Shown here in pieces: positions 1 to 64,000 of a stretch of DNA of 64,000 bases (positions are counted from its first letter, which is position 1; each line of letters starts with the position of its first letter). Where the stretch lies: positions 23,776 through 87,775 of the forward strand of contig JBBSJL010000001.1 in the NCBI GenBank assembly GCA_038257245.1, written 5' to 3'. A program made the translations under genes and the position numbers. The notes under the pieces were generated by a model that worked only from the letters and a program-made list of their open reading frames with translations, searched no databases and had not been told where the DNA came from. Source of the DNA: Candidatus Saccharimonadales bacterium. GTDB lineage: Bacteria; Patescibacteriota; Saccharimonadia; Saccharimonadales; JACQNP01.

Positions 1-101
1 TGATTGCCGTTCTTGGGGGCTTGTCTGGTCTTTCTGGCTGGGTAAGATTCTTAATTAAAAAGATAAAGAATATTGGGGATGACGATTCCTACATAAGTTA
101 G
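1..101 (+). CDS. partial 3' end of an unidentified upstream gene (hydrophobic/basic C-terminal tail)
   Basis: Frame open from window edge (codons from nt 3) to TAG at 99-101: ...IAVLGGLSGLSGWVRFLIKKIKNIGDDDSYIS*. Too short to identify. Confidence 0.3.
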   Translation, partial: IAVLGGLSGLSGWVRFLIKKIKNIGDDDSYIS

Positions 102-132
102 TATCCATCCAAGCTGTTATAATAGCTGAGAA

Positions 133-1212
133 ATGCTGGTAATTATAAAAAAAGTAAATGAACTTGACACAGAAGTGGCAGACGTTATGAGACGTCTGGA
201 CATTGAAGCCCTAAAACAAGAAGCAGAAGAACTAAAAATTCAGTCGCTCGGACAAGAGTTTTGGGCAGATAATATTAAAGCCCAAGAAGTCATGAAGAAG
301 ATTAGTAAGTTGGAATCTAGAATTCAACCATGGATTGAAATTGAAACTGAGCTTAGTGAGGTCAAAGAGCTCGCACAACTAAATGACGACAGCATTTCAC
401 CAGATCTTAAAAAACAATTAGCAAACATAAATAAAAAGCTTTTGGCATTAAAAAAAGAACTACAGTTTTCTGGTAAGTATGATGACCATGATGTAATTCT
501 AAGCATACATGCTGGGGCAGGCGGTACGGATGCCCAAGATTGGGCTCAAATGTTAATGCGTATGTATGTACGGTGGGCTGAATCGCATAATTACAAAGTC
601 ATTATGATAGATGAATCCTCTGGGGACGAGGCAGGTATAAAAAGTGTAACTTTGGAAATCGAAGGTAAATTTGTATTCGGTAAGCTTCAATATGAACATG
701 GGGTACATCGTTTAGTTAGGCTAAGTCCGTTTAACTCAGATAATCTACGCCAAACAAGTTTTGCGAAAGTAGAAATCATGCCAAAGGTGGATACACCCAA
801 CGAAGTCGAAATTGATGAAGGTGATCTAAAAATAGATGTGTATAGAAGTGGTGGTAAAGGAGGACAGTCTGTAAATACAACTGATTCGGCGGTGAGGGTA
901 ACCCATATACCAACAAAAACAGTAGTTGCGATTCAAAACGAACGTAGTCAAATTCAAAACAAAGAAACTGCTATGACAATATTGCGTTCGAGACTTGCTC
1001 AATTACAGATAGAACAGCATGCTGAAAAAGTATCAGAGCTAAAAGGTCCGAATCAATCAGCTGAGTGGGGCAACCAAATCCGTAGCTACGTACTACACCC
1101 GTATAAACAGGTCAAAGATCTGCGGTCTAAATACGAAACTAGCGATGCTGACGGTGTATTGGATGGCAAATTAGATGACCTAATTAATGCTAATCTAGAG
1201 AATAACCTTTAG
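133..1212 (+). CDS. prfB: peptide chain release factor 2
   Basis: 359-aa ORF with RF2-specific SPF tripeptide (LSPFNS) and GGQ motif (GGKGGQSVN). Collinear with RF2 from the N-terminus and uninterrupted. TGT-TATAAT extended -10 at 115-123. Confidence 0.95.
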   Translation: MLVIIKKVNELDTEVADVMRRLDIEALKQEAEELKIQSLGQEFWADNIKAQEVMKKISKLESRIQPWIEIETELSEVKELAQLNDDSISPDLKKQLANINKKLLALKKELQFSGKYDDHDVILSIHAGAGGTDAQDWAQMLMRMYVRWAESHNYKVIMIDESSGDEAGIKSVTLEIEGKFVFGKLQYEHGVHRLVRLSPFNSDNLRQTSFAKVEIMPKVDTPNEVEIDEGDLKIDVYRSGGKGGQSVNTTDSAVRVTHIPTKTVVAIQNERSQIQNKETAMTILRSRLAQLQIEQHAEKVSELKGPNQSAEWGNQIRSYVLHPYKQVKDLRSKYETSDADGVLDGKLDDLINANLENNL

Positions 1213-1234
1213 CTATTTGCTATAATAAAGACAT

Positions 1235-1915
1235 ATGATACTTCTGGATAGAGTTACAAAATCATACAGCCGCAGCGGTGCCGCTTTGGATCGAATAAGT
1301 TTGCATATTGAACCAAAAGAATTCGTTATTATTATTGGTAAAAGCGGAGCAGGTAAATCGACGCTACTAAAACTTTTAACCAGAGAAGAGAGACCAACTA
1401 GCGGCAAAATCGTGGTTGGTGGTGTGGATTACGACAAATTGAAAGATCGTGACATACCGCTATTAAGGCGAAAAATTGGGGTTGTTTTCCAAGACTTTAA
1501 ACTTCTTCCTAACAAGAATGTATTTGAAAACGTAGCGTTCGCATTGGAAATTGTCGGATATGGTAACAAAGAAATAAATCATACCGTGCCAAGGGTATTA
1601 GATATAGTAGGGTTAAAAGGCAAAGAAAAGCGTATGCCCTTGGAATTATCAGGTGGTGAGCGCCAACGGGTGGCTATTGCCAGGGCAATAGTACGCCAGC
1701 CAAAAATTCTTATTGCCGATGAGCCAACAGGCAATCTAGATCCAAAACATGCATGGGATGTAATTAAGGTGCTAGAAAAAATTAACCGCTATGGCACCAC
1801 TGTCCTTCTAACTACCCATAATCAGGATATCGTCAATAAGCTTAAACGCAGAGTCGTAGTTATAAATGACGGCAAAATCGAAAGCGATAGAGCTAACGCG
1901 GAGTACAAACACTAA
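1235..1915 (+). CDS. ftsE: cell-division ABC ATPase FtsE
   Basis: Walker A GKSGAGKST, ABC signature LSGGERQR, Walker B ILIADEPT. 226 aa, immediately upstream of an FtsX-type permease. Confidence 0.9.
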   Translation: MILLDRVTKSYSRSGAALDRISLHIEPKEFVIIIGKSGAGKSTLLKLLTREERPTSGKIVVGGVDYDKLKDRDIPLLRRKIGVVFQDFKLLPNKNVFENVAFALEIVGYGNKEINHTVPRVLDIVGLKGKEKRMPLELSGGERQRVAIARAIVRQPKILIADEPTGNLDPKHAWDVIKVLEKINRYGTTVLLTTHNQDIVNKLKRRVVVINDGKIESDRANAEYKH

Positions 1916-2859
1916 TGAGACGCAAGTTCATTACATTCACCAGAATTATTCGTGCAGGGCTGCAGAATTTTGCTAGAAACCTGACACTGGGGATAGCCGC
2001 TATGGCCGTAATGGTTATTACTCTAACAATAGTGTTGTTTTCAGTAATAGTTAATGAAACATTTGTTCATACAGTACAGCAAATAACAGATAGGATTGAT
2101 ATATCTGTTTATCTTGTTGATGATATCAAAAATGATCAATTAGATAATCTTATCAATGACCTAAAGTCTGACAAAAATGTTAAATCCGTAGAATATATTT
2201 CTAAAGATCAAGCATTAGAAATCTACAAGCAGCAGAATGTTGATAATGTAGATCTTCTGGTAGCTATATCACAAACCGATAATCCACTACCAGCCAGCTT
2301 ACAGATAAAACCAGTAGACCCCAACCAGATCGAACCGATTAAACAATTTTTAGAACAACCAGAAATTGCAAAATTACAGTCTGACGAAACATCCTATTCG
2401 GGTGACAGGAAAGACGCAATCGACAAAATTTCACAAGCCACGAAGTTTTTTAGAGAAGCTGGGTTTGTAGGCATAGTAGTTTTTATGATGGTATCAATAC
2501 TAATAATTTTCAACACAATCAAGATGGCAATATTTAATCGTCGTGAAGAACTAACCATAATGCGATTACTCGGTGCTAGCACTACTTATATACGTGGTCC
2601 ATTTATAATTGAAACAATTGTTTACGGTATTATTGCAGGAGTGGTGTCTGTTTCTCTAGTTAGTGCTATGTTCGCAGTATCTGCTTCGGCTTTCGATGCC
2701 AGTAGCCTAGGTCTACTAGATATTAAGTTTGCTAATGATTATTTTGCCAAAGGGTTCTGGGTTATTATTAGCGCCCAGATTGGAATAGGTATACTAATAG
2801 GATCATTTTCTTCACTAATTGCTACACGACGATATCTAAAGTTTAAATCCCCAAAGTAA
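1915..2859 (+). CDS. ftsX: cell-division permease-like protein FtsX
   Basis: Start overlaps the ftsE stop (TAATG). One N-terminal TM helix, a ~140-aa extracytoplasmic loop, then three C-terminal TM helices (FtsX topology). Confidence 0.85.
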   Translation: MRRKFITFTRIIRAGLQNFARNLTLGIAAMAVMVITLTIVLFSVIVNETFVHTVQQITDRIDISVYLVDDIKNDQLDNLINDLKSDKNVKSVEYISKDQALEIYKQQNVDNVDLLVAISQTDNPLPASLQIKPVDPNQIEPIKQFLEQPEIAKLQSDETSYSGDRKDAIDKISQATKFFREAGFVGIVVFMMVSILIIFNTIKMAIFNRREELTIMRLLGASTTYIRGPFIIETIVYGIIAGVVSVSLVSAMFAVSASAFDASSLGLLDIKFANDYFAKGFWVIISAQIGIGILIGSFSSLIATRRYLKFKSPK

Positions 2860-2956
2860 GCAATAATAACAGGGGTGATAACGCTTGCAAATAGTTGTAA
2901 TCTGTGCTAGTATTAAAAAGCTTATGATAAAACAAAAAACTACAAATATACTTAAG

Positions 2957-4114
2957 ATGACGAAACTGCGGTTTACGCCTCTGGTTGTGAGTTTAATTTT
3001 TTTTGCTGGGCTTGCGGTACCAATTTATGTTTACGCCGATACTTTTGATGAACAAATAAGTAAACTTCGAAATGATAACGACAACAAGAAAGAACAAGTT
3101 AATAGCCTCGCGGTAGAGGCCGGCAACATTCAGGAAACTATTGTTAAACTCCAGCAGCAAATTGATGGTTTGCAATCGCAAATAGTTAAAAATAATGCCA
3201 AAAATGAACAACTAGCGAAAGAAATAAAGGCAGCACAGATAGAGTTAGAAAAACAGAAGAATTTGTTAGGCCAAAATATCAAAGCGATGTATCTTGAAGG
3301 CAAAATAACCCCCCTAGAGATGCTGGCCTCCAGTAAAGACCTTAGCGAGTTTGTTGATAAGGAACAGTATCGTGATGCAGTAAAATCCAAGATTAAAAGC
3401 TCGTTAGATAAAGTTACAGAACTTAAGGCAACCCTTAAGTCACAGAAAGAAGATGTCGAAAAATTATTAAGAGAACAAGAATCACTTAAGAAACAAATTG
3501 GATCCCAGCAAACCCAGCAGAACAGACTTCTTGGGCTTAATCAATCTGAGCAAAACAAAGTCAATTCCGACATTGAAGCTAATAAGGAAAAAATCAATGA
3601 TTTAAGACAACAGCAGATAATTGAAAACCTAAAGATATTTGGTGGTGGTGTCCAGCCGGGTATTGCTGGTGGTGGTGGTTATCCTTGGGGTAATGCATAC
3701 TGTGTTTATACTAACCAAGTCGGGGGACCATGCTTTAATTATGATTGGTATTTTAATGGTTCTGCTTGGGATAGCTGGGGCTACGGTTTTAGAAACTGTA
3801 CCAGTTGGGTAGCATTTAAACTAGCGGCTTCAGGTAAAGTTGGGTTTACATACCTTGGTAACGCCGCAAACTGGCCAAGTAACGCTGCAGCCAGAGGCAT
3901 TCCTGTAACTTATGGCTCAGGAGCACAAGTCGGCAATGCTGCCGTAAACCCTAATGGATATTATGGACATGTTATGTATGTAGAAGCAATAACACCAGAC
4001 GGTAAAGTTGTAGTTAGTGACTATAATCGAACGGGGGATGGTTACTATAGAGGACCCGACAGCGGTAGTGCTGCCGTACTAGATCAATCAGGGCTAGTCT
4101 TCATACATTTTTAA
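2957..4114 (+). CDS. secreted coiled-coil + CHAP-domain peptidoglycan hydrolase (PcsB-like)
   Basis: ORF opens at TTG 2885, but ATG 2957 gives a signal-peptide-like start (MTKLRFTPLVVSLIFFAGLAVPIYVYA). ~200 aa Q/K/E/L-rich coiled coil, GGGVQPGIAGGGG linker, CHAP-like Cys (FRNCTSWVAFK) and His (GHVMYVE). Confidence 0.75.
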   Translation: MTKLRFTPLVVSLIFFAGLAVPIYVYADTFDEQISKLRNDNDNKKEQVNSLAVEAGNIQETIVKLQQQIDGLQSQIVKNNAKNEQLAKEIKAAQIELEKQKNLLGQNIKAMYLEGKITPLEMLASSKDLSEFVDKEQYRDAVKSKIKSSLDKVTELKATLKSQKEDVEKLLREQESLKKQIGSQQTQQNRLLGLNQSEQNKVNSDIEANKEKINDLRQQQIIENLKIFGGGVQPGIAGGGGYPWGNAYCVYTNQVGGPCFNYDWYFNGSAWDSWGYGFRNCTSWVAFKLAASGKVGFTYLGNAANWPSNAAARGIPVTYGSGAQVGNAAVNPNGYYGHVMYVEAITPDGKVVVSDYNRTGDGYYRGPDSGSAAVLDQSGLVFIHF

Positions 4115-4184
4115 AAAGTTAATTCACAGTTGTTTTTCAGTTTTGTGAGATAATGTAGCATAGAATATTTATTACGGAGGCAAA

Positions 4185-5405
4185 GTGTACAAAGAAATAG
4201 AAACTAAATCTGAAAAAAAATCTACATTAATAAAAACTATTGGGTTAACGTTTGCGTTTGCCTTGGTTTTTATTTTTGGACTTAATATTGGCAACGGGAA
4301 AATCAGGGCAGGTGATAGTCTAAAACTTGTTCAAAACAATTCAAATGGTAGTCTTCCAGCTGATCTTGATTATTCGTCAGTAGAATCCCTGTATGATTCA
4401 TTAAAGAAAACTTACGATGGTGATCTTGAGGAAACAAAGCTAATGGATGGTATAAAAAAGGGTCTTGTTGAAGCTTCCGGCGATAAATATACAGAATACC
4501 TAACAACCAAAGAATCTCAGGAATTTGAAGAAAGTCTTAATGGTACTTTTAGCGGTATTGGGGCAGAGCTAAGTAAAGAAGAGAATGCTATTGTAATTGT
4601 CGCACCTATTTCTGGTTTCCCAGCTGAAGAGGCTGGGCTTAGAGCAAAAGACGTTATTATAAAAATAAATGATGAAAACGCATTAGACATATCAGTGTCA
4701 GAAGCCGTTACAAAAATTCGCGGACCAGAGGGAACGAACGTAAAGCTTACAATAGTGCGTGATAGTAAGGAAGAATTAGAGTTTGATATAACTCGTCAAC
4801 AAATAAAAATACCGAGTGTCGAATTCGAAGTCACTGACGATATCGGATATATAAAAATAAGTCGTTTTGCAGAAGATACTGAACAGTTAGCACAAAAGGC
4901 TGCCGAGGAGTTTAAGGCTAACAATGTTGTTGGAATTGTATTGGACCTTCGTAATGACCCAGGCGGCTTACTGGATGCTTCGGTAGATGTCTCTAGTCTT
5001 TGGTTGGACAGAGACAAAGTAGTACTAGAAGAAAAAAGAGGTGGCGAGACGATAAAGACATACAGGTCTAAGGGCGGAAACATTCTTGGTGGAATACCAA
5101 CAGTAGTTTTGATAAATGAAGGTAGTGCCAGCGCAAGCGAAATTACTGCAGGAGCTTTAAGAGATCACGGTGTAGCCATACTAATGGGGCAAAAGTCATT
5201 TGGTAAGGGAAGTGTTCAGCAGGTCACCCCGCTAAATGCTGGGGGCACTCTCAAGGTTACAATCGCCAAATGGTTTACACCTAATGGCAGGAACATAAAT
5301 GAAGAAGGTATAGAGCCAGATCAAAAAGTCGAGATTACTGACGAAAATCTAAAGAACAAACAAGATCCTCAAAAAGACGCTGCATTCGGGTATTTAAAAA
5401 AGTAA
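4185..5405 (+). CDS. C-terminal processing (S41) peptidase with PDZ domain
   Basis: GTG start 6 nt after GGAGG. N-terminal TM anchor, PDZ-like segment (GFPAEEAGLRAKDVIIKIN), S41 catalytic region (NEGSASASEI ... SFGKGSVQ). Confidence 0.85.
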   Translation: MYKEIETKSEKKSTLIKTIGLTFAFALVFIFGLNIGNGKIRAGDSLKLVQNNSNGSLPADLDYSSVESLYDSLKKTYDGDLEETKLMDGIKKGLVEASGDKYTEYLTTKESQEFEESLNGTFSGIGAELSKEENAIVIVAPISGFPAEEAGLRAKDVIIKINDENALDISVSEAVTKIRGPEGTNVKLTIVRDSKEELEFDITRQQIKIPSVEFEVTDDIGYIKISRFAEDTEQLAQKAAEEFKANNVVGIVLDLRNDPGGLLDASVDVSSLWLDRDKVVLEEKRGGETIKTYRSKGGNILGGIPTVVLINEGSASASEITAGALRDHGVAILMGQKSFGKGSVQQVTPLNAGGTLKVTIAKWFTPNGRNINEEGIEPDQKVEITDENLKNKQDPQKDAAFGYLKK

Positions 5406-5501
5406 CAATATACTAAATAAAATGTTGTGAAAGAGGTAAACCTTATTCCATCCTCGGCATTGTTGTGGTAGTATTTCTTAGTAATAAGAGGTAATAGGTA
5501 G

Positions 5502-7106
5502 GTGGCCAAGCCAACAAAATACGTGTTTGTAACAGGTGGTGTGCTTTCTGGTTTAGGAAAGGGCATCACGGCCGCCTCAATCGGTAACCTGCTTAAAGCC
5601 CGCGGACTCAAAATAAACATTCAAAAATGTGACCCTTACCTTAATGTAGATGCTGGTATGCTAAATCCGGCAGAGCACGGAGAGTGTTTTGTTACCAAGG
5701 ATGGAGCAGAAACTGACCTTGATCTCGGGCATTACGAACGATTTTTAGATCAAGAATTGACCAAAGGTAGCTCTTTGATGAGTGGTCGAATATTATCTAA
5801 GGTAATTGACGACGAAAGAGCCGGTAAATACTCCGGCAAGACTGTTCAATTCATTCCGCATGTTACCAATGCGATCCAAGAAGAAATTATTAAAGTATCA
5901 AAAAACTATGATGTTCATATTGTTGAGATTGGCGGTACAGTTGGAGATTATGAGGGGCTTAATTTCATAGAAGCAATCAGAGAGTTGGCGTTTAAGGTGG
6001 GCAAAGAAAACTGTGCATTTGTTCATGTTGTTTATATGCCTTATCTGGGTGCTAGTCGCGAATTCAAAACCAAACCAGCGCAGAACGCCGTCAGGGAACT
6101 AAGAGGACTTGGTATTTCTCCAGATGTGTTGGTAGTGAGAAGTGAAGAGCAGTCACCCAAGGATGTAGTATCAAAACTAAGTATGTTTTCTGGAGTTGCA
6201 CCCGAAGCAATAGCGCTTTTGCCAAATGCTTCATCAATTTACGAAGTGCCACTAACGTTAGAGGACACAGGTATATCAAGTGTTATTGCTGGGAAGTTGA
6301 ACATCAAAATGTCTAGGCCAAATCTAAAGCAATGGCGAAATGTAGTTGATAGAGCTACAGCTCGTTATAGCAAACGAGTGACTATTGGTGTCGTAGCAAA
6401 ATATATGGATAACCAAGATACATATATGTCGGTGTTTGAGGCTTTGCAGTCTGCTGCTTGGTGGCAAGATACCTCTGTTTCAATTAAATGGATAGATGCC
6501 GAAAAATTGGATAAAAGTTCGAATGGAGTCAGCGATATAATAAATGAGTGCGACGGCATAGTTGTACCGGGTGGATTTGGAACACGGGCTCTTAACGGCA
6601 AGATTAAAGCAGCCCAATATTGTCTCAGGAACAATGTACCATATTTAGGGCTATGCTTGGGGTTACAGATGGGGGTAATTGCCGCAGCTCGTAACGCAGG
6701 TATTTCTGATGCTTCAACCCCAGAGCTGGGAGACAGCTCAAAGAACCTAGTAATAGACACAATGTACGGTCAAAAGGGCAAAGAAAATACTGGCGGGACT
6801 ATGAGGCTCGGTGATTACCCATGTAATATTGAAAAAGGTAGTTTAGTAGAAAAACTCTATGGGACTAAAAATATTACTGAACGACATCGCCACCGTTATG
6901 AGTGTAATAACAAATATACGGGTCAGTACGAAAAATGGGGGCTAAAAGCATCGGGGACTAGTCCAGACGGTAAATTAGTGGAAATTATAGAAGCAATTGA
7001 CCACCCATTTTTTGTTGCTAGTCAGTTCCATCCAGAGTTTAAATCACGTCCAAATAAGTCGCACCCAATGTTCGATGGATTCATAAAATCACTATTGCAA
7101 AAATAA
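5502..7106 (+). CDS. pyrG: CTP synthase
   Basis: 534 aa. N-terminal synthetase signature (KYVFVTGGVLSGLGKGI) and C-terminal class-I glutamine amidotransferase (GLCLGLQ ... FHPEF). GTG start. Confidence 0.95.
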   Translation: MAKPTKYVFVTGGVLSGLGKGITAASIGNLLKARGLKINIQKCDPYLNVDAGMLNPAEHGECFVTKDGAETDLDLGHYERFLDQELTKGSSLMSGRILSKVIDDERAGKYSGKTVQFIPHVTNAIQEEIIKVSKNYDVHIVEIGGTVGDYEGLNFIEAIRELAFKVGKENCAFVHVVYMPYLGASREFKTKPAQNAVRELRGLGISPDVLVVRSEEQSPKDVVSKLSMFSGVAPEAIALLPNASSIYEVPLTLEDTGISSVIAGKLNIKMSRPNLKQWRNVVDRATARYSKRVTIGVVAKYMDNQDTYMSVFEALQSAAWWQDTSVSIKWIDAEKLDKSSNGVSDIINECDGIVVPGGFGTRALNGKIKAAQYCLRNNVPYLGLCLGLQMGVIAAARNAGISDASTPELGDSSKNLVIDTMYGQKGKENTGGTMRLGDYPCNIEKGSLVEKLYGTKNITERHRHRYECNNKYTGQYEKWGLKASGTSPDGKLVEIIEAIDHPFFVASQFHPEFKSRPNKSHPMFDGFIKSLLQK

Positions 7107-7130
7107 GCATTACCTGATAGCATAAGCACT

Positions 7131-7514
7131 ATGGATAACCAAAAACAAAAAAAGATTTTACTAGTAGAAGACGATGACGCACTAGCTAGTGTGTATCAAA
7201 CACGTTTACAAGCAGAAAACTTTGATATTAGGCGGGTGCCGAATGGCGAAGATGCTTTAGCTGCAACCTTAGAATACAAACCAGACCTGATTTTGCTAGA
7301 TGTAATGATGCCTAAAGTTAGTGGATTCGATGTGCTGGATATTTTACGAAATACGCCCGAAACTGCAACAGTTAAGATCATTATGCTAACAGCACTCAGC
7401 CAAGACGCAGATAAAGAGCGTGCTAAGAGCTTGGGTGTAGATGACTATTTAGTGAAATCACAAGTTGTAATCGCCGACGTTGTCGACGTTATAAAACAAC
7501 GTCTTGGAATATAG
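7131..7514 (+). CDS. single-domain response regulator (receiver only)
   Basis: 127 aa. VEDDD acidic pocket, phospho-acceptor context DLILLDVMMP, MLTA, and K in DDYLVKS. Close paralog of the receiver domain of 45403-46686. Confidence 0.85.
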   Translation: MDNQKQKKILLVEDDDALASVYQTRLQAENFDIRRVPNGEDALAATLEYKPDLILLDVMMPKVSGFDVLDILRNTPETATVKIIMLTALSQDADKERAKSLGVDDYLVKSQVVIADVVDVIKQRLGI

Positions 7515-7544
7515 CTCAAAGTAAACCAGTAAAGCCATAAAATC

Positions 7545-7567
7545 AGAGCTCACAAAGGGCTCTTTTT
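7545..7567 (+). terminator. weak intrinsic terminator after the receiver gene
   Basis: AGAGC (7545-7549) / GCTCT (7559-7563) stem followed by TTTT. Confidence 0.45.
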
Positions 7568-7576
7568 AATACCAGA

Positions 7577-7605
7577 TTGACAATCTGTAAAAAGTATGCT
7601 ACATT
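7577..7605 (+). promoter_or_regulatory. sigma-70-type promoter of the Fic-like cassette
   Basis: TTGACA (7577-7582), 17-nt spacer, TACATT (7600-7605). Lies ~25 nt upstream of ATG 7630. Confidence 0.55.
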
Positions 7606-7629
7606 ATATATGTAATTTAAAACAAAAAA

Positions 7630-8340
7630 ATGTCAGTAATATCTAGTTCAGAATCATCATTTACGTCTAATGGTAACGAAATCGAACATTCTCGTAATGT
7701 TTTACAACTTGCAGAGTTAAAAGAAATGCTTGGTGCATACGGGTTAGAAGGTGGCAGTCCAAAAGAGAGATTAGATAGTTTGAGAAATCAAAGTAAGGAA
7801 TCACTGGCATTATTTATGACTGACCTAAATGCACGATTAAATGGTTCAGAGGGTAGTCTGGTTCATGAGGACGCTATGAAAATAGGTGATAAGCAAACCG
7901 TTGCACCAGAGGACAGATATGATTTATTTAGTTCTATAGTTGAAAAGGTTAGAAATTGTCCAGAAGATGTAAATCCAGCACGAGTGGGAGACACTTTAGC
8001 ATTGACGACAGTTTTATTACATCCTTATAAAGATGCCAATGGTCGAACCGCTAGAATGTTTGGATATATATTTCGTGATGATATTGATGGTCTAGATGGA
8101 CAAGAAGATTTTAACACTTTAGTTGAACCTCGTGATCAAGCTCGAGAGCGTGGAGGCTTTACGATTAATGGATACATACCATATGTGGGTGAAGGCACAG
8201 ACCAGTCTGATCCCACAGTGGTATCTGGATATGTTGATAAGCTACTTGCGAGTAATGACACAAGTTTGTACACCAGTCCTTATGGACAAGCTGAGCTAAT
8301 CAAGCCACCCGACAATATTCTGCAAGGTGGAGCTGAATAA
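7630..8340 (+). CDS. Fic/DOC-family protein (putative AMPylase/phosphotransferase)
   Basis: 236 aa with HPYKDANGRTAR, a near match to the Fic core HxFx(D/E)(G/A)NGRxxR. I could find no (S/T)xxxE(G/N) inhibitory motif. Confidence 0.6.
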   Translation: MSVISSSESSFTSNGNEIEHSRNVLQLAELKEMLGAYGLEGGSPKERLDSLRNQSKESLALFMTDLNARLNGSEGSLVHEDAMKIGDKQTVAPEDRYDLFSSIVEKVRNCPEDVNPARVGDTLALTTVLLHPYKDANGRTARMFGYIFRDDIDGLDGQEDFNTLVEPRDQARERGGFTINGYIPYVGEGTDQSDPTVVSGYVDKLLASNDTSLYTSPYGQAELIKPPDNILQGGAE

Positions 8341-9332
8341 TGAACCACGAAGTAGTTAGCCTACACGAGGCAGAACATGGTCCTGAAACACAATTGCCAG
8401 CTAACGTTGAGATTATTGATGGTATGTTGACTGAAGAGTTTACTGCAAAGAGGGCAAAGTGGTTGCAAGATCAAATAGAAGGTCAGTATGACCCGCAAAT
8501 GCGACATATAGGAAAGTTGACTGACAGAATAGACCAGACAAGAGCGGAAGGCTTCAGCGCTTACGATAATCAGGATCAAGAAACATATAAAAAGAAAATA
8601 GAAATAGCAAGCCAAACAAAAGAGTATATGTATAAAACTTTTGGTGCTACGAATGTGCGGGAATTCAACAGGTACAAAGAGGCTGAATATAGACAGCAAA
8701 AAATTGGTACAATTGAGTTTTGGGGAGAAGATTCAGATAGGATATTTGATGAAATAGTTGGATGTACTGAAATAATTGACGATGGCATCGATCGTGAGTT
8801 TAGCGTGCCACCGGCTGACAGAGTCGATCCGAAACGAGAGGATTTCCAAGAATATTTAGGTAATAAAATATTTATCGACCATAGTACTTTACAAAATTAT
8901 GTAGAATCAGATACATCTATAGAGTTAGGATATAAAGAGGGTGCGGGTTATAAGATACCGTTGGCAAATATTGTATCAGCAGGAGGCTTTGATAGTTGGG
9001 CTGGTAGGGGCGTCAATGGTCGTAAAGATGGAATGGACGATAAAGATTATCAGAAAAGCTCGGGAGAACAAGTTATTGGTAGGAGTATAGATGCCATAGC
9101 GGACTACGCATTAAGGGAAACAGAAATTCCACCTATTGAAGGAGTTGATGCCTATGTTCAGCCAAATGGTATAGTAATATTTTCTGTCGGTAATTCAAAC
9201 CATAGGATTGCAGCAGCCGTAGCAAGAGGCCAAGAGTTTATCGAAGTAGATGGTATGGTCAGTATACATAAGTTGGGGCAAAATTTAGTTGAAGCCAAGC
9301 AAGATTTGGATAGTGCCGCGGTTGCAGCGTAA
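8340..9332 (+). CDS. hypothetical protein with C-terminal ParB/Srx-like segment
   Basis: 330 aa, start overlaps the Fic stop by 1 nt (TAATG). The C-terminus PIEGVDAYVQPNGIVIFSVGNSNHRIAAAVARGQEFIEV resembles the ParB N-terminal/sulfiredoxin fold (..G.HR..AA...G...I). The N-terminal 230 aa are unassigned. Confidence 0.4.
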   Translation: MNHEVVSLHEAEHGPETQLPANVEIIDGMLTEEFTAKRAKWLQDQIEGQYDPQMRHIGKLTDRIDQTRAEGFSAYDNQDQETYKKKIEIASQTKEYMYKTFGATNVREFNRYKEAEYRQQKIGTIEFWGEDSDRIFDEIVGCTEIIDDGIDREFSVPPADRVDPKREDFQEYLGNKIFIDHSTLQNYVESDTSIELGYKEGAGYKIPLANIVSAGGFDSWAGRGVNGRKDGMDDKDYQKSSGEQVIGRSIDAIADYALRETEIPPIEGVDAYVQPNGIVIFSVGNSNHRIAAAVARGQEFIEVDGMVSIHKLGQNLVEAKQDLDSAAVAA

Positions 9333-9358
9333 ATTGCATGACAATAGTTTTCTAAAAT

Positions 9359-9631
9359 TTAGTCTACTGTTACTTCGGTGCGGGCAACAGATTTGCCGCT
9401 AAAAAGTCGGACGCGTCTTTGGTTGAAGTTTACAATTCCATCTTTTTTGGCATGAATTGTATAGTTACGGCTCATGAATGTGCCTTTACCGGGTCGCTTA
9501 CTCATACCAGTTTGACGTATGATTACTTGACCTGTTTTTACTTTTTGGCCACCAAATAGCTTAACGCCAAGCCGTTGTCCCGGACTGTCGTGTACGTTTT
9601 TACTCGATCCACCAGCTTTAACTTTTGACAT
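9359..9631 (-). CDS. rpmA: 50S ribosomal protein L27
   Basis: 90 aa. The N-terminus MSKVKAGGSSKNVHDSPGQRLGVKLFGGQ is the canonical bL27 N-terminus. Confidence 0.95.
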   Translation of the reverse strand: MSKVKAGGSSKNVHDSPGQRLGVKLFGGQKVKTGQVIIRQTGMSKRPGKGTFMSRNYTIHAKKDGIVNFNQRRVRLFSGKSVARTEVTVD

Positions 9632-9634
9632 AAA

Positions 9635-10816
9635 TCACTTTCTTATTAGTACCACTAGTTCACGTCCTACAAACTGATCCGGTCTATGATAGATTAGGTC
9701 AGCTTTGTTTGCATGAACAAAACTCTGACGAGTATACCCTAAATTATCGAGAGAATCAAGCGTTTTCAGGTGCATGAACCCGTTATTTGTCTTCCAGGCT
9801 GGGACGGCTATACATAATCGTATGCCGGCTTTGGTCTGAGAGGCCATGTTTTGGAGGAATTTCTTATGAATTACGTCACAATCATTTATGATTTTTTGCA
9901 TAACATTCGTGTCGGGCAGGGCAGTTAAGGGTCGGCCTAGATAAGTTTCGGTCGCAATAAAATCAAATTCCTTGGGCCAGGTCGCGTTTGTGGCATCTGC
10001 TTGCTCGGCATGCCAAGTAAACGAAGGAGGCAGAAGGAGTTTGGCAAACCAGTCAATATTCTCGTTGGTGTATTCAATCATTCTAGGTTCGAGATCGGTA
10101 CCGTAAGCATTGAATCCCATCAGCCCAGCTTCTTGCAAAATGACGCCAGTACCGCAAAATGGATCTAGCACTGTTGCCCCGTAGCGATTATTGCCAACAG
10201 AAGCCAAGTTGGTAATAATTTGTGCTAGCTTGGGCGGCAACATCCCAACCCTAGCATCTCTTTTTGGTCGCTTCTGGTCGCGGGCAGCGTAAGCATCTAT
10301 ATCCTGAACTTCTGTAGTTTGGGCTAGGATCGTCTCACTTCCATTTATAATCAATACAAGCTCCCAGCCTAGCGGGCTGGTTAGTTTGTTGTACAAAACT
10401 TGTGCAGAATTAAGCTGTGGAGCTTTGTTTGGAACAACTCTGACTGATTTACCTGCTTGTTTAATTACTTTTTTTACCGCAAGGGCAGAAGCGTTGATCT
10501 TTCTAGGGTTAATCGTCTTGCCGTAAACGCTAACACCTAAATGCAATTTACCCTCAGGCAGATATTTTAGGAATTGGGGTACCGTAGTAGTAATATATTC
10601 CTCTATTTTGCTCCACTCTGTGTAGGGTAAGGTCGTCAGGACTTTACAAACTTTCATGCTTCCTCCTAGTCTGGAAAAAGGAATATAACTTGGGTCATTG
10701 GTAGATCCTATTGCAAAATCACCAATACGAAAAATATTATCGGCACCAAGTAAACTTTCGAGCTCAGCGGTACCAATTTCTGGTTGTCTACCCAAGATAT
10801 AAACTGATTTCATCAT
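9635..10816 (-). CDS. class-I SAM-dependent (RNA?) methyltransferase with N-terminal THUMP/Trm11-like region
   Basis: 393 aa. SAM motif I VLDPFCGTGVILQEA followed by YGTDLEP. The substrate is not determinable from sequence alone. Confidence 0.55.
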   Translation of the reverse strand: MMKSVYILGRQPEIGTAELESLLGADNIFRIGDFAIGSTNDPSYIPFSRLGGSMKVCKVLTTLPYTEWSKIEEYITTTVPQFLKYLPEGKLHLGVSVYGKTINPRKINASALAVKKVIKQAGKSVRVVPNKAPQLNSAQVLYNKLTSPLGWELVLIINGSETILAQTTEVQDIDAYAARDQKRPKRDARVGMLPPKLAQIITNLASVGNNRYGATVLDPFCGTGVILQEAGLMGFNAYGTDLEPRMIEYTNENIDWFAKLLLPPSFTWHAEQADATNATWPKEFDFIATETYLGRPLTALPDTNVMQKIINDCDVIHKKFLQNMASQTKAGIRLCIAVPAWKTNNGFMHLKTLDSLDNLGYTRQSFVHANKADLIYHRPDQFVGRELVVLIRK

Positions 10817-10863
10817 CTAATAGTATACGGCTATAGCAAGATTTCGTATAATGTAATCAGAAT

Positions 10864-11913
10864 ATGGTTGAAAAGATTAAAAAACGAGGCTGGAAATCAG
10901 TCCTGACAGTAGTAACTATGCTAGCTTTAGCTGGACTTGCGTATTTTTTGCATGAACAAATATACGATACATATAGGAATATACAAAATGTGTATTATTG
11001 GGTCTTGTTTCTCATAATTCCATGGGAAATTCTTAACTACCACTCGCAGACTAAACTGTTTCAAGGGATATTTCATGTTATTAGGGTCAAAATTCCGTAT
11101 AAATTTATGTATAAAACAGCGCTGGAATTAAATTTTGTAAATACAGTTTTCCCGAGCGGTGGTGTGTCGGGTATTTCTTATTTTAGCTTACGTTTAAAAC
11201 CCAAGGGGGTTTCTACGGCTCAGTCTACATTGGTAAGTTTCATGAAGCTAATAGTTATTTTTGTATCGTTTCAGATACTTATGTTTATTGGCTTATTATT
11301 GCTGGCAATAGATGGCAAGGCAAGCGGTGTGCTGATTTTGATTGCCGGGTCGTTGGTAACGTTCATGGCATTTGGTACGTTCATGTTTGCATTTATTATC
11401 GGTAGCAAAAAGCGGATTAATGATTTCCTAATGTTTTTTACTAGGATAGCTAACAGGTTAGTGCATATTTTTAGCAAGAAAAGGGAAACAATAAATACTA
11501 AACGAGCAGAAGCAGTATTTTCTGAAATACACGAACAATATATGCAGATAAAATCGAATTTACGTGAATTAAAGCAACCATTAATGTATGGCTTGCTTGC
11601 AAATCTAGCAGAAATCCTAGTGATCTACACAGTTTATGTCGCATTTGGTCAATGGGTTAACCCAGGAGCGATAATTATTGCATATGCTGTGGCAAATTTT
11701 GCGGGGCTAATATCGGTGTTACCTGGAGGTGTTGGAATTTATGAAGTGTTAATGACGGCTGTGTTGGCCGCTGGTGGCATACCTGCGAGCCTAAGTTTAC
11801 CGGTAACAGTAATGTACAGAATACTCAACATGTCTATTCAATTGCCCCCAGGTTATATTCTTTATCACAAGGCAATAAACCAGGATCCCGATGTCGCACT
11901 TAACAAAAAGTAA
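10864..11913 (+). CDS. polytopic membrane protein (UPF0104 / lysyl-PG-synthase-TM-region-like)
   Basis: 349 aa, ~8 predicted TM helices, basic cytoplasmic loop in the middle. The family call is by overall pattern only. Confidence 0.45.
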   Translation: MVEKIKKRGWKSVLTVVTMLALAGLAYFLHEQIYDTYRNIQNVYYWVLFLIIPWEILNYHSQTKLFQGIFHVIRVKIPYKFMYKTALELNFVNTVFPSGGVSGISYFSLRLKPKGVSTAQSTLVSFMKLIVIFVSFQILMFIGLLLLAIDGKASGVLILIAGSLVTFMAFGTFMFAFIIGSKKRINDFLMFFTRIANRLVHIFSKKRETINTKRAEAVFSEIHEQYMQIKSNLRELKQPLMYGLLANLAEILVIYTVYVAFGQWVNPGAIIIAYAVANFAGLISVLPGGVGIYEVLMTAVLAAGGIPASLSLPVTVMYRILNMSIQLPPGYILYHKAINQDPDVALNKK

Positions 11914-13051
11914 CGATTATCAAAACAACCAAGTTTGGTCGGTCAGTGATTTCGTTGCTATATTTAACCAAACGATAGAATATGCGTATCCGTTTGTTAG
12001 TATTCAGGGTGAGCTGACTAACTTTAAAGTAAGTAAGAATAAATGGGTATATTTCGATCTAAAAGACGAAAATTCAAGTGTGAGGTTCTTCGGAACAATA
12101 TATGGCCTACCCGGCCCATTAGAAGACGGAATGTTGGTCAAGGTAAATGGTAGCCCAAGACTACATCCACAATTTGGGTTCAGTGTTTCGGTCCAGTCAA
12201 TTCATCCAGTAGGTGAGGGTGAAATAAAAAAGGCTGCCGATTTATTGCAGGCCAAATTACAAAAAGAAGGCTTATTCGAGGTATCGCGAAAACGCCCAAT
12301 ACCGTATCCGCCAACAAAAGTCGGGCTTGTAGCATCTTCAGAATCGGCGGCTTTTCATGATTTTATGAAAATATTAAATCACAGATGGACAGGAGTTGAT
12401 ATTCGATTAATCGATGTACAAGTACAAGGCGAGTCTGCACCTGGACAAATCGTAGGCGCAATCAGCGAACTAAACGCAACAGATGTGGAAGTGATTATTG
12501 TAACTCGTGGTGGGGGAAGCCCCGAAGACCTAGCTGCATTTAATCATGAAGTAGTTGTCCGGGCAGTGGCAACTAGCCGTATACCCACTGTGGTAGCTAT
12601 TGGTCACGAGGTTGACACATGTTTAGCTGAGTTGGCGGCCGACAAGCGTGCGAGTACTCCCAGCAACGCTGCAGAATTATTAGTTCCTGATAAAAAGTGG
12701 GAACTGGCAAATATTGAACAAATTTCTGATGAGCTAAACAGACTAATGAGCGTACATTTACTTAACCATAAAGATGCAGTACAGCAATCTGCAAAATTTT
12801 TAGATTCATCTCTTGAGCAGATGGTTGAAGCAGCCAAAAAAGAGGTAATGTCTGTAGGCAGCTTACTAAATAGCCTGAGCCCAAAAAATATACTAAATCG
12901 CGGGTATGCTTTAGTCAGATCTGAGGATGGAACATTGATCAGTAATATCAAGAAACTTAAGATAGGTGATAAGATAGCAATTGAACTTAGCGATGGTAAC
13001 GTCGCTGCAAAAATTATAGGAAGGACAAATAATGCCAAATTCAAAAAATAG
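11891..13051 (+). CDS. xseA: exodeoxyribonuclease VII large subunit
   Basis: 386 aa. N-terminal OB-fold (VSIQGELTNFKVS), catalytic core (IIVTRGGGSPEDL, IGHEVD). Overlaps xseB. Confidence 0.9.
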   Translation: MSHLTKSNDYQNNQVWSVSDFVAIFNQTIEYAYPFVSIQGELTNFKVSKNKWVYFDLKDENSSVRFFGTIYGLPGPLEDGMLVKVNGSPRLHPQFGFSVSVQSIHPVGEGEIKKAADLLQAKLQKEGLFEVSRKRPIPYPPTKVGLVASSESAAFHDFMKILNHRWTGVDIRLIDVQVQGESAPGQIVGAISELNATDVEVIIVTRGGGSPEDLAAFNHEVVVRAVATSRIPTVVAIGHEVDTCLAELAADKRASTPSNAAELLVPDKKWELANIEQISDELNRLMSVHLLNHKDAVQQSAKFLDSSLEQMVEAAKKEVMSVGSLLNSLSPKNILNRGYALVRSEDGTLISNIKKLKIGDKIAIELSDGNVAAKIIGRTNNAKFKK

Positions 13052-13226
13052 CTACAGAGATTTGCGGCAAGAACTGGATAACATTGTGGAGCAGCTACAA
13101 CAGGGCAACACAGAAGATATTGATAACGCTTTCAAACAATATGAACGAGGACAACTGTTAGTCAAGGAACTTTCACAATATCTTAAGGAAACTGAGAACA
13201 AGTTAAATAAGATTTCAAATAAATAG
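13032..13226 (+). CDS. xseB: exodeoxyribonuclease VII small subunit
   Basis: 64-aa helical protein (LDNIVEQLQQGN..DIDNAFKQYERGQLLVKEL). Overlaps the xseA 3' end by 20 nt. Confidence 0.85.
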   Translation: MPNSKNSYRDLRQELDNIVEQLQQGNTEDIDNAFKQYERGQLLVKELSQYLKETENKLNKISNK

Positions 13227-13234
13227 GATAAGTT

Positions 13235-13735
13235 TTGTTGCATACTTTATGGTTAACGACAGTCGTTTTATGTTTTATCGGGTTTGTTTGTTTTGTGTTT
13301 GTTATTGCTTATGGAGCTCCATTCTTGCCAACGCTAAAACCCCAGGTAGCCAAAGCACTAGACCTAATTGACCTAAAACCTGGGCAAACCTTATTAGAAC
13401 TAGGCAGTGGTGATGGGCGAATCATGGTAGAAGCCGCTAAGAGGGGTATTAATAGCATAGGTTATGAATTAAACCCATTACTTATCCTATATTCATTATG
13501 GCTGACGCGTAAATACAGAGACAAGATTACGATTAAGATGGCTAATTTTTGGAAGGTTCAGTTACCCAAGGCGGACGGGGTCTTTGTTTTCCTACTCACA
13601 CCTTATATGCAAAAGTTAGATGAAAAGATAAGTACTGAAAACCAGTCAAGACTAAAGCTTATAAGTTTTGCTTTTGCAATTCCAGGTAAAAAACCATCAA
13701 AAACCAGCGACGGATTATTTTTGTATAAGTACTAA
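13235..13735 (+). CDS. small membrane-anchored class-I SAM methyltransferase
   Basis: TTG start, N-terminal TM helix, SAM motif I LLELGSGDGRI. Confidence 0.6.
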   Translation: MLHTLWLTTVVLCFIGFVCFVFVIAYGAPFLPTLKPQVAKALDLIDLKPGQTLLELGSGDGRIMVEAAKRGINSIGYELNPLLILYSLWLTRKYRDKITIKMANFWKVQLPKADGVFVFLLTPYMQKLDEKISTENQSRLKLISFAFAIPGKKPSKTSDGLFLYKY

Positions 13736-13775
13736 AGTATTGCACAACTGATCATTTGGCATTATCATAAGCACT

Positions 13776-14522
13776 ATGCCTCCAAATACGCCGCAAACGC
13801 CGACGTCTAATCCTGTGGGTGGGATGCCACAAAATCAACAACCGCTGCAAGGTCCGTTGATGTCACCCCCAAAACGGAAGAATAATACACTTCTAGTAGC
13901 CCTCGTTGTCGCTAGTGTATTCTTTATAATTAGTTTAATTTTTGCCATTTGGTCATTTATGGGAATGCAAAAATATAAAAACAACTCCGATGAAATTGTG
14001 GCTGTTGAAGTAGAAAAAACAAAACAAGAAACCGCAACCCAAAAAGATAATGAGTTTCTTGAAAAAGAGAAGACGCCATACAGGAACTACACCAGTTCGG
14101 ATGTTCTGGCTTCTATTAAGTTTGACTATCCTAAAACATGGTCGGCATTTATAGAGGAGGACAAGAATACTAATTCGGGTACCCCTCTTAACGGATATTT
14201 GCATCCTAATTTTGTGCCCGCTGTAGACTCAGGTACCGATTTTGCCTTACGTATAGAAGTAATTAGTCGACCATATAGTGATTCTTTGAAGGAACTTGAA
14301 AGCAAGGTAAAACAAGGGAAGATAAAAATTGCACCATATTCACTAGCGAAAGTCCCAACGGTTTTGGGTGTTAGAGCCAGTGGAGAGATAAATAAAGGAC
14401 AAAACGACACAATGGTCATGCTACCGATAAGAGACAAGACCTTAAAAGTTTATACAGAATCACAACAATTTGTACCTGATCTCGATAAAATTATTTTAGC
14501 TTCTCTGACATTTGTTCCGTAG
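13776..14522 (+). CDS. hypothetical membrane-anchored extracytoplasmic protein
   Basis: 248 aa. P/Q-rich N-terminus, a single TM helix (LLVALVVASVFFIISLIFAIW), then a ~170-aa beta-rich ectodomain. Confidence 0.6.
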   Translation: MPPNTPQTPTSNPVGGMPQNQQPLQGPLMSPPKRKNNTLLVALVVASVFFIISLIFAIWSFMGMQKYKNNSDEIVAVEVEKTKQETATQKDNEFLEKEKTPYRNYTSSDVLASIKFDYPKTWSAFIEEDKNTNSGTPLNGYLHPNFVPAVDSGTDFALRIEVISRPYSDSLKELESKVKQGKIKIAPYSLAKVPTVLGVRASGEINKGQNDTMVMLPIRDKTLKVYTESQQFVPDLDKIILASLTFVP

Positions 14523-14572
14523 TCAGTGATATACTACTTATTATAGACAGATAGGAGGGTAGTTCTTAAGTT

Positions 14573-15265
14573 ATGGTAGCAAATCACAGTTTTGATGATG
14601 GGCGCCTTTTAAGAGCACTAGCGGAACAGCTGAAGTTGCCGTTAATACAGATAGCAAGACTTGCTGAGCTAGGAGTGGGTGACAAAGAATCCATAGAACA
14701 GATTCTCCATACATCAGATATGGCAATTCAATTAATAGACGGGTTGTTACTGAGTAATGATATTCATGCTCAGCAAACGCTAGGGCTCGAACCAGTTTCA
14801 GTTAGTTCCGTACTACTGGCGGCTACTGAAGATCTTCGTCATCATGCTAAAAACTACGGGTGTGAGGTCGAGCTTGATGTAGGTGGCCGATTTGCGCCTG
14901 TTATGGGTAACTTTAGGGCACTAAGAACTGCATTTACAACACTGGGTTATTCAATGATAGAAGCACAAACCCAAGAATTGAATAACAAGATAGTCTTGTC
15001 GGTCCATTTAGGCAATAAGGGTATTGTTGCAGGAGTTTTTGGTGGCAGTAATGAAATTACTAAAGACGCATTTAAACGTGCAAAGGCACTAATGGGTTCA
15101 GCAAAACAGCCGTTTGTGTCAAAGAGCTCATCGTCCGCAGCTGGAATATTTATAGCTGATTCGTTATTTAGTGTTATTGCATCTCAGCTTCAGGTTGCTA
15201 AACATAACAAACTTTCGGGGCTGACTACCACGCTAACTCCTAGCCAACAATTAAAACTGGTCTAA
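14573..15265 (+). CDS. degenerate histidine-kinase-like protein (pseudo-HK, no TM/sensor)
   Basis: 230 aa collinear with DHp+CA domains, but the H-box reads ALAEQLKLPL (no His). The N-box region is GNFRALRTAFTTLGYSMIE and the G-boxes are degenerate (SSSAAGIFIADS). Confidence 0.5.
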   Translation: MVANHSFDDGRLLRALAEQLKLPLIQIARLAELGVGDKESIEQILHTSDMAIQLIDGLLLSNDIHAQQTLGLEPVSVSSVLLAATEDLRHHAKNYGCEVELDVGGRFAPVMGNFRALRTAFTTLGYSMIEAQTQELNNKIVLSVHLGNKGIVAGVFGGSNEITKDAFKRAKALMGSAKQPFVSKSSSSAAGIFIADSLFSVIASQLQVAKHNKLSGLTTTLTPSQQLKLV

Positions 15266-15269
15266 GCAG

Positions 15270-15650
15270 ATGAAAGTTCTACTGATTGAACCCGACAAAG
15301 TACTAAGGCAAATATATATTCAGGCATTTGAAGACCAAAACATTATAGTTAGTGCCTGTGCTAGTTCACAAGAAGCCGTGACTATACTCGAGGACTTTTT
15401 TGCAGATGTCATCGTTACTGAACTGCAGATTGCAGAACATAACGGGGTAGAGTTAATACACGAAATTCGTAGTTACCTCGAATGGCAAGACATACCAATA
15501 GTCATCAATTCAATAATCCCTCACAGCAACGTTGCTATTAATAATGCCGTGATGAAGCAACTTAACATCACAGATTATATGTATAAAGCAGTAACTAGTT
15601 TGCAAAAATTAATTTCTGTTACCGAACAGGCTTGTTACGAAAAAGCATGA
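15270..15650 (+). CDS. pseudo-receiver protein (phospho-Asp replaced by Glu)
   Basis: 126 aa with receiver-fold pattern. LLIEPD replaces the DD pocket. ADVIVTELQIAEHNG has Glu where the phospho-accepting Asp is expected. Conserved Lys retained (DYMYKA). Confidence 0.55.
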   Translation: MKVLLIEPDKVLRQIYIQAFEDQNIIVSACASSQEAVTILEDFFADVIVTELQIAEHNGVELIHEIRSYLEWQDIPIVINSIIPHSNVAINNAVMKQLNITDYMYKAVTSLQKLISVTEQACYEKA

Positions 15651-16348
15651 AACATCGAACCACTAAAGTTATTATATTAAAACGTACAAATTTTAAAGAA
15701 GCAGATAGGATATTGACTTTACTCAGTGATGAATGGGGTAAGATAAAAGTTATCGCTAAAGGTGTCCGAAAACAAAAATCAAAATTAGCGGGGGGTCTAG
15801 AATTACTTAGCGTGAGTGAAGTTAGCTATATTATCGGCAAGTCAGAAATATATACATTGACATCAAGCAGGCTAGTCAAGCATTATCAAGAAGTAGTCAA
15901 TGATATCGATAGAACGATGATAGCTTATTCTCTTATTAACAAGGTATATAAGCTCTCAGAAGATCATACAGGTCAAGAATTCTTTACATTACTTGATCAG
16001 TCACTTGTAGCATTGAATGATCAGATTGATTTGCGGCTGGTTGAGTCATGGTTTAACATTCAACTCCTTAAGCTTACAGGCCACACACCTAACTTGGTTA
16101 CCGATATAGATAACAAACCTCTCAAACAAGGGATGGAATATGCTTTTGATACGGATAAAATGTTGTTTAATCAAAATACAGCCGGTAAATATTCTGATAA
16201 TCACATAAAACTAACGCGTTTGCTGCTGAAAGTTGAAACTTGTGACAGGCTAAAACCTTTAACAGGATTAACAGAATATTTTGATTTAATGTTAAGGTTA
16301 TCCAAGCAGCTTGTAGGGCTAAATTTACGGCTAGAGTCAGACAATTAG
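15647..16348 (+). CDS. recO: DNA repair protein RecO
   Basis: The ATG at 15647 overlaps the upstream TGA (ATGA). N-terminal OB-fold pattern (VIILKRTNFKEADRILTLLSDEWGKIKVIAKGVRK) is typical of RecO. Confidence 0.85.
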   Translation: MKHRTTKVIILKRTNFKEADRILTLLSDEWGKIKVIAKGVRKQKSKLAGGLELLSVSEVSYIIGKSEIYTLTSSRLVKHYQEVVNDIDRTMIAYSLINKVYKLSEDHTGQEFFTLLDQSLVALNDQIDLRLVESWFNIQLLKLTGHTPNLVTDIDNKPLKQGMEYAFDTDKMLFNQNTAGKYSDNHIKLTRLLLKVETCDRLKPLTGLTEYFDLMLRLSKQLVGLNLRLESDN

Positions 16349-16409
16349 ATTGTGTAATTATTTCTCATAGGGCTATCGTACTAGTCCTTCTAGGTGGTAA
16401 CATATATAA

Positions 16410-17621
16410 ATGCAGGGGATCAATATCTATGTAGTTACTATATTAATAAGTAGCTTAATAATTCTTTCATATCTTTACATAGTTTTATCACGTAGAACAA
16501 AAATACCCACTGTTTTGATGCTGATATTAACAGGGGTGATTATCCGCCAGTTGTTTGTAACTTTTGGAATCAATGTCGATATACCTAATGAGGCAGTAGA
16601 GTTTATTGGTATTGTTGGTCTTATAATGATTGTTCTAGAAGCTGGACTTGATCTTAAATATTCGAAAATCAAAAAGGATCTTATCAAAAATGCTTTGTTG
16701 TCTTCGATTTTTGCACTAGTCTTGTCAGTAATTGGGGTGACATTATTACTGCATTGGCAGCTTGGACAGTCTTGGTTAAGTAGTGTAGTTTATGCAATAC
16801 CACTGTCAGTAATGAGTAGTGCGATCATTATATCAAGCAGTAAAGAACTAACTGAGCGAAAAAGGGAATTCCTAGCATATGAATCATCATTTTCTGACAT
16901 AATTGGGATTTTGATATTCGACTACTTCATAACAACTACAGTATTTTCAGTCCAATCAATGCTACCAGTTGCAATAGGGATTGTGTTTGCAATAGGGCTA
17001 TCGGTATTATTTTCAATTATTTTGGTTTGGGTGCTTAGTAAAAGCACGATAAACATTAAGTTCTATCTAATGTTCGCTACATTGTTTTTGATATATTCCA
17101 TGGGCAAGTTGTTGCACTTGCCAGCGTTGCTGATTATGCTGATTTTTGGTTTGATTCTAAATAACTGGTCAAAACTAAAGCATCCTTATCTAAAAAACCT
17201 AGTCCCGAACGATAAGATATCTGAAACCAGAAATTTACTAAAGCAAATTACAGCCGAGACAGCATTCCTTGTTCGTACACTGTTTTTTGTATTATTTGGC
17301 TACAGCATAGAGATAGGTGGGTTAATCAGCAGAGAGGTATTTGTAACTGGCTCGCTAGTTGTCGTTATTTTGTATGTTGTTAGATATCTATATCTCAAGA
17401 TATTCGTGACGCAACATGTCGTTCCAGAGATATTCTATGCCCCAAGAGGTTTGGTCACGATACTATTATTCTATAAAATTCCAGATTATTTAAGATTGGG
17501 TGAGTTTAATGACGGAATAATATTTTTTGTTATCTTGGTTACAAGTTTGATAATGATGCTGGGTGCTATGTTCCTGACACCAGAAGACGCGATGGATCCA
17601 AAGCTTAACGGCAAAATATAA
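16410..17621 (+). CDS. cation:proton antiporter (Na+/H+ exchanger family)
   Basis: 403 aa, ~11 TM helices, CPA-type pattern. The very A+T-rich coding sequence is typical of membrane genes here. Confidence 0.7.
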   Translation: MQGINIYVVTILISSLIILSYLYIVLSRRTKIPTVLMLILTGVIIRQLFVTFGINVDIPNEAVEFIGIVGLIMIVLEAGLDLKYSKIKKDLIKNALLSSIFALVLSVIGVTLLLHWQLGQSWLSSVVYAIPLSVMSSAIIISSSKELTERKREFLAYESSFSDIIGILIFDYFITTTVFSVQSMLPVAIGIVFAIGLSVLFSIILVWVLSKSTINIKFYLMFATLFLIYSMGKLLHLPALLIMLIFGLILNNWSKLKHPYLKNLVPNDKISETRNLLKQITAETAFLVRTLFFVLFGYSIEIGGLISREVFVTGSLVVVILYVVRYLYLKIFVTQHVVPEIFYAPRGLVTILLFYKIPDYLRLGEFNDGIIFFVILVTSLIMMLGAMFLTPEDAMDPKLNGKI

Positions 17622-17660
17622 TTCATCTATTGAAGTAGGCTGTCTGTTATAATTAACATA

Positions 17661-19031
17661 ATGAGTAAAGAAAAATCAGAAGTTTCTATGGAAGATATTG
17701 TTTCTCTTTGTAAAAGACGTGGGTTTGTATTCCAGGGCTCTGAAATATATGGCGGGTTGTCTGGTACTTGGGATTACGGACCATTAGGTGTTCAACTGAA
17801 GCGGAACTTAGTCGACATTTGGTGGAAGAAGTTTGTCGATGAGCGCGATGATATGTATGCCGTTGATGCAGCAATACTAATGAATCAAAGAACGTGGCAG
17901 GCTAGCGGACACGTAGATACCTTTAACGATCCTATGATCGAAGACGTCAAAACACACGAGCGATTCAGGCTTGATCATATCCTAGAAGACAATGATGTAG
18001 ATCCTGAAGGCATGAGCCTAGACCAAATGGCAGAAACTATAAATCAAAAAGGTATTAAGAGCCATAGCGGAAATGAGCTAGGGAACGCGGCCCAATTTAA
18101 TCTGATGTTCAAAACGCAGGTTGGGCCCGCGAGTGACGAATCTTCAATTAGTTATCTGCGGCCGGAAACGGCCCAGGGTATTTTTGTTAACTTCAAAAAT
18201 GTTGTGGATACGTTTTATCCAGATTTGCCATTTGGTATCGGCCAGGTAGGTAAGGCTTTTCGTAACGAAATTAGCCCACGGGATTTTATATTTCGATTAC
18301 GCGAAATGGAGCAGATGGAAGTAGAATATTTTGTTCAACCTGAGGATTGGGAATCTGCATTTGAGGATTGGCGTAATACAATAAATAACTTCTATGAATT
18401 CATCGGACTTCCAAAGTCCAAAATTCATGAACACGAAATTGGTGATGAAGACAGAGCCCATTATAGTAAGCGTACGATAGACTTTGAATTTGACTTTCCA
18501 TTTGGACGAAAAGAGTTAATGGGGTTAGCATATCGTACAGATTACGATTTATTGAAGCATCAAGAATATTCAGGAAAGAACCTAGAGTATAGACTTAAAG
18601 ATGGCAGTAAGTCGCTTGTACCGCATGTAATTGAACCTTCTATGGGTATGGAACGCCTGTTGCTGGCGGTATTAGTGAGCGCGTACACTATAGATGAAGT
18701 TAATGGGGATAAGAGAGTATTCCTTAAGCTATCAAAAGACATTGCTCCAGTAAGACTTGCAGTATCACCGTTATTAAAGAACAAGTCTGAACTAGTTGAT
18801 AAAGCCAGAGAAGTTTACGTAATGCTCAAACGGGAGTTTGGGAACGTCATGTGGGACGATAACGGCAATATTGGAAAACGTTATCGCCGTCAGGATGAAA
18901 TAGGCACACCTAGCTGTGTGATTATTGACTTTGATACGCTTGAAGACGACGCAGTGACAATACGTGATCGAGACACAACCGAACAGAAACGCGTTAAAAT
19001 TGCCGACTTAATTTCTACGATTGGGGTTTAA
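17661..19031 (+). CDS. glyQS: glycine--tRNA ligase (homodimeric class II type)
   Basis: 456 aa. N-terminus EDIVSLCKRRGFVFQGSEIYGG, class-II motifs (FRNEISPR, GMERL) and a C-terminal anticodon-binding domain. Confidence 0.95.
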   Translation: MSKEKSEVSMEDIVSLCKRRGFVFQGSEIYGGLSGTWDYGPLGVQLKRNLVDIWWKKFVDERDDMYAVDAAILMNQRTWQASGHVDTFNDPMIEDVKTHERFRLDHILEDNDVDPEGMSLDQMAETINQKGIKSHSGNELGNAAQFNLMFKTQVGPASDESSISYLRPETAQGIFVNFKNVVDTFYPDLPFGIGQVGKAFRNEISPRDFIFRLREMEQMEVEYFVQPEDWESAFEDWRNTINNFYEFIGLPKSKIHEHEIGDEDRAHYSKRTIDFEFDFPFGRKELMGLAYRTDYDLLKHQEYSGKNLEYRLKDGSKSLVPHVIEPSMGMERLLLAVLVSAYTIDEVNGDKRVFLKLSKDIAPVRLAVSPLLKNKSELVDKAREVYVMLKREFGNVMWDDNGNIGKRYRRQDEIGTPSCVIIDFDTLEDDAVTIRDRDTTEQKRVKIADLISTIGV

Positions 19032-19610
19032 GTGAGGTTGTCTAAACCAACCACTGAAAAAACAAACTACGCATACGTTGATAGTCAGAATTTGAATCTG
19101 GGTATTCAAAAAATGGGCTGGAAGATGGACTGGAAAAAGTTCCGTGAATATCTACGAAATGAATTTGACGTTGGGGTCGCATATCTTTTTATTGGCTATA
19201 TGGCAGAGAACGCGCAAATGTATGAGCAGCTGCACGAAGTAGGTTATTTAATTGTACTAAAGCCGACTGTGGGAATGCTTAATCCAGTTACCGATCAGGC
19301 CGATGATGGCGAAGATAAAGAAAAGAAGGTGCCAATAAAAGGTAATATAGATGCCGAACTAGTTTTATACGCCATGAAAGACATGCCAAAATACAAAAAA
19401 GCGATTATTGTTTCGGGAGATGGTGATTTTTATTGTCTTGCGGAATATTTGGCCGAAAAGAAGCGCTTATTACATATTATGGCTCCGAACTGGCAATACT
19501 CATCTCTTCTAAAACCATACGAAGACTATATTATTCGTCTAGACAAATTACGAAAAACTCTAGAACACAAAACATACAGGAATCGTAGTAAAGCCAAGGA
19601 ATCAAAGTAA
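19032..19610 (+). CDS. NYN-domain (LabA-like) protein
   Basis: GTG start directly after the glyQS stop. YVDSQNLNLG N-terminal motif and VSGDGDFYCL acidic motif of NYN/LabA ribonuclease-like domains. Confidence 0.65.
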   Translation: MRLSKPTTEKTNYAYVDSQNLNLGIQKMGWKMDWKKFREYLRNEFDVGVAYLFIGYMAENAQMYEQLHEVGYLIVLKPTVGMLNPVTDQADDGEDKEKKVPIKGNIDAELVLYAMKDMPKYKKAIIVSGDGDFYCLAEYLAEKKRLLHIMAPNWQYSSLLKPYEDYIIRLDKLRKTLEHKTYRNRSKAKESK

Positions 19611-19615
19611 CGATA

Positions 19616-19870
19616 ATGAGTAATATTGAAATACGAGTTTTGGAAATCGAAGAGCGGAATCAAAAGGTTGAGCTAGATAAGGCATGGGAAACTAGCTGGA
19701 CCAGACGACTTTCAATTTCAACGCTGACATATTTTGTTGTTTTGATTTACATGATAGCGATCGGGAATGATCGATCTTACGTAAACGCCTTAGTACCATC
19801 AGTCGGATTTTTATTATCAACTTTGTTACTACCCTGGGTAAAGGATATTTGGCAAAAAATGTCTAAGTGA
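19616..19870 (+). CDS. small two-TM membrane protein
   Basis: 84 aa. Charged N-terminal helix followed by two hydrophobic helices. Confidence 0.5.
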   Translation: MSNIEIRVLEIEERNQKVELDKAWETSWTRRLSISTLTYFVVLIYMIAIGNDRSYVNALVPSVGFLLSTLLLPWVKDIWQKMSK

Positions 19871-19926
19871 TTAGTGGGCTTAAAAGATTATCCTGATACA
19901 ATTAGCATACTGGAAGGGGAGTTTGG

Positions 19927-21450
19927 TTGGATCAGGAATTAGCTTTAGAAATATTACTCAGTGGCAAAAATGTACTCCTGACAGGGGCGGCTGGTTCCGG
20001 TAAAACATATTTACTGAACAAGTATATTCGACATGCAAAGTCAGAAGGCAAGCATGTTGCAGTTACTGCAACTACTGGACTAGCAGCTACCCATCTTGGC
20101 GGCAATACAATTCACGCCTGGAGTGGTATGGGTATATATGACAAGTTACCAAAAAGTTTTTATGACAATTTACTAAAAGGCCGACGTGATATTATTAACA
20201 AAACAGATGTTTTAATTATAGATGAAGTGTCTATGTTGCATGACTACCGCTTAGACATGGTGGACGAAATTGCCCGGAGGGTTAGAGAAAATGATAAGCC
20301 CTTTGGGGGAATCCAGGTTGTTTTGTGCGGTGATTTCTTTCAACTTCCGCCAGTTAGTAGGAGTGACGAGCCAGAAAGTAGGTTTGTAGTAAGCTCGGCT
20401 GTCTGGGAAGAATTTAACCCAGTAACATGTTATTTGGCAGAACAACATAGGCAAAATGATGATGCATATTCGGAGATACTAAATGCACTAAGAGCAAATG
20501 ATTTGCGACGTCGCCATGCAGAAGCTTTGCTGTCGCGTCAAAAGACTTCTAAAACGGATCATGAAATTACCGAATTGCACACCACGAATGTTGATGTAGA
20601 TGCAATCAACAGTGAACGACTTGATAAACTCAACACCGAGGAACACGTTTACGAATCTGAGACTACTGGCAAAACAAATTATATAGATAATTTGAAGAGG
20701 TCGTGTTTGGCAAGTGATCAACTGGTGCTAAAAGAAGGTGCGTTTGTCATGTGCATTAAAAATAATCCAGAAAAAAAATACGTAAACGGTAGTTTAGGCA
20801 TAGTAATCGGATTCGATAAAGGTACTGACAACCCTATAGTAAAGTTAAATAACGGGCGTACACTAACAATTGGGCCCGAAACTTGGGAACTAAGAGATGG
20901 TGACAAAAAAAGAGCAAGTCTGAGCCAGGTACCGCTAAGATTAGCGTGGGCGATTACTGTTCACAAAAGCCAAGGCATGACTTTGGACGCAGCAAGAATA
21001 GATTTACGTAAAGCGTTTGTGGAAGGAATGGGTTATGTTGCATTGTCCCGAGTTAGGAGTCTAGATACACTGAGTTTGGTGGGTATAAATCAAATGGCGC
21101 TGAAGGTAAGCACAGAAGCACTAGAAATTGATCAACTTTTGCAAAGACAGTCAACTAAAGATAATAAAAGATTTGAGCATCTACGAGTACAAGCCAAAAA
21201 ACGTGCTGAAGAACCATCAGTAAAATCACCAGGCAAAGGCCCTTGGGCTACAAAACTTGCAAAAATGCGCGAGCAATACCCAAATGCTTACCGCCCATGG
21301 AAGCCATCTGATGACGAAAAGCTAGTAAAGTTATTTACGAAGAACAACAACGTTAAAGTAGACGAACTTGTAAAGACTTTTGGCAGACACCCAAGATCAA
21401 TCCGTCTCAGACTAGAAAAGCACTTTGGCGAAGACGCAGTTCCAAATTAG
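19927..21450 (+). CDS. Pif1/RecD-family SF1B DNA helicase with basic C-terminal extension
   Basis: TTG start after GGGGAG. Walker A GAAGSGKTY, DEVSM, GDFFQLPPV, TVHKSQGMTLD. ~100-aa K/R-rich C-terminal tail. Confidence 0.8.
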   Translation: MDQELALEILLSGKNVLLTGAAGSGKTYLLNKYIRHAKSEGKHVAVTATTGLAATHLGGNTIHAWSGMGIYDKLPKSFYDNLLKGRRDIINKTDVLIIDEVSMLHDYRLDMVDEIARRVRENDKPFGGIQVVLCGDFFQLPPVSRSDEPESRFVVSSAVWEEFNPVTCYLAEQHRQNDDAYSEILNALRANDLRRRHAEALLSRQKTSKTDHEITELHTTNVDVDAINSERLDKLNTEEHVYESETTGKTNYIDNLKRSCLASDQLVLKEGAFVMCIKNNPEKKYVNGSLGIVIGFDKGTDNPIVKLNNGRTLTIGPETWELRDGDKKRASLSQVPLRLAWAITVHKSQGMTLDAARIDLRKAFVEGMGYVALSRVRSLDTLSLVGINQMALKVSTEALEIDQLLQRQSTKDNKRFEHLRVQAKKRAEEPSVKSPGKGPWATKLAKMREQYPNAYRPWKPSDDEKLVKLFTKNNNVKVDELVKTFGRHPRSIRLRLEKHFGEDAVPN

Positions 21451-21455
21451 TTACA

Positions 21456-21932
21456 TTATAGATAGTTGAATATTTTGGTTTGTTGATTATCTAAGTTATT
21501 GAAATTTTCAGTGGTTAAGAACTTTGGTAGTATGTGGTTTTTGGATGGATCTACAAAGTCAATTTCTTCTATTTCTTCCTCGCCGTGAGTCGTGTTTAAT
21601 AAATCGATATTGACATAGTCTTGGGGGTTAAGAACGTTAAAGAAAAGCTCAAATTGTTCGTTGCCAGTATCTTTTTCCTTGAACTGCTGAATATATAGTA
21701 AGTTACCAACTTTTGGTTTTACTCCGGTTTCTTCGATCATTTCGCGTTCAAGTGCCGCGTGCGCGGACTCGCCAAAATCTATGCCGCCCCCAGGTGTGCA
21801 CCAGTAGAATTCTCTGGACTTTCTATTGTATGGTTTGAGCCTAACGCAAAGAAGCTTACCTTCTAGTAAAATTATCCCCCGGACAGTTAGACGTCTTTTC
21901 ATCCCACCATTATAACAATAAAACGCATTCAT
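21456..21932 (-). CDS. NUDIX hydrolase
   Basis: Nudix box GGGIDFGESAHAALEREMIEETGV. The true start may be the internal Met (MKRRLTV, 21902). Confidence 0.85.
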   Translation of the reverse strand: MNAFYCYNGGMKRRLTVRGIILLEGKLLCVRLKPYNRKSREFYWCTPGGGIDFGESAHAALEREMIEETGVKPKVGNLLYIQQFKEKDTGNEQFELFFNVLNPQDYVNIDLLNTTHGEEEIEEIDFVDPSKNHILPKFLTTENFNNLDNQQTKIFNYL

Positions 21933-21986
21933 AGATTATTATGCCTATGCTTGCAATAATCAATAGCAACTGTCAATATTGTTCCC

Positions 21987-22640
21987 ATGAGTGATCCACA
22001 TATTGGTGGTTTTCCTGATTTTGAAATGAGCCTTGGTAGCCACGAAGTAGAAGAATTTCGTGATAGTGTTGTTTTTCGGTCTATAGATAGATTATGGGGT
22101 GGTTCTTTCATAAATGAAGCAGTGCCTACGGACCAAGTAGAAATTAAAAAAACTGTAATTGGTCCAGACGAGACAACAAAATTGACACTGGGAGGGTACT
22201 GTATATTAGATCAAATCGAGCCTGAATCAGACGAAGTAGTAGCACACGTAGCACATGTTGGAGTGGATGACTTGCAGCCCACAGAAATGGTGCAAGACCT
22301 GGCTGAGCAGATTAAATGCGAATACGAATTACAAGGTCTAGACACGTGTTTAGTTGAAGACCTGGACGGCGCTACAGTATGGATGAGCCGGAACTACGAT
22401 TTCTTCGCAGGCAACGGCAGTACTATATTGGAAGTAGAACATGCGTATCTATTGATGGACTTGGACGGTGACTACATATATGATCCGCGACTTAATTTGT
22501 ATACCCCAAAGGATACGAGCGACTGCACAGAAAAATTTTTCGAAATTGTAGAAGAGCTGGGCTTAAATGATTCTGTTTTGAAAGTCGAAGATACGCTTAG
22601 AATCAGAACAGCATTATCGATGTTAGGTTTAGGTGCGTAA
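21987..22640 (+). CDS. hypothetical acidic protein
   Basis: 217 aa, strongly acidic (D/E-rich), no motif recognised. First gene of a three-ORF cassette. Confidence 0.5.
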   Translation: MSDPHIGGFPDFEMSLGSHEVEEFRDSVVFRSIDRLWGGSFINEAVPTDQVEIKKTVIGPDETTKLTLGGYCILDQIEPESDEVVAHVAHVGVDDLQPTEMVQDLAEQIKCEYELQGLDTCLVEDLDGATVWMSRNYDFFAGNGSTILEVEHAYLLMDLDGDYIYDPRLNLYTPKDTSDCTEKFFEIVEELGLNDSVLKVEDTLRIRTALSMLGLGA

Positions 22641-22644
22641 TACA

Positions 22645-23229
22645 ATGTTGCATGCTAAGAATTGCTTTGAGGCTGTCAAGGATATAGATACTGTTATTCG
22701 GGGGAGTCTAGACCCTAGCCAACGTTATTTTGCTGTAGGCGGTATCGCAACTAGTGCTATTAGGCACGAGGACACGAATTATGATTTTAGACAAAGGTTA
22801 GTCGTGCCAAGCCCAGAAGCTGCCGATCCAATTTTGCGAGAAAACAGTACCACCAGAGATATTGATTTGATAATCGCTGATGTTATAGAAGATGAGCAAG
22901 CAGAAGAAATTGTTAAGAGAGTTTCTGAAGTTACGCCATTAGTTGTCTCAGTTTTTGGGTTAGATAAGTATAGACCCCCCAGTAAAGCAATCAAGTTAGT
23001 TAATACTGCGACTGATTGGACATCAAGAAGGACTGCAGATGAAGATGGGAATATACGGCTTGAGCTATTTCCTTTAACCCAAGTACTTCAACCAGAATCA
23101 TTTGATCCGTGGACACTTGAATTGCCAGAAACAGATCGAGCTCTAAGCGTTCTGAGTCCTCCGGGGCACATGTTGGCATATAGAAACGATCAATATCCGG
23201 CGTTAGGTTTAAAGACGTTGATAAGTTGA
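22645..23229 (+). CDS. nucleotidyltransferase-fold-like protein, N-terminal part (possibly frameshifted gene)
   Basis: ATG 22645 lies 9 nt after AGGTG (ORF opens at GTG 22633). YFAVGGIATSA ... TRDIDLIIAD resembles the minimal NTase hG[GS]..DxD pattern. The frame ends at TGA 23227-29, while the overlapping frame stays open from 23184. Confidence 0.4.
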   Translation: MLHAKNCFEAVKDIDTVIRGSLDPSQRYFAVGGIATSAIRHEDTNYDFRQRLVVPSPEAADPILRENSTTRDIDLIIADVIEDEQAEEIVKRVSEVTPLVVSVFGLDKYRPPSKAIKLVNTATDWTSRRTADEDGNIRLELFPLTQVLQPESFDPWTLELPETDRALSVLSPPGHMLAYRNDQYPALGLKTLIS

Positions 23230-23516
23230 ACGATATGACCGATAAGGTGATGGCCGTTTCTGAATTTAGGCGAGAGATCTTAGAAGGACGTTTCGTGGAA
23301 TGGTTTAAATTTTCGCAAGCAATATATCAGATTATCGATGGCAAGATGGATCTGAGTGACCTAATGTTGGTAGAGGGAACAACTCAAGCCGACCTAAATA
23401 GGCTTAGTGTTAAAGGAAGAGCTCTACGTAGACTAGAAAGCGACCCTCATTTAATTAAGTTGGCTCAATCTCCTTTCGGAGAAAAAGCTCTCAGCCCATT
23501 TACTCGAACGAAGTAG
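23226..23516 (+). CDS. hypothetical helical protein (possibly the C-terminal part of 22645-23229)
   Basis: 96-aa ORF overlapping the upstream stop. Its frame is open upstream to 23184 (KRSISGVRFKDVDKLNDM...). Confidence 0.4.
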   Translation: MNDMTDKVMAVSEFRREILEGRFVEWFKFSQAIYQIIDGKMDLSDLMLVEGTTQADLNRLSVKGRALRRLESDPHLIKLAQSPFGEKALSPFTRTK

Positions 23517-23539
23517 GCCCGGTATTGTAAACTATAGTT

Positions 23540-24088
23540 ATGAAAGAGCTTACGAGAACACAGTTCGGTAACCCCATACTTAGACAGGTGGCTCGCGAGT
23601 TATCGATCGAAGAAATTGTTTCACCAAAAGCAGGTTACCTTATAAAAAATATGAGGCACACGTTGCTCTTTAAAAAGTTGGGTGTCGGCCTAGCAGCACC
23701 TCAAATTGGCCAGGGGATTGCATTGTCAGTAATTGCTATTCGCCCAACCAAACATCGGCCAAAAACAAAGAACTTCGATCTAGTTATTATCAATCCAAAA
23801 ATCACAAAATGCTTTGGATATAGAACACAAATATGGGAGGGCTGTCTTAGTGCTGGCCCAAGTGGGTTGTTTGCGAAAGTCCCAAGATATAAGAAAGTCG
23901 AGCTCGAGTATATAGATGAAAATGGCAATAAGCATAAAAAAGTTTTTACTGGGTTGCAAGCCCAGGTAATCCAGCACGAAGTTGATCATTTGAAAGGCAG
24001 ATTATTTATGGATCTAGTAAAAGACCCTAAAACGTACGCGACACTTAAAGAATACAAGAGAAGGGTAGTAAGTAAATTACACAAATAG
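23540..24088 (+). CDS. def: peptide deformylase
   Basis: All three PDF motifs are present: GVGLAAPQIG, EGCLS, QHEVDHL. Confidence 0.95.
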   Translation: MKELTRTQFGNPILRQVARELSIEEIVSPKAGYLIKNMRHTLLFKKLGVGLAAPQIGQGIALSVIAIRPTKHRPKTKNFDLVIINPKITKCFGYRTQIWEGCLSAGPSGLFAKVPRYKKVELEYIDENGNKHKKVFTGLQAQVIQHEVDHLKGRLFMDLVKDPKTYATLKEYKRRVVSKLHK

Positions 24089-24118
24089 TCGATAGACCGA
24101 TAGTGTTACAATTTATTT

Positions 24119-24415
24119 ATGGGTGATACGACTGAGTTGGAAAAAATACGATTAGAAATTGACAACGTGAATATAGGGATCCTAGACCTTTTGTCAAAGA
24201 GGAGTGAGCTTATAGATAAAGTTATTCAAGCTAAAAGAGTAGATAATATTGAACCTTTGCAGCCGAAAAGGTACCAAGCAATGCTCAGTGAATTGGAATT
24301 ATTAGCGGAATCGAAGGGCATCAGCAAAGACTACATAAACGAGGTGTTTGATGTAATACATAAATATAGTTTAAAGCAACAACATAAGGAGGATAGAAAT
24401 GCCAGACGCGATTAA
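24119..24415 (+). CDS. AroQ-class chorismate-mutase-like protein
   Basis: 98-aa three-helix protein collinear with the E. coli P-protein CM domain. R11, R28, K39, S84 and Q88 equivalents are present (IRLEID, SKRSEL, QAKR, YSLKQQ). The R51/E52 region reads KRYQ. Confidence 0.6.
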   Translation: MGDTTELEKIRLEIDNVNIGILDLLSKRSELIDKVIQAKRVDNIEPLQPKRYQAMLSELELLAESKGISKDYINEVFDVIHKYSLKQQHKEDRNARRD

Positions 24416-25133
24416 TCAAAAAAAGTTCAATGGTATGAGAGCGATATATATTAACTGCACACTGAAAAAATCTCCAGACGTTAGCCATACGGAACTGTTA
24501 ATTAATGCCAGCAAAAATATAATGGACAAGCAGGGAGTCAAGACTGAAGTTATTAGGCCGATTGATCGTGATATTGCAATTGGTGTCTATCCTGATATGA
24601 CTGAGCATGGTTGGGACAAAGATGATTGGCCACAAATTTATGAAAAAGTAAAACGTGCTGACATTGTAGTCTTATGCGGTCCAATATGGCTGGGAGATAA
24701 TAGTTCGGTAATGAAACAAATAATCGAACGACTTTACTCAAACTCACATTTACTGAACGAGCAAGGACAATATGCAGACTATGGGAAAGTCGGCGGGTGT
24801 TTAATAACAGGCAACGAAGATGGTGTGAAGCATTGTGCGATGAATGTTTTGTATAGTCTAGGGCATATTGGGTATACAATTCCTCCTCAAGCTGACGCCG
24901 GCTGGATAGGTGAAGCAGGCCCTGGTCCGAGCTATGGAGAAAAGCTAGAAGATGGCACGATCGCTGGGCTAGACAATGACTTCACAAATCGCAATACAAC
25001 ATTTATGACATGGAATTTAATGCACATGGCAGCAATGCTAAAGGCTAATGGTGGTATTCCGGCATTTGGCAATCAAAGGAGTGAGTGGGATGCAGGGTGT
25101 AGATTTGACTTCGAAAACCCAGAGTATAGATAA
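24399..25133 (+). CDS. flavodoxin-like fold NAD(P)H-dependent FMN reductase family protein
   Basis: GGAGG 7 nt upstream of ATG 24399. Overlaps the CM gene by 17 nt. Pattern AIYINCTLKKSP ... ADIVVLCGPIWLG is typical of the family. Confidence 0.65.
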   Translation: MPDAINQKKFNGMRAIYINCTLKKSPDVSHTELLINASKNIMDKQGVKTEVIRPIDRDIAIGVYPDMTEHGWDKDDWPQIYEKVKRADIVVLCGPIWLGDNSSVMKQIIERLYSNSHLLNEQGQYADYGKVGGCLITGNEDGVKHCAMNVLYSLGHIGYTIPPQADAGWIGEAGPGPSYGEKLEDGTIAGLDNDFTNRNTTFMTWNLMHMAAMLKANGGIPAFGNQRSEWDAGCRFDFENPEYR

Positions 25134-25141
25134 TAATTAAA

Positions 25142-26047
25142 CTAACACGCTTTGCGTGGAGTCGTTTTGCCCGTATGCCCAGAAGTTGCGTAGGACCGTT
25201 TTACCAACAAAGCAACATTGTTTCGGCATTTTGCAGTTTCTATACCGGAACTTATACCGGCAGATATATCTTCATGCCTACCAACGGCATAAGTGCCAAC
25301 AATTCTCAATAGGTCATGAACATCATGGTAGGCTTCTGTGCCATCAGGCTTCACAGAAGTTCTTATAACTTGTTTACCTTTTGATAGTTTTTCATCCACT
25401 ACTTTTTTATCTTTAAGGCTTCCGATATGTTTATTTATTAAGCTTCTTGATGTTTCTATTTCATCACCATGTTCAAAGCAGAATTCTACCAGGTCTTCTG
25501 TAGAAAATGACCCCGAAGTACTAGGACTATCGATAGTAAGAGACAAAATACCGGTTAGTATCCCTAGACGGTTTAGAATGGCATTAGCATTATTTGCAGA
25601 TAATCTCTTTTCGCCAATAATTGTTCGTAACGACCTATTATTTCTAATTGAATAGGTTATCAGGTCGCCAGCCAAGCCTGCAATGAAATCGCCTGCAAAG
25701 TCTGGGTTTCTCTGTGCCCATGACGCGGTTGAATGTTTTTCGGGGATTGGTTCGGAAACGACAGTGACGAATCCGTCATTGGTCTTGCTCAGTATCCCTT
25801 GAACATTGAACCGGCTTTGAGGAACCAGATCAAAAGCACCGCTATCTGACAAGCTTTCTCGAATATCTAAAACTGAAACACGCTCTTGAGGCGTGAACCC
25901 AATCGCTAAACACTTAGCTTCTGTATTTACGTCCCCAAGAATAAGAGCCATCTGTTCAAGATCAAACATAGCCACACTTCTACTATCAATTTGCTCACAT
26001 GTAAGTGCAGCACCTTCACCGAATGTCATAGACAATGATATTAACAT
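25142..26047 (-). CDS. hypothetical protein, possible C-terminal winged-helix
   Basis: 301 aa. Only a wHTH-like stretch (SRSLINKHIGSLKDKKVVDEKLSKGKQVIRTS) was recognised. Diverges from the GH1 gene. Confidence 0.5.
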   Translation of the reverse strand: MLISLSMTFGEGAALTCEQIDSRSVAMFDLEQMALILGDVNTEAKCLAIGFTPQERVSVLDIRESLSDSGAFDLVPQSRFNVQGILSKTNDGFVTVVSEPIPEKHSTASWAQRNPDFAGDFIAGLAGDLITYSIRNNRSLRTIIGEKRLSANNANAILNRLGILTGILSLTIDSPSTSGSFSTEDLVEFCFEHGDEIETSRSLINKHIGSLKDKKVVDEKLSKGKQVIRTSVKPDGTEAYHDVHDLLRIVGTYAVGRHEDISAGISSGIETAKCRNNVALLVKRSYATSGHTGKTTPRKAC

Positions 26048-26211
26048 ATAAAGTCGTAAAATTCAATACCTACTATCTAAATTAGATCATAATGAGGCAG
26101 TAGGGTATATGCCGCAAGTGTTTGGAAGCAAATAGAAATAGGTGGTGTCGGCACACTAATTAAAAACCTCACCGATTGTAAATTAAATTAAAAACAAACA
26201 TAATAGTAATA

Positions 26212-27474
26212 ATGAACGAAAATGACAGCCCAAAGATATTCCCCAAAAACTTTTTTTGGGGTGCTAGTACTGCTTCCCATCAGGTAGAGGGTGGGACAGC
26301 CAATCAGTGGTCTGAGTGGGAATTGGCTAACGCAAAAGAACTAGCCCAGACCGCTCACCAACGATTATCTTGGCTAAGCAACTGGGATGTGGTAAAAAAA
26401 CAAGCCGAGGACCCAAATAATTATGTATCTGGCAAAGGTGTTGACCACTATAGTCGCTACAAAGAAGACTTTGATATTGTCAATAAGCTAAACATGAACG
26501 CGTTTAGGTTTGGTATTGAGTGGTCTCGCATTGAACCAGAAGACGGGCACTGGGACGAAAAAGAAATTCAACACTATAAAACCTACATTGCCGAACTTCG
26601 GAACCGGGGCATAGAGCCGTTTTTAAATATTTGGCACTGGACGTTCCCGACATGGTTCGCTGATATGGGCGGGTTTAAGAATAGATCAAACATAGAGTAT
26701 TTTGAGCGATTTGTAAAAAAAGTATCGGAAGAGTTTTGCGACGATATTACGTATCTGATTACACTAAATGAACCCAACGTATACAGCAGTTTTAGTTATG
26801 CCACTGGGGAGTGGCCACCACAAGAAAAGAGTTGGCTTAGTACGTCCCGAGTCTACATTAATCTTGTTACTGCACATAAACGTGCCTATAAGCTACTGAA
26901 GAAGAACAAACCGTCCTTGCAGATAGGTGTAGCTGCACAATTAGCTAACATTCAAGCCAAAAGGCCACATAGTTTAATCGATAGCTTTGCAACGAAATGG
27001 ATGCGATATTTTTGGAATTGGTGGTTTTTGTATCGGATTAAGAACCAACAGGATTACGTAGGGTTTAACTATTATTTCACTGATTACTACGCAGGCATAG
27101 CTAAGCGTGAGAACCCCAAAGTACCTTTGAATGATCTTGGATGGTACATGGAACCGGAAGGGCTATATCCGCTACTAATCAGGCTTTGGAGTAAGTACAA
27201 AAAGCCAATATTCATTACAGAAAATGGTTTAGCCGATTCTGCAGACAAGTATCGCAGATGGTGGATTGAAGAAACGATTGTTGCCATGGAGAGGGCAATC
27301 AGTGAAGGCGTGGACATACAAGGATACTTTCATTGGAGCTTGCTTGACAACTTTGAATGGAAATATGGCTGGTGGCCAAAGTTCGGTTTAGTAGAGGTTG
27401 ATCGTGAAAATGGCATGAAAAGGACTATCCGCCCAAGTGCAAAATGGTTTGCAGCAAAAATTAAAGAGCTGTAG
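26212..27474 (+). CDS. GH1 family beta-glucosidase
   Basis: 420 aa. FFWGASTASHQVEG N-terminus, acid/base LNEPN, nucleophile ITENG. Confidence 0.9.
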   Translation: MNENDSPKIFPKNFFWGASTASHQVEGGTANQWSEWELANAKELAQTAHQRLSWLSNWDVVKKQAEDPNNYVSGKGVDHYSRYKEDFDIVNKLNMNAFRFGIEWSRIEPEDGHWDEKEIQHYKTYIAELRNRGIEPFLNIWHWTFPTWFADMGGFKNRSNIEYFERFVKKVSEEFCDDITYLITLNEPNVYSSFSYATGEWPPQEKSWLSTSRVYINLVTAHKRAYKLLKKNKPSLQIGVAAQLANIQAKRPHSLIDSFATKWMRYFWNWWFLYRIKNQQDYVGFNYYFTDYYAGIAKRENPKVPLNDLGWYMEPEGLYPLLIRLWSKYKKPIFITENGLADSADKYRRWWIEETIVAMERAISEGVDIQGYFHWSLLDNFEWKYGWWPKFGLVEVDRENGMKRTIRPSAKWFAAKIKEL

Positions 27475-27553
27475 TAGGGTAATTACTTGAGTCTGTTTCG
27501 AGAGTCAATACGCTATATCTTGTGTAGTGACGGAAAAAACATCAATAACTGTG

Positions 27554-27587
27554 GATAACTACCCAATTCAGGGTAGTTATCTTTATT
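27554..27587 (+). terminator. intrinsic terminator of the GH1 gene
   Basis: Perfect 11-bp stem GATAACTACCC (27554-64) / GGGTAGTTATC (27571-81), loop AATTCA, then TTTATT. Confidence 0.8.
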
Positions 27588-27594
27588 AAAGTAC

Positions 27595-27646
27595 TTGCAA
27601 GTGGGTAGTGGTGGGTTGTATGCTCTAGTTAGTGGGTAATCGTGGG
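27595..27646 (+). promoter_or_regulatory. mraZ/dcw promoter overlapped by four GTGGGT (MraZ-box-type) repeats
   Basis: TTGCAA (27595-600), 18-nt spacer, TATGCT (27619-24). GTGGGT occurs at 27601, 27611, 27632 and 27642, i.e. two pairs each with 10-bp phasing. Confidence 0.65.
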
Positions 27647-27710
27647 TAGACCAAAAGTAGTCTCACTCACCAAAAAACAAAAACCACTAGCAGCTTAACC
27701 AAAAAACACC

Positions 27711-28070
27711 ATGGCCACGGTAGATTATTTTGAAAGAAAACTTGACGATAAAAGGAGGTTAACCATACCTACCGAACTTCGTGATGAGTTTTCCAGAGGG
27801 ATAGTAATAACCCAAGGGTTTCAAAACTATTTACATCTGTACCCAAAATCAGTCTGGGATGAACAGGTAGAATCGCAGTTACAAGGTAATATCCTTGATG
27901 AGCGTACTGCAGATCTAAATGTAAAATTCCGGATGGGCAAAGTAGAGAGCGTGCTGGACGAAAAACAAGGACGAATCGTTATAGATCAGCACTTACTCGA
28001 CTATGCAGGTATAGACCGTGGGATAGCGGCAATAAGAGCAGGGCGATACTGGCGAATCCAGGCTAGTTAA
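27711..28070 (+). CDS. mraZ: division/cell-wall cluster transcriptional regulator MraZ (compact, 119 aa)
   Basis: Two SpoVT/AbrB-type repeats with DxxxR motifs (LDDKRRLTIP; LDEKQGRIVI). First gene of the dcw cluster. Confidence 0.85.
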   Translation: MATVDYFERKLDDKRRLTIPTELRDEFSRGIVITQGFQNYLHLYPKSVWDEQVESQLQGNILDERTADLNVKFRMGKVESVLDEKQGRIVIDQHLLDYAGIDRGIAAIRAGRYWRIQAS

Positions 28071-28262
28071 AACAAAAACCCTTGTTCGTAGCTGACGAAC
28101 ATTAACAATTTGGACCGAATAGCAAATAACGACTCGAGGTTAGCTATCCGGTAGTCAGCAAGTGGTCGAAGGCACCACTATAATAACCTTTGCACCTTAC
28201 GAAAACACCTCCCAAAACTCCACCTCACACATAAGTCTCTCAAAACTTAGGATGAACCAGAA

Positions 28263-28304
28263 CGGAGTTTATAAGATTTTCTAAAATCTTAAAAAATTAC
28301 TCCG
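28263..28304 (+). other. nested hairpin in the 323-nt mraZ-rsmH spacer
   Basis: Outer pairing CGGAGT (28263-68) / ACTCCG (28299-304) encloses AAGATTTT / AAAATCTT (28273-90). It sits in a C/A-rich spacer. Confidence 0.4.
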
Positions 28305-28393
28305 ATACGTTCCAGTTCTCCAAACAAAAACAAAAACACCAAAAAAACAAAAAGCTGATTACTGGATAGGTGACCTTGTAAAAACAAAAAGCA

Positions 28394-29302
28394 ATGAAAA
28401 ATACAAACAAAAATCACCAAAATCAACATTTTCCAGTACTTCTAGAAGAAGTGCTTTCATATCTAGATCCAAAGGAAGGGGAATCATACCTCGACTGTAC
28501 GGCTGGTTATGGCGGGCATGCTTCAAAAATATTGGAACGCACCTTAACTCCGGCGAAAGCCGTCTTAGTAGATCGCGATCAACAGGCAGTTGATTATTTG
28601 AATGATCAGTTTACGAGCGAAATAAATATAGTCCACACGGATTATCTAAATGCTGCTCAAAAGCTAGATAATGACAATAAACAATTCGACATGATTTTGG
28701 TAGACTTGGGCGTATCGTCACCACACCTCGACATAGCGAGTCGTGGGTTTAGTATTCGGACAGATGGACCACTAGACATGCGAATGGATAGCTCTCAATC
28801 AGTATCAGCAGAGACGATAGTTAATGGCTACGATGAAGACGATATAGTTGAGATCCTCCGTAAGTATGGTGAAGAGCCTAAAGCAAAAAAAATTGCCAAG
28901 CTAATAGTAGAAAATCGACCAATTACAACAACCACACAACTAGCAAATGTTGCTGCCCAAGCTTGGCCGGGTTATAGCAAGGTTCATCCTGCTACGCGAA
29001 CGTTCCAAGCAATACGCATAGCGGTAAATAGCGAATTGGAACAAATCCAACAAGCATTACCAATTTGGATAAATATGCTGAAGCCCGGTGGGCGAATAGT
29101 GATCATAAGTTTTCACAGTCTAGAAGATAGAATCGTGAAAGATATATTTAAAGAATATGCTGGTGATCACTACGACGCTTTACTGCAACTTCTGACAAAA
29201 AAGCCAGTTGCAGGCAGCAGCGATGAAATAGTTAACAATCCGCGAGCAAGAAGCGCAAAACTTCGAGCCGCAGTTAAAATAAAAACAAAAAGAACGGAGT
29301 AG
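28394..29302 (+). CDS. rsmH: 16S rRNA (cytosine1402-N4)-methyltransferase
   Basis: 302 aa. HFPVLLEEV start motif, DCTAGYGGH SAM site, DLGVSSPHLD, SFHSLEDR. Confidence 0.95.
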   Translation: MKNTNKNHQNQHFPVLLEEVLSYLDPKEGESYLDCTAGYGGHASKILERTLTPAKAVLVDRDQQAVDYLNDQFTSEINIVHTDYLNAAQKLDNDNKQFDMILVDLGVSSPHLDIASRGFSIRTDGPLDMRMDSSQSVSAETIVNGYDEDDIVEILRKYGEEPKAKKIAKLIVENRPITTTTQLANVAAQAWPGYSKVHPATRTFQAIRIAVNSELEQIQQALPIWINMLKPGGRIVIISFHSLEDRIVKDIFKEYAGDHYDALLQLLTKKPVAGSSDEIVNNPRARSAKLRAAVKIKTKRTE

Positions 29303-29382
29303 CTATGCCAATACAGGTAAAAAGCCTTTCCCGATCCTACAAAGTTAAGGTTCGAGTAGCCTAACAATAGGACGGTAACCAA

Positions 29383-29421
29383 GCCGGACTACTATCTAGG
29401 ATTGCATGATAGTAGTCCGGC
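29383..29421 (+). other. perfect 14-bp hairpin between rsmH and ftsL
   Basis: GCCGGACTACTATC (29383-96) / GATAGTAGTCCGGC (29408-21) with an 11-nt loop. No U-tract follows on either strand. Confidence 0.5.
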
Positions 29422-29459
29422 ACCAAAAATAATTTAAACAAAAACAAACATTAAAAAAC

Positions 29460-29807
29460 ATGACATATTCAAATTCATTATCAGTAAATCGGCAACGTCT
29501 TGTAGGAAAAAACCAAAATACTACAAAGATTAAAACGAGCGTTCAATCTATTGGCCCAGTAACTAATACGATTATTCTTATTGTGCTGGCATGTCTACTC
29601 GGTTTGCTTTATCTGACTCAGGTAACAAAGACCAATGCCTACAGCTATCAACTTAATAACTTGCGTAAAGAACAAACATCGCTCAATGAGGAGCAGGCGC
29701 AACTAGAAGTTGACTCAGCAAGATTACAAGCTTTAGATCGCGCTAAAAACAGTGAAGTTGCTAAAAACTTTGTATCGTTAGCACCAAGTGCAACTATCCA
29801 AAATTAA
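29460..29807 (+). CDS. ftsL: FtsL-like cell-division protein
   Basis: 115 aa. Single TM helix (IILIVLACLLGLLYL) followed by a coiled coil. Its position between rsmH and ftsI is canonical. Confidence 0.65.
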   Translation: MTYSNSLSVNRQRLVGKNQNTTKIKTSVQSIGPVTNTIILIVLACLLGLLYLTQVTKTNAYSYQLNNLRKEQTSLNEEQAQLEVDSARLQALDRAKNSEVAKNFVSLAPSATIQN

Positions 29808-29824
29808 GGTATAATAATAGTTGC

Positions 29825-31594
29825 ATGAGCAGCAAACAAAAAGGCTTACATTTAAGGCAAATAAGTCGCGTCCGTCTTTGGTATGCGATATTGCTATTTG
29901 TTACGGCAGCATTTATTGTTAGACTGTTTTATCTTCAGATTATCAGACACGATTTTTACAAAACCGCAGCCTTAAACAGTCAGCTAAAAGAATATGAAAT
30001 TCCTGCTAAAAGGGGAGTGATAGAAGCTCATAATGGTGACGGGGTTGTACCAATCGTGCTCAACGAGACAAAATATACCCTATTTGCAGACCCAAAGTTT
30101 ATTAAAGATCCTAAAGCTGCTGCAGAGGGTATACAGAGTATAATTGGTGGTGAAGTTAGTGAGTACGAAGAGTTAGCAAAAACACCTAATACAAGATATG
30201 TAATACTAGCTAAAAAACTTGACAAAGAACAAAGCGACAAACTCAATGAACTCGAACTAAAGGGTGTAGGAACCCGCGAAACAGATTATCGTACATATCC
30301 ACAAGGCGCTCTTGCTTCTCAGCTTTTGGGTTTTGTTAATGATGAAAACGAAGGTAACTATGGAATCGAGCAAGCACTTAATGACGAGCTCGACGGCACG
30401 GCAGGGTTGTTAAAAGCAATAACAGACGCTCAAGGAGTACCGCTAGCTTCTCAGAGACAAAATGTATTGGTTGAACCCAGCGGGGGGAAGAGAATTCTTT
30501 TGACAATTGATCTAGGTTTACAACAACGCCTAGAAGACATATTGAAAAAGGGGCTCGAAAATGCCAAGTCCGAATCAGGAGGCGCAATTGTAATTAACGT
30601 TAAAACAGGTGAAGTAAAGGCCATGGCAAATTATCCAACATATTCGCCAGCCGATTACACAAAAGTAGAAGATGCTTCGGTTTTCACTAACCCTGTTGTT
30701 AGCTCACCGCTAGAGGTTGGCTCTATTATGAAGCCTTTAACAACTGCAGCTGCGATAAACCAGGGAGTTGTCCATCGTTATACATCATATTTTGATCCTG
30801 GTTATTTCAAAGTTGATGATGCGACGATCACAAATATTGAAGAAGTCGGTGGGGCTACTACGAGGACTGTCCAGGATATAATCCAATTGTCATTAAACAC
30901 TGGCGCTACATGGTTACTCATGCAAATGGGTGGTGGCCAAATAAATCAAAAAGCAAGGAACACATGGCATGAATATATGACGAATCGATATCAATTCGGC
31001 AAACTTAGTGGAATCGAGCAAGGTTACGAGGCAGGGGGTACAATTCCGGATCCAAACGAGGGCTACGGCTTAAATATTCAATATGCTAACACGGCATTTG
31101 GCCAGGGTATGACGGCCACACCATTACAAATGGCGAGTGCGTTTGCGAGTGTTATTAACGGCGGAACGTATTATAAACCAACTCTAGTCGATAAAGTCAT
31201 TTCTGAAGATGGTACCATTGACGACAAACAACCACAGGTTGTAAAAGAAAATGTTGTCACAAAAGAAACATCCAAAGAGTTGTTAGACATACTAGAATAC
31301 GCGTTTTCAAAGAATCATACCTTTTATGGCTTGCCGAATCTTCGACCACAGTACCTGATGGGGGGCAAGACTGGAACAGCACAGGTTCCAGCTCCAGATG
31401 GTACTTATTATGAAGATAGATTTAACGGTACGTTTCTAGGCTTTGTCGGCGGTAATGAGCCAGAATACGTAGTTGCAGTAAGAGTAAACGAACCAAAGAT
31501 TGGTGGTTATGCAGGGTCAAAAGCCGCTGCGCCTATAGCCATGGAAATGTTAAATGTTCTGATAGACAATTATAATGTACTGCCCAAGAAGTAG
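29825..31594 (+). CDS. ftsI: class B penicillin-binding protein / peptidoglycan D,D-transpeptidase FtsI
   Basis: 589 aa. N-terminal TM anchor, SxxK (GSIMKP), SxN (SLN), KTG (GKTGTA). Confidence 0.9.
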   Translation: MSSKQKGLHLRQISRVRLWYAILLFVTAAFIVRLFYLQIIRHDFYKTAALNSQLKEYEIPAKRGVIEAHNGDGVVPIVLNETKYTLFADPKFIKDPKAAAEGIQSIIGGEVSEYEELAKTPNTRYVILAKKLDKEQSDKLNELELKGVGTRETDYRTYPQGALASQLLGFVNDENEGNYGIEQALNDELDGTAGLLKAITDAQGVPLASQRQNVLVEPSGGKRILLTIDLGLQQRLEDILKKGLENAKSESGGAIVINVKTGEVKAMANYPTYSPADYTKVEDASVFTNPVVSSPLEVGSIMKPLTTAAAINQGVVHRYTSYFDPGYFKVDDATITNIEEVGGATTRTVQDIIQLSLNTGATWLLMQMGGGQINQKARNTWHEYMTNRYQFGKLSGIEQGYEAGGTIPDPNEGYGLNIQYANTAFGQGMTATPLQMASAFASVINGGTYYKPTLVDKVISEDGTIDDKQPQVVKENVVTKETSKELLDILEYAFSKNHTFYGLPNLRPQYLMGGKTGTAQVPAPDGTYYEDRFNGTFLGFVGGNEPEYVVAVRVNEPKIGGYAGSKAAAPIAMEMLNVLIDNYNVLPKK

Positions 31595-31616
31595 AGTATA
31601 ATGTGAAAGTAATAAA

Positions 31617-32657
31617 ATGCCAGAAATAATACAGTTATCACTAGAAACAAACACGTTAATCCGAATTCTCCTTCTAGGTTTCGGTTGTTTTGTTCTGAGC
31701 ATGTTGATTACGCCAATATACACCTACGTCGCATATAAAGGTAAGTGGTGGAAACAACAGCGTACGGATGCGTGGGCTGGCGGCGAAGCAAAAGTATACA
31801 AAAAACTCCACGCAGAAAAACATAAGCGGAATATCCCGACGATGGCGGGCTTAATATTTGTAGCCTCAATTGTGATAACAACTATTTTATTTAATCTAGA
31901 TCGTTCTCAAACATGGCTTCCGTTGGCTGGCATGATTTTTGCGGGTATAATTGGGCTAATTGATGACTGGATGAACATTCGAGGAGGCGGAACGGGTGTT
32001 GCTGGGATGCGTTCTAAAATTAAGTTTACTCTACATAGCGTAGTTGCGTTGATGGGTGGTTGGTGGTTTTGGGCAAAACTTGACGTTACAAGTGTTCAGG
32101 TTCCAGGGCTTGGACAACTTTATTTAGGTGTAATCGTAGTCATTCTATTCTGGTTGGTTGTGGTTGCTACAGCCAATGCTGTGAATATCTCTGATGGTCT
32201 AGATGGCCTAGCAGGAGGGCTTTTATCTACTTCGTTTGCGGTGTATGCAGTCATAACGGCAATTCAGGGTAAATACGCTCTTGCGGCGTTCTGTGCAGCT
32301 GCTGTAGGTGCGCTACTCAGTTATACGTGGTTCAATATCTATCCTGCTAGGTTTTTTATGGGTGATGTTGGCTCATTTGCACTAGGAACCGCACTAGGCA
32401 TAATTGCTATGCAAACAGACACGATCTTCATTTTGCCAATAATCGGAATTGTTTTTGTGGCAGAGACGGGCTCGGTTATCATTAATCGAGCATCCAAAAA
32501 ATTAAGAAATGGCAAAAAAGTTTTCCTTTCATCACCTATACATCATCATTTTGAAGCCATTGGTTGGCCAGAAACAAAAATAACAATGCGGTTTTGGGTT
32601 CTTGGCCACGTTGCGGGCGTAGTTGGTCTTGCCATATTCTTGCTTGGTAGGACGTAG
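31617..32657 (+). CDS. mraY: phospho-N-acetylmuramoyl-pentapeptide transferase
   Basis: 346 aa, 10-TM pattern. NAVNISDGLDGLA and FMGDVGS motifs. Confidence 0.95.
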   Translation: MPEIIQLSLETNTLIRILLLGFGCFVLSMLITPIYTYVAYKGKWWKQQRTDAWAGGEAKVYKKLHAEKHKRNIPTMAGLIFVASIVITTILFNLDRSQTWLPLAGMIFAGIIGLIDDWMNIRGGGTGVAGMRSKIKFTLHSVVALMGGWWFWAKLDVTSVQVPGLGQLYLGVIVVILFWLVVVATANAVNISDGLDGLAGGLLSTSFAVYAVITAIQGKYALAAFCAAAVGALLSYTWFNIYPARFFMGDVGSFALGTALGIIAMQTDTIFILPIIGIVFVAETGSVIINRASKKLRNGKKVFLSSPIHHHFEAIGWPETKITMRFWVLGHVAGVVGLAIFLLGRT

Positions 32658-32659
32658 AT

Positions 32660-33925
32660 ATGACAAGTAGTCGTGCCAGGAGGGCGTCTGTGATCAACAA
32701 GAATGGGCCAAAACAGAGACGCCATCGGCCAGATTATTGGTTGATTATACTAGCATCTATTCTACTGGTCATTGGTTTAGTAGTTGTGTATTCAATAAGC
32801 CCAGGGCTGGCAGCACAGAGTAGCGTTAGCGATAATTACTACTCCTCCAAACAAGTCATTTCAATTATCTTAGGCATTGTCGCTTTTGTTGGGGCTTCAT
32901 ACGTACCAATTGATAGGTGGAAAAATTATGAAAAGCCAATGATTATATTATCGGTGATTGCGTCAATTGCCGTCGTGGCTTTTGGGGAACGAATTAACGG
33001 TGCTTTTCGCTGGATACAAATAGGTGGATTTTCTTTTCAGGCGGTAGAGCTTATTAAATTTACGCTGCTATTTTGGTTAGCGGGCTTTCTTACTCAGCGG
33101 GCTAATAGCAATGAGCTGCATAGTGATAAGAAAACAACTCAGCCATTGCTTGTACTATTGTTCATAATTGCCTTAGTAGTTGCAAACCCAGCCCTCCAAA
33201 GCGATCTAGGGTCAACCGGTGTCTTAGTGGCAATGATTGCAGCAATGACATTTGTGGTAGCTTTGCCGATGAAGAGGGTTCTAGGCATTGGACTTATCGT
33301 TATCATAGGCACTACTTTATTGATCGCTTCCTCACCTTATCGACGAGATAGGTTGCAAACCTATCTACAACCAGAAAGAGATTGTCAAAACAGTGGTTAT
33401 CAGGCGTGCCAGGCTTTGATTGCGGTTGGTTCCGGGGGCGTATTCGGTAAAGGTATCGCCCATAGTGTCCAGGCTTATGGATATTTACCAGAAGCGGCAA
33501 ATGATTCAATCTTTGCGATATACGCTGAGAAATTCGGTTTCGTTGGGGTCTCAATCATACTAGTTTTGTTTGCCACGTTGTTTACAAGGTTAAAAAATGT
33601 TATTGAAAAGGCGCCCAATATTTACAGTAGGTTACTAGTTACTGGTGTCTTAGCCTGGCTTAGTACCCAGGCAATCATAAATATTGGCGCGATGATTGGT
33701 CTTCTCCCACTTAAGGGCATAACATTGCCATTTATTAGTTACGGAGGTACCAGTATAATATTTGTTATGGCTTCACTGGGGGTCGTGTTTAATATATCAA
33801 GATATACTACTTTTGCAATCAATAATAGCCTAGATAACGAAGGGAAAAATAGTGAAGATTCTACTGACCGGCGGGGGAACAGGCGGGCATATTATGCCCC
33901 TTCTGGCCGTCGCCCACGAACTTAA
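32660..33925 (+). CDS. ftsW: SEDS-family peptidoglycan polymerase FtsW
   Basis: 421 aa polytopic. FQAVELIKF, ESDLGS-like QSDLGS, PEAANDSIFA, LPFISYGGTS motifs. R/G-rich C-terminal tail. Confidence 0.9.
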   Translation: MTSSRARRASVINKNGPKQRRHRPDYWLIILASILLVIGLVVVYSISPGLAAQSSVSDNYYSSKQVISIILGIVAFVGASYVPIDRWKNYEKPMIILSVIASIAVVAFGERINGAFRWIQIGGFSFQAVELIKFTLLFWLAGFLTQRANSNELHSDKKTTQPLLVLLFIIALVVANPALQSDLGSTGVLVAMIAAMTFVVALPMKRVLGIGLIVIIGTTLLIASSPYRRDRLQTYLQPERDCQNSGYQACQALIAVGSGGVFGKGIAHSVQAYGYLPEAANDSIFAIYAEKFGFVGVSIILVLFATLFTRLKNVIEKAPNIYSRLLVTGVLAWLSTQAIINIGAMIGLLPLKGITLPFISYGGTSIIFVMASLGVVFNISRYTTFAINNSLDNEGKNSEDSTDRRGNRRAYYAPSGRRPRT

Positions 33926-35012
33926 GAAACAAAATCCAGACTGTAAGATAGTTTATGTTGGCGAAAGAAACGGTAAATATATTAGTATGCTTGATGGCAA
34001 TGTTGATATTGATGATTTTCGCAGTATTTTTGCTGGCAAGTTCCGACGCTATCATGGTGAGTCATGGTTTAACAGACTGACAGATATAAAAACCCTACTA
34101 TTAAACGTTAGGGACTTTCTATATTTACTCATAGGAACAGCACAGAGCTTGTTAATCGTTAGAAGAATAGACCCAGATGTAATTTTTCTAAAAGGCGGTT
34201 TCGTAGGTGTGCCCATAGGCCTAAGTGGAGCATTTTGGGGTAAGAAGATGGTTACTCACGATTCGGATGCTGCCTCTGGGTTGGCTAATCGACTTATAAG
34301 TCGCTGGGTAATGTATCATGCAACCGCTATGTCAGCCCAATACTATAAATATCCAGGAGAGGCAGTTAAGCACGTCGGGGTGCTGGTCGGGTCTGATTAT
34401 AAATATGTAAGTTCAAAGCTAAGTCATGCATATAGGCAGGAACTGGACATTCCTACTGATGCGAAAGTTTTAATGATTACTGGCGGCAGTCATGGCGCAG
34501 CAGCTATCAATCAGGAAATTGCTAGGTTCGCCATGACTTATCTTAAAAAAGACGATAAATTGCACATGATCCATATAGCCGGCAAGGGCAAGACGGGTGT
34601 TTATGAGGATATATCTCATCCACGCCTACAGATACACGAGCTAGTATCGGACATGTTCAAATATAGTGGTGCCGCTGATGTTATTGTTACTCGAGCGGGG
34701 GCTAACACATTAGCCGAATTTGGTGTTCAGGCAAAATCCTGCGTAGTTGTCCCAAATCCTTTGCTAACTGGCGGCCACCAACTAATAAACGCTGAATATT
34801 TAGCCGCTAATGAAGCAGCTATAATTGTAGATGAAAACACCTTTGGGGAAGAACAGGGAAGTGTTCTCTGGTCTGAAATCGACACATTATTATATAAGGA
34901 CCAGAAACTTGCAAAGAAGCTGGCAGATAATTTCCATACAATAACTATCAAAGATGCAGCAAAGCAGATAGCCAAACTATTAATAAATATTTCAAACGGT
35001 GATGTCGACTGA
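33852..35012 (+). CDS. murG: UDP-GlcNAc:lipid I N-acetylglucosaminyltransferase
   Basis: The GTG start is needed to include the G-loop (ILLTGGGTGGHIMP). It overlaps the ftsW 3' end by 74 nt. C-terminal RAGANTLAE motif. Confidence 0.9.
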   Translation: MKILLTGGGTGGHIMPLLAVAHELKKQNPDCKIVYVGERNGKYISMLDGNVDIDDFRSIFAGKFRRYHGESWFNRLTDIKTLLLNVRDFLYLLIGTAQSLLIVRRIDPDVIFLKGGFVGVPIGLSGAFWGKKMVTHDSDAASGLANRLISRWVMYHATAMSAQYYKYPGEAVKHVGVLVGSDYKYVSSKLSHAYRQELDIPTDAKVLMITGGSHGAAAINQEIARFAMTYLKKDDKLHMIHIAGKGKTGVYEDISHPRLQIHELVSDMFKYSGAADVIVTRAGANTLAEFGVQAKSCVVVPNPLLTGGHQLINAEYLAANEAAIIVDENTFGEEQGSVLWSEIDTLLYKDQKLAKKLADNFHTITIKDAAKQIAKLLINISNGDVD

Positions 35013-35941
35013 TGTTGGGTAAAAAGAAAAATAATAATATCAAGACTCGGCAAGGCAGAAAAGCTCCATCTTCTGCGCAGAACGGCAAAAATAATAACAA
35101 GGTATTCTCGTACTACTCGAGTCGTTCCCAGATAGAAACTGCCCGACCACGCAACGACACTTTTGATCAAAAAACCAAGACATCCAACAGAGACCTCAGA
35201 CATATCCCAACTCTGTTTGCGTTACTTGTAATTGTTTTTTCGATAGGATATGCAACGATGATCAATACGGCTAATCCCAAAATTGTTCCATTGTCACCAA
35301 CGTCAATATCTATACTAAAGCAGACAGACTATTACCAACAGAGCTTCGAGGATATATTGAGTGAAAGCATTATGAGTAAATCAAAAATAACGATTGATAC
35401 CAAAGATCTAGAGAAAAAAATACTCAAAAAACACCCTGAACTACAAGATGTTTCAATCAACATCCCCCTTGTTAGCAAAAGGCCAGTTATTCAAATAAGT
35501 CCTGCTATCCCAGTTCTGATAATAACCTCAAATACAGGAGAGTTTGTCATAGGTGATAACGGTAAAGTTCTTATGAATATGTCAGAAGTCCCAGAAAACC
35601 AATACCAGGGATTGATAAGGGTAAAAGACAGTGTTATAAGTGATATTGGCGTAGGCGAAACAGTTTTACCCCTTTCGACGTTAGAGTTCATAGACGACAT
35701 AAAATATCAGTTTCAACAGAGAAACTTCGAAGCTGAATATATAGAATTACCCGCAATAGCTAACGAACTACATGTTAGACCCAGAGGGGAAGGGTACATA
35801 GTTAAATATAATCTACAGATTGATGCCAGGGAACAGACTGGTGTTTACTTTACGCTTCTAGATAAGTTAAAAGCTGAATCAGCTGCATTGCCAAAGGAAT
35901 ACATAGACGTCCGCATAGAGTCCAGGGCATATTATAAGTAA
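35012..35941 (+). CDS. ftsQ: FtsQ/DivIB-like cell-division protein
   Basis: Start overlaps the murG stop. Basic cytoplasmic N-terminus, single TM helix, POTRA-like ectodomain. The call is largely positional. Confidence 0.6.
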   Translation: MLGKKKNNNIKTRQGRKAPSSAQNGKNNNKVFSYYSSRSQIETARPRNDTFDQKTKTSNRDLRHIPTLFALLVIVFSIGYATMINTANPKIVPLSPTSISILKQTDYYQQSFEDILSESIMSKSKITIDTKDLEKKILKKHPELQDVSINIPLVSKRPVIQISPAIPVLIITSNTGEFVIGDNGKVLMNMSEVPENQYQGLIRVKDSVISDIGVGETVLPLSTLEFIDDIKYQFQQRNFEAEYIELPAIANELHVRPRGEGYIVKYNLQIDAREQTGVYFTLLDKLKAESAALPKEYIDVRIESRAYYK

Positions 35942-36017
35942 GTCCCCGATCCCTCTACCCTGACAGTTCGTAATTTGTTCATATTAGTGTACTTATAAAA
36001 CATACAAAAAAACTATA

Positions 36018-36492
36018 CGATAATGCCAAAAGGGCAGAATGTCAAATATTTATGTAACAACAGCGTAGTGTAGGGGAAAGACCACAAATAATATCAAAGT
36101 AGTGAAAAAGCAAACATTTCACGACAAGGCTGTGGAAAAGTCAAGCATTGCACAAACATACAACATCAAGAGTAGCTACTAAGTATGCCGCCGCCGGCAA
36201 AGCGCAATAGTTAAGCCAGGATCAAGTAAACAGTCAAAAGCAGCGGTTAGTAATAAAAAGTCCCCTACGCAGGCGGGTATAAGTTATCAACTATTAACAG
36301 GTATTGCGAGTCGCAAAAGGTATATTGTGCGACATCATGTCTATGTGTATGTTTGTTGTTTTGGTATTGCTGCCTGCCACGTTGTCTCCGTGTTAGTCTC
36401 GATTACCTAAGCTTATTTGCTTTCTCTATCACTTGCCCTACTTAGTGCCCAGCTGTTACGTTCTTGGTTGTTGTCATTGTTTTAGTTTATCG
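36018..36492. repeat. ~475-nt element: two collinear imperfect inverted-repeat arms (36018-36162; 36346-36492) around a ~180-nt G+C-richer core
   Basis: Collinear complementary blocks:
- CGATAA 36018 / TTATCG 36487
- GTAACA 36054 / TGTTAC 36454
- GTAGGG 36070 / CCCTAC 36436
- AGTGA 36101 / TCACT 36429
- AAAGCAAA 36107 / TTTGCTTT 36416
- GTGG 36132 / CCAC 36377
- ACAAACATACA 36152 / TGTATGTTTGT 36346. Confidence 0.6.
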
Positions 36493-36697
36493 AAAAAAAA
36501 TAGTTGGTGTTTGGTGTTCGTAAAATGTTCTTAGTTATGAAATTATCTTTTTGCTAGTATTGTTGAGCGGTTACTTCAAGTACATTATCCGTGCGTGTCA
36601 GAACCTCTTTAAACGATGCGGTTTCATAGTAACCCGAGTAGTCTAAATATATGTATCGTAAAAATGTTGGCTCGTCGGAATCGAGTGACCCACAATT

Positions 36698-36724
36698 ACT
36701 GAGACGAACGATGTTCGTCTCAGT
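36698..36724 (-). terminator. perfect 12-bp hairpin downstream of the sigma-r4/HARE-HTH gene (possible terminator, no U-tract)
   Basis: ACTGAGACGAAC (36698-709), loop GAT, GTTCGTCTCAGT (36713-24). Lies ~60 nt past the stop codon of 36783-37835. Confidence 0.4.
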
Positions 36725-36782
36725 ATCAAATTCAGGAAGTTCTAGCCTTAAATAGCGTACTTGCTTGATGTGCCATTACTTT

Positions 36783-37835
36783 TTAAGCTATGGTGTATGT
36801 TGCTTTGGCTGTTCGTTTGAACTGCAGCTTACCTTGTAGATTCAATAGGATAGTCGTTTCTTTAACGTAGCGGCTTTTTAGAACTTCTTTAACGATTTCG
36901 TCTCGGTGCATTGGTTTGCCAGTTTTTTGTAGCACTTCTGTTATGACGTCGGCGACAGTCCCTTTGCTATAACCCCATTCTCTTAGTGCGTATATCCCAC
37001 GGCCGATAAGAACAAATCGTTTATCTTTGATAAGTTCGTTGTGAATTGCTTGTGTAGTTACATCTTTGCGTTTAAATTCAGAATCTTTAATGGCAGCAGC
37101 AATTTCGTTGAAGTGCATGTACTTACCATTTTCGCTAAGTATTACGTAGATCTTATCTCGAATATTCTTAGGGTTAACTAGCGGCCATTTGATAAGCCCC
37201 CAACGATCGTTAAGGGTAGCTAGTTTTTTAGAAGTAGATGCAAGTGCCCGAGTATTAGAAACATCCTTAAGTCCAGCCGCTTCAGATACTTCTCCAATAG
37301 AAGCTGGTTTAGCGAGTTTCTTAATTGCGTCGATTACCTTAATTACGTTTGCCTTAATTTTCTTTTCATCGTTAATCTTCTTTACGCCCACAGAAAGGTA
37401 GAAATTATCGTTCTCGTCAATTACTGCAATTTCTGGGCAAAGTGCTGACAGGAATGAGACTTTAGAATAATCTGTCTTCACTGCGGTTTTTATAATGACT
37501 GCAGTTAGATCAGTAATTCTGGATACGCCACCCAGTGTAGCTATGTGGTCTGTAAGAGTTTTTTGTACATCATTGATATGAGGAAGTTTCCCCTGCTCTG
37601 CTTGGGCTCGCATTCGAGTTAATATGGCTTTCTCAAGCTGTCGTACACGTTCCCTAGTGATACCCAGTAATTCACCAATTTGTTCGAGTGTTTCTCGTCT
37701 GTCGTATAAACCAAAACGACGTGAAATAATTTCTCGCTCACGTTCTCTATCAATTGACCCCAACACGTCTTTAATAATACCGTCTAGATTTAATTGATTT
37801 GTCGCTACTTCAGCCATATTGTTCCTTTTCCTCAT
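36783..37835 (-). CDS. sigma-70 region-4 HTH + tandem HARE-HTH domain protein
   Basis: The N-terminal segment ETLEQIGELLGITRERVRQLEKAIL is sigma region 4.2-like. Two C-terminal HARE-HTH-like units (YMHFNEIAAAI...RFVLIGRGIYALREWGY; GKPMHRDEIVKEVL...). No region 2 was seen. A likelier start is ATG 37817, after AGGAAAAGGA. Confidence 0.7.
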   Translation of the reverse strand: MRKRNNMAEVATNQLNLDGIIKDVLGSIDREREREIISRRFGLYDRRETLEQIGELLGITRERVRQLEKAILTRMRAQAEQGKLPHINDVQKTLTDHIATLGGVSRITDLTAVIIKTAVKTDYSKVSFLSALCPEIAVIDENDNFYLSVGVKKINDEKKIKANVIKVIDAIKKLAKPASIGEVSEAAGLKDVSNTRALASTSKKLATLNDRWGLIKWPLVNPKNIRDKIYVILSENGKYMHFNEIAAAIKDSEFKRKDVTTQAIHNELIKDKRFVLIGRGIYALREWGYSKGTVADVITEVLQKTGKPMHRDEIVKEVLKSRYVKETTILLNLQGKLQFKRTAKATYTIA

Positions 37836-37860
37836 CTGTTAATACATATGCTTTACCATA

Positions 37861-37889
37861 ATTGTAAAACAAATGTTACTAATAGTCAA
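37861..37889 (-). promoter_or_regulatory. promoter of the sigma-r4/HARE-HTH gene
   Basis: On the minus strand: TTGACT (37889-84), 17-nt spacer, TACAAT (37866-61). Confidence 0.5.
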
Positions 37890-38003
37890 CAACAATGTGT
37901 TGTATATCTCTATTTTAGCACGAAATGGACTATATTACTCAAAAAGTGTTGTAGAAATACTATAGGACCATAGCCTTGCACAGATACAAAATTGTGGAAA
38001 AAA

Positions 38004-40322
38004 TTACTTTTTTTGGGCTTTTCGTTTGAAACTACGTTTTTTCTTGGCAGGAGCCTTATCGAGCATTACTTTGCATTCGGCCTCTGTTAATTTGCTAGCG
38101 TCGGTAGATTTTGGAATTCGAGCGTTCTTAGTACCATCAGTAATGTAAGGACCATACGGTCCGTTAATAACGCTTATGCCGCTGTCAAACTGGTTGATAT
38201 ACTTGTTAGCTTCCTTCTCAAGCTTGGAAGCGTATAACTCTAAAGCCTCTGTCTCTGTAATTGTGAAAGGATCAAGAGGCTTAATTGACACATAGAGTTT
38301 GTCGACTTGAATGTATGGGCCAAATCGTCCGAGGTTAGCTTTAATGTCTTTACCGTCTGATGTCCGGCCGACCACACGAGGAAGTTTAAACATTTCCAAG
38401 GCTTCTTCCAGCGTAACGGTTTCTAGCTTTGCTCCTTTTGGCAATGGCGCAAACTTTGGTTTGTCTGCTGATTTGTCATCCTTGGGCGGATTACCCAACT
38501 GAAGCATTGGTCCATAACGTCCAAACCTTGCTAGTACTGGTAGGCCAGTTTTCGGATCAGTCCCAATTTCTCGGGCTTGGGCCACAGTTGCCCTATCAAT
38601 TTCTCCTGAATTTTCTATAAGTTCGTGGAAAGGTTTGTAGAATTCGTCTAGCATGCCGTTTCTGGATAGTTTGGCATCAGCTATCTGATCAAACTCTTCT
38701 TCGACATGAGCTGTAAATCCATAGTCGACCACTTGGTTAAAGTGCTCACTTAAGAAGTCACTAAGTACCTTACCGCTTGCAGTCGGGACAAGTTTCCCTT
38801 TATCAGATCCAGTTTTTTCTTGGATTATTCCACTTGTTACATTGTTGTTTTCTAGTTTAATGACAATGATATCGCGTGGCTCACCTTCGGTTTCACCTTT
38901 TTCGGCATAACCTCGTATTTGAACAGTATTAATTATGGTCGCGTATGTTGACGGCCGACCAATACCCAGTTCTTCCAACCTCTTAACTAGACTTCCTTCT
39001 GTGTATCTTGCGGGAGGTCGGGCAAAAATTTGTTTAGCGTTTGCCTCACGGAGTTCCAGAATGTCATCAGTTTTTAGTGGTGGCAGGATTTCGCTGTCTT
39101 TACCGCCGCCGTAAACCTTCAGGAAGCCGTCAAATATAATAACTTCACCTTTTGCTTCAAAAACCTGGTCAGTAGCTGAAATAGAAATCGTAATGACAGT
39201 TTTCTCCAGTTTTGCAGGAGACATTTGACTTGCTAACGTTCGGCGTCGTATCAGATCATACAGCTTTTGATTATATGTATCGCTGCTGGCTTGTTCGATA
39301 GTTACGTCCGTTGGGCGAATTGCTTCGTGAGCTTCCTGAGCACTGGCAGATTTGGTTTTGAACTTCCTGACTTGGTGGTATTCTTTGCCGTAAGTTTTAG
39401 TAATATAATCCGTCATTTGTGAAAGTGCTTGACCGCCAATGTTGACTGAATCAGTACGCATATAAGTTATCTTACCGTCTTGGTAGAGTTTTTGAGCTGA
39501 CGACATAGTTGCTTTTGAGCTGAATCCTAGTTTCGCATTAGCTTCTTGCTGCAGAGTGCTGGTGGTGAAAGGCGTACTTGGGTTGCGCGTTCCTGGGCTG
39601 GTCATTACATTGGTGACACTAAATTTTGCATCAACAAGTTTTTCCAGAAAAGCCTTGGCTTCTTCTTCCGTGTCAAACCTGTTAGGTAGTTCCGACTTAA
39701 TGATTGATGAGTCAATCAAAAATTCAGCTGTAATCTTGAAAGAAAATGAACTCTCAAAACTTTCAATTTCTCTTTCGCGCTCTACTAGCAGTCTCACGGC
39801 CGGTGATTGAACACGACCGGCTGACTTACCGCCTGGAACTTTTTGCCACACAACCGGAGAAAGCTCAAAGCCTACAATTCTATCTAGTATTTGTCTGGCC
39901 TGTTGAGCCTCTACCAAGCGCATATCAACTGATCTTGGGTTTTTGACAGCTTCATCAATTGCCTGTTTGGTTATTTCGTGGAAGACGATACGCTTGGTCG
40001 TTTTGAGGTCAAGTTTTAATACTTCACACAAATGCCAAGCAATGCCCTCGCCTTCTCGATCTTCATCAGTTGCTAGCCAAACGGTATCGGCAATTTTAAC
40101 GGCTTTTTTAAGATCAGCAATAATTTTCTTTTTTTCAGGGTCAGTTTCGTAGGTTGTTTTAAATCCGTTTTTGACATCAATAGGTTCCACCCCGCCTTTA
40201 ACTTTTTTGGCGATGGAACGAATATGACCAACACTTGACCGCACTACGAAATCTTTACCGAGGTATTTTTCAATAGTTTTGGCTTTTGCCGGTGACTCAA
40301 CGATTACTAAATTTTTTGCCAT
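38004..40322 (-). CDS. topA: DNA topoisomerase I
   Basis: 772 aa. TOPRIM start (LVIVESPAKAKTIEKYLG), active-site Tyr region (ITYMRTDS), basic C-terminal tail. Confidence 0.95.
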   Translation of the reverse strand: MAKNLVIVESPAKAKTIEKYLGKDFVVRSSVGHIRSIAKKVKGGVEPIDVKNGFKTTYETDPEKKKIIADLKKAVKIADTVWLATDEDREGEGIAWHLCEVLKLDLKTTKRIVFHEITKQAIDEAVKNPRSVDMRLVEAQQARQILDRIVGFELSPVVWQKVPGGKSAGRVQSPAVRLLVEREREIESFESSFSFKITAEFLIDSSIIKSELPNRFDTEEEAKAFLEKLVDAKFSVTNVMTSPGTRNPSTPFTTSTLQQEANAKLGFSSKATMSSAQKLYQDGKITYMRTDSVNIGGQALSQMTDYITKTYGKEYHQVRKFKTKSASAQEAHEAIRPTDVTIEQASSDTYNQKLYDLIRRRTLASQMSPAKLEKTVITISISATDQVFEAKGEVIIFDGFLKVYGGGKDSEILPPLKTDDILELREANAKQIFARPPARYTEGSLVKRLEELGIGRPSTYATIINTVQIRGYAEKGETEGEPRDIIVIKLENNNVTSGIIQEKTGSDKGKLVPTASGKVLSDFLSEHFNQVVDYGFTAHVEEEFDQIADAKLSRNGMLDEFYKPFHELIENSGEIDRATVAQAREIGTDPKTGLPVLARFGRYGPMLQLGNPPKDDKSADKPKFAPLPKGAKLETVTLEEALEMFKLPRVVGRTSDGKDIKANLGRFGPYIQVDKLYVSIKPLDPFTITETEALELYASKLEKEANKYINQFDSGISVINGPYGPYITDGTKNARIPKSTDASKLTEAECKVMLDKAPAKKKRSFKRKAQKK

Positions 40323-40356
40323 TAATGCTTATAGTTTACCTATTTATAAGTTAACA

Positions 40357-40399
40357 GCAAGCAGACTACGTGTTTTTTGCAAAGATTGCAAGTCTGCTT
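40357..40399. repeat. 10-bp perfect inverted repeat upstream of topA
   Basis: CAAGCAGACT (40357-66) / AGTCTGCTTG (40390-99) with a 23-nt loop containing TGCAaagatTGCA. Lies 35-77 nt upstream of the topA start. Confidence 0.45.
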
Positions 40400-40409
40400 G
40401 AGGTAAGTT

Positions 40410-40595
40410 TTAGCTATTTCCCAGTCTGTACCCGGCCCAAATACCAAGAATGGCGCCAAAGGTACTAAAAAGTATCCCCCAAATACCGAATATGTTTCCG
40501 TGGTCTAAAACGCTGCCTAGCCATCCACCCGCAATAGAACCTATGCCGATGTCTATATATATGTATGTTTTCGTTTCCACAATTTTATAATACAC
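40410..40595 (-). CDS. small membrane protein (GlsB/YeaQ/YmgE-like)
   Basis: G-rich two-TM pattern (IGSIAGGWLGSVL...FGIWGILFSTFGAILGIWAGY). GTG start is uncertain. Confidence 0.4.
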   Translation of the reverse strand: MYYKIVETKTYIYIDIGIGSIAGGWLGSVLDHGNIFGIWGILFSTFGAILGIWAGYRLGNS

Positions 40596-40609
40596 CTAGT
40601 ACTGTGTTT

Positions 40610-41467
40610 CTAGTATCGTATCCAATGTCCAGATCCAGCAGGACGGATTTTTTTAGTTATTTCTAGCATAGTTAGGGTTTGGCTAAACTCTTGATTACCC
40701 AGCTTGCTTTTAATTAATAATTCTTCACCGTTTGTAATACCTTGGCTGAGGAGGTCTATGATTATTTGTTCTTGCCTGTTAGCGGCAAATATTTCTTTTT
40801 CTGTGGATATAGCTTCTAGCTCTAAGGCGTTCAAGATGTCTGTCGCCGAGGCTATGGGCACAGCACCCGTACTAATTAAGTTATTTGTACCTTCGCTTTG
40901 GGGACTATTTATATTACCTGGAACGGCCATGACGACTTTCCCTTGCTCTAGTGCGAAGTTTGCAGTATGAATTGTTCCGCTTAGTCGGCTTGCTTCAGTA
41001 ATTAATGTACCATCACCTAATCCCGCTACTAATCTGTTCCTAGCTATAAAGTTTTGCTTCAGTGCTGGCATTCCTGGTTCGTATTCGCTTAGTAGTAGAC
41101 CTCCACGCTCTAATATTCTAATTGCAAGGTTACGATGTGAGGACGGATAAATGTTATCCAGACCTGCCGGCAAAACAGCTATGGTCTCCCCTCCAGCATC
41201 TAGTGCAGCTTGATGCGCAATAGAGTCGACGCCCAGGGCTAGACCACTAATAATGACAACTCCATACCCAGCAACCTCATGCACTAGATTGGCAGTAACT
41301 TGTCTACCATAAGCAGTAACCTTGCGACTACCCACAACAGATAGAGTATATTTACGATTTAAGAGATCTGTATTACCAATTACGTAGAGTTTTTTAGGAG
41401 GCGACGGTATACAGGCCAAGCGGCTAGGGATATCGTTTTCTTTAAGCGTTAGCAAATTGACATTCAT
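40610..41467 (-). CDS. dprA: DNA-processing protein DprA
   Basis: 285 aa. Rossmann-like core (VVGSRKVTAYG..., ISGLALGVDSIAHQAAL, GGLLLSEY) and a C-terminal wHTH. The dprA-topA synteny is classic. Confidence 0.9.
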   Translation of the reverse strand: MNVNLLTLKENDIPSRLACIPSPPKKLYVIGNTDLLNRKYTLSVVGSRKVTAYGRQVTANLVHEVAGYGVVIISGLALGVDSIAHQAALDAGGETIAVLPAGLDNIYPSSHRNLAIRILERGGLLLSEYEPGMPALKQNFIARNRLVAGLGDGTLITEASRLSGTIHTANFALEQGKVVMAVPGNINSPQSEGTNNLISTGAVPIASATDILNALELEAISTEKEIFAANRQEQIIIDLLSQGITNGEELLIKSKLGNQEFSQTLTMLEITKKIRPAGSGHWIRY

Positions 41468-41486
41468 ACAAATATGTATTTAAGTA

Positions 41487-41515
41487 TTGACATAATGTCA
41501 TAAATTTGCTAGAAT
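41487..41515 (+). promoter_or_regulatory. near-consensus sigma-70 promoter
   Basis: TTGACA (41487-92), 17-nt spacer, TAGAAT (41510-15). No ORF follows for ~380 nt. Confidence 0.65.
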
Positions 41516-41521
41516 AGCAAC

Positions 41522-41878
41522 CTGTAAGTACGCTATATGCGTTCTTACGTACCTTACACCCCTATTCTAACAATATTGTTAGATTGTTTTAGAGCGTGCT
41601 GGCTTAAGTTGTTACCCTCCACTTATCTAGCTTTAATTCGCTTGCGAGTTAAAAACATGCGTTCTAAAACAAACTAACCCCTTTAAGACACCCCACGTCC
41701 GCGTGGGGACCCCTTCTCGTAAGGGTCCGTCCCGTTTAGAGTGAGTCTAGACGATTCCAGCTTGCTGGAGACACAGAGCTGTAACTTATTGGCTTCTGAT
41801 GTTTCACTGGGTGGGCTTAAAGGGTGTAAATGACCTCCAGCGGTGCCCACCCCCTCTGGAGGTCTTTTATATTTGTAA
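41522..41878 (+). ncRNA. candidate ~350-nt structured RNA of unknown family
   Basis: Bounded by a promoter and an intrinsic terminator. At least six hairpins were verified by eye (41524-48, 41566-83, 41586-93/41663-70, 41691-708, 41711-25, 41756-69). GGGTGGGC (41809-16) is complementary to the terminator loop GCCCACCC (41855-62). Confidence 0.45.
41842..41878 (+). terminator. intrinsic terminator
   Basis: GACCTCCAG (41842-50) / CTGGAGGTC (41866-74), 15-nt loop, then TTTT. Confidence 0.8.
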
Positions 41879-41900
41879 AAATTGTGCTATAATAATTGTA

Positions 41901-42125
41901 ATGAGTGATGACGGAGAAAAAGGTTTTGGTAGTGAATATGCGCAGGCTGTAGCTGCCCTGATTGAAGCTTCTGGATTTCAAAAAGATGGTAGTCATACAA
42001 CACCTGAAGCTGCCGCTAGTAGACGATCACTATTATCCATAACTGGTATACTAGCAAAATCACTAGGTGAAGTTACCTCACCCTTATATTTAGAGCCCCA
42101 AGAACCTAGTTCAGGAAGCTTCTAG
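41901..42125 (+). CDS. hypothetical 74-aa protein, possibly leaderless
   Basis: The ATG at 41901 lies 7 nt after an extended -10 (TGC-TATAAT, 41885-93). The longer ORF form from 41799 would run through the terminator. The 3' end overlaps pth convergently. Confidence 0.3.
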   Translation: MSDDGEKGFGSEYAQAVAALIEASGFQKDGSHTTPEAAASRRSLLSITGILAKSLGEVTSPLYLEPQEPSSGSF

Positions 42126-42756
42126 TCTCACTGACTAGACTGTTCCCATAGATATACTCGGTAACTAGTGCACTGACTTCGCGAGTTAGTAGATTTAAAC
42201 TAGACTGTTCTTCCTTAGAAAATTTTTGCAAAACGAAATCGGCACTGTCGATCTTAGCGGAATGGTCATTATCGATACCAATACGTACCCGTCCAGTTTT
42301 TTGTCCGGAGTCCTCGCCTAGTTGCTCAAGGATGGACTTTATACCGTTGTGCCCCGCTGAGCCACCACCAATTCTTGTTCTGATCTGACCAAAGGATATA
42401 TCAAGTTCATCGTGGATAATTATGGTGTCATCAGCTGTAATCTTATAAAAACTCATTACTGATTGAACAGCCTGACCACTGATATTCATAAAAGTTGTAG
42501 GTTTTATTAGAATAATTCGTTGATCACCGGCTTTGCCCACAGAAATTTCTGATTTCAAATCCTTTTTAGTTATCCAATCAGGCAGGTCAAGGGCTAAACG
42601 CAATTTATCGATACACATAAAACCTATATTGTGCCTCGTAAGATCGTATTCTTTGCCTATATTACCCAGTCCAATAATAAGAGTAGATTTCTGAAGCCCG
42701 ACAGTATAGAGGGGTGCTGATGTGCTGCTTTGAGGCTTTTTTTGAAACAATGCCAT
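42106..42756 (-). CDS. pth: peptidyl-tRNA hydrolase
   Basis: LIIGLGNIGKEYDLTRHNIGF N-terminal signature and GGGSAGHNGIKS motif. Confidence 0.95.
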   Translation of the reverse strand: MALFQKKPQSSTSAPLYTVGLQKSTLIIGLGNIGKEYDLTRHNIGFMCIDKLRLALDLPDWITKKDLKSEISVGKAGDQRIILIKPTTFMNISGQAVQSVMSFYKITADDTIIIHDELDISFGQIRTRIGGGSAGHNGIKSILEQLGEDSGQKTGRVRIGIDNDHSAKIDSADFVLQKFSKEEQSSLNLLTREVSALVTEYIYGNSLVSETRSFLN

Positions 42757-42788
42757 GGACTTAGGTTATAGGTAATAGATTGCAGTGT

Positions 42789-44180
42789 CTAGTCTTTGGT
42801 GGGACTTCGGCCGTGTTTGTGTGTAACGTGCTTTTCAAAAAACCACATTTTTATGGCTGTACCAGAAAACCCAAAGCTTTCTCGAAACTCACGTTCCAGA
42901 TATCGTTTATAAGACCAGTGCAAAAACTTTGTGTGAGATCCGTAGACCTTAAAATTGGTTGGATTCTGTTCTTCTTGAATCATGTAGTTCAGCTTTGGAG
43001 CCCGATTTTTTAGCCCGGCAGGTGGATGCTTTTCGGTTACGGTTTTGAGCCAGCGATTTAACTTGGCTGTAGTTACATGGGTTTTTTGGACTTCGTCGAT
43101 CTCGGTAACTATTTCGAATAGCTTGGTAACATTTTGGCCAGTTACAGCACTTGTGAATATTAGGCTTGCCCACGGCACAAAGTCGTAAATATGTTTGATC
43201 TGTGCGGCCATCTGGTCACGTGTGAAAGGTGTTTTGTCTTCCAGGCTGTCCCATTTGCTAACTACGAGCACCAGACCTTTATTAGCCTCCTTAATGGCAC
43301 CTGCTAGTTTTTGGTCTAAGGCTACACTAAGCTCGTTAGCATCCATAAGGAGTAAACAAACATCGGCTCGTTCTATAGCGCTAAGCGATCTGATTACACT
43401 AAAATGCTCGACTCCCCGCTCTATTTTCCCGTTACGGCGAATGCCTGCCGTGTCCATTATAATAATTTCTTTTTTGTTAAACATAACAGAAGTTTTGTTA
43501 ATGTCCCTTGTAGTTCCAGCTCTATCGGCTACGATCGCCTGCTGCTTCTTTACCAAGCTATTAAAAAGATATGACTTACCGACGTTTGGCCGACCGATCA
43601 ATGCAACTGATATCTGTTCTTCGGACTGTTTGAAGGTTGCTTCAGGTATTAGATCAATAGTTTGGCCTAGGAGTTCGTGAATGCCTCTGTTTTGGGTGGT
43701 GCTAGTTAAATATATATCTTTGATGCCAAGTTTTTGAAACTCTTTAGTGGTCGCCTTGTGGTTTTTATCTATCTTATTTACAATCAACAGAACTGGTTTT
43801 TTGGACTTTAGAGCCATCTTGGCAACTCTTCGATCTTCTTCTGTGATGATTGTGTCAGATTCAATCACAACCCATATTACATCTGCACTGTCGGATGCCT
43901 GTGTTATCTGTTCCTGGATCGTATATTCGAAGTCGTCCTCGGCGGTTTTTATGCCGGCCGTATCGACTAGCCAAAAATCTTGGTCATCGTAGCTGGCCTT
44001 TTCCCATATTGAATCGCGGGTTGTGCCGGCTTCTTGGGCGACAATTGCCTCTCGCTTTCGCAGGACAGAGTTAAAAAGGCTGGACTTGCCAACATTGGCC
44101 CGCCCAACAATCGCAATTATAGGTATAGAATTACTGCTCATACTTTCATTCATTATAACAGAGGTAAGGTATATTGACAA
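42789..44180 (-). CDS. der: ribosome-associated GTPase Der (EngA)
   Basis: Two tandem GTPase domains (GRANVGKSS / DTAG; GRPNVGKSY / DTAG) plus a C-terminal KH-like domain. The true start may be an internal Met (44153 or 44141). Confidence 0.95.
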   Translation of the reverse strand: MSIYLTSVIMNESMSSNSIPIIAIVGRANVGKSSLFNSVLRKREAIVAQEAGTTRDSIWEKASYDDQDFWLVDTAGIKTAEDDFEYTIQEQITQASDSADVIWVVIESDTIITEEDRRVAKMALKSKKPVLLIVNKIDKNHKATTKEFQKLGIKDIYLTSTTQNRGIHELLGQTIDLIPEATFKQSEEQISVALIGRPNVGKSYLFNSLVKKQQAIVADRAGTTRDINKTSVMFNKKEIIIMDTAGIRRNGKIERGVEHFSVIRSLSAIERADVCLLLMDANELSVALDQKLAGAIKEANKGLVLVVSKWDSLEDKTPFTRDQMAAQIKHIYDFVPWASLIFTSAVTGQNVTKLFEIVTEIDEVQKTHVTTAKLNRWLKTVTEKHPPAGLKNRAPKLNYMIQEEQNPTNFKVYGSHTKFLHWSYKRYLEREFRESFGFSGTAIKMWFFEKHVTHKHGRSPTKD

Positions 44181-44240
44181 GAATTTACAATGATGTCAAA
44201 AATTATTGGACTTGTCGTTACAATATGCTAAAATTGCATC

Positions 44241-44337
44241 ATGGCAATTATCAACAAGACAACAAAGAAGATTCAGCCCTAGACGGTCTGCTTTTTATTG
44301 TCCAAATAAGAACCCCAGATCGTCGGGGTTCTTTTCT
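44241..44337 (+). ncRNA. short promoter-to-terminator unit (sRNA or leaderless 13-codon ORF)
   Basis: TTGGAC (44206-11), 17-nt spacer, TAAAAT (44229-34). An ATG 6 nt later opens MAIINKTTKKIQP* (44241-82). Terminator at 44308-37. Confidence 0.35.
44308..44337 (+). terminator. intrinsic terminator
   Basis: AAGAACCCC (44308-16) / GGGGTTCTT (44325-33), 8-nt loop, then a T-rich tail. Confidence 0.75.
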
Positions 44338-44399
44338 ATTTGAGAATAGGATTCATTTAGGGCAAAAAGAAGCGAGACCACTAACTAAGGAAAAAAATT

Positions 44400-44753
44400 A
44401 TGTATATAACGGATTCAGAACTACTCCCAGACAAATATCGCGAACTTTTGGCTTCAGATAGAGACTTGCTGGTATCTGGTCGCCCACTTAATATATGGCG
44501 GTTAGGTGGTAAAGACTCGCACCTGTATGATTGCGAAGAAGTTATACAAATGTCATTTAGGCCAACTCTAGCTGTCGAAACGGAAATTAATCCACAGTCC
44601 AATCGAGAAATATCTCCGGCTTTCACCGGTATATTTGTTGTTATTACAGGGATTAACTACGAAACTGGTGACGAGTACAGGTTTGGTATAAAGGACAGCC
44701 TTAACTTTTGTTTGCAGTCTCTTGATTCTGTACTGCGCACCACTTGCCCATAG
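44400..44753 (+). CDS. hypothetical protein
   Basis: 117-aa ORF with AAGGA 9 nt upstream of the ATG. Its 3' end overlaps the convergent pseudouridine synthase gene by 53 nt. No motif recognised. Confidence 0.4.
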   Translation: MYITDSELLPDKYRELLASDRDLLVSGRPLNIWRLGGKDSHLYDCEEVIQMSFRPTLAVETEINPQSNREISPAFTGIFVVITGINYETGDEYRFGIKDSLNFCLQSLDSVLRTTCP

Positions 44754-45390
44754 GTAGATTGTCTAGCTTATATTTGTCTAATCTAATTCTGTGCAATGAA
44801 ATAGTAATGTATTTAAGCTCACTAAATGTTCGCCGTATTTGCCGGTTTCGGCCTTCGTGCATTGTGATTTGCCACTTCAGTCTATCAGGGCTAAGTGATG
44901 TTAACGCAAGCCTACTGTGTCCATCAGTCAATTTTATCCCTGTTTCAGAAATCGATATTTGGTCATGAAGCACTAAGGGCTTATCAAGCTCAACTTCGTA
45001 TACCTTTTCTTTTTTCTTGGAGGGATGAGTTAAGTTATTCGCGAGATCTCCGTCATTGGTCATGATTAGTAGTCCCGAAGAGTCTTTATCTAACCGTCCA
45101 ACAGGATTAAGGTTATGTAGCTCAGGTGGCAGTAAGGAATATATTGTTTTACTCCCCTGGCCATTTCTTGAGCAGACAAACCCCCTAGGCTTGTTAAGCA
45201 AAAAGGTCGTGTTCGTTTTTTCTACAGTCTTAAATGTTCGCCCACCGTAGGTAACGTTATCTACGTCAGAAACGATTTGTCCCATTTTAGCGACCTGATT
45301 ATTTACAATAACCAGACCACTTTCTATAGCCTCATCAGCTTTTCGACGAGATAATTTGGTGTTTAATGCTAGGAACTTATTGAGTCGCAC
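44701..45390 (-). CDS. pseudouridine synthase, RsuA/RluB family
   Basis: N-terminal S4 domain (MRLNKFLALNTKLSRRKADEAI) and catalytic motif PVGRLDKDSSGLLIMTNDG. Confidence 0.9.
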   Translation of the reverse strand: MRLNKFLALNTKLSRRKADEAIESGLVIVNNQVAKMGQIVSDVDNVTYGGRTFKTVEKTNTTFLLNKPRGFVCSRNGQGSKTIYSLLPPELHNLNPVGRLDKDSSGLLIMTNDGDLANNLTHPSKKKEKVYEVELDKPLVLHDQISISETGIKLTDGHSRLALTSLSPDRLKWQITMHEGRNRQIRRTFSELKYITISLHRIRLDKYKLDNLPMGKWCAVQNQETANKS

Positions 45391-45402
45391 ACACTAATGG
45401 TA

Positions 45403-46686
45403 CTACAAAGCGATATTATTGGGGCTATTTGGGTCGCTTGATTCGGGAGCCTCAGCGACTGGTGTTTCGGTTGCTGCTGGCTGTTCAGTCGGAGCAGTAG
45501 CAGTTGCGGCGTTGCCATTTATTGTTCCGTCTTCAGAAATATTGATATTTGCAGCTTCAGTTTCTGGGGCGCTTGGTTGTGGAAGATCTACAGCAGGGCC
45601 ACTGTTGGCTTGAGCATTTTTAAGTTCCTCTTGTTGTAATAAGGCATTCAGGTCCGGTCCGGTTGAGTTGAGGTCGTTTATAGGGGTTATTACTTTCTTT
45701 GACGCAGCTGGTGAGTTTTGGTTAGCTACAGGGTTTGGTGCAGGAGTTTCTGGTGTAGTGTCCGTTGTGGTAGGTGTGTGTTCAGGAGCAATGGCTTGGG
45801 GCTGAGCTCCAGTTTCTGTAGCTGGTTTATCGAGTAAATCGTTAACTGCATCAGCTAGTTTTGCAGCATTGTCGGCTGCAGCTGTCGTTGCATCTTGTGG
45901 TTCTTCAGCTACTGCAATCTCTTCTACAGGATCAGGGTTAGTTTCGGGCTCTGGTGGTGACGCTACAGGAGTAGGTGTTGGCTTGGGCTCTTCTGCTGGC
46001 TCAGTTGTCTTGGCGTTCTCTACAAAATTATTTATTTGGTCTTCAATTTTTTTCCCCTGATCTTGACTCGATTCACTCAATTGTTGTTCGTCAGGTTGAT
46101 CGTCGTTAGTTACTGGGTCTGTAGCTGGGGGCTGGGCTGGCTCAGATACAGGAGCAGGCATAGCGGTTACTGATGGGGTGTCTTGTTGATCGGTATCGGT
46201 ACTATCTGAGTTATCGGTTGCAGTCGTGTTAGACTCATCTACCACGGGCTGTGGCATAGGGTCTGGGCTGGCGGCAGGTACAGGATCTGGGCTACCAGTC
46301 TGGGCAGCCGGTGCTGCTTCACCAGAAAGAACTTCCCGGGCAACTGCTGCCACATCTTCAAGTGTAACTTGGGATTTGACCAAGTATCGGTCGGCACCAA
46401 GTTTATCAGCGCGCTCTTTATCTTCGGCCTGTGACAAAGCTGTCATCATAATTATTTTGGTATTCTTGGTTTCTGGGGTTGTGCGAAGAATATCTAGCAT
46501 ATCAAAACCGCTTATCTTAGGCATCATTACATCAGAGATAATAAGATCTGGTTTTTCCTTTACTGCTAATGCTAGCGCCTCTTCACCGTCTTTTGCCGAT
46601 ACAATTTCATAACCTTCTGCGATTAAACGTGCTTCGTAAATTTCTCGTAGATTGTTGTCGTCTTCGACTAACATTATTTTTGACAT
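45403..46686 (-). CDS. response regulator: receiver domain + ~300-aa acidic P/T/A/E-rich low-complexity tail
   Basis: The receiver (VEDDNN, DLIISDVMMP, MMTA, RYLVKS) is ~60 % identical by eye to 7131-7514. The remainder is low-complexity (PDPVPAASPDPMPQP..., TPTPVASPPEPETNPDP...). No output domain recognised. Confidence 0.8.
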   Translation of the reverse strand: MSKIMLVEDDNNLREIYEARLIAEGYEIVSAKDGEEALALAVKEKPDLIISDVMMPKISGFDMLDILRTTPETKNTKIIMMTALSQAEDKERADKLGADRYLVKSQVTLEDVAAVAREVLSGEAAPAAQTGSPDPVPAASPDPMPQPVVDESNTTATDNSDSTDTDQQDTPSVTAMPAPVSEPAQPPATDPVTNDDQPDEQQLSESSQDQGKKIEDQINNFVENAKTTEPAEEPKPTPTPVASPPEPETNPDPVEEIAVAEEPQDATTAAADNAAKLADAVNDLLDKPATETGAQPQAIAPEHTPTTTDTTPETPAPNPVANQNSPAASKKVITPINDLNSTGPDLNALLQQEELKNAQANSGPAVDLPQPSAPETEAANINISEDGTINGNAATATAPTEQPAATETPVAEAPESSDPNSPNNIAL

Positions 46687-46766
46687 ATATCTTACCTATT
46701 ACCCCTTGTTATAGTGCTTATGTTACTTGTTAGTAATTGTATCATAACTTATCCCCCAGTGTTCTT

Positions 46767-48497
46767 TTATACATTTAGTTGCGGGTTTGCTGCTTCGGCT
46801 GTTTGCAGCTCCTTAGCCTGTAGTGAACTAATTCTAGGTAGATTGATATAGAATGTGCTTCCCTTGTCGACCTCACTATCCACCCAGATTCTTCCGCCAT
46901 AGATTTGTACGATTTTTTGGCAAATAAATAATCCAAGTCCAGTTCCTCCAACGGTTCGTGTGCTAGAATTATCGACTCGATAAAACTTTTGGAATAGGTG
47001 TGGGACGTCCTCTTTTGGAATGCCTGGGCCAGTGTCACGAATGTAGAACTGTATGACATCGGGGTTTCCAGTTAAGCCGATCGATATCTTGCCATTCTCG
47101 GTGTACTTCACGGCGTTATCGAACAAATTAGTAATAACTTCACGTAATCTATCGGGATCGGCGTAGGTATAGTAAAGCGGTGTAATTACTTTCTTGCCAG
47201 CACTCGCGTCGTTAGATTTGTTGCTTGTACCGATAGTAAACTCGACCAATAGGCCTTTCTTTTCGGCAGTAAACCTAAGCGAGTCAGCGACCTGCTCAAG
47301 GAATACTCCCATATCAATTGCTGCCGGGTGGCTAACTAATCGGCCGTCTTCTGCTTTGGCGCTAGTAAGCAAGTCCTGAAATAATTGCCCTAAGTGTTGT
47401 GTGCTGGAGTGGGCCTTTTCTAGATAACTCCTAGCCTTGACGTCGATATTGCTAACCTTATCATTCAGGGCAAGGGCTAAGTAACCTTCGATGGCTGCTA
47501 CTGGTGTACGCATTTCGTGGCTTGCTGTACTAATAAAATCAGCTCGGCGTTGTTCTTCGGCTTTCGCATTGCTAACATCGCGGATAACTGCAACCGTTCC
47601 AGCAAGTTCATTAGATTTATCAATAATGACTGGAGACACAACAAACGAAACGACGTGAGTTTTTTTGTCTCTGGCAGCAAGATTGTAGGTATTGCTCGTG
47701 GCTTGCCTATGAGCGATTACCATCGAGAAAGGATTAATATTACTAGGTATGTCTTCATCAAGTTCGTTTTTTATATTAACCACGTTATGGACGTTTATCC
47801 CAAGTGCTTCTTCTACGGGCCAGCCTGTTAGAACTGCGGCAGTTGAGTTCATGTTGTTAATATTGCCATCAGTATCGGTCACAATAACACCGTCGGCTAT
47901 AGACTGAATGAGGATCTCGGATTGTAGTTGTTTGTTTTTTAACGCCCCCGACAGTTTAGAAATTTGGGCGTTGGTTTTTAGGTCATAATAACGACGAAAA
48001 ACGAGGTAGCTAAGTATGCCTATGAGATAAGATCCGAAAAGACCTAGCATACTGAGAGTGCTTACTTCAAAAACACCTTCAGAGGAAGTTGACGACAAAA
48101 TAAAGTAAAGCGAAATCACAAAACACATACCGGTGATGGCGTATGTACCAAAAAGGCCACTAAACAAAGCTAGAGCAAGCCAAGAAATCATATAGATTGA
48201 GCTAAATTCGCCAGTCGTGTGTACGAGGCTGAGGATAGTCAAACATTGTAGGAGATAAAGTATTAGGGTTGCCTGCCAGGCATTTGCATGTGCAACCTCT
48301 CTCTTGTATATAAATACAATGTAAACTAGTTGCATTAGTGCAAAGCCGAGGGTCATGTAGGTTAGGGCTGATTCCTGGCTGTCTAAAATGTATTGGGGGG
48401 CAAACTGATTAACTGAGCTCACCAATGCAAGTGCAGCCGCTAAAACTAACGAAACGCGACTATACAAAAGATACCACCGGTCAGAAACAGATTGCAT
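46767..48497 (-). CDS. sensor histidine kinase (multi-TM N-terminus, PAS, HisKA, HATPase_c)
   Basis: 576 aa. ~6 N-terminal TM helices, PAS-like segment (IADGVIVTDTDGNI), H-box STASHEMRTPVAAI, N box NLFDNAVKYT, G boxes DTGPGI / GTGLGL. Confidence 0.9.
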   Translation of the reverse strand: MQSVSDRWYLLYSRVSLVLAAALALVSSVNQFAPQYILDSQESALTYMTLGFALMQLVYIVFIYKREVAHANAWQATLILYLLQCLTILSLVHTTGEFSSIYMISWLALALFSGLFGTYAITGMCFVISLYFILSSTSSEGVFEVSTLSMLGLFGSYLIGILSYLVFRRYYDLKTNAQISKLSGALKNKQLQSEILIQSIADGVIVTDTDGNINNMNSTAAVLTGWPVEEALGINVHNVVNIKNELDEDIPSNINPFSMVIAHRQATSNTYNLAARDKKTHVVSFVVSPVIIDKSNELAGTVAVIRDVSNAKAEEQRRADFISTASHEMRTPVAAIEGYLALALNDKVSNIDVKARSYLEKAHSSTQHLGQLFQDLLTSAKAEDGRLVSHPAAIDMGVFLEQVADSLRFTAEKKGLLVEFTIGTSNKSNDASAGKKVITPLYYTYADPDRLREVITNLFDNAVKYTENGKISIGLTGNPDVIQFYIRDTGPGIPKEDVPHLFQKFYRVDNSSTRTVGGTGLGLFICQKIVQIYGGRIWVDSEVDKGSTFYINLPRISSLQAKELQTAEAANPQLNV

Positions 48498-48613
48498 GCT
48501 CCTTGTGATTATAACTAAATGCTTATGTTTGTGCTAGTCTAAGATGGATCTTTCTTCCCTGTTATGTTACTATTTTTGTGTTCCGTCAATATACGACAAG
48601 TTTTTAGTAACAC

Positions 48614-48689
48614 GGTCCCGTCGTCTAGTGGTTAGGATATCTGGTTCTCATCCAGAAGATCGCGGGTTCGAATCCCGCCGGGATCACCA
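48614..48689 (+). tRNA. tRNA-Glu (anticodon CUC), CCA encoded
   Basis: Cloverleaf folded by hand: acceptor GGTCCCG/CGGGATC, D-arm GTCT..AGGA, anticodon stem TCTGG/CCAGA with loop TTCTCAT, T-arm GCGGG-TTCGAAT-CCCGC, then A-CCA. Confidence 0.9.
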
Positions 48690-48700
48690 TGATTGTATAC

Positions 48701-49891
48701 TTAGGCTGCTTTTAATACTTTACCGGGGGTTCGAACAGCTTTGCTGACTATGCTTATGCCTGGTCCTCGGGTGACTTTACCGATTCGTTTTGCGGATATT
48801 CCCTGTTTGGCTGCTTCGTCTTTTAGTCTCTCGCCGTCACTCCCGTCGATTGCTAATATATATCCTTGCCCACCGTGCCATGTGGTGTATGATTCTTCAT
48901 CGCTCATTGGACGAAGAGTTCCGTCTGGGTTTTCTACTTCAGTTATTTCTTGCGCATGCTGTAAAATATCTGGAACTTCGAAGGGGTCGTAAATATGCGC
49001 GCCAAGTTGAGTCGCTTCGAGCATTCTGCCCAGCTTCTCCCAAATTGAGCCACCTGAAACATGTGCAACGCCGTGAATATCAACTTTTTCTTTTACCTCA
49101 ATCTTGTAACCACCAGTCAGAGTTGTCATAAGACCGGAGTAAATAGTGGAAGGAGTGACAGCGAGTTCGCCAAGTGTAGTATCTTTGAACTTCTCAGTTT
49201 CCCACCGGTTTCCGTAGACTTTTTCAAACGTCTTACGTATTCGCGAAATACCATTACATCTTGCACTTATAGGTTCAGCAAATCCCCAAAGCTCATCGTT
49301 TTCCTGGACACGCTCTCCGGTAATCATTCGGTCTTGGTGTACTAAGCCAACCGCATCACCAATCCAGTCCACAGAGAAATCTCTTCTTCCCTGTAGTCTA
49401 GCTCCATGAACAGCGATTTCGCCAGTAAACAATACCGCTTTTGCATCATTTGCGCCTTCAGCAAGACCTTGGAAAAGTTGGTCAATGTAATGCAGATAGT
49501 CATCGCCAGGTTCGCCCAAAGTACTCACGATGAGAGCGTTATTGATAAACACGGTCTGCCCGCCCTCAACCGGGTTGTCGTCTGCCGCCATTGCAACCAA
49601 ATCTTTACCTAGCCCAAAAAAGTTACCGTTTCCTTCATAAAAGTCGGGTTTCGTGCCTGTTCCATCAATACCTGACGTCCCGTAAACATCTGGACGGTTT
49701 CTTATTTCGTCAAAATTTAGATACTTTGATGCAGAAAAGCGAGTGTCAAATGAAATTGGTTCGCCGAATTCACCTGCCCTGTTTGCCCAAGTTGTTTGAC
49801 ACCAGTCCGCGGCTATTTGTGAGGCTGCATTACTTAAACCTAAGTCAACTCCAGCCTGTCTGTAGGCTTCCATTCTGTCTAACTCTGCCAT
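48701..49891 (-). CDS. purM: AIR synthase (PurM)-family protein, divergent and extended (396 aa)
   Basis: Collinear with E. coli PurM: YRQAGVDL, GIDGTGTK, DLVAMAADD, GLAEGA...TGEIA, HVSGGSIWEKL. Confidence 0.75.
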   Translation of the reverse strand: MAELDRMEAYRQAGVDLGLSNAASQIAADWCQTTWANRAGEFGEPISFDTRFSASKYLNFDEIRNRPDVYGTSGIDGTGTKPDFYEGNGNFFGLGKDLVAMAADDNPVEGGQTVFINNALIVSTLGEPGDDYLHYIDQLFQGLAEGANDAKAVLFTGEIAVHGARLQGRRDFSVDWIGDAVGLVHQDRMITGERVQENDELWGFAEPISARCNGISRIRKTFEKVYGNRWETEKFKDTTLGELAVTPSTIYSGLMTTLTGGYKIEVKEKVDIHGVAHVSGGSIWEKLGRMLEATQLGAHIYDPFEVPDILQHAQEITEVENPDGTLRPMSDEESYTTWHGGQGYILAIDGSDGERLKDEAAKQGISAKRIGKVTRGPGISIVSKAVRTPGKVLKAA

Positions 49892-50697
49892 TACATCTCC
49901 TTTGCGTAGTTAACCGCACCTTGAATTATTTTCGCTGCAAAATCCTCTGCAAATATAGTCTCAGGACGACGCCAGTTTGGATGATGCTCGCGTCGAGTAA
50001 AGCGTTCGTCGTGGGGCATCATCCCAAAAACAATCTCATTCGGACTGCAAGTCCCTGCGATGCCAAGTGGCGAACCGTTCGGGTTATCAGGATGTTCTTC
50101 GGTAGGGTTGCCGTTGCTGTCACAGTAGCGTAGAACTACCTGCTTGCTCAGAACTAGTTCGGCGTAATCGTTCGGATCACGGGCTACTATACGACCTTCA
50201 GCATGGGCTACCGGAAGCTCGATGATACGACCAACATCTTCCTTTGGAATAAAAGGACAAACCGTATCTTCAACACGTGCCTTAACCCAGCGACACTCAA
50301 ATTTCATATTCGCATTACGATCAAGTGTAAATGTAGGCTTGTCATCAGGATCAATGCGCCCATGTTGCAAAAGACCAGATTCGAGAAGGATTTGGTTACC
50401 ATTACAGTTACCTAATACTGGTTTTCTAGCTTCAACAAAAGCGTTTAGCTGATCGGCAACAATGGATGTTCTCATATCGCTGGCGGCTATCGCACCGGCA
50501 CGAATGATATCACCGTAGCTGAACCCGCCGGGCACGAACAGACCTTGCAAGTTATCAATCCTAACTTCGCCACTCTTTACGTCGGCAATGTGAACGAATT
50601 GTGCTGCTGCTCCTGCCTGGTTTAGCGTATCGAAAGTTTCCGCCTCACAGTTGATTCCTGGGAATAGTAGGACTCCAAATTCTGGACTTCTGCTCAT
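49891..50697 (-). CDS. purQ: FGAM synthase glutaminase subunit (PurQ)
   Basis: FGVLLFPGINCEAET, VPGGFSYGD, catalytic Cys context LGNCNGNQIL, C-terminal HPNW. ATG 50697 overlaps the purL TGA (ATGA). The stop overlaps the purM ATG. Confidence 0.8.
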   Translation of the reverse strand: MSRSPEFGVLLFPGINCEAETFDTLNQAGAAAQFVHIADVKSGEVRIDNLQGLFVPGGFSYGDIIRAGAIAASDMRTSIVADQLNAFVEARKPVLGNCNGNQILLESGLLQHGRIDPDDKPTFTLDRNANMKFECRWVKARVEDTVCPFIPKEDVGRIIELPVAHAEGRIVARDPNDYAELVLSKQVVLRYCDSNGNPTEEHPDNPNGSPLGIAGTCSPNEIVFGMMPHDERFTRREHHPNWRRPETIFAEDFAAKIIQGAVNYAKEM

Positions 50698-53540
50698 GCT
50701 AGGGCCTCTTGATTTGTTGCTTTCCACACTTGTTTTAGTTCATCGACCGAGTCACTGAACAGTTGCCCTGTGCCTTCCTGTTCAATGTACAGGAACTTGT
50801 CTGGTTGAGTCGTACCAATGACTTGGTGAGGTATATTACCGAGGAGCTCTGCAATATGCGCATCTGCAGGAACTTCGATCACAAGCGCAGGCGTCTCGTT
50901 AAAGAGTACTCGCTCTAGTGGTGAATTGCCGTCGAAGTTTAGCGTAGCACCGCAGTCACCCCCGAACAGCATTTTACTAACGGTGGTTGCTAGTCCGCCC
51001 TTGCCAACAACACCACACGATAGTACGTGTTGTGGCCGAATAACTTCGTGCATATGGGTATAAAATTCCATATCGCTCATGCCATGATCAGCTCTGGGTA
51101 CTTTAGCACTGGAACCGTCGTAAATATCGTACAGAATTGAACCGCCCATTGCATCAAGGTCCTGTTGCCCCACTAATACAAGTGTAGAATCAGTGCGCTT
51201 TATATCAGTGCTCGTGGTTTCTTTGATATCGTTAGTAAACGTAACACCGCCTAGGCCGAGGTAATAAGGGTTCTTGATCACATTGCCTTTTTCATCAGTG
51301 TGTTCGCCAGAACAGCTATCCTTGCCTGTAAACGGTGCAGTTCCCATGCCGTCCAATTTATCTAGAAGAGTATCAACCGAAAGAAGTAATGTTCCCATAA
51401 CTTGTTCATTTGGGCGCGGTGAGATGTAGTTGTTGTTACCTTTTACTTGCCTTGGGTCGCCACCAACAGCCACGATGCGTCCGAACAAGTCATCGACCAC
51501 CCACTCAGTTCCACGGATAGGATCTAGATCTGTTAGTGCCGGATGAGCACTTTGCGCAAATACTATTCCACCGTCTTGACCCAGTATAGGTGCCAGCACT
51601 GTCGCATAGTTTGGACTATCCATGTGGATACCAGTGAACGGCTTCAGTACATTCATGCCTTGTACTTCATGATCGAACTGGCGAATAGCCGGTTCTGTTG
51701 AAGAAATATCATCATGAGCTAGCACTCGTCGCAACGCATCAACATAGTTGCTGACTTCAATCGAACGCTCCTCAACTTCAGGAGGTACATAGTTGGCTAC
51801 ATACTCTAATGGAGGCAGCGCGTTTTTGATAAAATCGTATTCCCAATCAGAAACAACATCGTCTCCTGATGTGATTGTATAGCGAGGACAATCGCCGCCG
51901 TTTCCAAATACACCAATTGCAGTAGCTTCAGAATCGTGTTTTGCAAATATGGCTATCACAGCCTCAACATGCTCAGGTGCAACGGCTAGTACAGCACGTT
52001 CCTGAGATTCACTTATGATTTTATAATCAACCTCAAAATCAGCTGCCTTGAGCGGCAACTTATCTGCGTCCCAAATAACACCTATCTCATTACCGAGTTC
52101 GCCTGCGGCTAATCCAACACCACCTGCTCCACAATCTGTTCCTGCCCGAATGTAGCCCAGTCGGGAAGCTTCTAAGACAGCGTCTATCATCTTCTCTTCT
52201 TCATATGCCCCCGGTTTTTGGACCTCGCTGGTGTCAGCAAGAGTCTCTGTGTTCGATGCGGCGGAAGACCCTGTCGCTCCACCGACACCATCCATGCCAG
52301 TACGTCCTCCAATAACGAACAGCACATCACCTGCTACGGGAGATTCCTCTGTTGATCTTCCGACTTCACCGAGCCCTATAGAAATACCCTTGAACATAGG
52401 TTTAGCTGAGTAGCCTTGATGGTGATGTACTGCAATATCAACCGTTCCAACACCAATGCGATTACCATACTTACTAACTGCACTTACGGCGCGCCGAAAT
52501 ATTTGTAGTGGCGTTTGTAGTCCTCGAGGTAGCTGTTCTTTTTTGAGCTCGAGTGCGCCGATACCTAAACTAACGACAGTTGCAATGGGCTTGAAACCCT
52601 TTCCGGTCATTAGAATGTCACGGATCAGACCACCAACACCAGTAGCAACACCGCCCTCCGCTTCGATCAATGTTGGATGGTTATGAGTCTCACCCTTAAT
52701 ATTAACGGCAAGCTGTTTCCCGTCTTTATAGAACGGTGTTCGAAATACTGCAGAGTTGCCATCAAATGCCTGTTCAACTCCCTGCTGTTCGTAGTGTTTC
52801 TTTGCTCGATCCTTAATCCTGCCAAACAACGAACGAGCCTTCTCTCCATTCACAATTAGATCAGCACCAAATGTTTCATGCCGGCAATGATCACTCCAGA
52901 ACGGACCCATTAGGCGTAGACCAGCCTCGGGGCTTATTCCGCCAGTTTTATGGCTTTCACGCTGGAGGGCTTGCATCTTTACGAGAGACAGACCGTATTT
53001 TCTAGAATCTGACAGCTGCATTAGCTCGTTATCAGTCATCATACTAAGATTGATTTGCTCGGTTGGTTTTGCTCTGGACTCTGGAGTCAAGCTACGAGGA
53101 GCTTGCTCACGAACTTCTTGGATTTCCTTATTAACAAGCTGCTCTTTCACTACTCGACCTATTGATTCAATCGGTGTGTCTGGACTAAATCGTACTTCAG
53201 TTCCGAGTGCTAAATTGGTAACAGGTATTCCTAGTCGTTTTGCAGCTGTTCGAATGGGCTCAATGTCAGAGTTGATCATTCCTTCGCGGTCAGTGATTTC
53301 TACCCTAAGAGGATCGTCCCAGTCTTCACGAGGCCCAACTACTACTTGTTGTGTTACTGGATTTGCCAGTAATCTCTCCCCGAGCTGCAAAGCCTGATCT
53401 TCGCTAATGCCCTCGGCATAGTAGACGTCTGCAGTTGCAGGTGCAGCGACTGTACAGATTTCTGCTGCTTCACGTGCAATTTGTTGACCCCTAACATCGT
53501 CACCGATGTTTTCAACCCGAATCTCAAGAATATCAGCCAT
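50694..53540 (-). CDS. purL: FGAM synthase synthetase subunit (PurL) with two N-terminal PurS-like repeats
   Basis: 948 aa. The PurL core starts around aa 175 (WSDHCRHETF, two PurM-like ATP-grasp halves with GGLIRD / DCGAGG). The first ~170 aa carry two PurS-like units (..ERLLANPVTQQ; ..EQLVNKEIQE). Confidence 0.8.
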   Translation of the reverse strand: MADILEIRVENIGDDVRGQQIAREAAEICTVAAPATADVYYAEGISEDQALQLGERLLANPVTQQVVVGPREDWDDPLRVEITDREGMINSDIEPIRTAAKRLGIPVTNLALGTEVRFSPDTPIESIGRVVKEQLVNKEIQEVREQAPRSLTPESRAKPTEQINLSMMTDNELMQLSDSRKYGLSLVKMQALQRESHKTGGISPEAGLRLMGPFWSDHCRHETFGADLIVNGEKARSLFGRIKDRAKKHYEQQGVEQAFDGNSAVFRTPFYKDGKQLAVNIKGETHNHPTLIEAEGGVATGVGGLIRDILMTGKGFKPIATVVSLGIGALELKKEQLPRGLQTPLQIFRRAVSAVSKYGNRIGVGTVDIAVHHHQGYSAKPMFKGISIGLGEVGRSTEESPVAGDVLFVIGGRTGMDGVGGATGSSAASNTETLADTSEVQKPGAYEEEKMIDAVLEASRLGYIRAGTDCGAGGVGLAAGELGNEIGVIWDADKLPLKAADFEVDYKIISESQERAVLAVAPEHVEAVIAIFAKHDSEATAIGVFGNGGDCPRYTITSGDDVVSDWEYDFIKNALPPLEYVANYVPPEVEERSIEVSNYVDALRRVLAHDDISSTEPAIRQFDHEVQGMNVLKPFTGIHMDSPNYATVLAPILGQDGGIVFAQSAHPALTDLDPIRGTEWVVDDLFGRIVAVGGDPRQVKGNNNYISPRPNEQVMGTLLLSVDTLLDKLDGMGTAPFTGKDSCSGEHTDEKGNVIKNPYYLGLGGVTFTNDIKETTSTDIKRTDSTLVLVGQQDLDAMGGSILYDIYDGSSAKVPRADHGMSDMEFYTHMHEVIRPQHVLSCGVVGKGGLATTVSKMLFGGDCGATLNFDGNSPLERVLFNETPALVIEVPADAHIAELLGNIPHQVIGTTQPDKFLYIEQEGTGQLFSDSVDELKQVWKATNQEALA

Positions 53541-54234
53541 TTACTTCCCCTAATGCTTTATGTATCCAGGTTGGTACCCAAAGTTTCTCCACTCGCATTA
53601 CTTCATTTTTTAATTTATTAACTGTACCGAATTGTTCCCATTCCTGTTGCATTTCTGGAGATACTGTTACTGGTTGATGCCCAATCGAGGCGCCTGTATC
53701 GTATGCGGGTAAGCCATTTTTATCTAATCTCGTATCCATCCAGTGGAACGTGGGGCCGGAATGTTCAAGACCTAGCTGCATAACCTGTTCTTGTACACCA
53801 GTACCGTGAAAGCCCTGAGTTTCTGGTAATGGCCCAGGATGGGTGTTAGCTATCGGGACTTCTTCTAACACTTTCCCGATTATTTTTTTCATAAAGCCCA
53901 ATGCTACAAATATGCTAACGCCATACTCATCTGCAAGTTGGACTAATTTTTCACTTGCTTCGTAGCTAATGGTTCCCTCTACTTCATTTCCATCAATTTC
54001 TGGCAGAGTACAGGCCTTCTCTGTTTTGTTAGATATGTGATGTATTGGTATATCTAGTCTGTCTGCTCTCTCCCATACTCCTGCATTTGAGCTGTTTGGA
54101 CCATTGTTGCATGCGACGAAGGCTATTGTTGTATTTGGTAGCTCGTTTGCACCTATAGCGTCTTGGACTGCCTCGAAGGTACTGCCCCCTCCTGATGCTA
54201 ATACGCCAATTCTAAATTCTGGATTATCGGTCAC
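53533..54234 (-). CDS. purN: GAR transformylase (PurN)-like formyltransferase
   Basis: GTG start after GAGGT. IGVLASGGGSTFEAV, catalytic N/H in IANTHPGPLP, Asp in MDTRLDKNG. ~40-aa C-terminal extension. Confidence 0.7.
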   Translation of the reverse strand: MTDNPEFRIGVLASGGGSTFEAVQDAIGANELPNTTIAFVACNNGPNSSNAGVWERADRLDIPIHHISNKTEKACTLPEIDGNEVEGTISYEASEKLVQLADEYGVSIFVALGFMKKIIGKVLEEVPIANTHPGPLPETQGFHGTGVQEQVMQLGLEHSGPTFHWMDTRLDKNGLPAYDTGASIGHQPVTVSPEMQQEWEQFGTVNKLKNEVMRVEKLWVPTWIHKALGEVNG

Positions 54235-54291
54235 TGTCTACCTCGTTTTAGTTATTTTCGCAGGCAGCAAATATAAACGCAAGCATAAGCG

Positions 54292-55572
54292 TTAACGGAT
54301 TTTTACTTTGGGGAGTTCATCCCAGTGTGTAACGTAGCGGGGGCTACGTAGTAGGTATTTGGGTTGCCACTTGTCCCCCAACTTTTCAGCCGCGTAACCA
54401 ATATGCTCTTTGCCAAACCGTTCGTTGATGTTGTCGATAGTCTGCATACGTCGATTCGATCTATTAATCGCTTGGGGTTTGACATCACCTAGCAAATCTA
54501 TTTGGACTAGGTCTTGTGGAACGAAATCGTAAAGACATATACCAGCGCGGTGGTAGTAGGCAGAAGAACTGAATATTTCTTCTAGAGCATTAACAACAGC
54601 TTTTATTAGGGTACCAGTATCATTTGTAGGGGCTGATAGTTTAATTTCTGTTTGCCATGTCTTGTACCCGGGTTTATGTCTGTTACTAGTCATAAAAATA
54701 CTGATACGTTTGGCTACTTGCTTACTTTTACGTAGCTGCTGACTAGCGCGTACAACAAAACTAGCTATAGCAGATTCCATAACATCAAAACTGTTGGTAT
54801 CTTCACCAAACGTTCTGGTTCGGGCGATACTTTTGCAGGGTTTACCAATTATTTCCAAAGGCAAGCATGGTATACCCTTTAGCTCGCTAATCATCTGTGC
54901 CCCATGAACTCCCACAATGCTTCTAGCCAGCTCTGGGCGCATTCTAGATAGGTCTAGGGCAGTCAATACGCCAGTAGCTTGGAGCTGTGGTGCTAATCTT
55001 CTACCCACGCCCCATACTTCGCCTACAGCCATTTTAGATAATGCTTCTGTTTGTAATGCCTGACCCTGCAAGTTTACAACGCCATTTGAACCAGAGGTTT
55101 TCTTGGCTTGCTCGGCGGCTAGTTTTGCCAGGGTTTTGGTAGGAGCTATACCAATCGACACAGGTACTCCCACCCATTCGAGGATCTTTTGCCTTAGAGT
55201 TGTTCCCCACTCCTCGTAACTTTGTATGTCTAGCTGGCTGAGATCCAGAAAAGATTCATCTACTGAATAGACTTCTATGCGAGGAGTGACTGACGATAAT
55301 ATGCCAATGATACGTCGAGATATATCGCTGTAAAGCGAAAAGTTAGCCGAAAATGAAATGACATTGTTTTTCTGAAAGACGCTTCGATATTTGAAGGCGG
55401 GAGCTCCCATTGGTATGCCTAGGGCTTTGGCCTCATTGCTGCGCGCCACAGCGCAACCATCATTGCTAGACAGCACAACTACGGGTTTGCCTTCCAGGTC
55501 AGGGCGGAATATACGCTCACAGCTGACAAAGAAGTTGTTGCAGTCCACCAGCGCAAAAACAGGTGTATTCAT
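54292..55572 (-). CDS. umuC: Y-family translesion DNA polymerase (UmuC-like)
   Basis: FALVDCNNFFVSCERIFRPDLEGKPVVVLSSNDGCAVARS is the UmuC/DinB N-terminal signature. SVDESFLD catalytic motif. Confidence 0.9.
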   Translation of the reverse strand: MNTPVFALVDCNNFFVSCERIFRPDLEGKPVVVLSSNDGCAVARSNEAKALGIPMGAPAFKYRSVFQKNNVISFSANFSLYSDISRRIIGILSSVTPRIEVYSVDESFLDLSQLDIQSYEEWGTTLRQKILEWVGVPVSIGIAPTKTLAKLAAEQAKKTSGSNGVVNLQGQALQTEALSKMAVGEVWGVGRRLAPQLQATGVLTALDLSRMRPELARSIVGVHGAQMISELKGIPCLPLEIIGKPCKSIARTRTFGEDTNSFDVMESAIASFVVRASQQLRKSKQVAKRISIFMTSNRHKPGYKTWQTEIKLSAPTNDTGTLIKAVVNALEEIFSSSAYYHRAGICLYDFVPQDLVQIDLLGDVKPQAINRSNRRMQTIDNINERFGKEHIGYAAEKLGDKWQPKYLLRSPRYVTHWDELPKVKIR

Positions 55573-55932
55573 TCAAAATTTCCTATAGCGATGAATGATA
55601 GCAGTCACGACACCCCACACAATGGACTGCTTTGGCAGTTCATTGGTATGGGAAATCGAGAACGCATCATTATGTATCCAGACAATTTTGTCACTTTGTT
55701 TTACTTTTAGCGCCCGGTCAATCAGGGCCACATCACCACTAAATATCCCCAAGTCAGACCACTCATTCCCCTCAATGTTCATCATAAAGGTACTAGCACT
55801 GTGCCATATCAATAGACTGTTTAAATCGAGGTTCTTTATATTTACATCAGTTGCAGGGTTTGGAAAACCACTATGAACTGATATGCCCGTAGAATCATCC
55901 ATGCCTATTACCGTGTGCCTACTAGAGTCCAT
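55573..55932 (-). CDS. UmuD-like S24-fold protein lacking the Ser/Lys catalytic dyad
   Basis: Collinear with E. coli UmuD (SGFPNPATD...LDLNSLLIWHSASTFMM...). GDSM is replaced by GNEW and the TVKK Lys region by SISHT. Its stop abuts the umuC ATG (TGAATG). Confidence 0.65.
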   Translation of the reverse strand: MDSSRHTVIGMDDSTGISVHSGFPNPATDVNIKNLDLNSLLIWHSASTFMMNIEGNEWSDLGIFSGDVALIDRALKVKQSDKIVWIHNDAFSISHTNELPKQSIVWGVVTAIIHRYRKF

Positions 55933-56150
55933 TGGTTATTTTCTAGACGCAAACGGTATGTTTTGTCGCCATCAGTCATTTCGAATATTCGTATAACTTG
56001 CTGACCCTTTTGTACTAAGTACTGTAGTCCGTCTGTGAAAATGTATTTCTGGCTATTAAGGTCTATCTGTTTTGGAAATGATTTTAGTTTGCCCAGACAG
56101 TTTAGAAAGTAAAAGGCGTCAACCTGTACGTTTTGATTTATATAAGACAT
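55908..56150 (-). CDS. hypothetical 80-aa protein, first ORF of the umuDC-pur transcription unit
   Basis: ATG 56150 lies 7 nt after GGAG (the ORF track starts at 56174). Overlaps the umuD-like start by 25 nt. Confidence 0.45.
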   Translation of the reverse strand: MSYINQNVQVDAFYFLNCLGKLKSFPKQIDLNSQKYIFTDGLQYLVQKGQQVIRIFEMTDGDKTYRLRLENNQWTLVGTR

Positions 56151-56384
56151 TTCAAGCTCCTTATTTTGCAGCAAAAAGCCGCTGAATTGTTAATAGTCAG
56201 CGAACGGGTTTTGATGAGGAGTTGCCTGGTAGAAAATACTTGACCGTTCTGACAGTATCTTCGTTACAGGAAACTTATTGCTTGAAATGTAAGCGCACAG
56301 TGACCGGAGTATGATTGCTAGTTTAGGAGTTTGTAAGTGAAAATCCAGGTGTGTTCCCGGAAGTACTCACATAACTGTGCTATT

Positions 56385-56412
56385 GATTATAATACTTACG
56401 CTTGGATAAGCA
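56385..56412 (-). promoter_or_regulatory. candidate promoter for the 80-aa ORF/umuDC/pur gene string
   Basis: On the minus strand: TTGCTT (56412-07), 16-nt spacer, TATAAT (56390-85). Would give a ~230-nt leader. Confidence 0.45.
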
Positions 56413-56430
56413 AGTTTAGTTTAGCTCTTT

Positions 56431-56823
56431 TTATGACTCTAGTTGTTTAACAAATTCCACTAGCTGTCGTGGAGTTATCTCGGCCTTTATAACGTAACCG
56501 TCGGCTTGTTTTTCGATTTCTTCCCTGCCGTTAACGCCTTGCTCTAGGTTAGTTGTGATTATTATTTTTCCTTTGATTTGTTCGGTATTGTTAGGGTTCC
56601 TAAGTTGTTTTAATATTTCAATACCAGTTATTGTCGGGATCATAATATCGAGGAGTATCACGTCATAAGTATTGGTCTGAGCTTGCTTAAGTCCATCTTC
56701 TCCGTCTACAGATACAGTTACACTGTAGCCGGCCTTTGTCAGAGCACGTACATATAGTTCGCTAATGAAATGCTCATCCTCGATGCAAAGTATTCGTTTT
56801 TGTGCGGTAGTTGTTTCTTCCAT
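56431..56823 (-). CDS. single-domain response regulator
   Basis: 130 aa. IEDEH, DVILLDIMIP, K in GYVIKA. Sits 3 nt downstream of its kinase gene. Confidence 0.85.
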   Translation of the reverse strand: MEETTTAQKRILCIEDEHFISELYVRALTKAGYSVTVSVDGEDGLKQAQTNTYDVILLDIMIPTITGIEILKQLRNPNNTEQIKGKIIITTNLEQGVNGREEIEKQADGYVIKAEITPRQLVEFVKQLES

Positions 56824-56826
56824 GAT

Positions 56827-58368
56827 TTATCTCCGGTAAAGTGAGTGATTTTTTATCCAACCGTGTGCGGTTCGGGTTACTTCCGTATTATTGCTGTTTT
56901 TAGCTTCATCGGCAAGTTGGGAGTAAGGTTTAAGAGTGAAAGCAAAAGTACTACCCTCGTTTTCTTTAGACTTGGCCCAAATTTGCCCGCCATGTGCGTC
57001 AACTATTGACTTGCATAAGAACAATCCCAGCCCAGTTCCGCCGACTTCTGTCTTGGTACGATGATTTCGGTAGAATTTATCGAATAGATACGGTAAAACG
57101 TTGTTCGGTATTCCTAGGCCGAAATCCTGCACAGACGTTTCAACCATACCGTTATCATCGATCTTTGTACTAACCAGTATCCTCTTGCCATTTGGACTGT
57201 ATTTGATGGCGTTTTCGATAAGGTTATTAATAACCTCGAACATACTAGTTCGATCCACGGCAACAGACGGTAGCCCCTCGGGAATACTATATTCAATTGC
57301 AATACCATGGGCTCTAGCTCGCATATCAGGATCTTCACAGGCATTTTTTAGGGTAGCTGCCCAGTCTTCTTCGTGAAGCTCCATATACATTTGGTTTGCT
57401 TCTATTCTGGATACATTGAGTATGTTGGTTACGAATGCATTAAGTTGACTTGCTGATGCTTCCATTTTGGCCATAAAGCTCTTTAATTCGTCGTCCAGCT
57501 TGTCATTTAGCTCATCTTGGAATATTTCGATATAGCCTCGTAGCATCGTCAGTGGGGTTCTTAGTTCGTGGACGGCTAGTGCTACAAAACTCATGGCCTC
57601 ATCATCTTGATTATATTGAACCGTTCTATCAAATAATGTGACTATAAATTCGGTACCGCTAGGGTTATCTCGGTTGTAATAGGCAGCAATGTCACACTGT
57701 TTAACAGCTTTTTCCTCAGGTAATCTTAGTCGGACTCTCTCCCAGTAGGCCGTATCTGTAACTTTATTATTCTGGCATTCCACTAGCCATTTTTCTAGCG
57801 TGTGCTCACTGGGGAATTCGAGGTTAACACTTTCATATAATGGTTTTCCAAACAGTTTAGAACTTTCCATTTTGCAGTACGCTAAAGCACTATCACTGGC
57901 ATTCGTCACAATCTGCGTGCTGTTAAATACAAATAATGGCAACGGCAAATGACTAACAATATTTGCAGATTGAACGACTGCTTTTCTGTGGTCGGTCAGA
58001 TCCGAATCTTTATTTGGTTGCTGACTAGCATACTGATAGACCTGCATGACAAGCGAAGTCACTAGCTCCCTTCCTAGCTTTACTTCATCAAGATTTGGTG
58101 CCTGGATATTGGAATTTTCGGGAGAAACATGGATAATGCCTTGCCACACGTATTGAAGAGGCTTGAGTGCATAGTTCGTGAATTTTACACCCAATAAACC
58201 GGCCATTAACATTGCTAGAACAAGCAGACCGGTAACGGACAAGATTAATGGCAAATCCAGAAAATCCAATAACACCCATGCTGCCAGCACCAATATAGCG
58301 TTCGATAGAATAAGAAAAACGACTAGGTTATTAGTGATTTGCTTCTTTAATCGTTGAAAATTATCCAC
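56827..58368 (-). CDS. sensor histidine kinase
   Basis: 513 aa. Two N-terminal TM helices, PAS-like middle, H-box LAVHELRTPLTML, N box NLIENAIKYS, G boxes DFGLGI / GTGLGL. Confidence 0.9.
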   Translation of the reverse strand: MDNFQRLKKQITNNLVVFLILSNAILVLAAWVLLDFLDLPLILSVTGLLVLAMLMAGLLGVKFTNYALKPLQYVWQGIIHVSPENSNIQAPNLDEVKLGRELVTSLVMQVYQYASQQPNKDSDLTDHRKAVVQSANIVSHLPLPLFVFNSTQIVTNASDSALAYCKMESSKLFGKPLYESVNLEFPSEHTLEKWLVECQNNKVTDTAYWERVRLRLPEEKAVKQCDIAAYYNRDNPSGTEFIVTLFDRTVQYNQDDEAMSFVALAVHELRTPLTMLRGYIEIFQDELNDKLDDELKSFMAKMEASASQLNAFVTNILNVSRIEANQMYMELHEEDWAATLKNACEDPDMRARAHGIAIEYSIPEGLPSVAVDRTSMFEVINNLIENAIKYSPNGKRILVSTKIDDNGMVETSVQDFGLGIPNNVLPYLFDKFYRNHRTKTEVGGTGLGLFLCKSIVDAHGGQIWAKSKENEGSTFAFTLKPYSQLADEAKNSNNTEVTRTAHGWIKNHSLYRR

Positions 58369-58379
58369 CCATATTCTCC

Positions 58380-59678
58380 CTAAGGCGTAAAGCCAACTGA
58401 CCCATCTAGTTCAACCGCGCTGATCCAAGTATTGCCTCTATTTAGAGGGATCACAGCTTCATTAGCTGCTTTAAATATCATAGGGCTTTTGCGGTCTTTT
58501 TTCTCCCATTTGCCAACTGTGACTGTGCCATCTTGAAAAATAAAGGCCTTCCCACTTCCACTGGTGCCGTAGATTGTATGCACACCATCGGGGTGAATAC
58601 TCTTTGGCATGATTGCGGCAATAACTACTTTTGGCGTAATTTGTTGTCCGGTTTTTTCATCTACATGGGGTTTGCCCGCTTGGCTGCGCACATATGAGTT
58701 GGTCGTTACATCATAGTCGTAGTGTGGGTTATATAAAAAACTAGATATGTTGAAATCAATCGTTTTGGCATTCGGTGTTGCTATTGGAGAGTCGTCTTTG
58801 CGCCCCCAGCCAGTAAAAGTGCTAGTACTCCAATCTTTAGAGTTTTGTAACTCCAATAGTTTGGCACGGCTCGTATAAACATTATGAGGTGCATAACGGT
58901 TACTAACTCGCTGATAGTAGTTACTGTTAAACCCATAGTCTAGGTCTTTTAAACCTTCGTTTCGAATTTGTGCTAATGCTTCAGCGCTTCCCCCAACATG
59001 GGCTACCGGGGCGTCAAAAGGCACTAACCAATCAAGGTAATATGGCCGTACGCTTCTAATTGGTCCAATATATTCAGGCTGAGATTCTTGAAATAAAGTC
59101 AGGAACCGCGTAATACCACCTTCTGCTACGGCTTCGTATACCACCCCAGCGTCTTTTAACCCTGCTTGTGGCCTAGCATCTGGGCTGTTTTCTATCATTA
59201 CTGCTGTTACTGGCAGAGCTGATTCGGATTCAGTAACCTTTGCCCCTGTTAGATTTGAATTAAATACTTTAGGTTTAGGGGGTACTACAACTTCTACAAC
59301 TTCCACCGATTCCACGGGCTTAGGTTTATGTGTTAGCTTCCAAACAAGAAGACTTACACCGATTAGTACTAACGCCGATACGATACCTATTATGATCCAT
59401 TGTTTTTTGGATAAATCAGGCAGCCTGAATCTACCCTTGCCCTTTTTACTGTGTTTACCTTTGGGTTCAAAGTCTATTTTTTTGGGAGTTGGTGTCTTTA
59501 TCGGTTCCGGATTAGGAGCAGTTGCTTCGTTGGAAAATTGGCTAACAGAGTAGGATTTATCAACGTCTTCAGGGGGCCGAAAGTCAGGTTCTGCTATGTC
59601 GTTACTCTCTGTTTGTTCTAGGTCATCTCTAGAGCCATCCGGATTATTTGACCCCGGGGCAGCAAAATCATCAATCAT
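58380..59678 (-). CDS. membrane-anchored DUF3048-family protein
   Basis: 432 aa. Acidic/basic N-terminus, one TM helix, then MIENSPDARPQAGLKDAGVVYEAVAEGGITRFLTLF, typical of DUF3048 (YerB-like). Confidence 0.7.
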   Translation of the reverse strand: MIDDFAAPGSNNPDGSRDDLEQTESNDIAEPDFRPPEDVDKSYSVSQFSNEATAPNPEPIKTPTPKKIDFEPKGKHSKKGKGRFRLPDLSKKQWIIIGIVSALVLIGVSLLVWKLTHKPKPVESVEVVEVVVPPKPKVFNSNLTGAKVTESESALPVTAVMIENSPDARPQAGLKDAGVVYEAVAEGGITRFLTLFQESQPEYIGPIRSVRPYYLDWLVPFDAPVAHVGGSAEALAQIRNEGLKDLDYGFNSNYYQRVSNRYAPHNVYTSRAKLLELQNSKDWSTSTFTGWGRKDDSPIATPNAKTIDFNISSFLYNPHYDYDVTTNSYVRSQAGKPHVDEKTGQQITPKVVIAAIMPKSIHPDGVHTIYGTSGSGKAFIFQDGTVTVGKWEKKDRKSPMIFKAANEAVIPLNRGNTWISAVELDGSVGFTP

Positions 59679-59782
59679 AAAGTTAATTATATCAATGCTT
59701 ATGCTATATGACTAGATTAAAATAATAATGACATTTGTGTGATATCATTATTTAAATAATCGAATAAGTCGTTGGAGAAATT

Positions 59783-61093
59783 GTGATCCCTAGTGCCTCT
59801 ACAGAATATAGTGATTCCATCGTTAAGTACCATCAATATAAACACGAACTTGGAATTACAAATACCGAAGCAAAATCACATCCGGATACGCAAGAAGTAT
59901 TTTTCGAATTAATCGGAGTTGTCGAAGAATATCCTGAATTGATTTTGGCATATACTGGGGTACAAAGATGTAGGGGCAATAATAGGCGTGAAGCGATAGA
60001 AAACGTAAGAGAAATTGAGGATACAATCCTAGACTTATCATTAGACGTTGGGATAATTTCTAGTTTAGAACACTCAAAAAGAAGTATGTCATTGGATGAT
60101 AACGGAATCAAAGATATATCTAAACAGTTCGTTAAGTTGTTTAAGGATATTATCCCACCAGAATTACTGCCCAAAAAACCAGCAAAGAGGAAAAGGATAA
60201 AAAATAATCAAATTGCAAGTTCAATTGAAGCTGTTGATGAGGATATGGATGTCGTGCTGATCGATGGCAATAAGTTAATTTTCAATAATATTGAAGACGT
60301 CGATCCAACAGATACTCAAACAGAGCTACCTACCCCCACAAATGGCATCAAAAACCCATTTGACTATAATACGGATAGTGCGGCGAATAGCCTAGCTGTT
60401 CAAGTTAGAAATCTGGATACTGCCGAAAAGGCTTTGGCTGGCTATATAGTGTTTGGACGCTTGACGGCTGGAATCAACTTAACGGTTTATTCACTTCAAA
60501 GGGTCATGAGAACATTAGTTGGTACGGATGAAATGCTCACAGTGCGTGGGGCAACCAAGAGATTTGAGATGTGTAATGATTTTATTCTGGGCAAACACGG
60601 CAAAGGTACTACTATTGCAAGGTCGAGTAATAGAGACCAGATTTTAAGTGATATTGGGCCTTCGTTCTCGCATCCTCAAGCGGCCTGCAGTACTGGCAGA
60701 AATGATAACGATATAGCGGCAAGACTAGAATGGTGGTTCCCTGGTAGGGGTGAATCAACTAGCTTACAGAAAATTAAGTGTTTCGGTTGTTCCGCCATAG
60801 ACGCATGTCTTGAATTTTCAATTGCCCATCCTCAGAAGTTTGGTATTTGGGGGGGTGCAAGCGAAAGAGAGCGCCGAGCGCTTAGAGGCACAATGAAAAA
60901 AAGTGGGCGCGCTAGTTTCGAGAGTAGGGTCGTTACTTATAGGAAAAGATCGGCCGAGAGACTTATGTCATTTATTGAAGTACATGCAGATGAAGAAGAC
61001 AAACCAGACCTAGAGTTTAATTTGTTAAGATTTCTCGACCCAGACTATAGGTATAAATTTGATACTTTAGATAAATTCGTAACAACGGAATAA
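59783..61093 (+). CDS. 436-aa protein with C-terminal WhiB-like (Wbl) Fe-S cluster domain
   Basis: GTG start after GGAGA. The C-terminal AACSTG-x-WWFPGRGE-x-KCFGCSAIDACLEFSIAHPQKFGIWGGASERERRAL gives a C-x30-C-x2-C-x5-C pattern plus G[IV]WGG and a basic tail. The N-terminal ~300 aa are unassigned. Confidence 0.75.
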   Translation: MIPSASTEYSDSIVKYHQYKHELGITNTEAKSHPDTQEVFFELIGVVEEYPELILAYTGVQRCRGNNRREAIENVREIEDTILDLSLDVGIISSLEHSKRSMSLDDNGIKDISKQFVKLFKDIIPPELLPKKPAKRKRIKNNQIASSIEAVDEDMDVVLIDGNKLIFNNIEDVDPTDTQTELPTPTNGIKNPFDYNTDSAANSLAVQVRNLDTAEKALAGYIVFGRLTAGINLTVYSLQRVMRTLVGTDEMLTVRGATKRFEMCNDFILGKHGKGTTIARSSNRDQILSDIGPSFSHPQAACSTGRNDNDIAARLEWWFPGRGESTSLQKIKCFGCSAIDACLEFSIAHPQKFGIWGGASERERRALRGTMKKSGRASFESRVVTYRKRSAERLMSFIEVHADEEDKPDLEFNLLRFLDPDYRYKFDTLDKFVTTE

Positions 61094-61096
61094 ATA

Positions 61097-62521
61097 CTAT
61101 CGGAGAGCCTCGATGGAATTATTTATGCGATTTAGGGTTAAGTCTTTTCCCAGTATGTTTAGGGATTCTGCAAGAGCGGGGCTTGATTGTGCCCAGGTTG
61201 TCGCAACTCTAATTAGACTAAACAATACAGCAGGTTTCTGATTGGACTTTTCTAATAGTCCATTTAGTTTCTCATTAAGGTCTTTTATGCTAAAATCGCT
61301 CTCGGCTAAAGCGGCAAGAGTTTGCTCCAACAAATTAACCAATTCTTGTTTATCAAGCTTCTTAAGTTGTTTGTGAGACGAAATAAGGTCTAGGTTCACA
61401 GGCAAGTCTTCAAAGAAAAAATTTGTGAGCTCGGGTATCTCGGATAGAAATTTTAATCTTTCTTGGATTTGTCCCAGAACTTGTTGTTTGTATGGTTCAG
61501 GGGCATCAGAGGCACTTTTTGGCCAGTAATCTGCTGTTAGAGTATAAAGCTCGTCGGTGTCCATTGCTCGTATAAATGAACCATTAACCCACCTAAGTCG
61601 TTGTTCGTCGAATCTGGCACCACTTTTCTGTACACGGTCCAGGCTAAATTTTTTGACAAGTTCATCTCTACTAAACACTTCTTGTTCTGTGCCATCATTC
61701 CAGCCGAGTGTGGCTATAAAACTTACCAGTGCCTCTGGCAGGTAGCCGTCACGTATGTAGTCTAGTACATCTTTGGCACCGTCGCGTTTACCAAGTTTCT
61801 TGTTACCTTCGGCGCCAAGAATATGAGGAACAGTTGCCATTATTGGCGGCTTAATCTCCAGTGCCTCATATAGATTTAAATAATTTGGTACGCTCGATAT
61901 AAATTCTTGACCGCGAATAATATGAGTTATTGCCATTTCATGGTCATCTACTATATGTGCAAAGTTGTATGTGGGATAGCCATCAGTTTTTATAAGAATA
62001 AAATCATCGATTACTTCCGGGCCTGTAGATAAGTCACCCATGACCTCGTCGTGCCATTTATGAACTTTTGGATCAGATTTAAATCGTAGTGGTTGAGTGC
62101 CATCCCATTTTGGAGGCTTGTCCGGACGGTGGTTTCTGTATAGAAATGGTAACTTATTTTTTTGTGCTTGTTCGCGGAACAATTGCACCTCTTGGGTCGA
62201 GTAAGGGTCGGCGTAAGCGCGACCATCTTCTATGAGTTTGTTTGCCCATTTTTTGTATATATCTAGCCGGTCGCTTTGTTTGTACGGCCCAAAATCGCCA
62301 CCAACGTCTGGACCTTCGTCGTACTTCAGACCCAGAATATTCAGGCTGTCTATTAAGTGTTGAGCCGAACCCTCAACCTCACGGTTTTTGTCGGTGTCTT
62401 CTAATCGTAATACGAATATGCCTTTAGTCTGCTTGGCAACTAGCCACGCAAACAAAGCTGTGCGGATACCGCCAACATGTAAATAGCCAGTAGGGCTTGG
62501 GGCAAATCGAGTTCTAATCAT
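61097..62521 (-). CDS. gltX: glutamate--tRNA ligase
   Basis: 474 aa. RFAPSPTGYLHVGGIRTA (HIGH region) and KLGKRDG (KMSKS-like). Confidence 0.95.
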   Translation of the reverse strand: MIRTRFAPSPTGYLHVGGIRTALFAWLVAKQTKGIFVLRLEDTDKNREVEGSAQHLIDSLNILGLKYDEGPDVGGDFGPYKQSDRLDIYKKWANKLIEDGRAYADPYSTQEVQLFREQAQKNKLPFLYRNHRPDKPPKWDGTQPLRFKSDPKVHKWHDEVMGDLSTGPEVIDDFILIKTDGYPTYNFAHIVDDHEMAITHIIRGQEFISSVPNYLNLYEALEIKPPIMATVPHILGAEGNKKLGKRDGAKDVLDYIRDGYLPEALVSFIATLGWNDGTEQEVFSRDELVKKFSLDRVQKSGARFDEQRLRWVNGSFIRAMDTDELYTLTADYWPKSASDAPEPYKQQVLGQIQERLKFLSEIPELTNFFFEDLPVNLDLISSHKQLKKLDKQELVNLLEQTLAALAESDFSIKDLNEKLNGLLEKSNQKPAVLFSLIRVATTWAQSSPALAESLNILGKDLTLNRINNSIEALR

Positions 62522-62559
62522 CTGACACTATTGTAAAACAAGATTGGTGATTAGTATAT

Positions 62560-62838
62560 TTATTGATTACTTTGTTCAGAGATAATATCAGAAACTTTAC
62601 TAGCGCTGATTGCAGAAATGACTAAGGCAGCTGCTCCCACCATCACTTCACTCATGTCGGCTCCAATAGTCTTGCCGAGTAATTCAGTAGACATAACTAT
62701 GTTTGACCCTTCAGCAGTGTGGGTTGCGCCATATAATAAACCAATAGTAATAGCTGAAATGGCACCACCCGCCCATGCCGCAGTCTTTGGAATTAAATTT
62801 TCTCGTGTTTGAATTGGAGTATGTTCTGAATTTTTCAT
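62560..62838 (-). CDS. small membrane protein
   Basis: 92 aa with two A/G-rich hydrophobic helices. Confidence 0.5.
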   Translation of the reverse strand: MKNSEHTPIQTRENLIPKTAAWAGGAISAITIGLLYGATHTAEGSNIVMSTELLGKTIGADMSEVMVGAAALVISAISASKVSDIISEQSNQ

Positions 62839-62903
62839 AGAACGGTTATTATATTACAAACATACCAAAAAAGCAATGTTCTGCTTTCTGTGGCAGTCGT
62901 GGC

Positions 62904-63947
62904 CTACAGGCTATTAGCTATTCTTATAACCTGATCGGTATTTAGAGATGAATTGCCGTTAATTTCGTACCATATGCCGTTGTCTACCCAGCTTGCGCTA
63001 TCGCTATCGTATATATAAATCGTTTTGCCCTTTTCTTGGAATGTCTGGTAACTGCGATTACTGGTTGCAACATGGTTTTCCAGGAGCGCGTCACTGTTCC
63101 AGTCTGAGTTTTTTTCTGTTACAGAATAGCTTCTGTCATCTGAGTTTGATCCGTAACTAATAATTATTTGACCTGCTTTGTACTGCAACGGACCATCTAG
63201 TGCATAGCCGTTAGGTTGGTATTTTGGCATAGAACCTGGGATGCCTGATCTTGTGGACGCAACTCGCATAGCCAAGTTCGGGACATTATTGTACGCAAAA
63301 TAGCCACCAAGCACCAATACAGTCATAACTACCATACTGACATTAAGTAGACTAGGACTAATTTTTAATTTTTTGGCAATTTTATGGCGCCTAGTAGGTT
63401 TTTTGGTTTTTTGGTTATGATGACTATCTGATTTATTTATAACGTTTTCAATATGACTATGTTTGTTAGATGGGGGTTTGGGCGTAAGGTTATGTGCTTT
63501 GACTGGAGCGGATTTTGTTTCTTTGTGGTTTTGTTCAGGGTGGTCAGTGACTGCAATAGGAGAATATTGTGTTATTTTCTTCATCTCGGTGCCGAACTTA
63601 CTTATCAGGGAGCTTCGGGCGACGTCTTGTGACCTTTTTTCTCTGGTTACATCAAATGCAATATTCTTCTTGATTGTTACATCAGACGAGTCGTTGTTTA
63701 CCGTCTTTTTAACTGGCTTAGGTACAGCACTTCGCATTAATGTTTTTGATTTTAACGATTGCCGGGCAATATGATGTGCTTCTCGGGCACTATGAACCGG
63801 TTGTTTCTTACTAACGAAGCCATCGATACTTGGGCCAGATGTAGGTTTTTTGACAGCTCGACTCGATTGAGAGTCGTCAAGTAATTCACCGGTCACGGCA
63901 TCGTAGCGATTGCCGTTTAGAGTTATTATGTTTCTTCTAGTACCCAC
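62904..63947 (-). CDS. hypothetical bitopic membrane protein with DUF4367-like ectodomain
   Basis: GTG start. Basic K/H-rich cytoplasmic region, one TM helix (VSMVVMTVLVLGGYFAY), ~120-aa C-terminal beta-rich domain. Confidence 0.55.
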   Translation of the reverse strand: MGTRRNIITLNGNRYDAVTGELLDDSQSSRAVKKPTSGPSIDGFVSKKQPVHSAREAHHIARQSLKSKTLMRSAVPKPVKKTVNNDSSDVTIKKNIAFDVTREKRSQDVARSSLISKFGTEMKKITQYSPIAVTDHPEQNHKETKSAPVKAHNLTPKPPSNKHSHIENVINKSDSHHNQKTKKPTRRHKIAKKLKISPSLLNVSMVVMTVLVLGGYFAYNNVPNLAMRVASTRSGIPGSMPKYQPNGYALDGPLQYKAGQIIISYGSNSDDRSYSVTEKNSDWNSDALLENHVATSNRSYQTFQEKGKTIYIYDSDSASWVDNGIWYEINGNSSLNTDQVIRIANSL

Positions 63948-64000
63948 TTATTTAATTACTCGACTTTCTTTTAGGATCCCTATACTATAATCTTAAACCG

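What the first reader, a model, noticed from the sequence alone, without database searches (positions are those of the whole stretch)
7577..9332. Self-contained Fic-like + ParB/Srx-like two-gene cassette
The cassette sits between a terminator (7545-67) and the convergent rpmA. It has its own near-consensus promoter (TTGACA-17-TACATT) and two translationally coupled ORFs (TAATG overlap).

- ORF1 carries HPYKDANGRTAR, a near-canonical Fic active-site loop. I could find no (S/T)xxxE(G/N) auto-inhibitory helix in it.
- ORF2 (330 aa) ends in a segment resembling the ParB/sulfiredoxin NTP-binding fold (GNSNHRIAAAVARG).

Known Fic toxin modules pair with small FicA-type antitoxins that supply the inhibitory Glu. 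I do not recognise a large ParB/Srx-like partner as a described arrangement. The pair could be a novel toxin/immunity, effector or conflict module.
Basis: partly seen in the sequence, partly recalled or inferred. Interest (0 to 1): 0.6.

Follow-up and report, generated by a model that had tools for sequence, protein, structure and literature searches.

The report
Fic enzyme with ParB/sulfiredoxin-like partner
In this Candidatus Saccharibacteria genome, a divergent Fic-type protein-modifying enzyme is co-transcribed with an uncharacterised protein whose C-terminal domain resembles sulfiredoxin/ParB; related genomes fuse the two into one protein, so they probably work together, but not as a toxin-antitoxin pair.

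Summary

- **ORF1** is a divergent Fic protein. Its family (37 proteins) carries the canonical HPFxDGNGRTAR motif, and all top 50 fold matches of the model are Fic proteins.
- **ORF2** belongs to an unannotated family with 238 hits among 50%-identity cluster representatives. It has a helical N-terminus and a C-terminal domain whose best fold matches are sulfiredoxin, then ParB and KorB. These matches are weak, and no member hits Pfam ParBc.
- **Location.** The pair is not mobile. It fills a fixed slot between a receiver-domain gene and rpmA in Saccharibacteria, behind a conserved promoter.
- **Slot contents vary**: Fic alone (4 distinct loci, including the closest homologue), ORF2-like alone, Fic+ORF2 with the same 1-nt overlap (1 further locus), or ORF2-Fic fused (4 distinct proteins). 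One locus has a kinase-like-Fic fusion and one has FHA fusions.

The fusions support a functional link. The solo occurrences argue against an obligate toxin-antitoxin pair. Most likely ORF2 is an optional nucleotide-binding accessory subunit of the Fic enzyme. This is a new variant of known kinds and of moderate interest.

The parts
7545..7573 (+). Terminator-like hairpin plus T run that ends the upstream receiver-domain gene. It marks the left boundary of the slot.
   Evidence: 7 pairs, 4 GC, TTTTTAATACC tail; sequence.
7577..7605 (+). Sigma-70-type promoter TTGACA-17-TACATT with TG before the -10. It is followed by a short A-rich leader ending AAACAAAAAAATG.
   Evidence: An equivalent promoter and leader precede the slot in L001, L004, L012, L017, L020, L024 and L030, with -10 variants in L002, L005, L025 and L028, whatever the first gene is.
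7630..8340 (+). ORF1, 236 aa: a divergent Fic-domain protein of a Saccharibacteria-specific family.
   Evidence: AF2 pLDDT 89.6; all top 50 PDB hits are Fic proteins; best E 3e-4, TM 0.3-0.36.
7666..7683 (+). S13-N-G-N-E17-I18, a conserved near-match to the Fic inhibitory motif (S/T)xxxE(G/N). It lies 114 residues before the catalytic His and is a candidate intramolecular inhibitory element (inference only).
   Evidence: Glu in 28/34, Ser/Thr at -4 in 22/34, Ile at +1 in 29/34; kept at the same 114-residue distance in fusion P0078. Geometry not tested.
8020..8055 (+). Fic signature loop HPYKDANGRTAR. It matches HxFx(D/E)GNGRxxR except for Phe-to-Tyr and Gly-to-Ala.
   Evidence: 31 of 34 family members match the consensus HxFx(D/E)GNGRxxR in full. 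Motif definition from PMC3667792.
8324..8332 (+). Shine-Dalgarno-like AAGGTGGAG for ORF2, inside the 3' end of ORF1.
   Evidence: Read directly.
8338..8342 (+). TAATG stop/start overlap (1 nt) that couples ORF1 and ORF2.
   Evidence: The same arrangement (TGATG) occurs in L004.
8340..9332 (+). ORF2, 330 aa: a member of an unannotated protein family.
   Evidence: 238 relatives at E<=1e-3 among 50%-identity cluster representatives; AF2 pLDDT 94.1, pTM 0.89.
8400..8756 (+). N-terminal helical bundle of ORF2 (residues 21-139).
8907..9299 (+). C-terminal alpha/beta domain of ORF2 (about residues 190-320). It is ParB/sulfiredoxin-like with element order beta-alpha-beta-beta-alpha-beta. It is the domain shared by the whole family.
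   Evidence: top hits Srx 3cyi E 0.015 prob 0.96, ParB 7bm8, KorB 8qa8; hhalign against Srx, Prob 73%, P 3.1e-5.
9189..9230 (+). GNSNHRIAAAVARG. His288 and Arg289 are invariant among 23 close family members and conserved in at least 90% of 150. The segment aligns with FGGCHRYAAYQQL of sulfiredoxin.
9359..9631 (-). Convergent rpmA (ribosomal protein L27). It marks the right boundary of the slot.
   Evidence: Pfam labels on the syntenic loci.

Best explanation
This is a Saccharibacteria-specific two-gene operon. It sits in a fixed but variable slot between the CheY-like receiver gene and rpmA, and is driven by a promoter conserved across the lineage.

ORF1 is a divergent Fic-family enzyme with an intact catalytic loop, so it most likely transfers AMP or another NMP to a protein hydroxyl group.

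ORF2 is an optional accessory protein. It consists of a helical bundle followed by a ParB/sulfiredoxin-like domain that keeps the phosphate-contacting His-Arg motif, so it most likely binds a nucleoside triphosphate.

The two act as one unit. The most likely arrangement is that ORF2 is a nucleotide-sensing regulatory or target-recruiting subunit of the Fic enzyme, not an antitoxin.

Shown here: gene structure, the Fic fold and motif, the ParB/Srx-like fold, recurrent adjacency and fusion, and occurrence of each gene alone.

Inferred: NMP-transferase activity, nucleotide binding by ORF2, a physical complex, and the direction of regulation.
For: Fic identity:
- The family consensus is HPFKDGNGRTAR.
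- The AF2 model has pLDDT 89.6, and every one of the top 50 PDB hits is a Fic protein.
- Fused relatives exceed the Pfam Fic threshold (29.9 and 28.5 bits against 24).

ParB/Srx-like fold of ORF2:
- The model has pLDDT 94.1.
- The top 13 Foldseek hits are sulfiredoxin, followed by ParB and KorB.
- hhalign of a 148-sequence domain alignment against human Srx gives P 3.1e-5 and aligns PPI...QPNG...HRxAA to PPID...GGCHRYAA.
- His288 and Arg289 are invariant among 23 close members and at least 90% conserved in 150.

Functional link:
- Translational coupling by a 1-nt overlap here and in L004, at only 62% and 39% protein identity.
- Four proteins, each representing a different 50%-identity cluster, fuse a complete ORF2-like module to a Fic domain (P0046, P0075, P0078, P0133).
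- The P0133 fusion sits in the same slot in two independent assemblies, and its Fic half matches the ORF1 family at E 2e-79.

Not an obligate pair:
- Fic is alone in the slot in L002, L005, L028 and L030.
- The ORF2-like gene occurs without Fic in L001, L017, L023, L024 and L025.

Resident, not mobile:
- Synteny is conserved and GC is uniform at 0.37-0.41.
- There are no hits in viral contigs, plasmids, PHROGs or PADLOC beyond the Fic loop.
Against: - No experiment or complex prediction shows that the two proteins touch.
- The ParB/Srx assignment rests on weak scores (Foldseek E 0.015, TM 0.18 over the whole query). No Pfam ParBc hit was found for ORF2, its domain consensus or 150 relatives. 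hhalign against two canonical ParB sequences was not significant.
- Only 3 of the 8 distinct slot loci that hold an ORF1-type Fic also hold ORF2 (WIN, L004, L020). Only 4 of 150 ORF2-family representatives are Fic fusions, so the link is facultative.
- The window's Fic loop carries Gly-to-Ala, the change seen in AnkX (HxFxDANGRxxV, a phosphocholine transferase; PMC3667792). The transferred group may therefore not be AMP.
- In the fusions the order is ORF2 then Fic, the reverse of the gene order here.
Confidence: 0.45

Rival explanations
1. Toxin-antitoxin or toxin-immunity module. ORF1 is a constitutively active Fic toxin and ORF2 neutralises it.
For: - ORF1 lacks the strict (S/T)xxxE(G/N) motif.
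- The genes are tightly coupled.
- Fic toxins with separate inhibitors are well known, and classes II and III show that an inhibitor can be fused to a Fic domain (PMC3667792). Fusion alone therefore does not exclude this reading.
Against: - Fic is alone in the same slot in four distinct loci, including the closest homologue (66% identity).
- In L004 the ORF2 homologue carries a nonsense codon while the Fic gene is intact.
- The ORF2-like gene occurs alone or with unrelated partners.
- Known Fic antitoxins are small, are coded immediately upstream and supply the Glu motif (PMC3667792). ORF2 is 330 aa, lies downstream and has no conserved motif of that kind.
- A conserved N-terminal SxxxE element in ORF1 may provide self-inhibition.
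- There is no link to mobile elements.
Confidence: 0.12
2. Host-directed effector locus. The slot is a diversifying expression site for proteins that the epibiont delivers into, or uses against, its actinobacterial host. Fic and the ParB/Srx-like protein would be two interchangeable or cooperating effectors.
For: - Slot contents are mixed and matched behind a conserved promoter. They include Fic, kinase-like-Fic, ORF2-like, FHA-ORF2-like, FHA-transglutaminase-like and unknown proteins of 597 and 317 aa.
- ORF2 is the fastest-evolving gene of the neighbourhood, at 39-42% identity against 71-88% for the receiver gene and rpmA.
- About 10% of canonical Fic proteins lack an inhibitory helix (PMC3667792). 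From my own knowledge, not tested here, these are typically secreted effectors.
Against: - I saw no signal peptide or known secretion signal by eye, and no adjacent secretion genes.
- ORF1 evolves no faster than the neighbouring housekeeping-type genes (56-62% against 51-62% for the methyltransferase).
- ORF1 is kept in syntenic position, and in other chromosomal contexts (L008-L011), as expected for a resident cellular enzyme.
Confidence: 0.2
3. There is no functional link. Two unrelated genes happen to share a recombination-prone slot, and the fusions are accidents of that proximity.
For: - The slot is clearly variable.
- Each gene occurs alone, and each occurs with other partners.
Against: - Four fusion proteins, each representing a different 50%-identity cluster, keep complete modules of both families. 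One is seen in two independent assemblies.
- The fusion order is reversed relative to the gene order here. It therefore cannot be a simple read-through of the window's arrangement, and such fusions are unlikely to be retained in several lineages without benefit.
- The same 1-nt overlap is kept in L004 despite deep divergence.
Confidence: 0.15

Closest known systems
Class II Fic AMP-transferases (SoFic, FICD/HYPE)
   Same: - Fic fold with a signature loop of the HxFx(D/E)GNGRxxR type. The best structural matches of the ORF1 model are FICD chains.
- A beta-hairpin precedes the core helices; I read it as the Fic target-docking flap.
- A conserved Glu lies about 114 residues before the catalytic His, in an SxxxE context. 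My estimate for class II enzymes is about 125-130 residues, partly from memory.
   Different: - No sequence-level relationship outside the loop (PDB phmmer E about 0.7).
- TM-scores are only 0.3-0.36.
- The Glu motif ends in Ile rather than Gly/Asn, and the model shows it in an extended rather than helical segment.
- There is no TPR or wHTH domain.
- The partner is a separate or fused ParB/Srx-like protein. I found no description of that arrangement in the literature searches.
Class I FicT/FicA toxin-antitoxin modules (VbhT/VbhA, EcFicT/EcFicA)
   Same: A two-gene operon that holds a Fic protein and a tightly coupled second gene.
   Different: - The antitoxin in those systems is small, is coded immediately upstream and carries (S/T)xxxE(G/N) (PMC3667792).
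- Here the partner is downstream, 330 aa, lacks the motif and is dispensable in related genomes.
Sulfiredoxin and the ParB N-terminal nucleotide-binding domain (ParB/Srx fold)
   Same: - Same order of secondary-structure elements.
- The PPI(E/D) strand and the Gxx(x)HRxAA helix cap align with Srx PPID...GGCHRYAA.
- By my knowledge of Srx, the His-Arg pair that contacts ATP phosphates corresponds to the conserved His288-Arg289.
   Different: - No Pfam ParBc match.
- The catalytic Cys of Srx is replaced by Asn or Ser.
- There is no ParB-type HTH or GERRxR box.
- A roughly 35-residue insertion carries a conserved DSWxGRG motif.
- An N-terminal helical bundle is attached.
AnkX-type Fic loop (HxFxDANGRxxV)
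   Same: The window's copy has the same Gly-to-Ala change within DANGR (PMC3667792).
   Different: - The final Arg of the loop is kept here.
- 32 of 34 family members keep Gly at this position. The change looks like a variant of this genome rather than a family trait.

Membership tests
Fic/Doc family (PF02661) | Active-site signature HxFx(D/E)GNGRxxR | tested here: met
   The window has HPYKDANGRTAR. The catalytic His, Asp, Asn-Gly-Arg and second Arg are kept; Phe is replaced by Tyr and Gly by Ala. 31 of 34 homologues match the consensus in full. Definition from PMC3667792.
Fic/Doc family (PF02661) | Pfam model score at or above the gathering threshold | tested here: inconclusive
   The window copy scores 19 bits against a cut-off of 24, over the loop only. 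Relatives pass: the L012 and L020 fusions score 29.9 and 28.5 bits, and 29 of 37 homologues carry a precomputed PF02661 hit.
Fic/Doc family (PF02661) | Fic fold (helical core, with the loop between two core helices and a beta-hairpin flap) | tested here: met
   AF2 pLDDT 89.6. All top 50 Foldseek PDB hits are Fic proteins, best E 3e-4 and prob 1.00, but TM is only 0.3-0.36.
Fic/Doc family (PF02661) | NMP-transferase activity on a protein target | not testable with these tools
   Needs an auto-modification or target assay with labelled ATP or other NTPs.
Fic inhibition classes I-III | An inhibitory helix with (S/T)xxxE(G/N), in a partner (class I) or in the Fic chain itself (classes II and III) | tested here: not met
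   No conserved strict motif in the ORF1 family (34 sequences) or the ORF2 family (150 sequences). Near-match SNGxEI at residues 13-18; its geometry is untested.
Class I FicTA toxin-antitoxin | A small antitoxin coded immediately upstream, with the toxin not maintained without it | tested here: not met
   The partner is downstream and 330 aa. Fic is alone in the same slot in L002, L005, L028 and L030. The ORF2 homologue in L004 is interrupted by a nonsense codon.
ParB/Srx superfamily (Pfam ParBc PF02195) | Sequence-profile match to ParBc | tested here: not met
   No ParBc hit at E<=10 for ORF2, its C-terminal domain or the domain consensus. None among 150 relatives at E<=0.01. No PDB sequence hit.
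ParB/Srx superfamily (Pfam ParBc PF02195) | ParB/Srx fold | tested here: inconclusive
ParB/Srx superfamily (Pfam ParBc PF02195) | A conserved phosphate-binding motif at the N-terminal cap of the second helix (GxxRxxA, or GCHR/DGHHR type) | tested here: met
   (S/D)(N/S)HR(T/I)AAA, with His288, Arg289 and Ala292 invariant in 23 close members and at least 90% conserved in 150. It aligns to GGCHRYAA of Srx.
ParB/Srx superfamily (Pfam ParBc PF02195) | Nucleotide binding or hydrolysis | not testable with these tools
   Needs binding or hydrolysis assays with ATP, CTP and GTP, plus H288A/R289A controls.

The most novel reading that the evidence does not exclude
A new mode of Fic control. A ParB/sulfiredoxin-type nucleotide switch, supplied in trans here or in cis in the fusions, gates or targets a Fic enzyme. 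The module sits in a diversifying, promoter-anchored expression slot that ultrasmall epibiotic Saccharibacteria use to modify host or self proteins. The ORF2 family would then be a new functional branch of the ParB/Srx fold dedicated to protein-modification signalling, alongside the FHA and kinase-like modules found in the same slot.
Probability: 0.2. Interest if true: 0.75.

Novelty: new variant of a known kind. Interest (0 to 1): 0.5.

Why it matters
- **Fic regulation.** Fic enzymes are usually held in check by an inhibitory glutamate helix. A recurrent partnership with a ParB/Srx-like nucleotide-binding protein, sometimes as a fusion, would be a different regulatory or targeting arrangement.
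- **A new family.** ORF2 gives a first handle on an unannotated protein family with 238 hits among 50%-identity cluster representatives. Every family member whose genomic context was examined lies in Saccharibacteria-type synteny, except P0108 (L027).
- **Epibiont biology.** Saccharibacteria are obligate epibionts with tiny genomes and few regulators. A variable slot behind a conserved promoter, filled with Fic, kinase-like, FHA, transglutaminase-like and ParB/Srx-like modules, is a plausible place to look for the proteins that manage the host interaction.
- **Caveat.** If the genes are only neighbours, the finding reduces to a lineage-specific Fic gene next to an orphan gene.

Tried and rejected
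- **Profile search of the ORF2 family against PDB sequences.** Only coiled-coil noise.
- **Pfam on the C-terminal domain and its consensus, and NCBIfam.** Nothing for ORF2; NCBIfam gave only a sub-threshold Doc match (13.9 bits against 38.65) for ORF1.
- **PADLOC and PHROGs.** Only weak hits on the Fic loop, including Doc-like toxin at E 0.059.
- **Metagenome scan with the large alignments.** With 13 close sequences it gave only 2 loci.
- **Third homologue search with a 28-sequence domain profile.** Six hits, none with a Pfam label.
- **Viral contigs for both families and plasmids for ORF2.** No relatives.
- **Literature searches for Fic with ParB/Srx, Saccharibacteria or Patescibacteria.** No description of this pairing.
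- **Recent horizontal transfer, rejected.** GC is uniform and synteny is conserved.
- **An alternative genetic code in L004, rejected.** Apart from the ORF2 homologue, the called genes of that locus are of normal length under table 11. The single in-frame TGA falls on a Trp codon conserved in homologues, as expected for a TGG-to-TGA nonsense change.
Full report
**What is in the sequence**

- A terminator-like hairpin (7545-7563, followed by a T run) ends a 127-aa receiver-domain gene (7131-7514).
- A promoter TTGACA-17-TACATT, with TG before the -10, lies at 7577-7605.
- ORF1 is 7630-8340 (236 aa) and ORF2 is 8340-9332 (330 aa). Stop and start overlap by one base (TAATG).
- A Shine-Dalgarno-like AAGGTGGAG lies 7 nt before the ORF2 start.
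- rpmA is convergent at 9359-9631.
- HPYKDANGRTAR is encoded at 8020-8055 and GNSNHRIAAAVARG at 9189-9230.
- GC content is uniform across the region at 0.37-0.41.

**Organism and synteny**

Record titles of related loci name Candidatus Saccharibacteria. The neighbourhood is conserved in every close relative examined: pyrG, receiver gene, the slot, rpmA (-), UPF0020-type methyltransferase (-), LPG-synthase-like membrane protein, then xseA and xseB.

**ORF1 is a divergent Fic protein**

- The window copy alone scores below Pfam's Fic threshold (19 bits against 24, covering only the loop). It gives only marginal PDB sequence hits (E about 0.7).
- It nevertheless has 37 homologues at 44-66% identity, and 29 of them carry a precomputed PF02661 hit.
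- The family consensus is HPFKDGNGRTAR. 31 of 34 aligned members match the canonical consensus in full, so the Phe-to-Tyr and Gly-to-Ala changes are peculiar to this genome.
- An AF2 model built on the alignment has pLDDT 89.6. All 50 best PDB matches are Fic proteins such as FICD, NmFic and EfFic, although TM-scores are low at 0.3-0.36.
- The canonical motif, the AnkX variant HxFxDANGRxxV and the inhibitory motif (S/T)xxxE(G/N) are as described in PMC3667792.
- The strict inhibitory motif is not conserved in the ORF1 family.
- A near-match, T-(S/T)-(S/A)-N-G-x-E-I at residues 12-18, is conserved. Glu17 is present in 28 of 34 members.
- That near-match lies 114 residues before the catalytic His, and fusion protein P0078 keeps it at the same distance. 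It is a candidate self-inhibitory element, but I could not check its geometry.

**ORF2 belongs to an unannotated family with a ParB/Srx-like domain**

- ORF2 has no hit in Pfam, NCBIfam, PHROGs, PADLOC or PDB sequences.
- The word-indexed search found one homologue. An exhaustive phmmer search of 1.84 billion cluster representatives found 238 at E<=1e-3.
- Most of these share only the C-terminal 130-150 residues. The conserved positions are Pro207, Trp220, Gly222, Ser249, Tyr256, Ala257, Pro264, Pro275, Gly277, His288, Arg289 and Ala292.
- None of 150 members hits Pfam ParBc.
- The AF2 model is confident (pLDDT 94.1, pTM 0.89). It shows a helical bundle (residues 21-139) and an alpha/beta domain (about 190-320) with element order beta-alpha-beta-beta-alpha-beta.
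- Foldseek against PDB ranks human sulfiredoxin first (3cyi, E 0.015, prob 0.96). Ranks 1-13 and 15 are all Srx, Caulobacter ParB is at rank 14 and KorB appears further down.
- hhalign of the 148-sequence domain alignment against human Srx gives Prob 73% and P 3.1e-5. The Srx sequence was verified against PDB. The alignment places IPPIEG...QPNG...NSNHRIAAA on VPPIDV...GGDY...GGCHRYAAY.
- hhalign against two canonical ParB sequences is not significant.
- I conclude that the domain is ParB/Srx-like in fold, nearer to the Srx type than to ParB CTPases. It is not a member of Pfam ParBc by sequence.

**Is the pair real? The slot survey**

tblastn and family HMMs were run on all fetched loci. The receiver-rpmA slot holds the following.
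- **Fic alone:** L002/L003, L005-L007, L028/L029 (the closest homologue, 66% identity) and L030/L031.
- **Fic followed by an ORF2 homologue:** L004, with the same 1-nt stop/start overlap. There the ORF2 homologue carries one in-frame TGA at a Trp codon conserved in homologues.
- **A single 497-aa protein, complete ORF2-like module then complete ORF1-like Fic module:** L020/L021, in two independent assemblies. Its Fic half matches the ORF1 family at E 2e-79.
- **A kinase-like domain fused to an ORF1-like Fic module:** L012.
- **ORF2-like alone:** L001, and L025/L026 with a 146-aa ORF.
- **An unknown 597-aa protein plus ORF2-like:** L017-L019.
- **An unknown 317-aa protein plus ORF2-like:** L023.
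- **An FHA-transglutaminase-like protein plus an FHA-ORF2-like protein:** L024.

Three further ORF2-Fic fusions (P0046, P0075, P0078) lie on short contigs.

Fic homologues also occur alone in other chromosomal contexts, L008-L011.

Adjacency and fusion recur across deep divergence. Equally, each gene is often found without the other.

**Further context**

- A promoter of the form TTGAC(A/T)-17-TGCTAnAAT, with an A-rich leader ending AAACAAA(A/T)ATG, precedes the first gene of the slot in at least 10 loci, whatever that gene is.
- Relative to the window, ORF2 homologues are the most diverged genes of the neighbourhood at 39-42% identity. ORF1 is at 56-62%, the methyltransferase at 51-62%, pyrG at 64-74%, and the receiver gene and rpmA at 72-88%.
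- Neither family has relatives in viral contigs, and ORF2 has none in plasmids.

**Interpretation**

The best reading is a lineage-specific Fic enzyme with an optional ParB/Srx-like accessory protein, working as one unit.
- Fusion of complete modules in four distinct protein clusters, together with conserved translational coupling, is standard evidence for a functional or physical link.
- The solo occurrences, the nonsense codon in L004, the downstream position and size of ORF2, the lack of a Glu motif in it, and the possible self-inhibitory SxxxE element in ORF1 all argue against a class I Fic toxin-antitoxin system.
- The conserved His-Arg cap and the Srx-like fold make nucleotide binding by ORF2 the most economical inference. 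In one genome its place beside Fic is taken by a kinase-like domain, which fits a nucleotide-dependent partner role.
- I cannot say whether ORF2 regulates Fic, recruits its target or modifies the same target.
- The variety of signalling-type modules in the slot, and the epibiotic lifestyle of Saccharibacteria, keep a host-directed effector reading alive. No secretion evidence was found.

**Novelty and score**

Fic enzymes and the ParB/Srx fold are both well known. Their recurrent pairing and fusion, and the ORF2 family itself, appear undescribed in the libraries and literature I could search. I rate this a new variant of a known kind, with interest 0.5.

Noticed in passing
L024:428-1969 and L024:2025-3590: In another Saccharibacteria-type contig the same slot holds two proteins. 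A 513-aa protein has an FHA domain (24.1 bits, above Pfam's cut-off of 20.7) and a weak transglutaminase-like C-terminus. A 521-aa protein has a weak FHA match fused to an ORF2-like module. The two share about 30% identity over their FHA regions.
   Followed up: partly
L012:5200-6693: The slot holds a single 497-aa protein. An N-terminal domain resembling an atypical protein kinase (weak Pfam ABC1, E 0.041; GNLLYD...VDIDYG by eye) is fused to a full ORF1-type Fic module (E 2e-82 to the family HMM; Pfam Fic 29.9 bits).
   Followed up: partly
L004:6056-6058: The ORF2 homologue next to Fic is interrupted by one in-frame TGA at a Trp codon conserved in homologues (ESIEAW against ESIDA*). This looks like a TGG-to-TGA nonsense change or a sequencing error. 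Gene callers split the gene into products of 90 and 180 aa.
   Followed up: partly
window:7577-7629 and the equivalent intergenic regions of L001, L002, L004, L005, L012, L017, L020, L024, L025, L028 and L030: A promoter of the form TTGAC(A/T)-17-TGCTAnAAT and an A-rich leader ending AAACAAA(A/T)ATG are kept in front of the slot, even though the first gene differs (Fic, ORF2-like, 597-aa protein, FHA protein, kinase-like-Fic). It could be homologous sequence or simply the lineage's generic strong promoter.
   Followed up: partly
L009:1195-1894 and L011:5747-6453: In two Saccharibacteria genome records the Fic homologue is split over two overlapping reading frames. These are apparent frameshifts, either pseudogenes or assembly errors.
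   Followed up: no
L027:5001-6686: P0108 (561 aa) carries the ORF2-like helical module twice before the ParB/Srx-like domain. It lies in a different neighbourhood with no Fic gene within 5 kb.
   Followed up: no
L017:4197-5990: A 597-aa acidic protein with no Pfam match and no Fic motif takes the place of Fic upstream of an ORF2 homologue (46% identity to ORF2).
   Followed up: partly
window:8179-8217 (ORF1 residues 184-196): A second conserved acidic element, PYxxEGxDQSDP (Glu188-Gly189 in 27 of 34 homologues), follows the Fic core. The model places it in a confidently predicted loop. Its role is unknown.
   Followed up: no
L010:4119-5791: In a Patescibacteria genome the Fic homologue lies beside a canonical parA-parB pair and near rplU. 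That ParB sequence was used as a control in the hhalign comparison.
   Followed up: partly
window:48614-48689: The only RNA gene detected in the 64-kb window is one tRNA-Glu (CTC). No other Rfam family reaches its threshold.
   Followed up: yes

Follow-up and report, generated by a model that had tools for sequence, protein, structure and literature searches.

Directly upstream of recO in the window (the whole 64,000-nt stretch of DNA analysed here) lie two small genes that resemble a histidine kinase and a response regulator. They raise the question of whether a two-component pair can be maintained after its phosphorylation sites have been replaced. A preliminary description, made from the sequence, had proposed that every phosphorelay residue is substituted in both proteins, that the pair is coupled to recO, and that it may be a phosphorylation-independent regulatory pair. 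The features that bear on this question are collected in Table 1.

Table 1 Features of the pseudokinase–pseudo-receiver locus and its neighbours, in positions of the window.
Feature	Position	Strand	Basis
Membrane-anchored protein, one TM helix and an extracytoplasmic domain	13776..14522	+	Conserved upstream neighbour, syntenic block
Histidine pseudokinase, 230 aa	14573..15265	+	ORF, AF2 model, Foldseek, profile match, hhalign
Glu18 codon (GAA) at the H-box phospho-His position	14624..14626	+	hhalign, MAFFT, family profile
N-box-equivalent helix without Asn, residues 114–131, FRALRTAFTTLGYSMIEA	14912..14965	+	hhalign, MAFFT
G1-box remnant, residues 155–162, VFGGSNEI replacing V-x-D-x-G-x-G-I	15035..15058	+	hhalign, MAFFT
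G2-box remnant and next helix, residues 189–196, AAGIFIAD	15137..15160	+	hhalign, MAFFT, family alignment
Single-domain pseudo-receiver, 126 aa, (beta-alpha)5	15270..15650	+	Pfam PF00072, AF2, Foldseek, profile
Glu7-Pro8-Asp9 replacing the beta1-alpha1 acidic Asp-Asp pair	15288..15296	+	Alignments, profile, hhalign
Glu51 codon (GAA) at the phospho-Asp position	15420..15422	+	Alignments, profile, hhalign
Lys106 codon (AAA), conserved receiver Lys kept	15585..15587	+	Alignments, profile, hhalign
ATGA, recO start overlapping the pseudo-receiver stop (TGA = 15648–15650)	15647..15650	+	Sequence
recO, 233 aa from the ATG at 15647	15647..16348	+	RecO_N, RecO_C and TIGR00613 matches

The first protein was described as collinear with the DHp and catalytic (CA) domains of a histidine kinase, and this is borne out by both its structure model and its alignments. 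The AF2 model (pLDDT 85, pTM 0.84) has a DHp helical hairpin at about residues 3–66, followed by a degenerate alpha/beta CA (Bergerat) domain at residues 73–230. When the model is searched with Foldseek, the top PDB match is HK853, to which the model aligns along its whole length (E 4e-11, TM 0.70–0.73); CusS, AdeS and EnvZ-type cores are also matched with TM values around 0.7, and DivL and RetS are among the matches. The family profile matches the DHp domain of CpxA (E 5e-5) as well as DivL, and the hhalign alignment against EnvZ, PhoR, CpxA and PhoQ spans 206 columns. The 230-aa protein has no Pfam match at E ≤ 10, i.e., the HisKA and HATPase_c thresholds are missed, and the NCBIfam search is also empty, so the homology is derived from the family profile, hhalign and the structure model. 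The family behaves in the same way: none of 55 members matches HATPase_c and four show a sub-threshold HisKA, and of 148 more divergent relatives, 16 match HisKA (best 6e-5) and one matches HATPase_c (0.0016). No TM or sensor region is found in the protein, as the preliminary description had it. Actually, an N-terminal one is impossible because the reading frame opens only at 14570.

The H box of this protein reads A17-E18-Q19-L20-K21-L22-P23-L24 (AEQLKLPL), compared with SHELRTPL in canonical kinases. Both hhalign against the four kinases above and a MAFFT alignment with six canonical kinases place Glu18 at the phospho-His, in the column of CpxA His248 and EnvZ His243. The E/DxxT/N phosphatase motif is lost as well, with Gln19 at H+1 and Leu22 at H+4. 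Of the ATP-binding boxes, the N-box-equivalent helix contains no Asn; the DxGxG position of G1 reads GGSNE, in columns that vary across the family; and the GxGxG position of G2 reads AAGIF, where the family consensus is GAG[IV]F[VI]AD and Phe replaces the third Gly. That the H box lacks a His and that the N and G boxes are degenerate, both noted in the preliminary description, therefore holds in these alignments. Overall, it is confirmed that the 230-aa ORF encodes a protein of the histidine kinase fold that has neither the phospho-His nor the ATP-binding residues and yet is conserved, that is, a histidine pseudokinase.

The replacement is a property of the family. Glu occupies the His site in 79 of 80 loci and in 232 of the 265 family members, followed by Asp (10), Gln (9), His (3), Leu (2), and Asn, Tyr, Ala and Arg once each. 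Glu is thus preferred at this site but not obligatory, and the variety of residues that replace it in the wider family argues against a strict charge-mimic role of Glu18. The three His-bearing members still have degenerate ATP boxes, and the partners of two of them (P0263 and P0250), both translated, have Glu at the Asp site, which speaks against phosphotransfer in these variants as well. The locus of the most kinase-like member, P0219 (235 aa), reads Glu/Glu, and the kinase-like gene beside the widely sampled RecO P0337 has no Pfam match and lies in a pseudo-type locus.

For the 126-aa partner, the receiver fold is recognised directly, since Response_reg (PF00072) scores 45.4 bits against a cut-off of 30.2. 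A search with the single receiver sequence gave three matches. The AF2 model, built from a 3-sequence alignment, shows a CheY-like (beta-alpha)5 fold with a pLDDT of 82; its top Foldseek match is RR468 (TM 0.82–0.85), with DivK and PhoB also matched. The family profile matches RR468 at 2e-14, and hhalign aligns the protein to E. coli PhoB with a probability of 98%. The mapping of residues agrees among the alignments to RR468 and RssB, the family profile to RR468, and hhalign to PhoB.

On this mapping, the beta1-alpha1 loop keeps an acidic residue at the first position of the acidic pair (Glu7) and has Pro8 at the second, and over the orthologues E7 and P8 are each found in 76 of 77 and D9 in 72 of 77. 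Glu51 is present in 75 of 77; the remaining two have Asp, but with Val at the Thr/Ser site. Ser81, at the end of beta4, aligns to the conserved Thr/Ser, a position with S in 39 and T in 36 of the 77 orthologues. Lys106, at the end of beta5, is invariant (77/77); the next residue is Ala here but Pro in 74 of the 77 orthologues. His57 in the beta3-alpha3 loop is conserved in 76/77. Glu at the phospho-Asp position, EPD in place of the DD pocket and the retained Lys had all been read correctly in the preliminary description, and the profile alignments that it proposed as a check put Glu, and neither His nor Asp, at both canonical positions. Its statement that every phosphorelay residue is substituted goes too far, however: it is right for the His, the ATP boxes and the phospho-Asp, but Ser/Thr81, Lys106, Glu7 and Asp9 persist. 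Judged by these residues, the 126-aa protein is a pseudo-receiver (PsR) as defined in 10.1101/2025.06.23.661182.

Since the acidic pocket of Glu7, Asp9 and Glu51 persists together with the Ser/Thr and the Lys, some metal or small-ligand chemistry may be possible in the receiver. The pair could then be chemically active in a non-canonical manner, binding a nucleotide or second messenger in the CA pocket, or using a metal or phosphorylation elsewhere (receiver His57, or His145 and His211 of the kinase-like protein). The nearly invariant His57 would fit this, as would the invariant or near-invariant G154, G175, R178, Q179, G191, A195, D196, H211, G216 and Q226 around the former ATP pocket and lid. 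Nevertheless, we consider it improbable: the pseudokinase has lost the Asn that binds Mg, the Asp that binds adenine and the glycine-rich motifs of the lid, no His is conserved in the DHp domain in the family alignment, and a precedent was not found in the literature searched. What we infer from the sequences and the models is instead that ATP binding and phosphotransfer have been lost in the pair.

Relatives of the pair are found in at least 280 species-level genomes, almost all of them from Saccharibacteria, and the pseudokinase family search gave 283 clusters at 50% identity with E ≤ 1e-30. The gene order xseA-xseB-methyltransferase-membrane protein-pseudokinase-pseudoreceiver-recO is observed in 80 of the 80 loci fetched. 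In every untruncated locus among them, the receiver gene comes directly after the kinase-like gene in the same orientation and both ORFs are intact, and the spacing between the two is −4 to +9 nt in most loci. The Glu/Glu combination occurs in 73 of 77 pairs. The dN/dS values, which come from few close pairs only, most pairs being saturated at synonymous sites, are 0.03–0.11 for the pseudokinase, 0.03–0.14 for the pseudo-receiver and 0.03–0.05 for recO. In addition, the pseudokinase is frequently more conserved than RecO. These observations support that the pair is maintained under purifying selection comparable to that on recO and is not decaying, as had been supposed from the intact ORFs and the recO overlap in the window; in the relatives, too, the orthologues are undisrupted in the untruncated loci.

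The same window contains two canonical kinases with intact H, N, G1, F and G2 boxes, whose HATPase_c scores are 1e-32 and 2e-27 and whose N boxes read NLFDNAVKY and NLIENAIKY. It also contains three canonical receivers with Asp, one of them an orphan single-domain receiver at 7107–7511. Their presence shows that the degeneracy is specific to the pseudokinase–pseudoreceiver pair. This bears on the view that the two genes are decaying remnants, or that residues only seem to be missing because fast-evolving CPR proteins are misaligned. Such a view could draw on the absent Pfam match of the kinase-like protein and on the Response_reg E-value of the pseudo-receiver, which at 1e-11 falls short of the 1e-20 to 1e-24 that the three canonical receivers reach. 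We regard it as hardly credible, because the ORFs are intact under low dN/dS (0.03–0.14), the family has invariant motifs of its own, the structure models are confident, four independent alignments concur on the catalytic positions, and the canonical systems of the same genome are undegraded. The conservation data already refute this view.

The distribution of conservation along the two proteins points to where they might meet. In the pseudokinase, the most conserved segment is DHp helix 1, with a mean top-residue frequency of 0.80. In the receiver, the corresponding values are highest for the beta1-alpha1 loop (0.97), helix 3 (0.85) and the beta5-alpha5 loop (0.74), and lowest on the face that normally serves for output (helix 4 0.27, helix 5 0.36). 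In both proteins, then, conservation peaks at what was once the phosphotransfer interface. The best matches of the two proteins, HK853 and RR468, are themselves one solved cognate pair.

Based on the above, we think it likely that the products of the two genes are a two-component pair that is cognate but catalytically dead, i.e., a phosphorylation-independent complex of a kinase-like and a receiver-like protein. As the pair is conserved under strong selection across Saccharibacteria, it probably signals without phosphotransfer, and the phosphorylation-independent role that had been put forward as a possibility gains support from the replaced catalytic positions and the maintenance of the genes, as far as sequences and models can tell. 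The pseudokinase, soluble and without a sensor, would probably form a dimer through its DHp hairpin, and should neither bind ATP in the usual mode nor carry a phospho-His, and so would be without catalysis. The single-domain receiver should not be open to Asp phosphorylation; Glu51, together with the kept Ser81 and Lys106 and with Pro8, most likely locks it in one fixed, activated-like conformation. The two would dock via the old phosphotransfer interface, with DHp helix 1 near Glu18 facing the active-site loops and helix 1 of the receiver, and a signal or function would be passed by protein–protein contact. The nearly invariant helix 3 of the receiver and the remodelled CA domain may offer extra binding surfaces, and tight translational coupling of the two genes would supply the subunits in stoichiometric amounts.

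Coupling to recO, as proposed in the preliminary description, is real at the level of the DNA: the pseudo-receiver stop overlaps the recO start by 4 nt here and in at least 50 of 76 loci. On the upstream side, the membrane protein precedes the pair in nearly every fetched locus that reaches that far, and it has no Pfam or PDB sequence match. As a missing sensor or direct partner of the pair it was rejected, because only a short, unconserved N-terminal part lies in the cytoplasm and searches for a family or a PDB sequence match were empty. The promoter and terminator scan of the block gave counts at or below the shuffled expectation.

Transposon data for the neighbourhood are available from Southlakia epibionticum, where the genes are matched by position. 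By position, the pair corresponds to SEML1_0246 and SEML1_0247, for which the calls are GD/GD/ES and NE/GD/ES and the normalised reads fall from 91.9 to 3.8 to 0.9 and from 46.6 to 0.75 to 0, respectively (PMC10633639 Table S1). In the same table, the flanking xseA, xseB and methyltransferase genes are NE throughout, and the call for recO is NE/NE/GD. SEML1_0245, the positional orthologue of the upstream membrane protein, has a PsbP/Mog1p-like structure and is essential (PMC10633639 Tables S1, S2). By this analogy of position, the cellular role of the pair appears to be important for growth. On the other hand, the Southlakia orthologues have Pfam scores of 6.9e-6 for HATPase_c, 3.4e-4 for HisKA and 1.2e-17 for Response_reg (PMC10633639), less degenerate than those of the window proteins, so this lineage may retain more function and its Tn-seq results may not transfer. 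In the RecO-profile search, none of the best 120 of 4985 matches is recognisably from oral Saccharibacteria.

These data bear on the idea that the pair is a regulator or adaptor of recombination or repair acting with the flanking xseAB and recO. The invariable order from xseA-xseB to recO and the frequent overlap with recO would be expected from it. In Southlakia, however, xseA, xseB and recO tolerate insertions and the positional orthologues of the pair do not, which leaves a functional tie to RecO unsupported. Unrelated housekeeping genes, glyRS among them, also lie in the block, and the order may thus be no more than a result of how operons are packed in a small genome; no above-chance promoter or terminator signal marks a sub-operon. 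A repair role is therefore very doubtful in our opinion, and of the proposed coupling to recO, the gene overlap stands but the functional link is not supported.

Another reading is that the pair modulates canonical systems, with the pseudokinase heterodimerising with or titrating a real kinase as RetS does, or the pseudo-receiver competing for a kinase without an output of its own. There is material for this, namely the two canonical kinases and three canonical receivers within the same 64 kb, the occurrence of RetS and DivL among the structural matches, and the roles as binding competitors already proposed for pseudo-components (10.1101/2025.06.23.661182). In Southlakia, however, the canonical two-component genes are dispensable or nearly so (SEML1_0238 NE, 0317 NE/NE/GD, 0318 NE; PMC10633639), whereas insertions in SEML1_0246 and SEML1_0247 disappear from the mutant pool. 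That an essential role is exerted only via systems which are themselves non-essential is not likely, unless the pair keeps a toxic activity in check. Together with the tight 1:1 coupling of the genes and the co-conserved interface, which suggest that the two proteins are each other's main partners, this makes the modulator reading rather unlikely to us, and we retain the cognate dead pair as the preferred explanation.

DivL of Caulobacter crescentus is large and membrane-associated, contains PAS domains, and has a Tyr at the His site. DivL ranks with the best matches of the pseudokinase in both sequence and structure, as DivK does for the pseudo-receiver. The likeness is that a DHp and CA core without the phospho-His has a single-domain receiver as partner, and the parts of PMC4211667 and PMC12963549 that deal with DivL and DivK describe information passing by binding rather than by phosphotransfer. 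The present pseudokinase differs from DivL in having no accessory domain and fixed Glu replacements. In DivK, a true receiver, phosphorylation is itself the signal, whereas the present pair is dead on both sides. One may speculate that the pair descends from a DivL/DivK-like switch and is now hard-wired and essential: a complex frozen in the 'phosphorylated' state by Glu at both phospho-sites, which would be central to organising growth, division or the mother-cell–swarmer differentiation of epibiotic Saccharibacteria, and would be regulated by abundance or partner binding in place of phosphate. We hold this to be a possibility of low probability. If true, the pair would be the first known cognate two-component pair that has no phosphotransfer on either side and is nevertheless indispensable.

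PsmA, a hybrid histidine pseudokinase of Streptomyces, offers a second comparison. It has Glu at the H-box His in S. venezuelae and D, Q, V or Y in other species, its ATP-binding motifs are degenerate, the E/DxxT/N phosphatase motif is lost, and its function is independent of a phosphorelay (PMC12963549). The variation at the His site thus follows one pattern in PsmA and in the Saccharibacteria family. PsmA is, however, much larger, at over 1200 aa, and contains PAS domains and a disordered region as well as a fused receiver in which the Asp is kept; it occurs only in Streptomycetaceae, binds DivIVA and can be deleted (PMC12963549). The present system, in contrast, consists of two small separate proteins with a receiver lacking the Asp, and it is Saccharibacteria-wide. 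The canonical pair HK853–RR468 of Thermotoga maritima, which provides the closest solved structures for both halves, is alike in domain order and size. Its kinase carries His260 and a sensor/TM part, and its N, G1, F and G2 boxes are intact; all of these are replaced or absent in the pseudokinase, and Asp53 and the acidic pair of RR468 are replaced in the pseudo-receiver.

In pseudo-receivers (PsR/ALR), the phospho-Asp is most often replaced by Glu, helix 3 and the beta3-alpha3 loop have been flagged as distinctive, FrzS binds its partner via the alpha3-beta4-alpha4 face, and the mode of action is regarded as an open question (10.1101/2025.06.23.661182). The present protein resembles PsR/ALR proteins, FrzS and plant pseudo-response regulators in having the PF00072 fold without key active-site residues, and its strongest family-specific conservation likewise lies in the beta3-alpha3 loop and helix 3. 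The characterised PsRs that 10.1101/2025.06.23.661182 covers are orphan or domain-fused, whereas this one is translationally coupled with an adjacent, cognate-looking pseudokinase. A further parallel is the constitutively active PhoB D10A/D53E (PDB 2JB9), which is changed at the same two positions, with the second acidic residue lost (Pro8 here) and Glu replacing the phospho-Asp (Glu51 here). That protein is a laboratory mutant of a DNA-binding regulator; the present receiver is naturally so and single-domain, and it may adopt the active conformation.

Pseudo-histidine kinases and pseudo-receivers are each already known. In the literature searched, we found no description of a cognate pair with both phospho-sites lost, nor of a pseudo two-component system in Saccharibacteria. 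At 230 + 126 aa and with no accessory domains, the pair is minimal. It is conserved throughout an entire class of ultrasmall bacteria with reduced genomes, and purifying selection acts on it as strongly as on RecO. Should the orthologues in Southlakia prove to be of this type, the pair would be needed for growth in a genetically tractable organism; it would then be a compact, tractable model of phosphorylation-independent signalling by two-component folds, and a functional lead on two 'core' Saccharibacteria genes. In current pipeline annotations, these two genes are named as a histidine kinase of the ordinary kind, as a response regulator, or as hypothetical proteins.

The 230-aa protein is recognised by neither Pfam nor NCBIfam, and none of the 117 relatives of ~230 aa found with it by database search has a precomputed Pfam domain. 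Against the PDB, a profile of 55 relatives matches CpxA (E 5e-5) and DivL (E 0.013) in the DHp (helical hairpin) region. Comparison by hhalign with EnvZ, PhoR, CpxA and PhoQ gives an identical register over 206 columns, which MAFFT reproduces with these four and the two canonical kinases of the window. In all these alignments AEQLKLPL is paired with SHELRTPL, so that Glu18 falls on the phospho-His. In the AF2 model (pLDDT 85, pTM 0.84) a hairpin of two helices precedes an alpha/beta domain; in the PDB the model best matches full-length cores of HK853 (E 4e-11, TM 0.70–0.73), and next DivL, CusS, AdeS and RetS. These results bear out the preliminary description of the ORF as a DHp plus CA (ATP-binding) protein lacking the H-box His. 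Since the frame opens only at 14570, there is indeed no space for a membrane or sensor part at the N-terminus.

According to the alignments and family columns, Asn is absent from the N-box-equivalent helix and the F box is absent. The G1 motif DxGxG is replaced by GGSNE (variable among relatives), G2 GxGxG by (G/A)AG[IV]F in the family, and the E/DxxT/N phosphatase motif beside the His site by Gln19...Leu22. The N and G boxes are thus degenerate as proposed, and the losses across all four boxes and the phosphatase motif are evidence of a putatively dead core. Residue 189 of the window protein is Ala, against Gly in most relatives, a lineage-specific departure.

The 126-aa partner is matched by Pfam Response_reg (45.4 bits, cut-off 30.2). 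Its 70-sequence family profile finds RR468 as the top PDB match (E 2e-14) and also DivK (8e-12), and hhalign pairs it with E. coli PhoB at a probability of 98%. The AF2 model (pLDDT 82) has the complete (beta-alpha)5 topology, again with RR468 as the top Foldseek match (TM 0.82–0.85). Four comparisons (pairwise with RR468/RssB, family profile against PDB, hhalign, AF2 model) give the same active site: Glu7-Pro8 for the acidic pair, Glu51 for the phospho-Asp, Ser81 for Thr/Ser, and Lys106 for the Lys. Profile alignment therefore places Glu at both the canonical His and Asp sites, and the reported EPD pocket (Glu7-Pro8-Asp9) and retained Lys are confirmed. The broader claim that every phosphorelay residue is substituted is right for the His and Asp sites, but the Ser/Thr and the Lys are retained, as is part of the acidic pocket. 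By a published definition the protein is a pseudo-receiver, and Glu is the commonest substitute for receiver Asp (10.1101/2025.06.23.661182). The same two positions are altered in constitutively active PhoB D10A/D53E (PDB 2JB9), a parallel that fits a locked, activated-like state but does not prove it. In the window protein Lys106 is followed by Ala107 (15585–15590), a lineage-specific departure from the Lys-Pro of 74/77 orthologues.

The same 64 kb encode two ordinary kinases, whose H, N, G1, F and G2 boxes are all intact (HATPase_c 1e-32 and 2e-27), and three receivers with the usual Asp. A profile built from E. coli kinases detects both kinases (1e-40 and 1e-36) and misses the 230-aa protein at E<=1. 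Degeneracy is therefore confined to the pair and no lineage-wide property.

Features of the window, with Southlakia epibionticum ML1 counterparts, HMM calls (P0/P1/P2) and normalised reads (T0, T1, T2) from PMC10633639 Table S1
Feature	Position	Strand	Southlakia gene	Calls	Reads
Orphan single-domain receiver	7107-7511	+			
LPG-synthase-like flippase	10864-11913	+	SEML1_0241, flippase-like	NE/ES/ES	
xseA	11891-13051	+	SEML1_0242	NE	
xseB	13032-13226	+	SEML1_0243	NE	
Small methyltransferase	13235-13735	+	SEML1_0244	NE	
Membrane-anchored protein, family unassigned	13776-14522	+	SEML1_0245, hypothetical	ES/ES/ES	
Pseudokinase, 230 aa	14573-15265	+	SEML1_0246	GD/GD/ES	91.9, 3.8, 0.9
Pseudo-receiver, 126 aa	15270-15650	+	SEML1_0247, 'response regulator', 366 bp	NE/GD/ES	46.6, 0.75, 0
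recO (then cation antiporter, glyRS)	ATG at 15647	+	SEML1_0248, RecO	NE/NE/GD	1265, 513, 295
glyRS			SEML1_0249	GD/ES/ES	
NYN-domain protein and PIF1-like helicase, 3' of glyRS	19032-21450	+			
Receiver with low-complexity C-terminus	45403-46686	-			
Canonical PAS histidine kinase	46767-48497	-			
Purine-biosynthesis-type cluster	48701-54234	-			
UmuC-like polymerase and S24 peptidase-like ORF	54292-55932	-			
Second canonical pair	56431-58368	-			
Kinase of this pair, 513 aa	56827-58368	-			

Scanning one genome per species, we found relatives in at least 280 genomes. The best 80 loci, which were fetched, are all of Saccharibacteria type, a few carrying other taxon labels with the same gene order. 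Three of these (L018, L057 and L078), in assemblies labelled Limnocylindria, Nevskiaceae and Dormiibacterota, are probably mis-binned or mislabelled metagenome bins. The order xseA-xseB-methyltransferase-membrane protein-pseudokinase-pseudoreceiver-recO is kept in 80/80 loci, contig ends excepted, and both ORFs of the pair are intact in all untruncated loci. Their spacing mostly lies between a 4 nt overlap and a 9 nt gap. The 4-nt receiver/recO overlap, in the window a TGA (15648–15650) within the ATGA opening recO, recurs in at least 50/76 loci. For locus pairs unsaturated at synonymous sites, dN/dS is 0.03–0.11 for the pseudokinase, 0.03–0.14 for the receiver and 0.03–0.05 for recO, and in several the pseudokinase identity exceeds that of RecO (e.g., 96% vs 89%, 84% vs 66%). 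The genes are maintained and not decaying, as the preliminary description had held.

The pseudokinase columns are nearly invariant at Glu18 (79/80), Lys21 and Pro23 (78/80 each), and so are the receiver columns at Glu7 and Pro8 (76/77 each), Asp9 (72/77), Glu51 (75/77), Ser/Thr81 (75/77) and Lys106 (77/77). The receivers further conserve the family-specific His57, Gly59, Glu61, Glu65, Arg67, Ser68, Tyr69 and Trp72. Glu/Glu occurs in 73/77 pairs; two have a receiver Asp, yet Val at the Thr/Ser site, and in one the kinase-like protein carries Asn. When 1.84 billion representatives were searched exhaustively with the profile, 283 clusters scored E<=1e-30, and all 150 listed of these are 212–256 aa long. 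Among 265 family members the His position is E in 232, D in 10, Q in 9, H in 3, L in 2, and N, Y, A or R in one each; judging from these sequences, Glu is favoured but not obligatory. The three His-bearing members (P0263, P0221, P0250) likewise have no ATP boxes. P0263 and P0221 share the synteny of the window pair; in the translated receivers paired with P0263 and P0250, Glu occupies the Asp site. Nothing here suggests phosphotransfer anywhere in the family.

Tn-seq in Southlakia (Wang et al., Cell 2023; PMC10633639) covers the same nine-gene order. SEML1_0246 and SEML1_0247, both flagged as core families, are orthologues of the pair by position. The degeneracy of SEML1_0246 is judged by Pfam score: HATPase_c 6.9e-6 and HisKA 3.4e-4, against 7.4e-26 and 2.5e-11 for canonical SEML1_0318, so it is degenerate, but less than the window pseudokinase. 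SEML1_0247 scores 1.2e-17 as a receiver, about equal to canonical SEML1_0317 (Table S2). According to the calls, the positional orthologues matter for growth and the flanking repair genes do not, which argues against a RecO-centred function and simple polarity. The coupling to recO, evident in the ATGA overlap and conserved order, is genomic and not demonstrably functional. For the membrane-anchored protein directly 5' of the pair, sequence searches of Pfam and the PDB gave no match, although the fetched loci conserve it; its counterpart in Southlakia is an essential, Patescibacteria-enriched protein with a PsbP/Mog1p-like prediction (PMC10633639).

Pseudokinase conservation peaks in DHp helix 1, at a mean top-residue frequency of 0.80. 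In the receiver, conservation is highest in the beta1-alpha1 loop (0.97), helix 3 (0.85), beta5-alpha5 loop (0.74) and alpha3-beta4 loop (0.71), and lowest in helices 4 and 5 (0.27 and 0.36), the usual output and dimerisation face. In HK853-RR468-type complexes, DHp helix 1 docks with receiver helix 1 and the active-site loops, and HK853 and RR468, one solved pair, are the nearest structures of our two proteins. From this we infer that the old phosphotransfer interface may have been retained for binding between pseudokinase and pseudo-receiver, while the invariant helix 3 would be a further contact surface, to another partner or to the CA domain. The best-supported reading, and on sequences and models a probable one, is a constitutive kinase-like/receiver-like complex acting via protein contacts, in line with the phosphorylation-independent pair suggested earlier.

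Pseudo-histidine kinases and pseudo-receivers are known singly. The former include DivL, so described in PMC4211667, and Streptomyces PsmA, in which the His is replaced by Glu in one species and elsewhere by D, Q, V or Y, the ATP motifs are degenerate and the phosphatase motif is missing (PMC12963549). The latter include FrzS and plant PRRs; ~0.9% of HisKA domains have no His and ~2% of receivers no Asp (10.1101/2025.06.23.661182). What we have not found described in the literature searched is an adjacent, cognate-looking pair dead on both sides, with bare DHp+CA and receiver folds and class-wide conservation.

Among the canonical proteins, the receiver adjoining the PAS kinase keeps Asp, Thr and Lys (Response_reg 9e-24) and is followed by ~300 Pro/Glu/Thr/Ala-rich low-complexity residues, with no recognised output domain. 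The second pair includes a 130-aa single-domain receiver, and the non-essential SEML1_0317/0318 have the same arrangement (PMC10633639). The orphan receiver (Response_reg 1.4e-23), ~7 kb 5' of the pseudokinase/pseudo-receiver pair, has a similar orphan counterpart in Southlakia, SEML1_0238, which is non-essential and lies a few genes 5' of the flippase gene there (PMC10633639). The purine-type cluster comprises a PurM-like AIR-synthase-related protein, a PurQ-type GATase_5, a 948-aa PurL-like protein and a PurN-like formyltransferase; it deserves mention because Patescibacteria are generally described as having no nucleotide biosynthesis (PMC10633639). The Y-family polymerase (IMS, IMS_C, DUF4113), directly 3' of the short UmuD/LexA-type ORF, looks with it like an error-prone repair module.

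Follow-up and report, generated by a model that had tools for sequence, protein, structure and literature searches.

An apparent one-base frameshift splits a conserved nucleotidyltransferase-like gene of Saccharibacteria in a Candidatus Saccharimonadales contig

In the Pol-beta nucleotidyltransferase (NTase) superfamily, the hG[GS] motif is canonically separated from the DhD motif by 9-13 residues. The MNT (MntA) proteins of HEPN-MNT modules (5yep, 1no5, 1wot) are about 100-130 aa long, have no helical lobe, and are paired with HEPN proteins. In the DUF1814 family, motif III reads KLxAaxxR and motif IV reads +DxxD (PMC3985639). The catalytic residues of DUF1814 that serve for comparison in this work are those described in PMC10435456. 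Two overlapping frames that can be joined by a -1 shift are a familiar arrangement from programmed frameshift genes such as dnaX and those of IS3-family transposases. The locus described here shares this two-frame layout and codes for a protein that resembles known NTases in its predicted fold.

The locus lies in a stretch of 64,000 nucleotides from a Candidatus Saccharimonadales bacterium (assembly GCA_038257245.1, contig JBBSJL010000001.1), which we refer to as the window. An initial annotation of this DNA had described three ORFs between a NUDIX gene and def. Its ORF coordinates were all verified on the sequence, and Pfam agrees with both flanking genes. ORF2 displays the patterns AVGG (residues 30-33) and RDIDLII (residues 71-77). 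The earliest start codons in the ORF3 frame are TTG 23226 and ATG 23235. The features of the locus are as follows.

21456-21932, minus strand: NUDIX gene (Pfam).
21987-22640, plus strand: ORF1, a 217-aa acidic orphan protein.
22633: a GTG upstream of the ORF2 ATG.
22645-23229, plus strand: ORF2, 194 aa, from ATG 22645 to TGA 23227-23229.
22645-23516, plus strand: the whole disrupted gene, Pol-beta-fold nucleotidyltransferase-like by prediction, 290 aa with one base restored.
22645-23184, plus strand: codons 1-180 in the ORF2 frame, predicted alpha/beta NTase core.
22738-22743, plus strand: G32-G33, the hGG motif (motif I).
22855-22866, plus strand: R71-D72-I-D74, the putative metal-binding DxD motif (motif II).
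23185-23186, plus strand: the lesion; only two bases (AA) of codon 181 remain.
23185-23229, plus strand: out-of-frame tail of ORF2, NDQYPALGLKTLIS followed by TGA, with no counterpart in any homologue.
From 23184 to the stop codon TAG 23514-23516, plus strand: ORF3 frame, open directly past TAG 23181-23183.
23187-23225, plus strand: R182-S-I-S-G186-V-R188-F-K190-D191-V-D-K194 motif in the ORF3 frame.
23187-23516, plus strand: codons 182-290 and stop in the ORF3 frame, motif III/IV and predicted C-terminal helical domain, sequence intact.
23540-24088: peptide deformylase gene (def; Pfam), flanking ORF3.

Addition of one base after position 23184 joins the two frames (...PPGHMLAYR-K-RSISGVRFKDVDKLNDM...) and affords a protein of 290 aa. 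A search with this fused protein returned full-length homologues of 286-295 aa, each encoded by a single ORF and covering 97-100% of the query. The best match, P0002 from a Candidatus Saccharibacteria MAG (295 aa), is 55% identical over 100% of the fused query; the sole 194-aa entry among the matches, P0001, is the window's own ORF2. A profile search yielded 53 homologous proteins, almost all of 284-303 aa. For the few whose source is named it is Saccharibacteria or Saccharimonadales, with the exception of P0038 (Verrucomicrobiae). When 1.84 billion representatives were searched exhaustively with HMMER, 339 clusters matched (E ≤ 1e-3; 137 of them at E ≤ 1e-30), almost all of them 270-335 aa long and with a match that spans the break point. 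The homologue alignment is ungapped at the junction, with AYRMRSISGVRYKD conserved across the break, and the fused reading ...GHMLAYRKRSISGVRFKDVDKL... aligns with ...GHMLAYRMRSISGVRYKDKEKL... of the homologues. Since the homologues match over their whole length and bridge the junction, the split between ORF2 and ORF3 does not reflect a chance juxtaposition. Judged by these alignments, ORF2 and ORF3 are the two halves of one ancestral gene for a protein of about 290 residues. The initial annotation had proposed just this, one gene with a 1-nt frameshift, and both the end-to-end homologues and the codon alignment described below bear it out: the orthologues are single ORFs, not pairs of ORFs with the same boundary. 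Its statement that the three ORFs are without recognisable orthology can be dismissed, given hundreds of homologues for ORF2 plus ORF3 and one for ORF1. In terms of annotation, two "hypothetical proteins" are to be merged into one frameshifted locus, or the sequence is to be corrected should the reads reveal an error.

A codon alignment with six orthologues locates the break precisely: where L001 reads TAT AGA ATG CGA TCA, the window reads TAT AGA AA- CGA TCA. This comparison shows the lesion as an apparent one-base deletion in codon 181. Most simply, an AAA or AAG codon was reduced to AA, shortening an A4 run to A3. We assessed conservation in 166 full-length family members. Near-invariant in this sample are G32 (100%), G33 (99%), D72 (100%), D74 (99%) and R71 (96%); R65, S102, F104, R129, P172 and E265 are also conserved. 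The most conserved motif of the family, Y179..R182-S183..G186.R188.K190-D191..K194, falls exactly at the break. Residues of the R182-K194 block are 92-99% conserved, and Y179 and R182 are conserved in 98-99% of the 166 members. Translation of the locus as written would leave the frame after R180 and stop 15 codons later. The R182-K194 motif is expressed by neither ORF, because it stands in the ORF3 frame and upstream of the first start codon of ORF3; initiation in the downstream frame could occur only past the conserved motif. The expected products are a truncated core that would lack R182, S183, G186, R188, K190, D191 and K194, and at most a helical fragment on its own. In this form the locus is a predicted loss-of-function allele.

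What the intact protein may look like was addressed with an AlphaFold2 model of the fused sequence, calculated from a 53-sequence alignment (pLDDT 95, pTM 0.90). Residues ~28-170 form an alpha/beta lobe in the N-terminal part of the model, and residues 172-287 a helical lobe in its C-terminal part. Several hallmarks of the Pol-beta superfamily are found in the model. The core alpha/beta fold resembles that of solved NTases, the hGG motif (A-V-G32-G33) sits between strand 28-31 and helix 33-40, and D72-I-D74-L opens strand 72-80 as expected of an [DE]h[DE]h metal pair. The spacing from G33 to D72 departs from the canonical 9-13 residues: it amounts to 38 residues, with two extra short strands inserted. 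Strand 100-108, where a third carboxylate was sought, contains the conserved residues S102 and F104, a variable D107 and no conserved acidic residue; D191 (99% conserved) may assume the role of the third catalytic carboxylate. Fold comparison ranked the MenT1 toxin highest (8an4, score 8.0, 138 residues, 18% identity), followed by an NTase-like protein (5uvd, 7.2), TM1012 (2ewr, 7.0), TglT/MenT3 (6j7n, 6.8), LnuA (4wh5, 6.5), ANT(2'') (4xje, 6.2), MNT (5yep, 6.0) and MenT4 (6y56, 5.2). Foldseek against the PDB gave the same top matches at marginal significance (best E 1.3e-3). The model thus shows a predicted NTase fold, with a likeness to known NTases that is confined to the fold level.

At the sequence level, scans of ORF1, ORF2, ORF3 and the fused protein against Pfam, NCBIfam and PADLOC returned nothing significant (E ≤ 1). 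Pfam searches at E ≤ 10 with 134 members, 53 of them close and 81 distant, produced no more than isolated matches below threshold, profile searches of PDB sequences found no match for the family, and look-ups of family clusters returned no informative names. The initial annotation had assigned ORF2 to the AbiEii/MNT type. This assignment holds insofar as an NTase is recognised at the fold level; the family membership that it implied finds no support, with no Pfam or PADLOC match in 134 members. The motifs on which it had been based fared better: hGG and DxD are invariant across the family, and the restored segment carries an R..KD resembling motif III/IV. By these comparisons the family is one without a Pfam model, conserved across Saccharibacteria and usually encoded by a stand-alone gene among housekeeping genes. 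We infer that the family is probably an active NMP-transferase. As a by-product of this analysis, we thus describe an unnamed family of more than 300 clusters with a confidently predicted Pol-beta NTase fold and the signature GG / RDxD / Y..RS..G.R.KD..K, which occupies a backbone position in Saccharibacteria and is occasionally lost.

Two further broken copies document such losses. In L013 (1371-2220), the frame changes between the N- and C-terminal parts, and the break precedes that in the window by about 15 residues; this frameshift is independent of the window's. The other copy, P0086, is a 191-aa form ending in ...AYRTRSITGLRD*, with a nonsense codon at the position of K190 and further stop codons in a decayed tail. 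It occurs in L014 (3001-3576) and also in L015 and L016. A GNAT-like gene follows 12 nt downstream. The recurrence of this form on 12 contigs that stem from several samples shows it to be real. Together these copies show that the gene is dispensable in some lineages.

The initial annotation had left three explanations for the split: a pseudogene, an assembly error or a slippage-controlled, phase-variable gene. The first two remain the live pair, and the third is not supported. Programmed expression, by -1 ribosomal frameshifting, transcriptional slippage or a contingency switch, is favoured only in that a -1 shift at AGA-AAC would restore the protein and a short A run is present at the site. 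However, this run comprises only A3 (23184-23186; A4 if restored), with no long homopolymer or tandem repeat; the sequence U AGA AAC does not fit the pattern X XXY YYZ of a slippery heptamer, and the P-site codon after a -1 shift would be UAG. The RNA fold of the downstream 125 nt is no better than that of shuffled sequences (z = -0.76), and all orthologues are in frame at the site. We consider programmed expression very improbable. Little better are the prospects of a tolerated split, in which the ORF2 core and an ORF3 helical domain started at TTG 23226 or ATG 23235 would form a two-piece enzyme, or the core would act alone like MenT1. The break does fall at the boundary between the alpha/beta and helical lobes of the model, the lesions of the other two broken copies lie no more than about 25 residues away, and P0086 retains an intact 191-aa N-terminal ORF on 12 contigs. 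Yet seven residues from R182 to K194 that are 92-99% conserved would be present in neither product, the three lesions differ in position and type and so describe no conserved split, and further stop codons in the C-terminal region of L014 indicate decay rather than a second gene. Ribosome-binding-site analysis of ORF3 was uninformative, as an SD-like motif of any kind precedes only about one-third of the 58 gene starts here. A tolerated split is in our estimate improbable, and even pooled with recoding it remains an unlikely explanation.

The preferred reading is that of a real and very recent deletion, which would have turned a conserved NTase-fold gene into an ordinary fresh pseudogene; we infer this at about even chance. 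Its closest competitor, at somewhat less than an even chance, is a gene that is intact in the organism and has lost a base to a sequencing or assembly error in the consensus of this metagenome-derived contig. The 3' half keeps every near-invariant residue, and the ratio of C-part to N-part identity to homologues is 0.824 in the window compared with 0.823 ± 0.055 in intact members. A downstream half without decay leaves two options, a lesion of very recent origin or an error of assembly, and an undecayed 3' half with a conservation ratio as in intact genes is just what an error predicts. Also in keeping with an error, only a single base is missing, from a short homopolymer, and more than 130 lineages keep this conserved backbone gene intact. 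On the other hand, errors do not typically concentrate at A3/A4 runs, and a check of about 35 genes in the 64-kb window revealed no second split gene. All 20 proteins from adjacent same-strand gene pairs belong to distinct, full-length families, 18 of them assigned by Pfam through profile matches of nearly full length, and further neighbours that were checked are intact. Since the tested neighbours are distinct and full-length, the assembly does not appear to be prone to indels, which favours a real mutation, as does the genuine loss of the family elsewhere (P0086, L013). No relative of more than 55% identity was found in any collection searched; a search of JGI metagenome contigs found no close relative, and a scan of GTDB genomes returned only distant orthologues. 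The deletion is therefore without confirmation from a second genome of the species. Set against each other, the two readings leave a real mutation slightly favoured over a consensus error.

The same pairs of neighbouring ORFs also led us to reject an alternative genetic code or read-through of in-frame stop codons, as same-frame neighbours are distinct, complete families. One such pair on the minus strand (54292-55932) consists of a Peptidase_S24 protein (UmuD/LexA-like, 119 aa) and, downstream in the same frame, a Y-family polymerase of 426 aa with the domains IMS, IMS_C and DUF4113, a umuDC-like pair in a reduced genome. Gene starts in the window show another trait: a TATAAT-like hexamer ends about 5-10 nt before the ATG of many genes, for example at 1235, 10864, 17661, 31617 and 58380-59678 (minus strand). 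This proximity suggests leaderless mRNAs or mRNAs with very short leaders. Between the convergent genes 35012-35941 (plus strand) and 36783-37835 (minus strand) lies an 840-bp stretch (35942-36782) that contains no ORF of at least 40 aa, tRNA, Rfam match or repeats. Such non-coding DNA is unusually long for such a compact genome and may represent the remains of a gene or encode an RNA not yet described.

The initial annotation had viewed the ORFs as an accessory cassette. In the window the gene order is response regulator, RecO, Na+/H+ exchanger, class II tRNA synthetase, NYN, PIF1 helicase, NUDIX, ORF1, the NTase-like gene, def, chorismate mutase, FMN reductase, GH1 and MraW. The order response regulator, RecO, synthetase and family gene recurs in L008 and L011; L009 has synthetase, family gene and chorismate mutase, L010 has family gene, PIF1, GH1 and MraZ, and def and PIF1 lie near the family gene in L003 and L007. 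A more distant family member resides among SecA, SerRS, FtsEX and GreA. Immediate neighbours vary between loci (tRNA synthetase, Ser hydrolase, divergent genes), with ORF1 in two genomes only, and in the loci fetched no small or HTH-type antitoxin-like gene consistently adjoins the family gene. The base composition around the locus carries no foreign-DNA signature, and a promoter and terminator scan gave background level only. With RecO, class II tRNA synthetase, PIF1 and def recurring around homologues, the cassette view finds no support; on the evidence of gene order, the NTase-like gene is not accessory and belongs to a conserved Saccharimonadales backbone neighbourhood. In the related Saccharibacteria locus L007, a gene with a KwaB (Kiwa defence) domain (7940-8986) lies between def and a glyoxalase gene.

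ORF1 is strongly acidic (pI 4.1, 45 D+E versus 14 K+R). Its sole homologue (216 aa, 31% identity, E 3e-27) is encoded in L001 by the gene immediately ahead of P0002, and a profile search of 5.8 billion proteins yielded two entries only, the window and HKST-UBA71. No homologue is present in the other related loci fetched, ORF1 has no match in Pfam, NCBIfam or PADLOC, and its AlphaFold2 model is unreliable (pLDDT 47). ORF1 is a real but lineage-restricted orphan. The idea that this acidic protein is a partner of the NTase-like protein fits poorly with these data, as ORF1 accompanies the gene in one other genome only and is absent from all other fetched loci.

Two possible functions can be read from the context of the family. 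A class II tRNA synthetase gene (tRNA-synt_2b and HGTP_anticodon domains) lies directly upstream on the same strand in the Saccharimonadales loci L008 (3571-5891), L009 (1-1992) and L011 (4436-6966), and the L011 enzyme is GlyRS-type. Combined with the MenT-like fold, this arrangement is suggestive of a link to tRNA at the level of synteny. Because the family gene is often directly downstream of a GlyRS-type synthetase, we propose that the protein could possibly act on tRNA 3' ends. The second proposal derives from P0093 (522 aa), in which the family protein carries at its C-terminus a CDP-alcohol phosphatidyltransferase domain (PF01066, E 1.7e-11) with the motif DxxDGxxAR...GxxxDxxxD; this is a single case on a short Logan contig of 2,446 bp. 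The fusion may, as a Rosetta stone, connect the family with CDP-alcohol or lipid metabolism, and since one member has this architecture, the family might make a CDP-activated alcohol. That the family is an undescribed, stand-alone housekeeping NTase of MenT/DUF1814-like type whose window copy is still used in two-piece or recoded form seems improbable to us. If the family proved to be a non-toxic MenT relative, it would bear on the origin of tRNA-modifying toxins; this is only a lead.

How does this locus compare with the systems described at the outset? Unlike dnaX, IS3-family transposases and homopolymer phase-variable loci, it has no slippery heptamer, stimulatory structure or long homopolymer, and its frameshift is absent from every orthologue. 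LnuA (4wh5) and ANT(2'') (4xje) share no sequence similarity with the family and have a different C-terminal lobe; the window gene lies in a conserved chromosomal neighbourhood without resistance context or mobile element. In contrast to MNT, it has no HEPN partner and no significant NTP_transf_2 match. The comparison with the DUF1814/AbiEii/MenT proteins (8an4, 6j7n, 6y56) extends to individual motifs. The motif III region of the window protein reads H175-M-L-A-Y179-R-K-R182, and the family has an aromatic-xx-R element (Y179, R182) without the conserved Lys, whose position is taken by H, T, Q, S or V. The last position of the family's KDxxK is Lys in 99% of members, whereas motif IV of DUF1814 ends in Asp, and the spacer from GG to DxD measures 38 residues instead of 15. 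The family also differs in having no PF08843 or PADLOC AbiE match. Where DUF1814 toxins form bicistronic operons with the antitoxin gene upstream, no AbiEi or MenA antitoxin gene adjoins the family gene in about ten contexts; it stands among housekeeping genes, once in each locus fetched. Not a demonstrable member of DUF1814 despite a similar architecture, this family is a distinct and as yet unnamed branch of the Pol-beta NTase superfamily.
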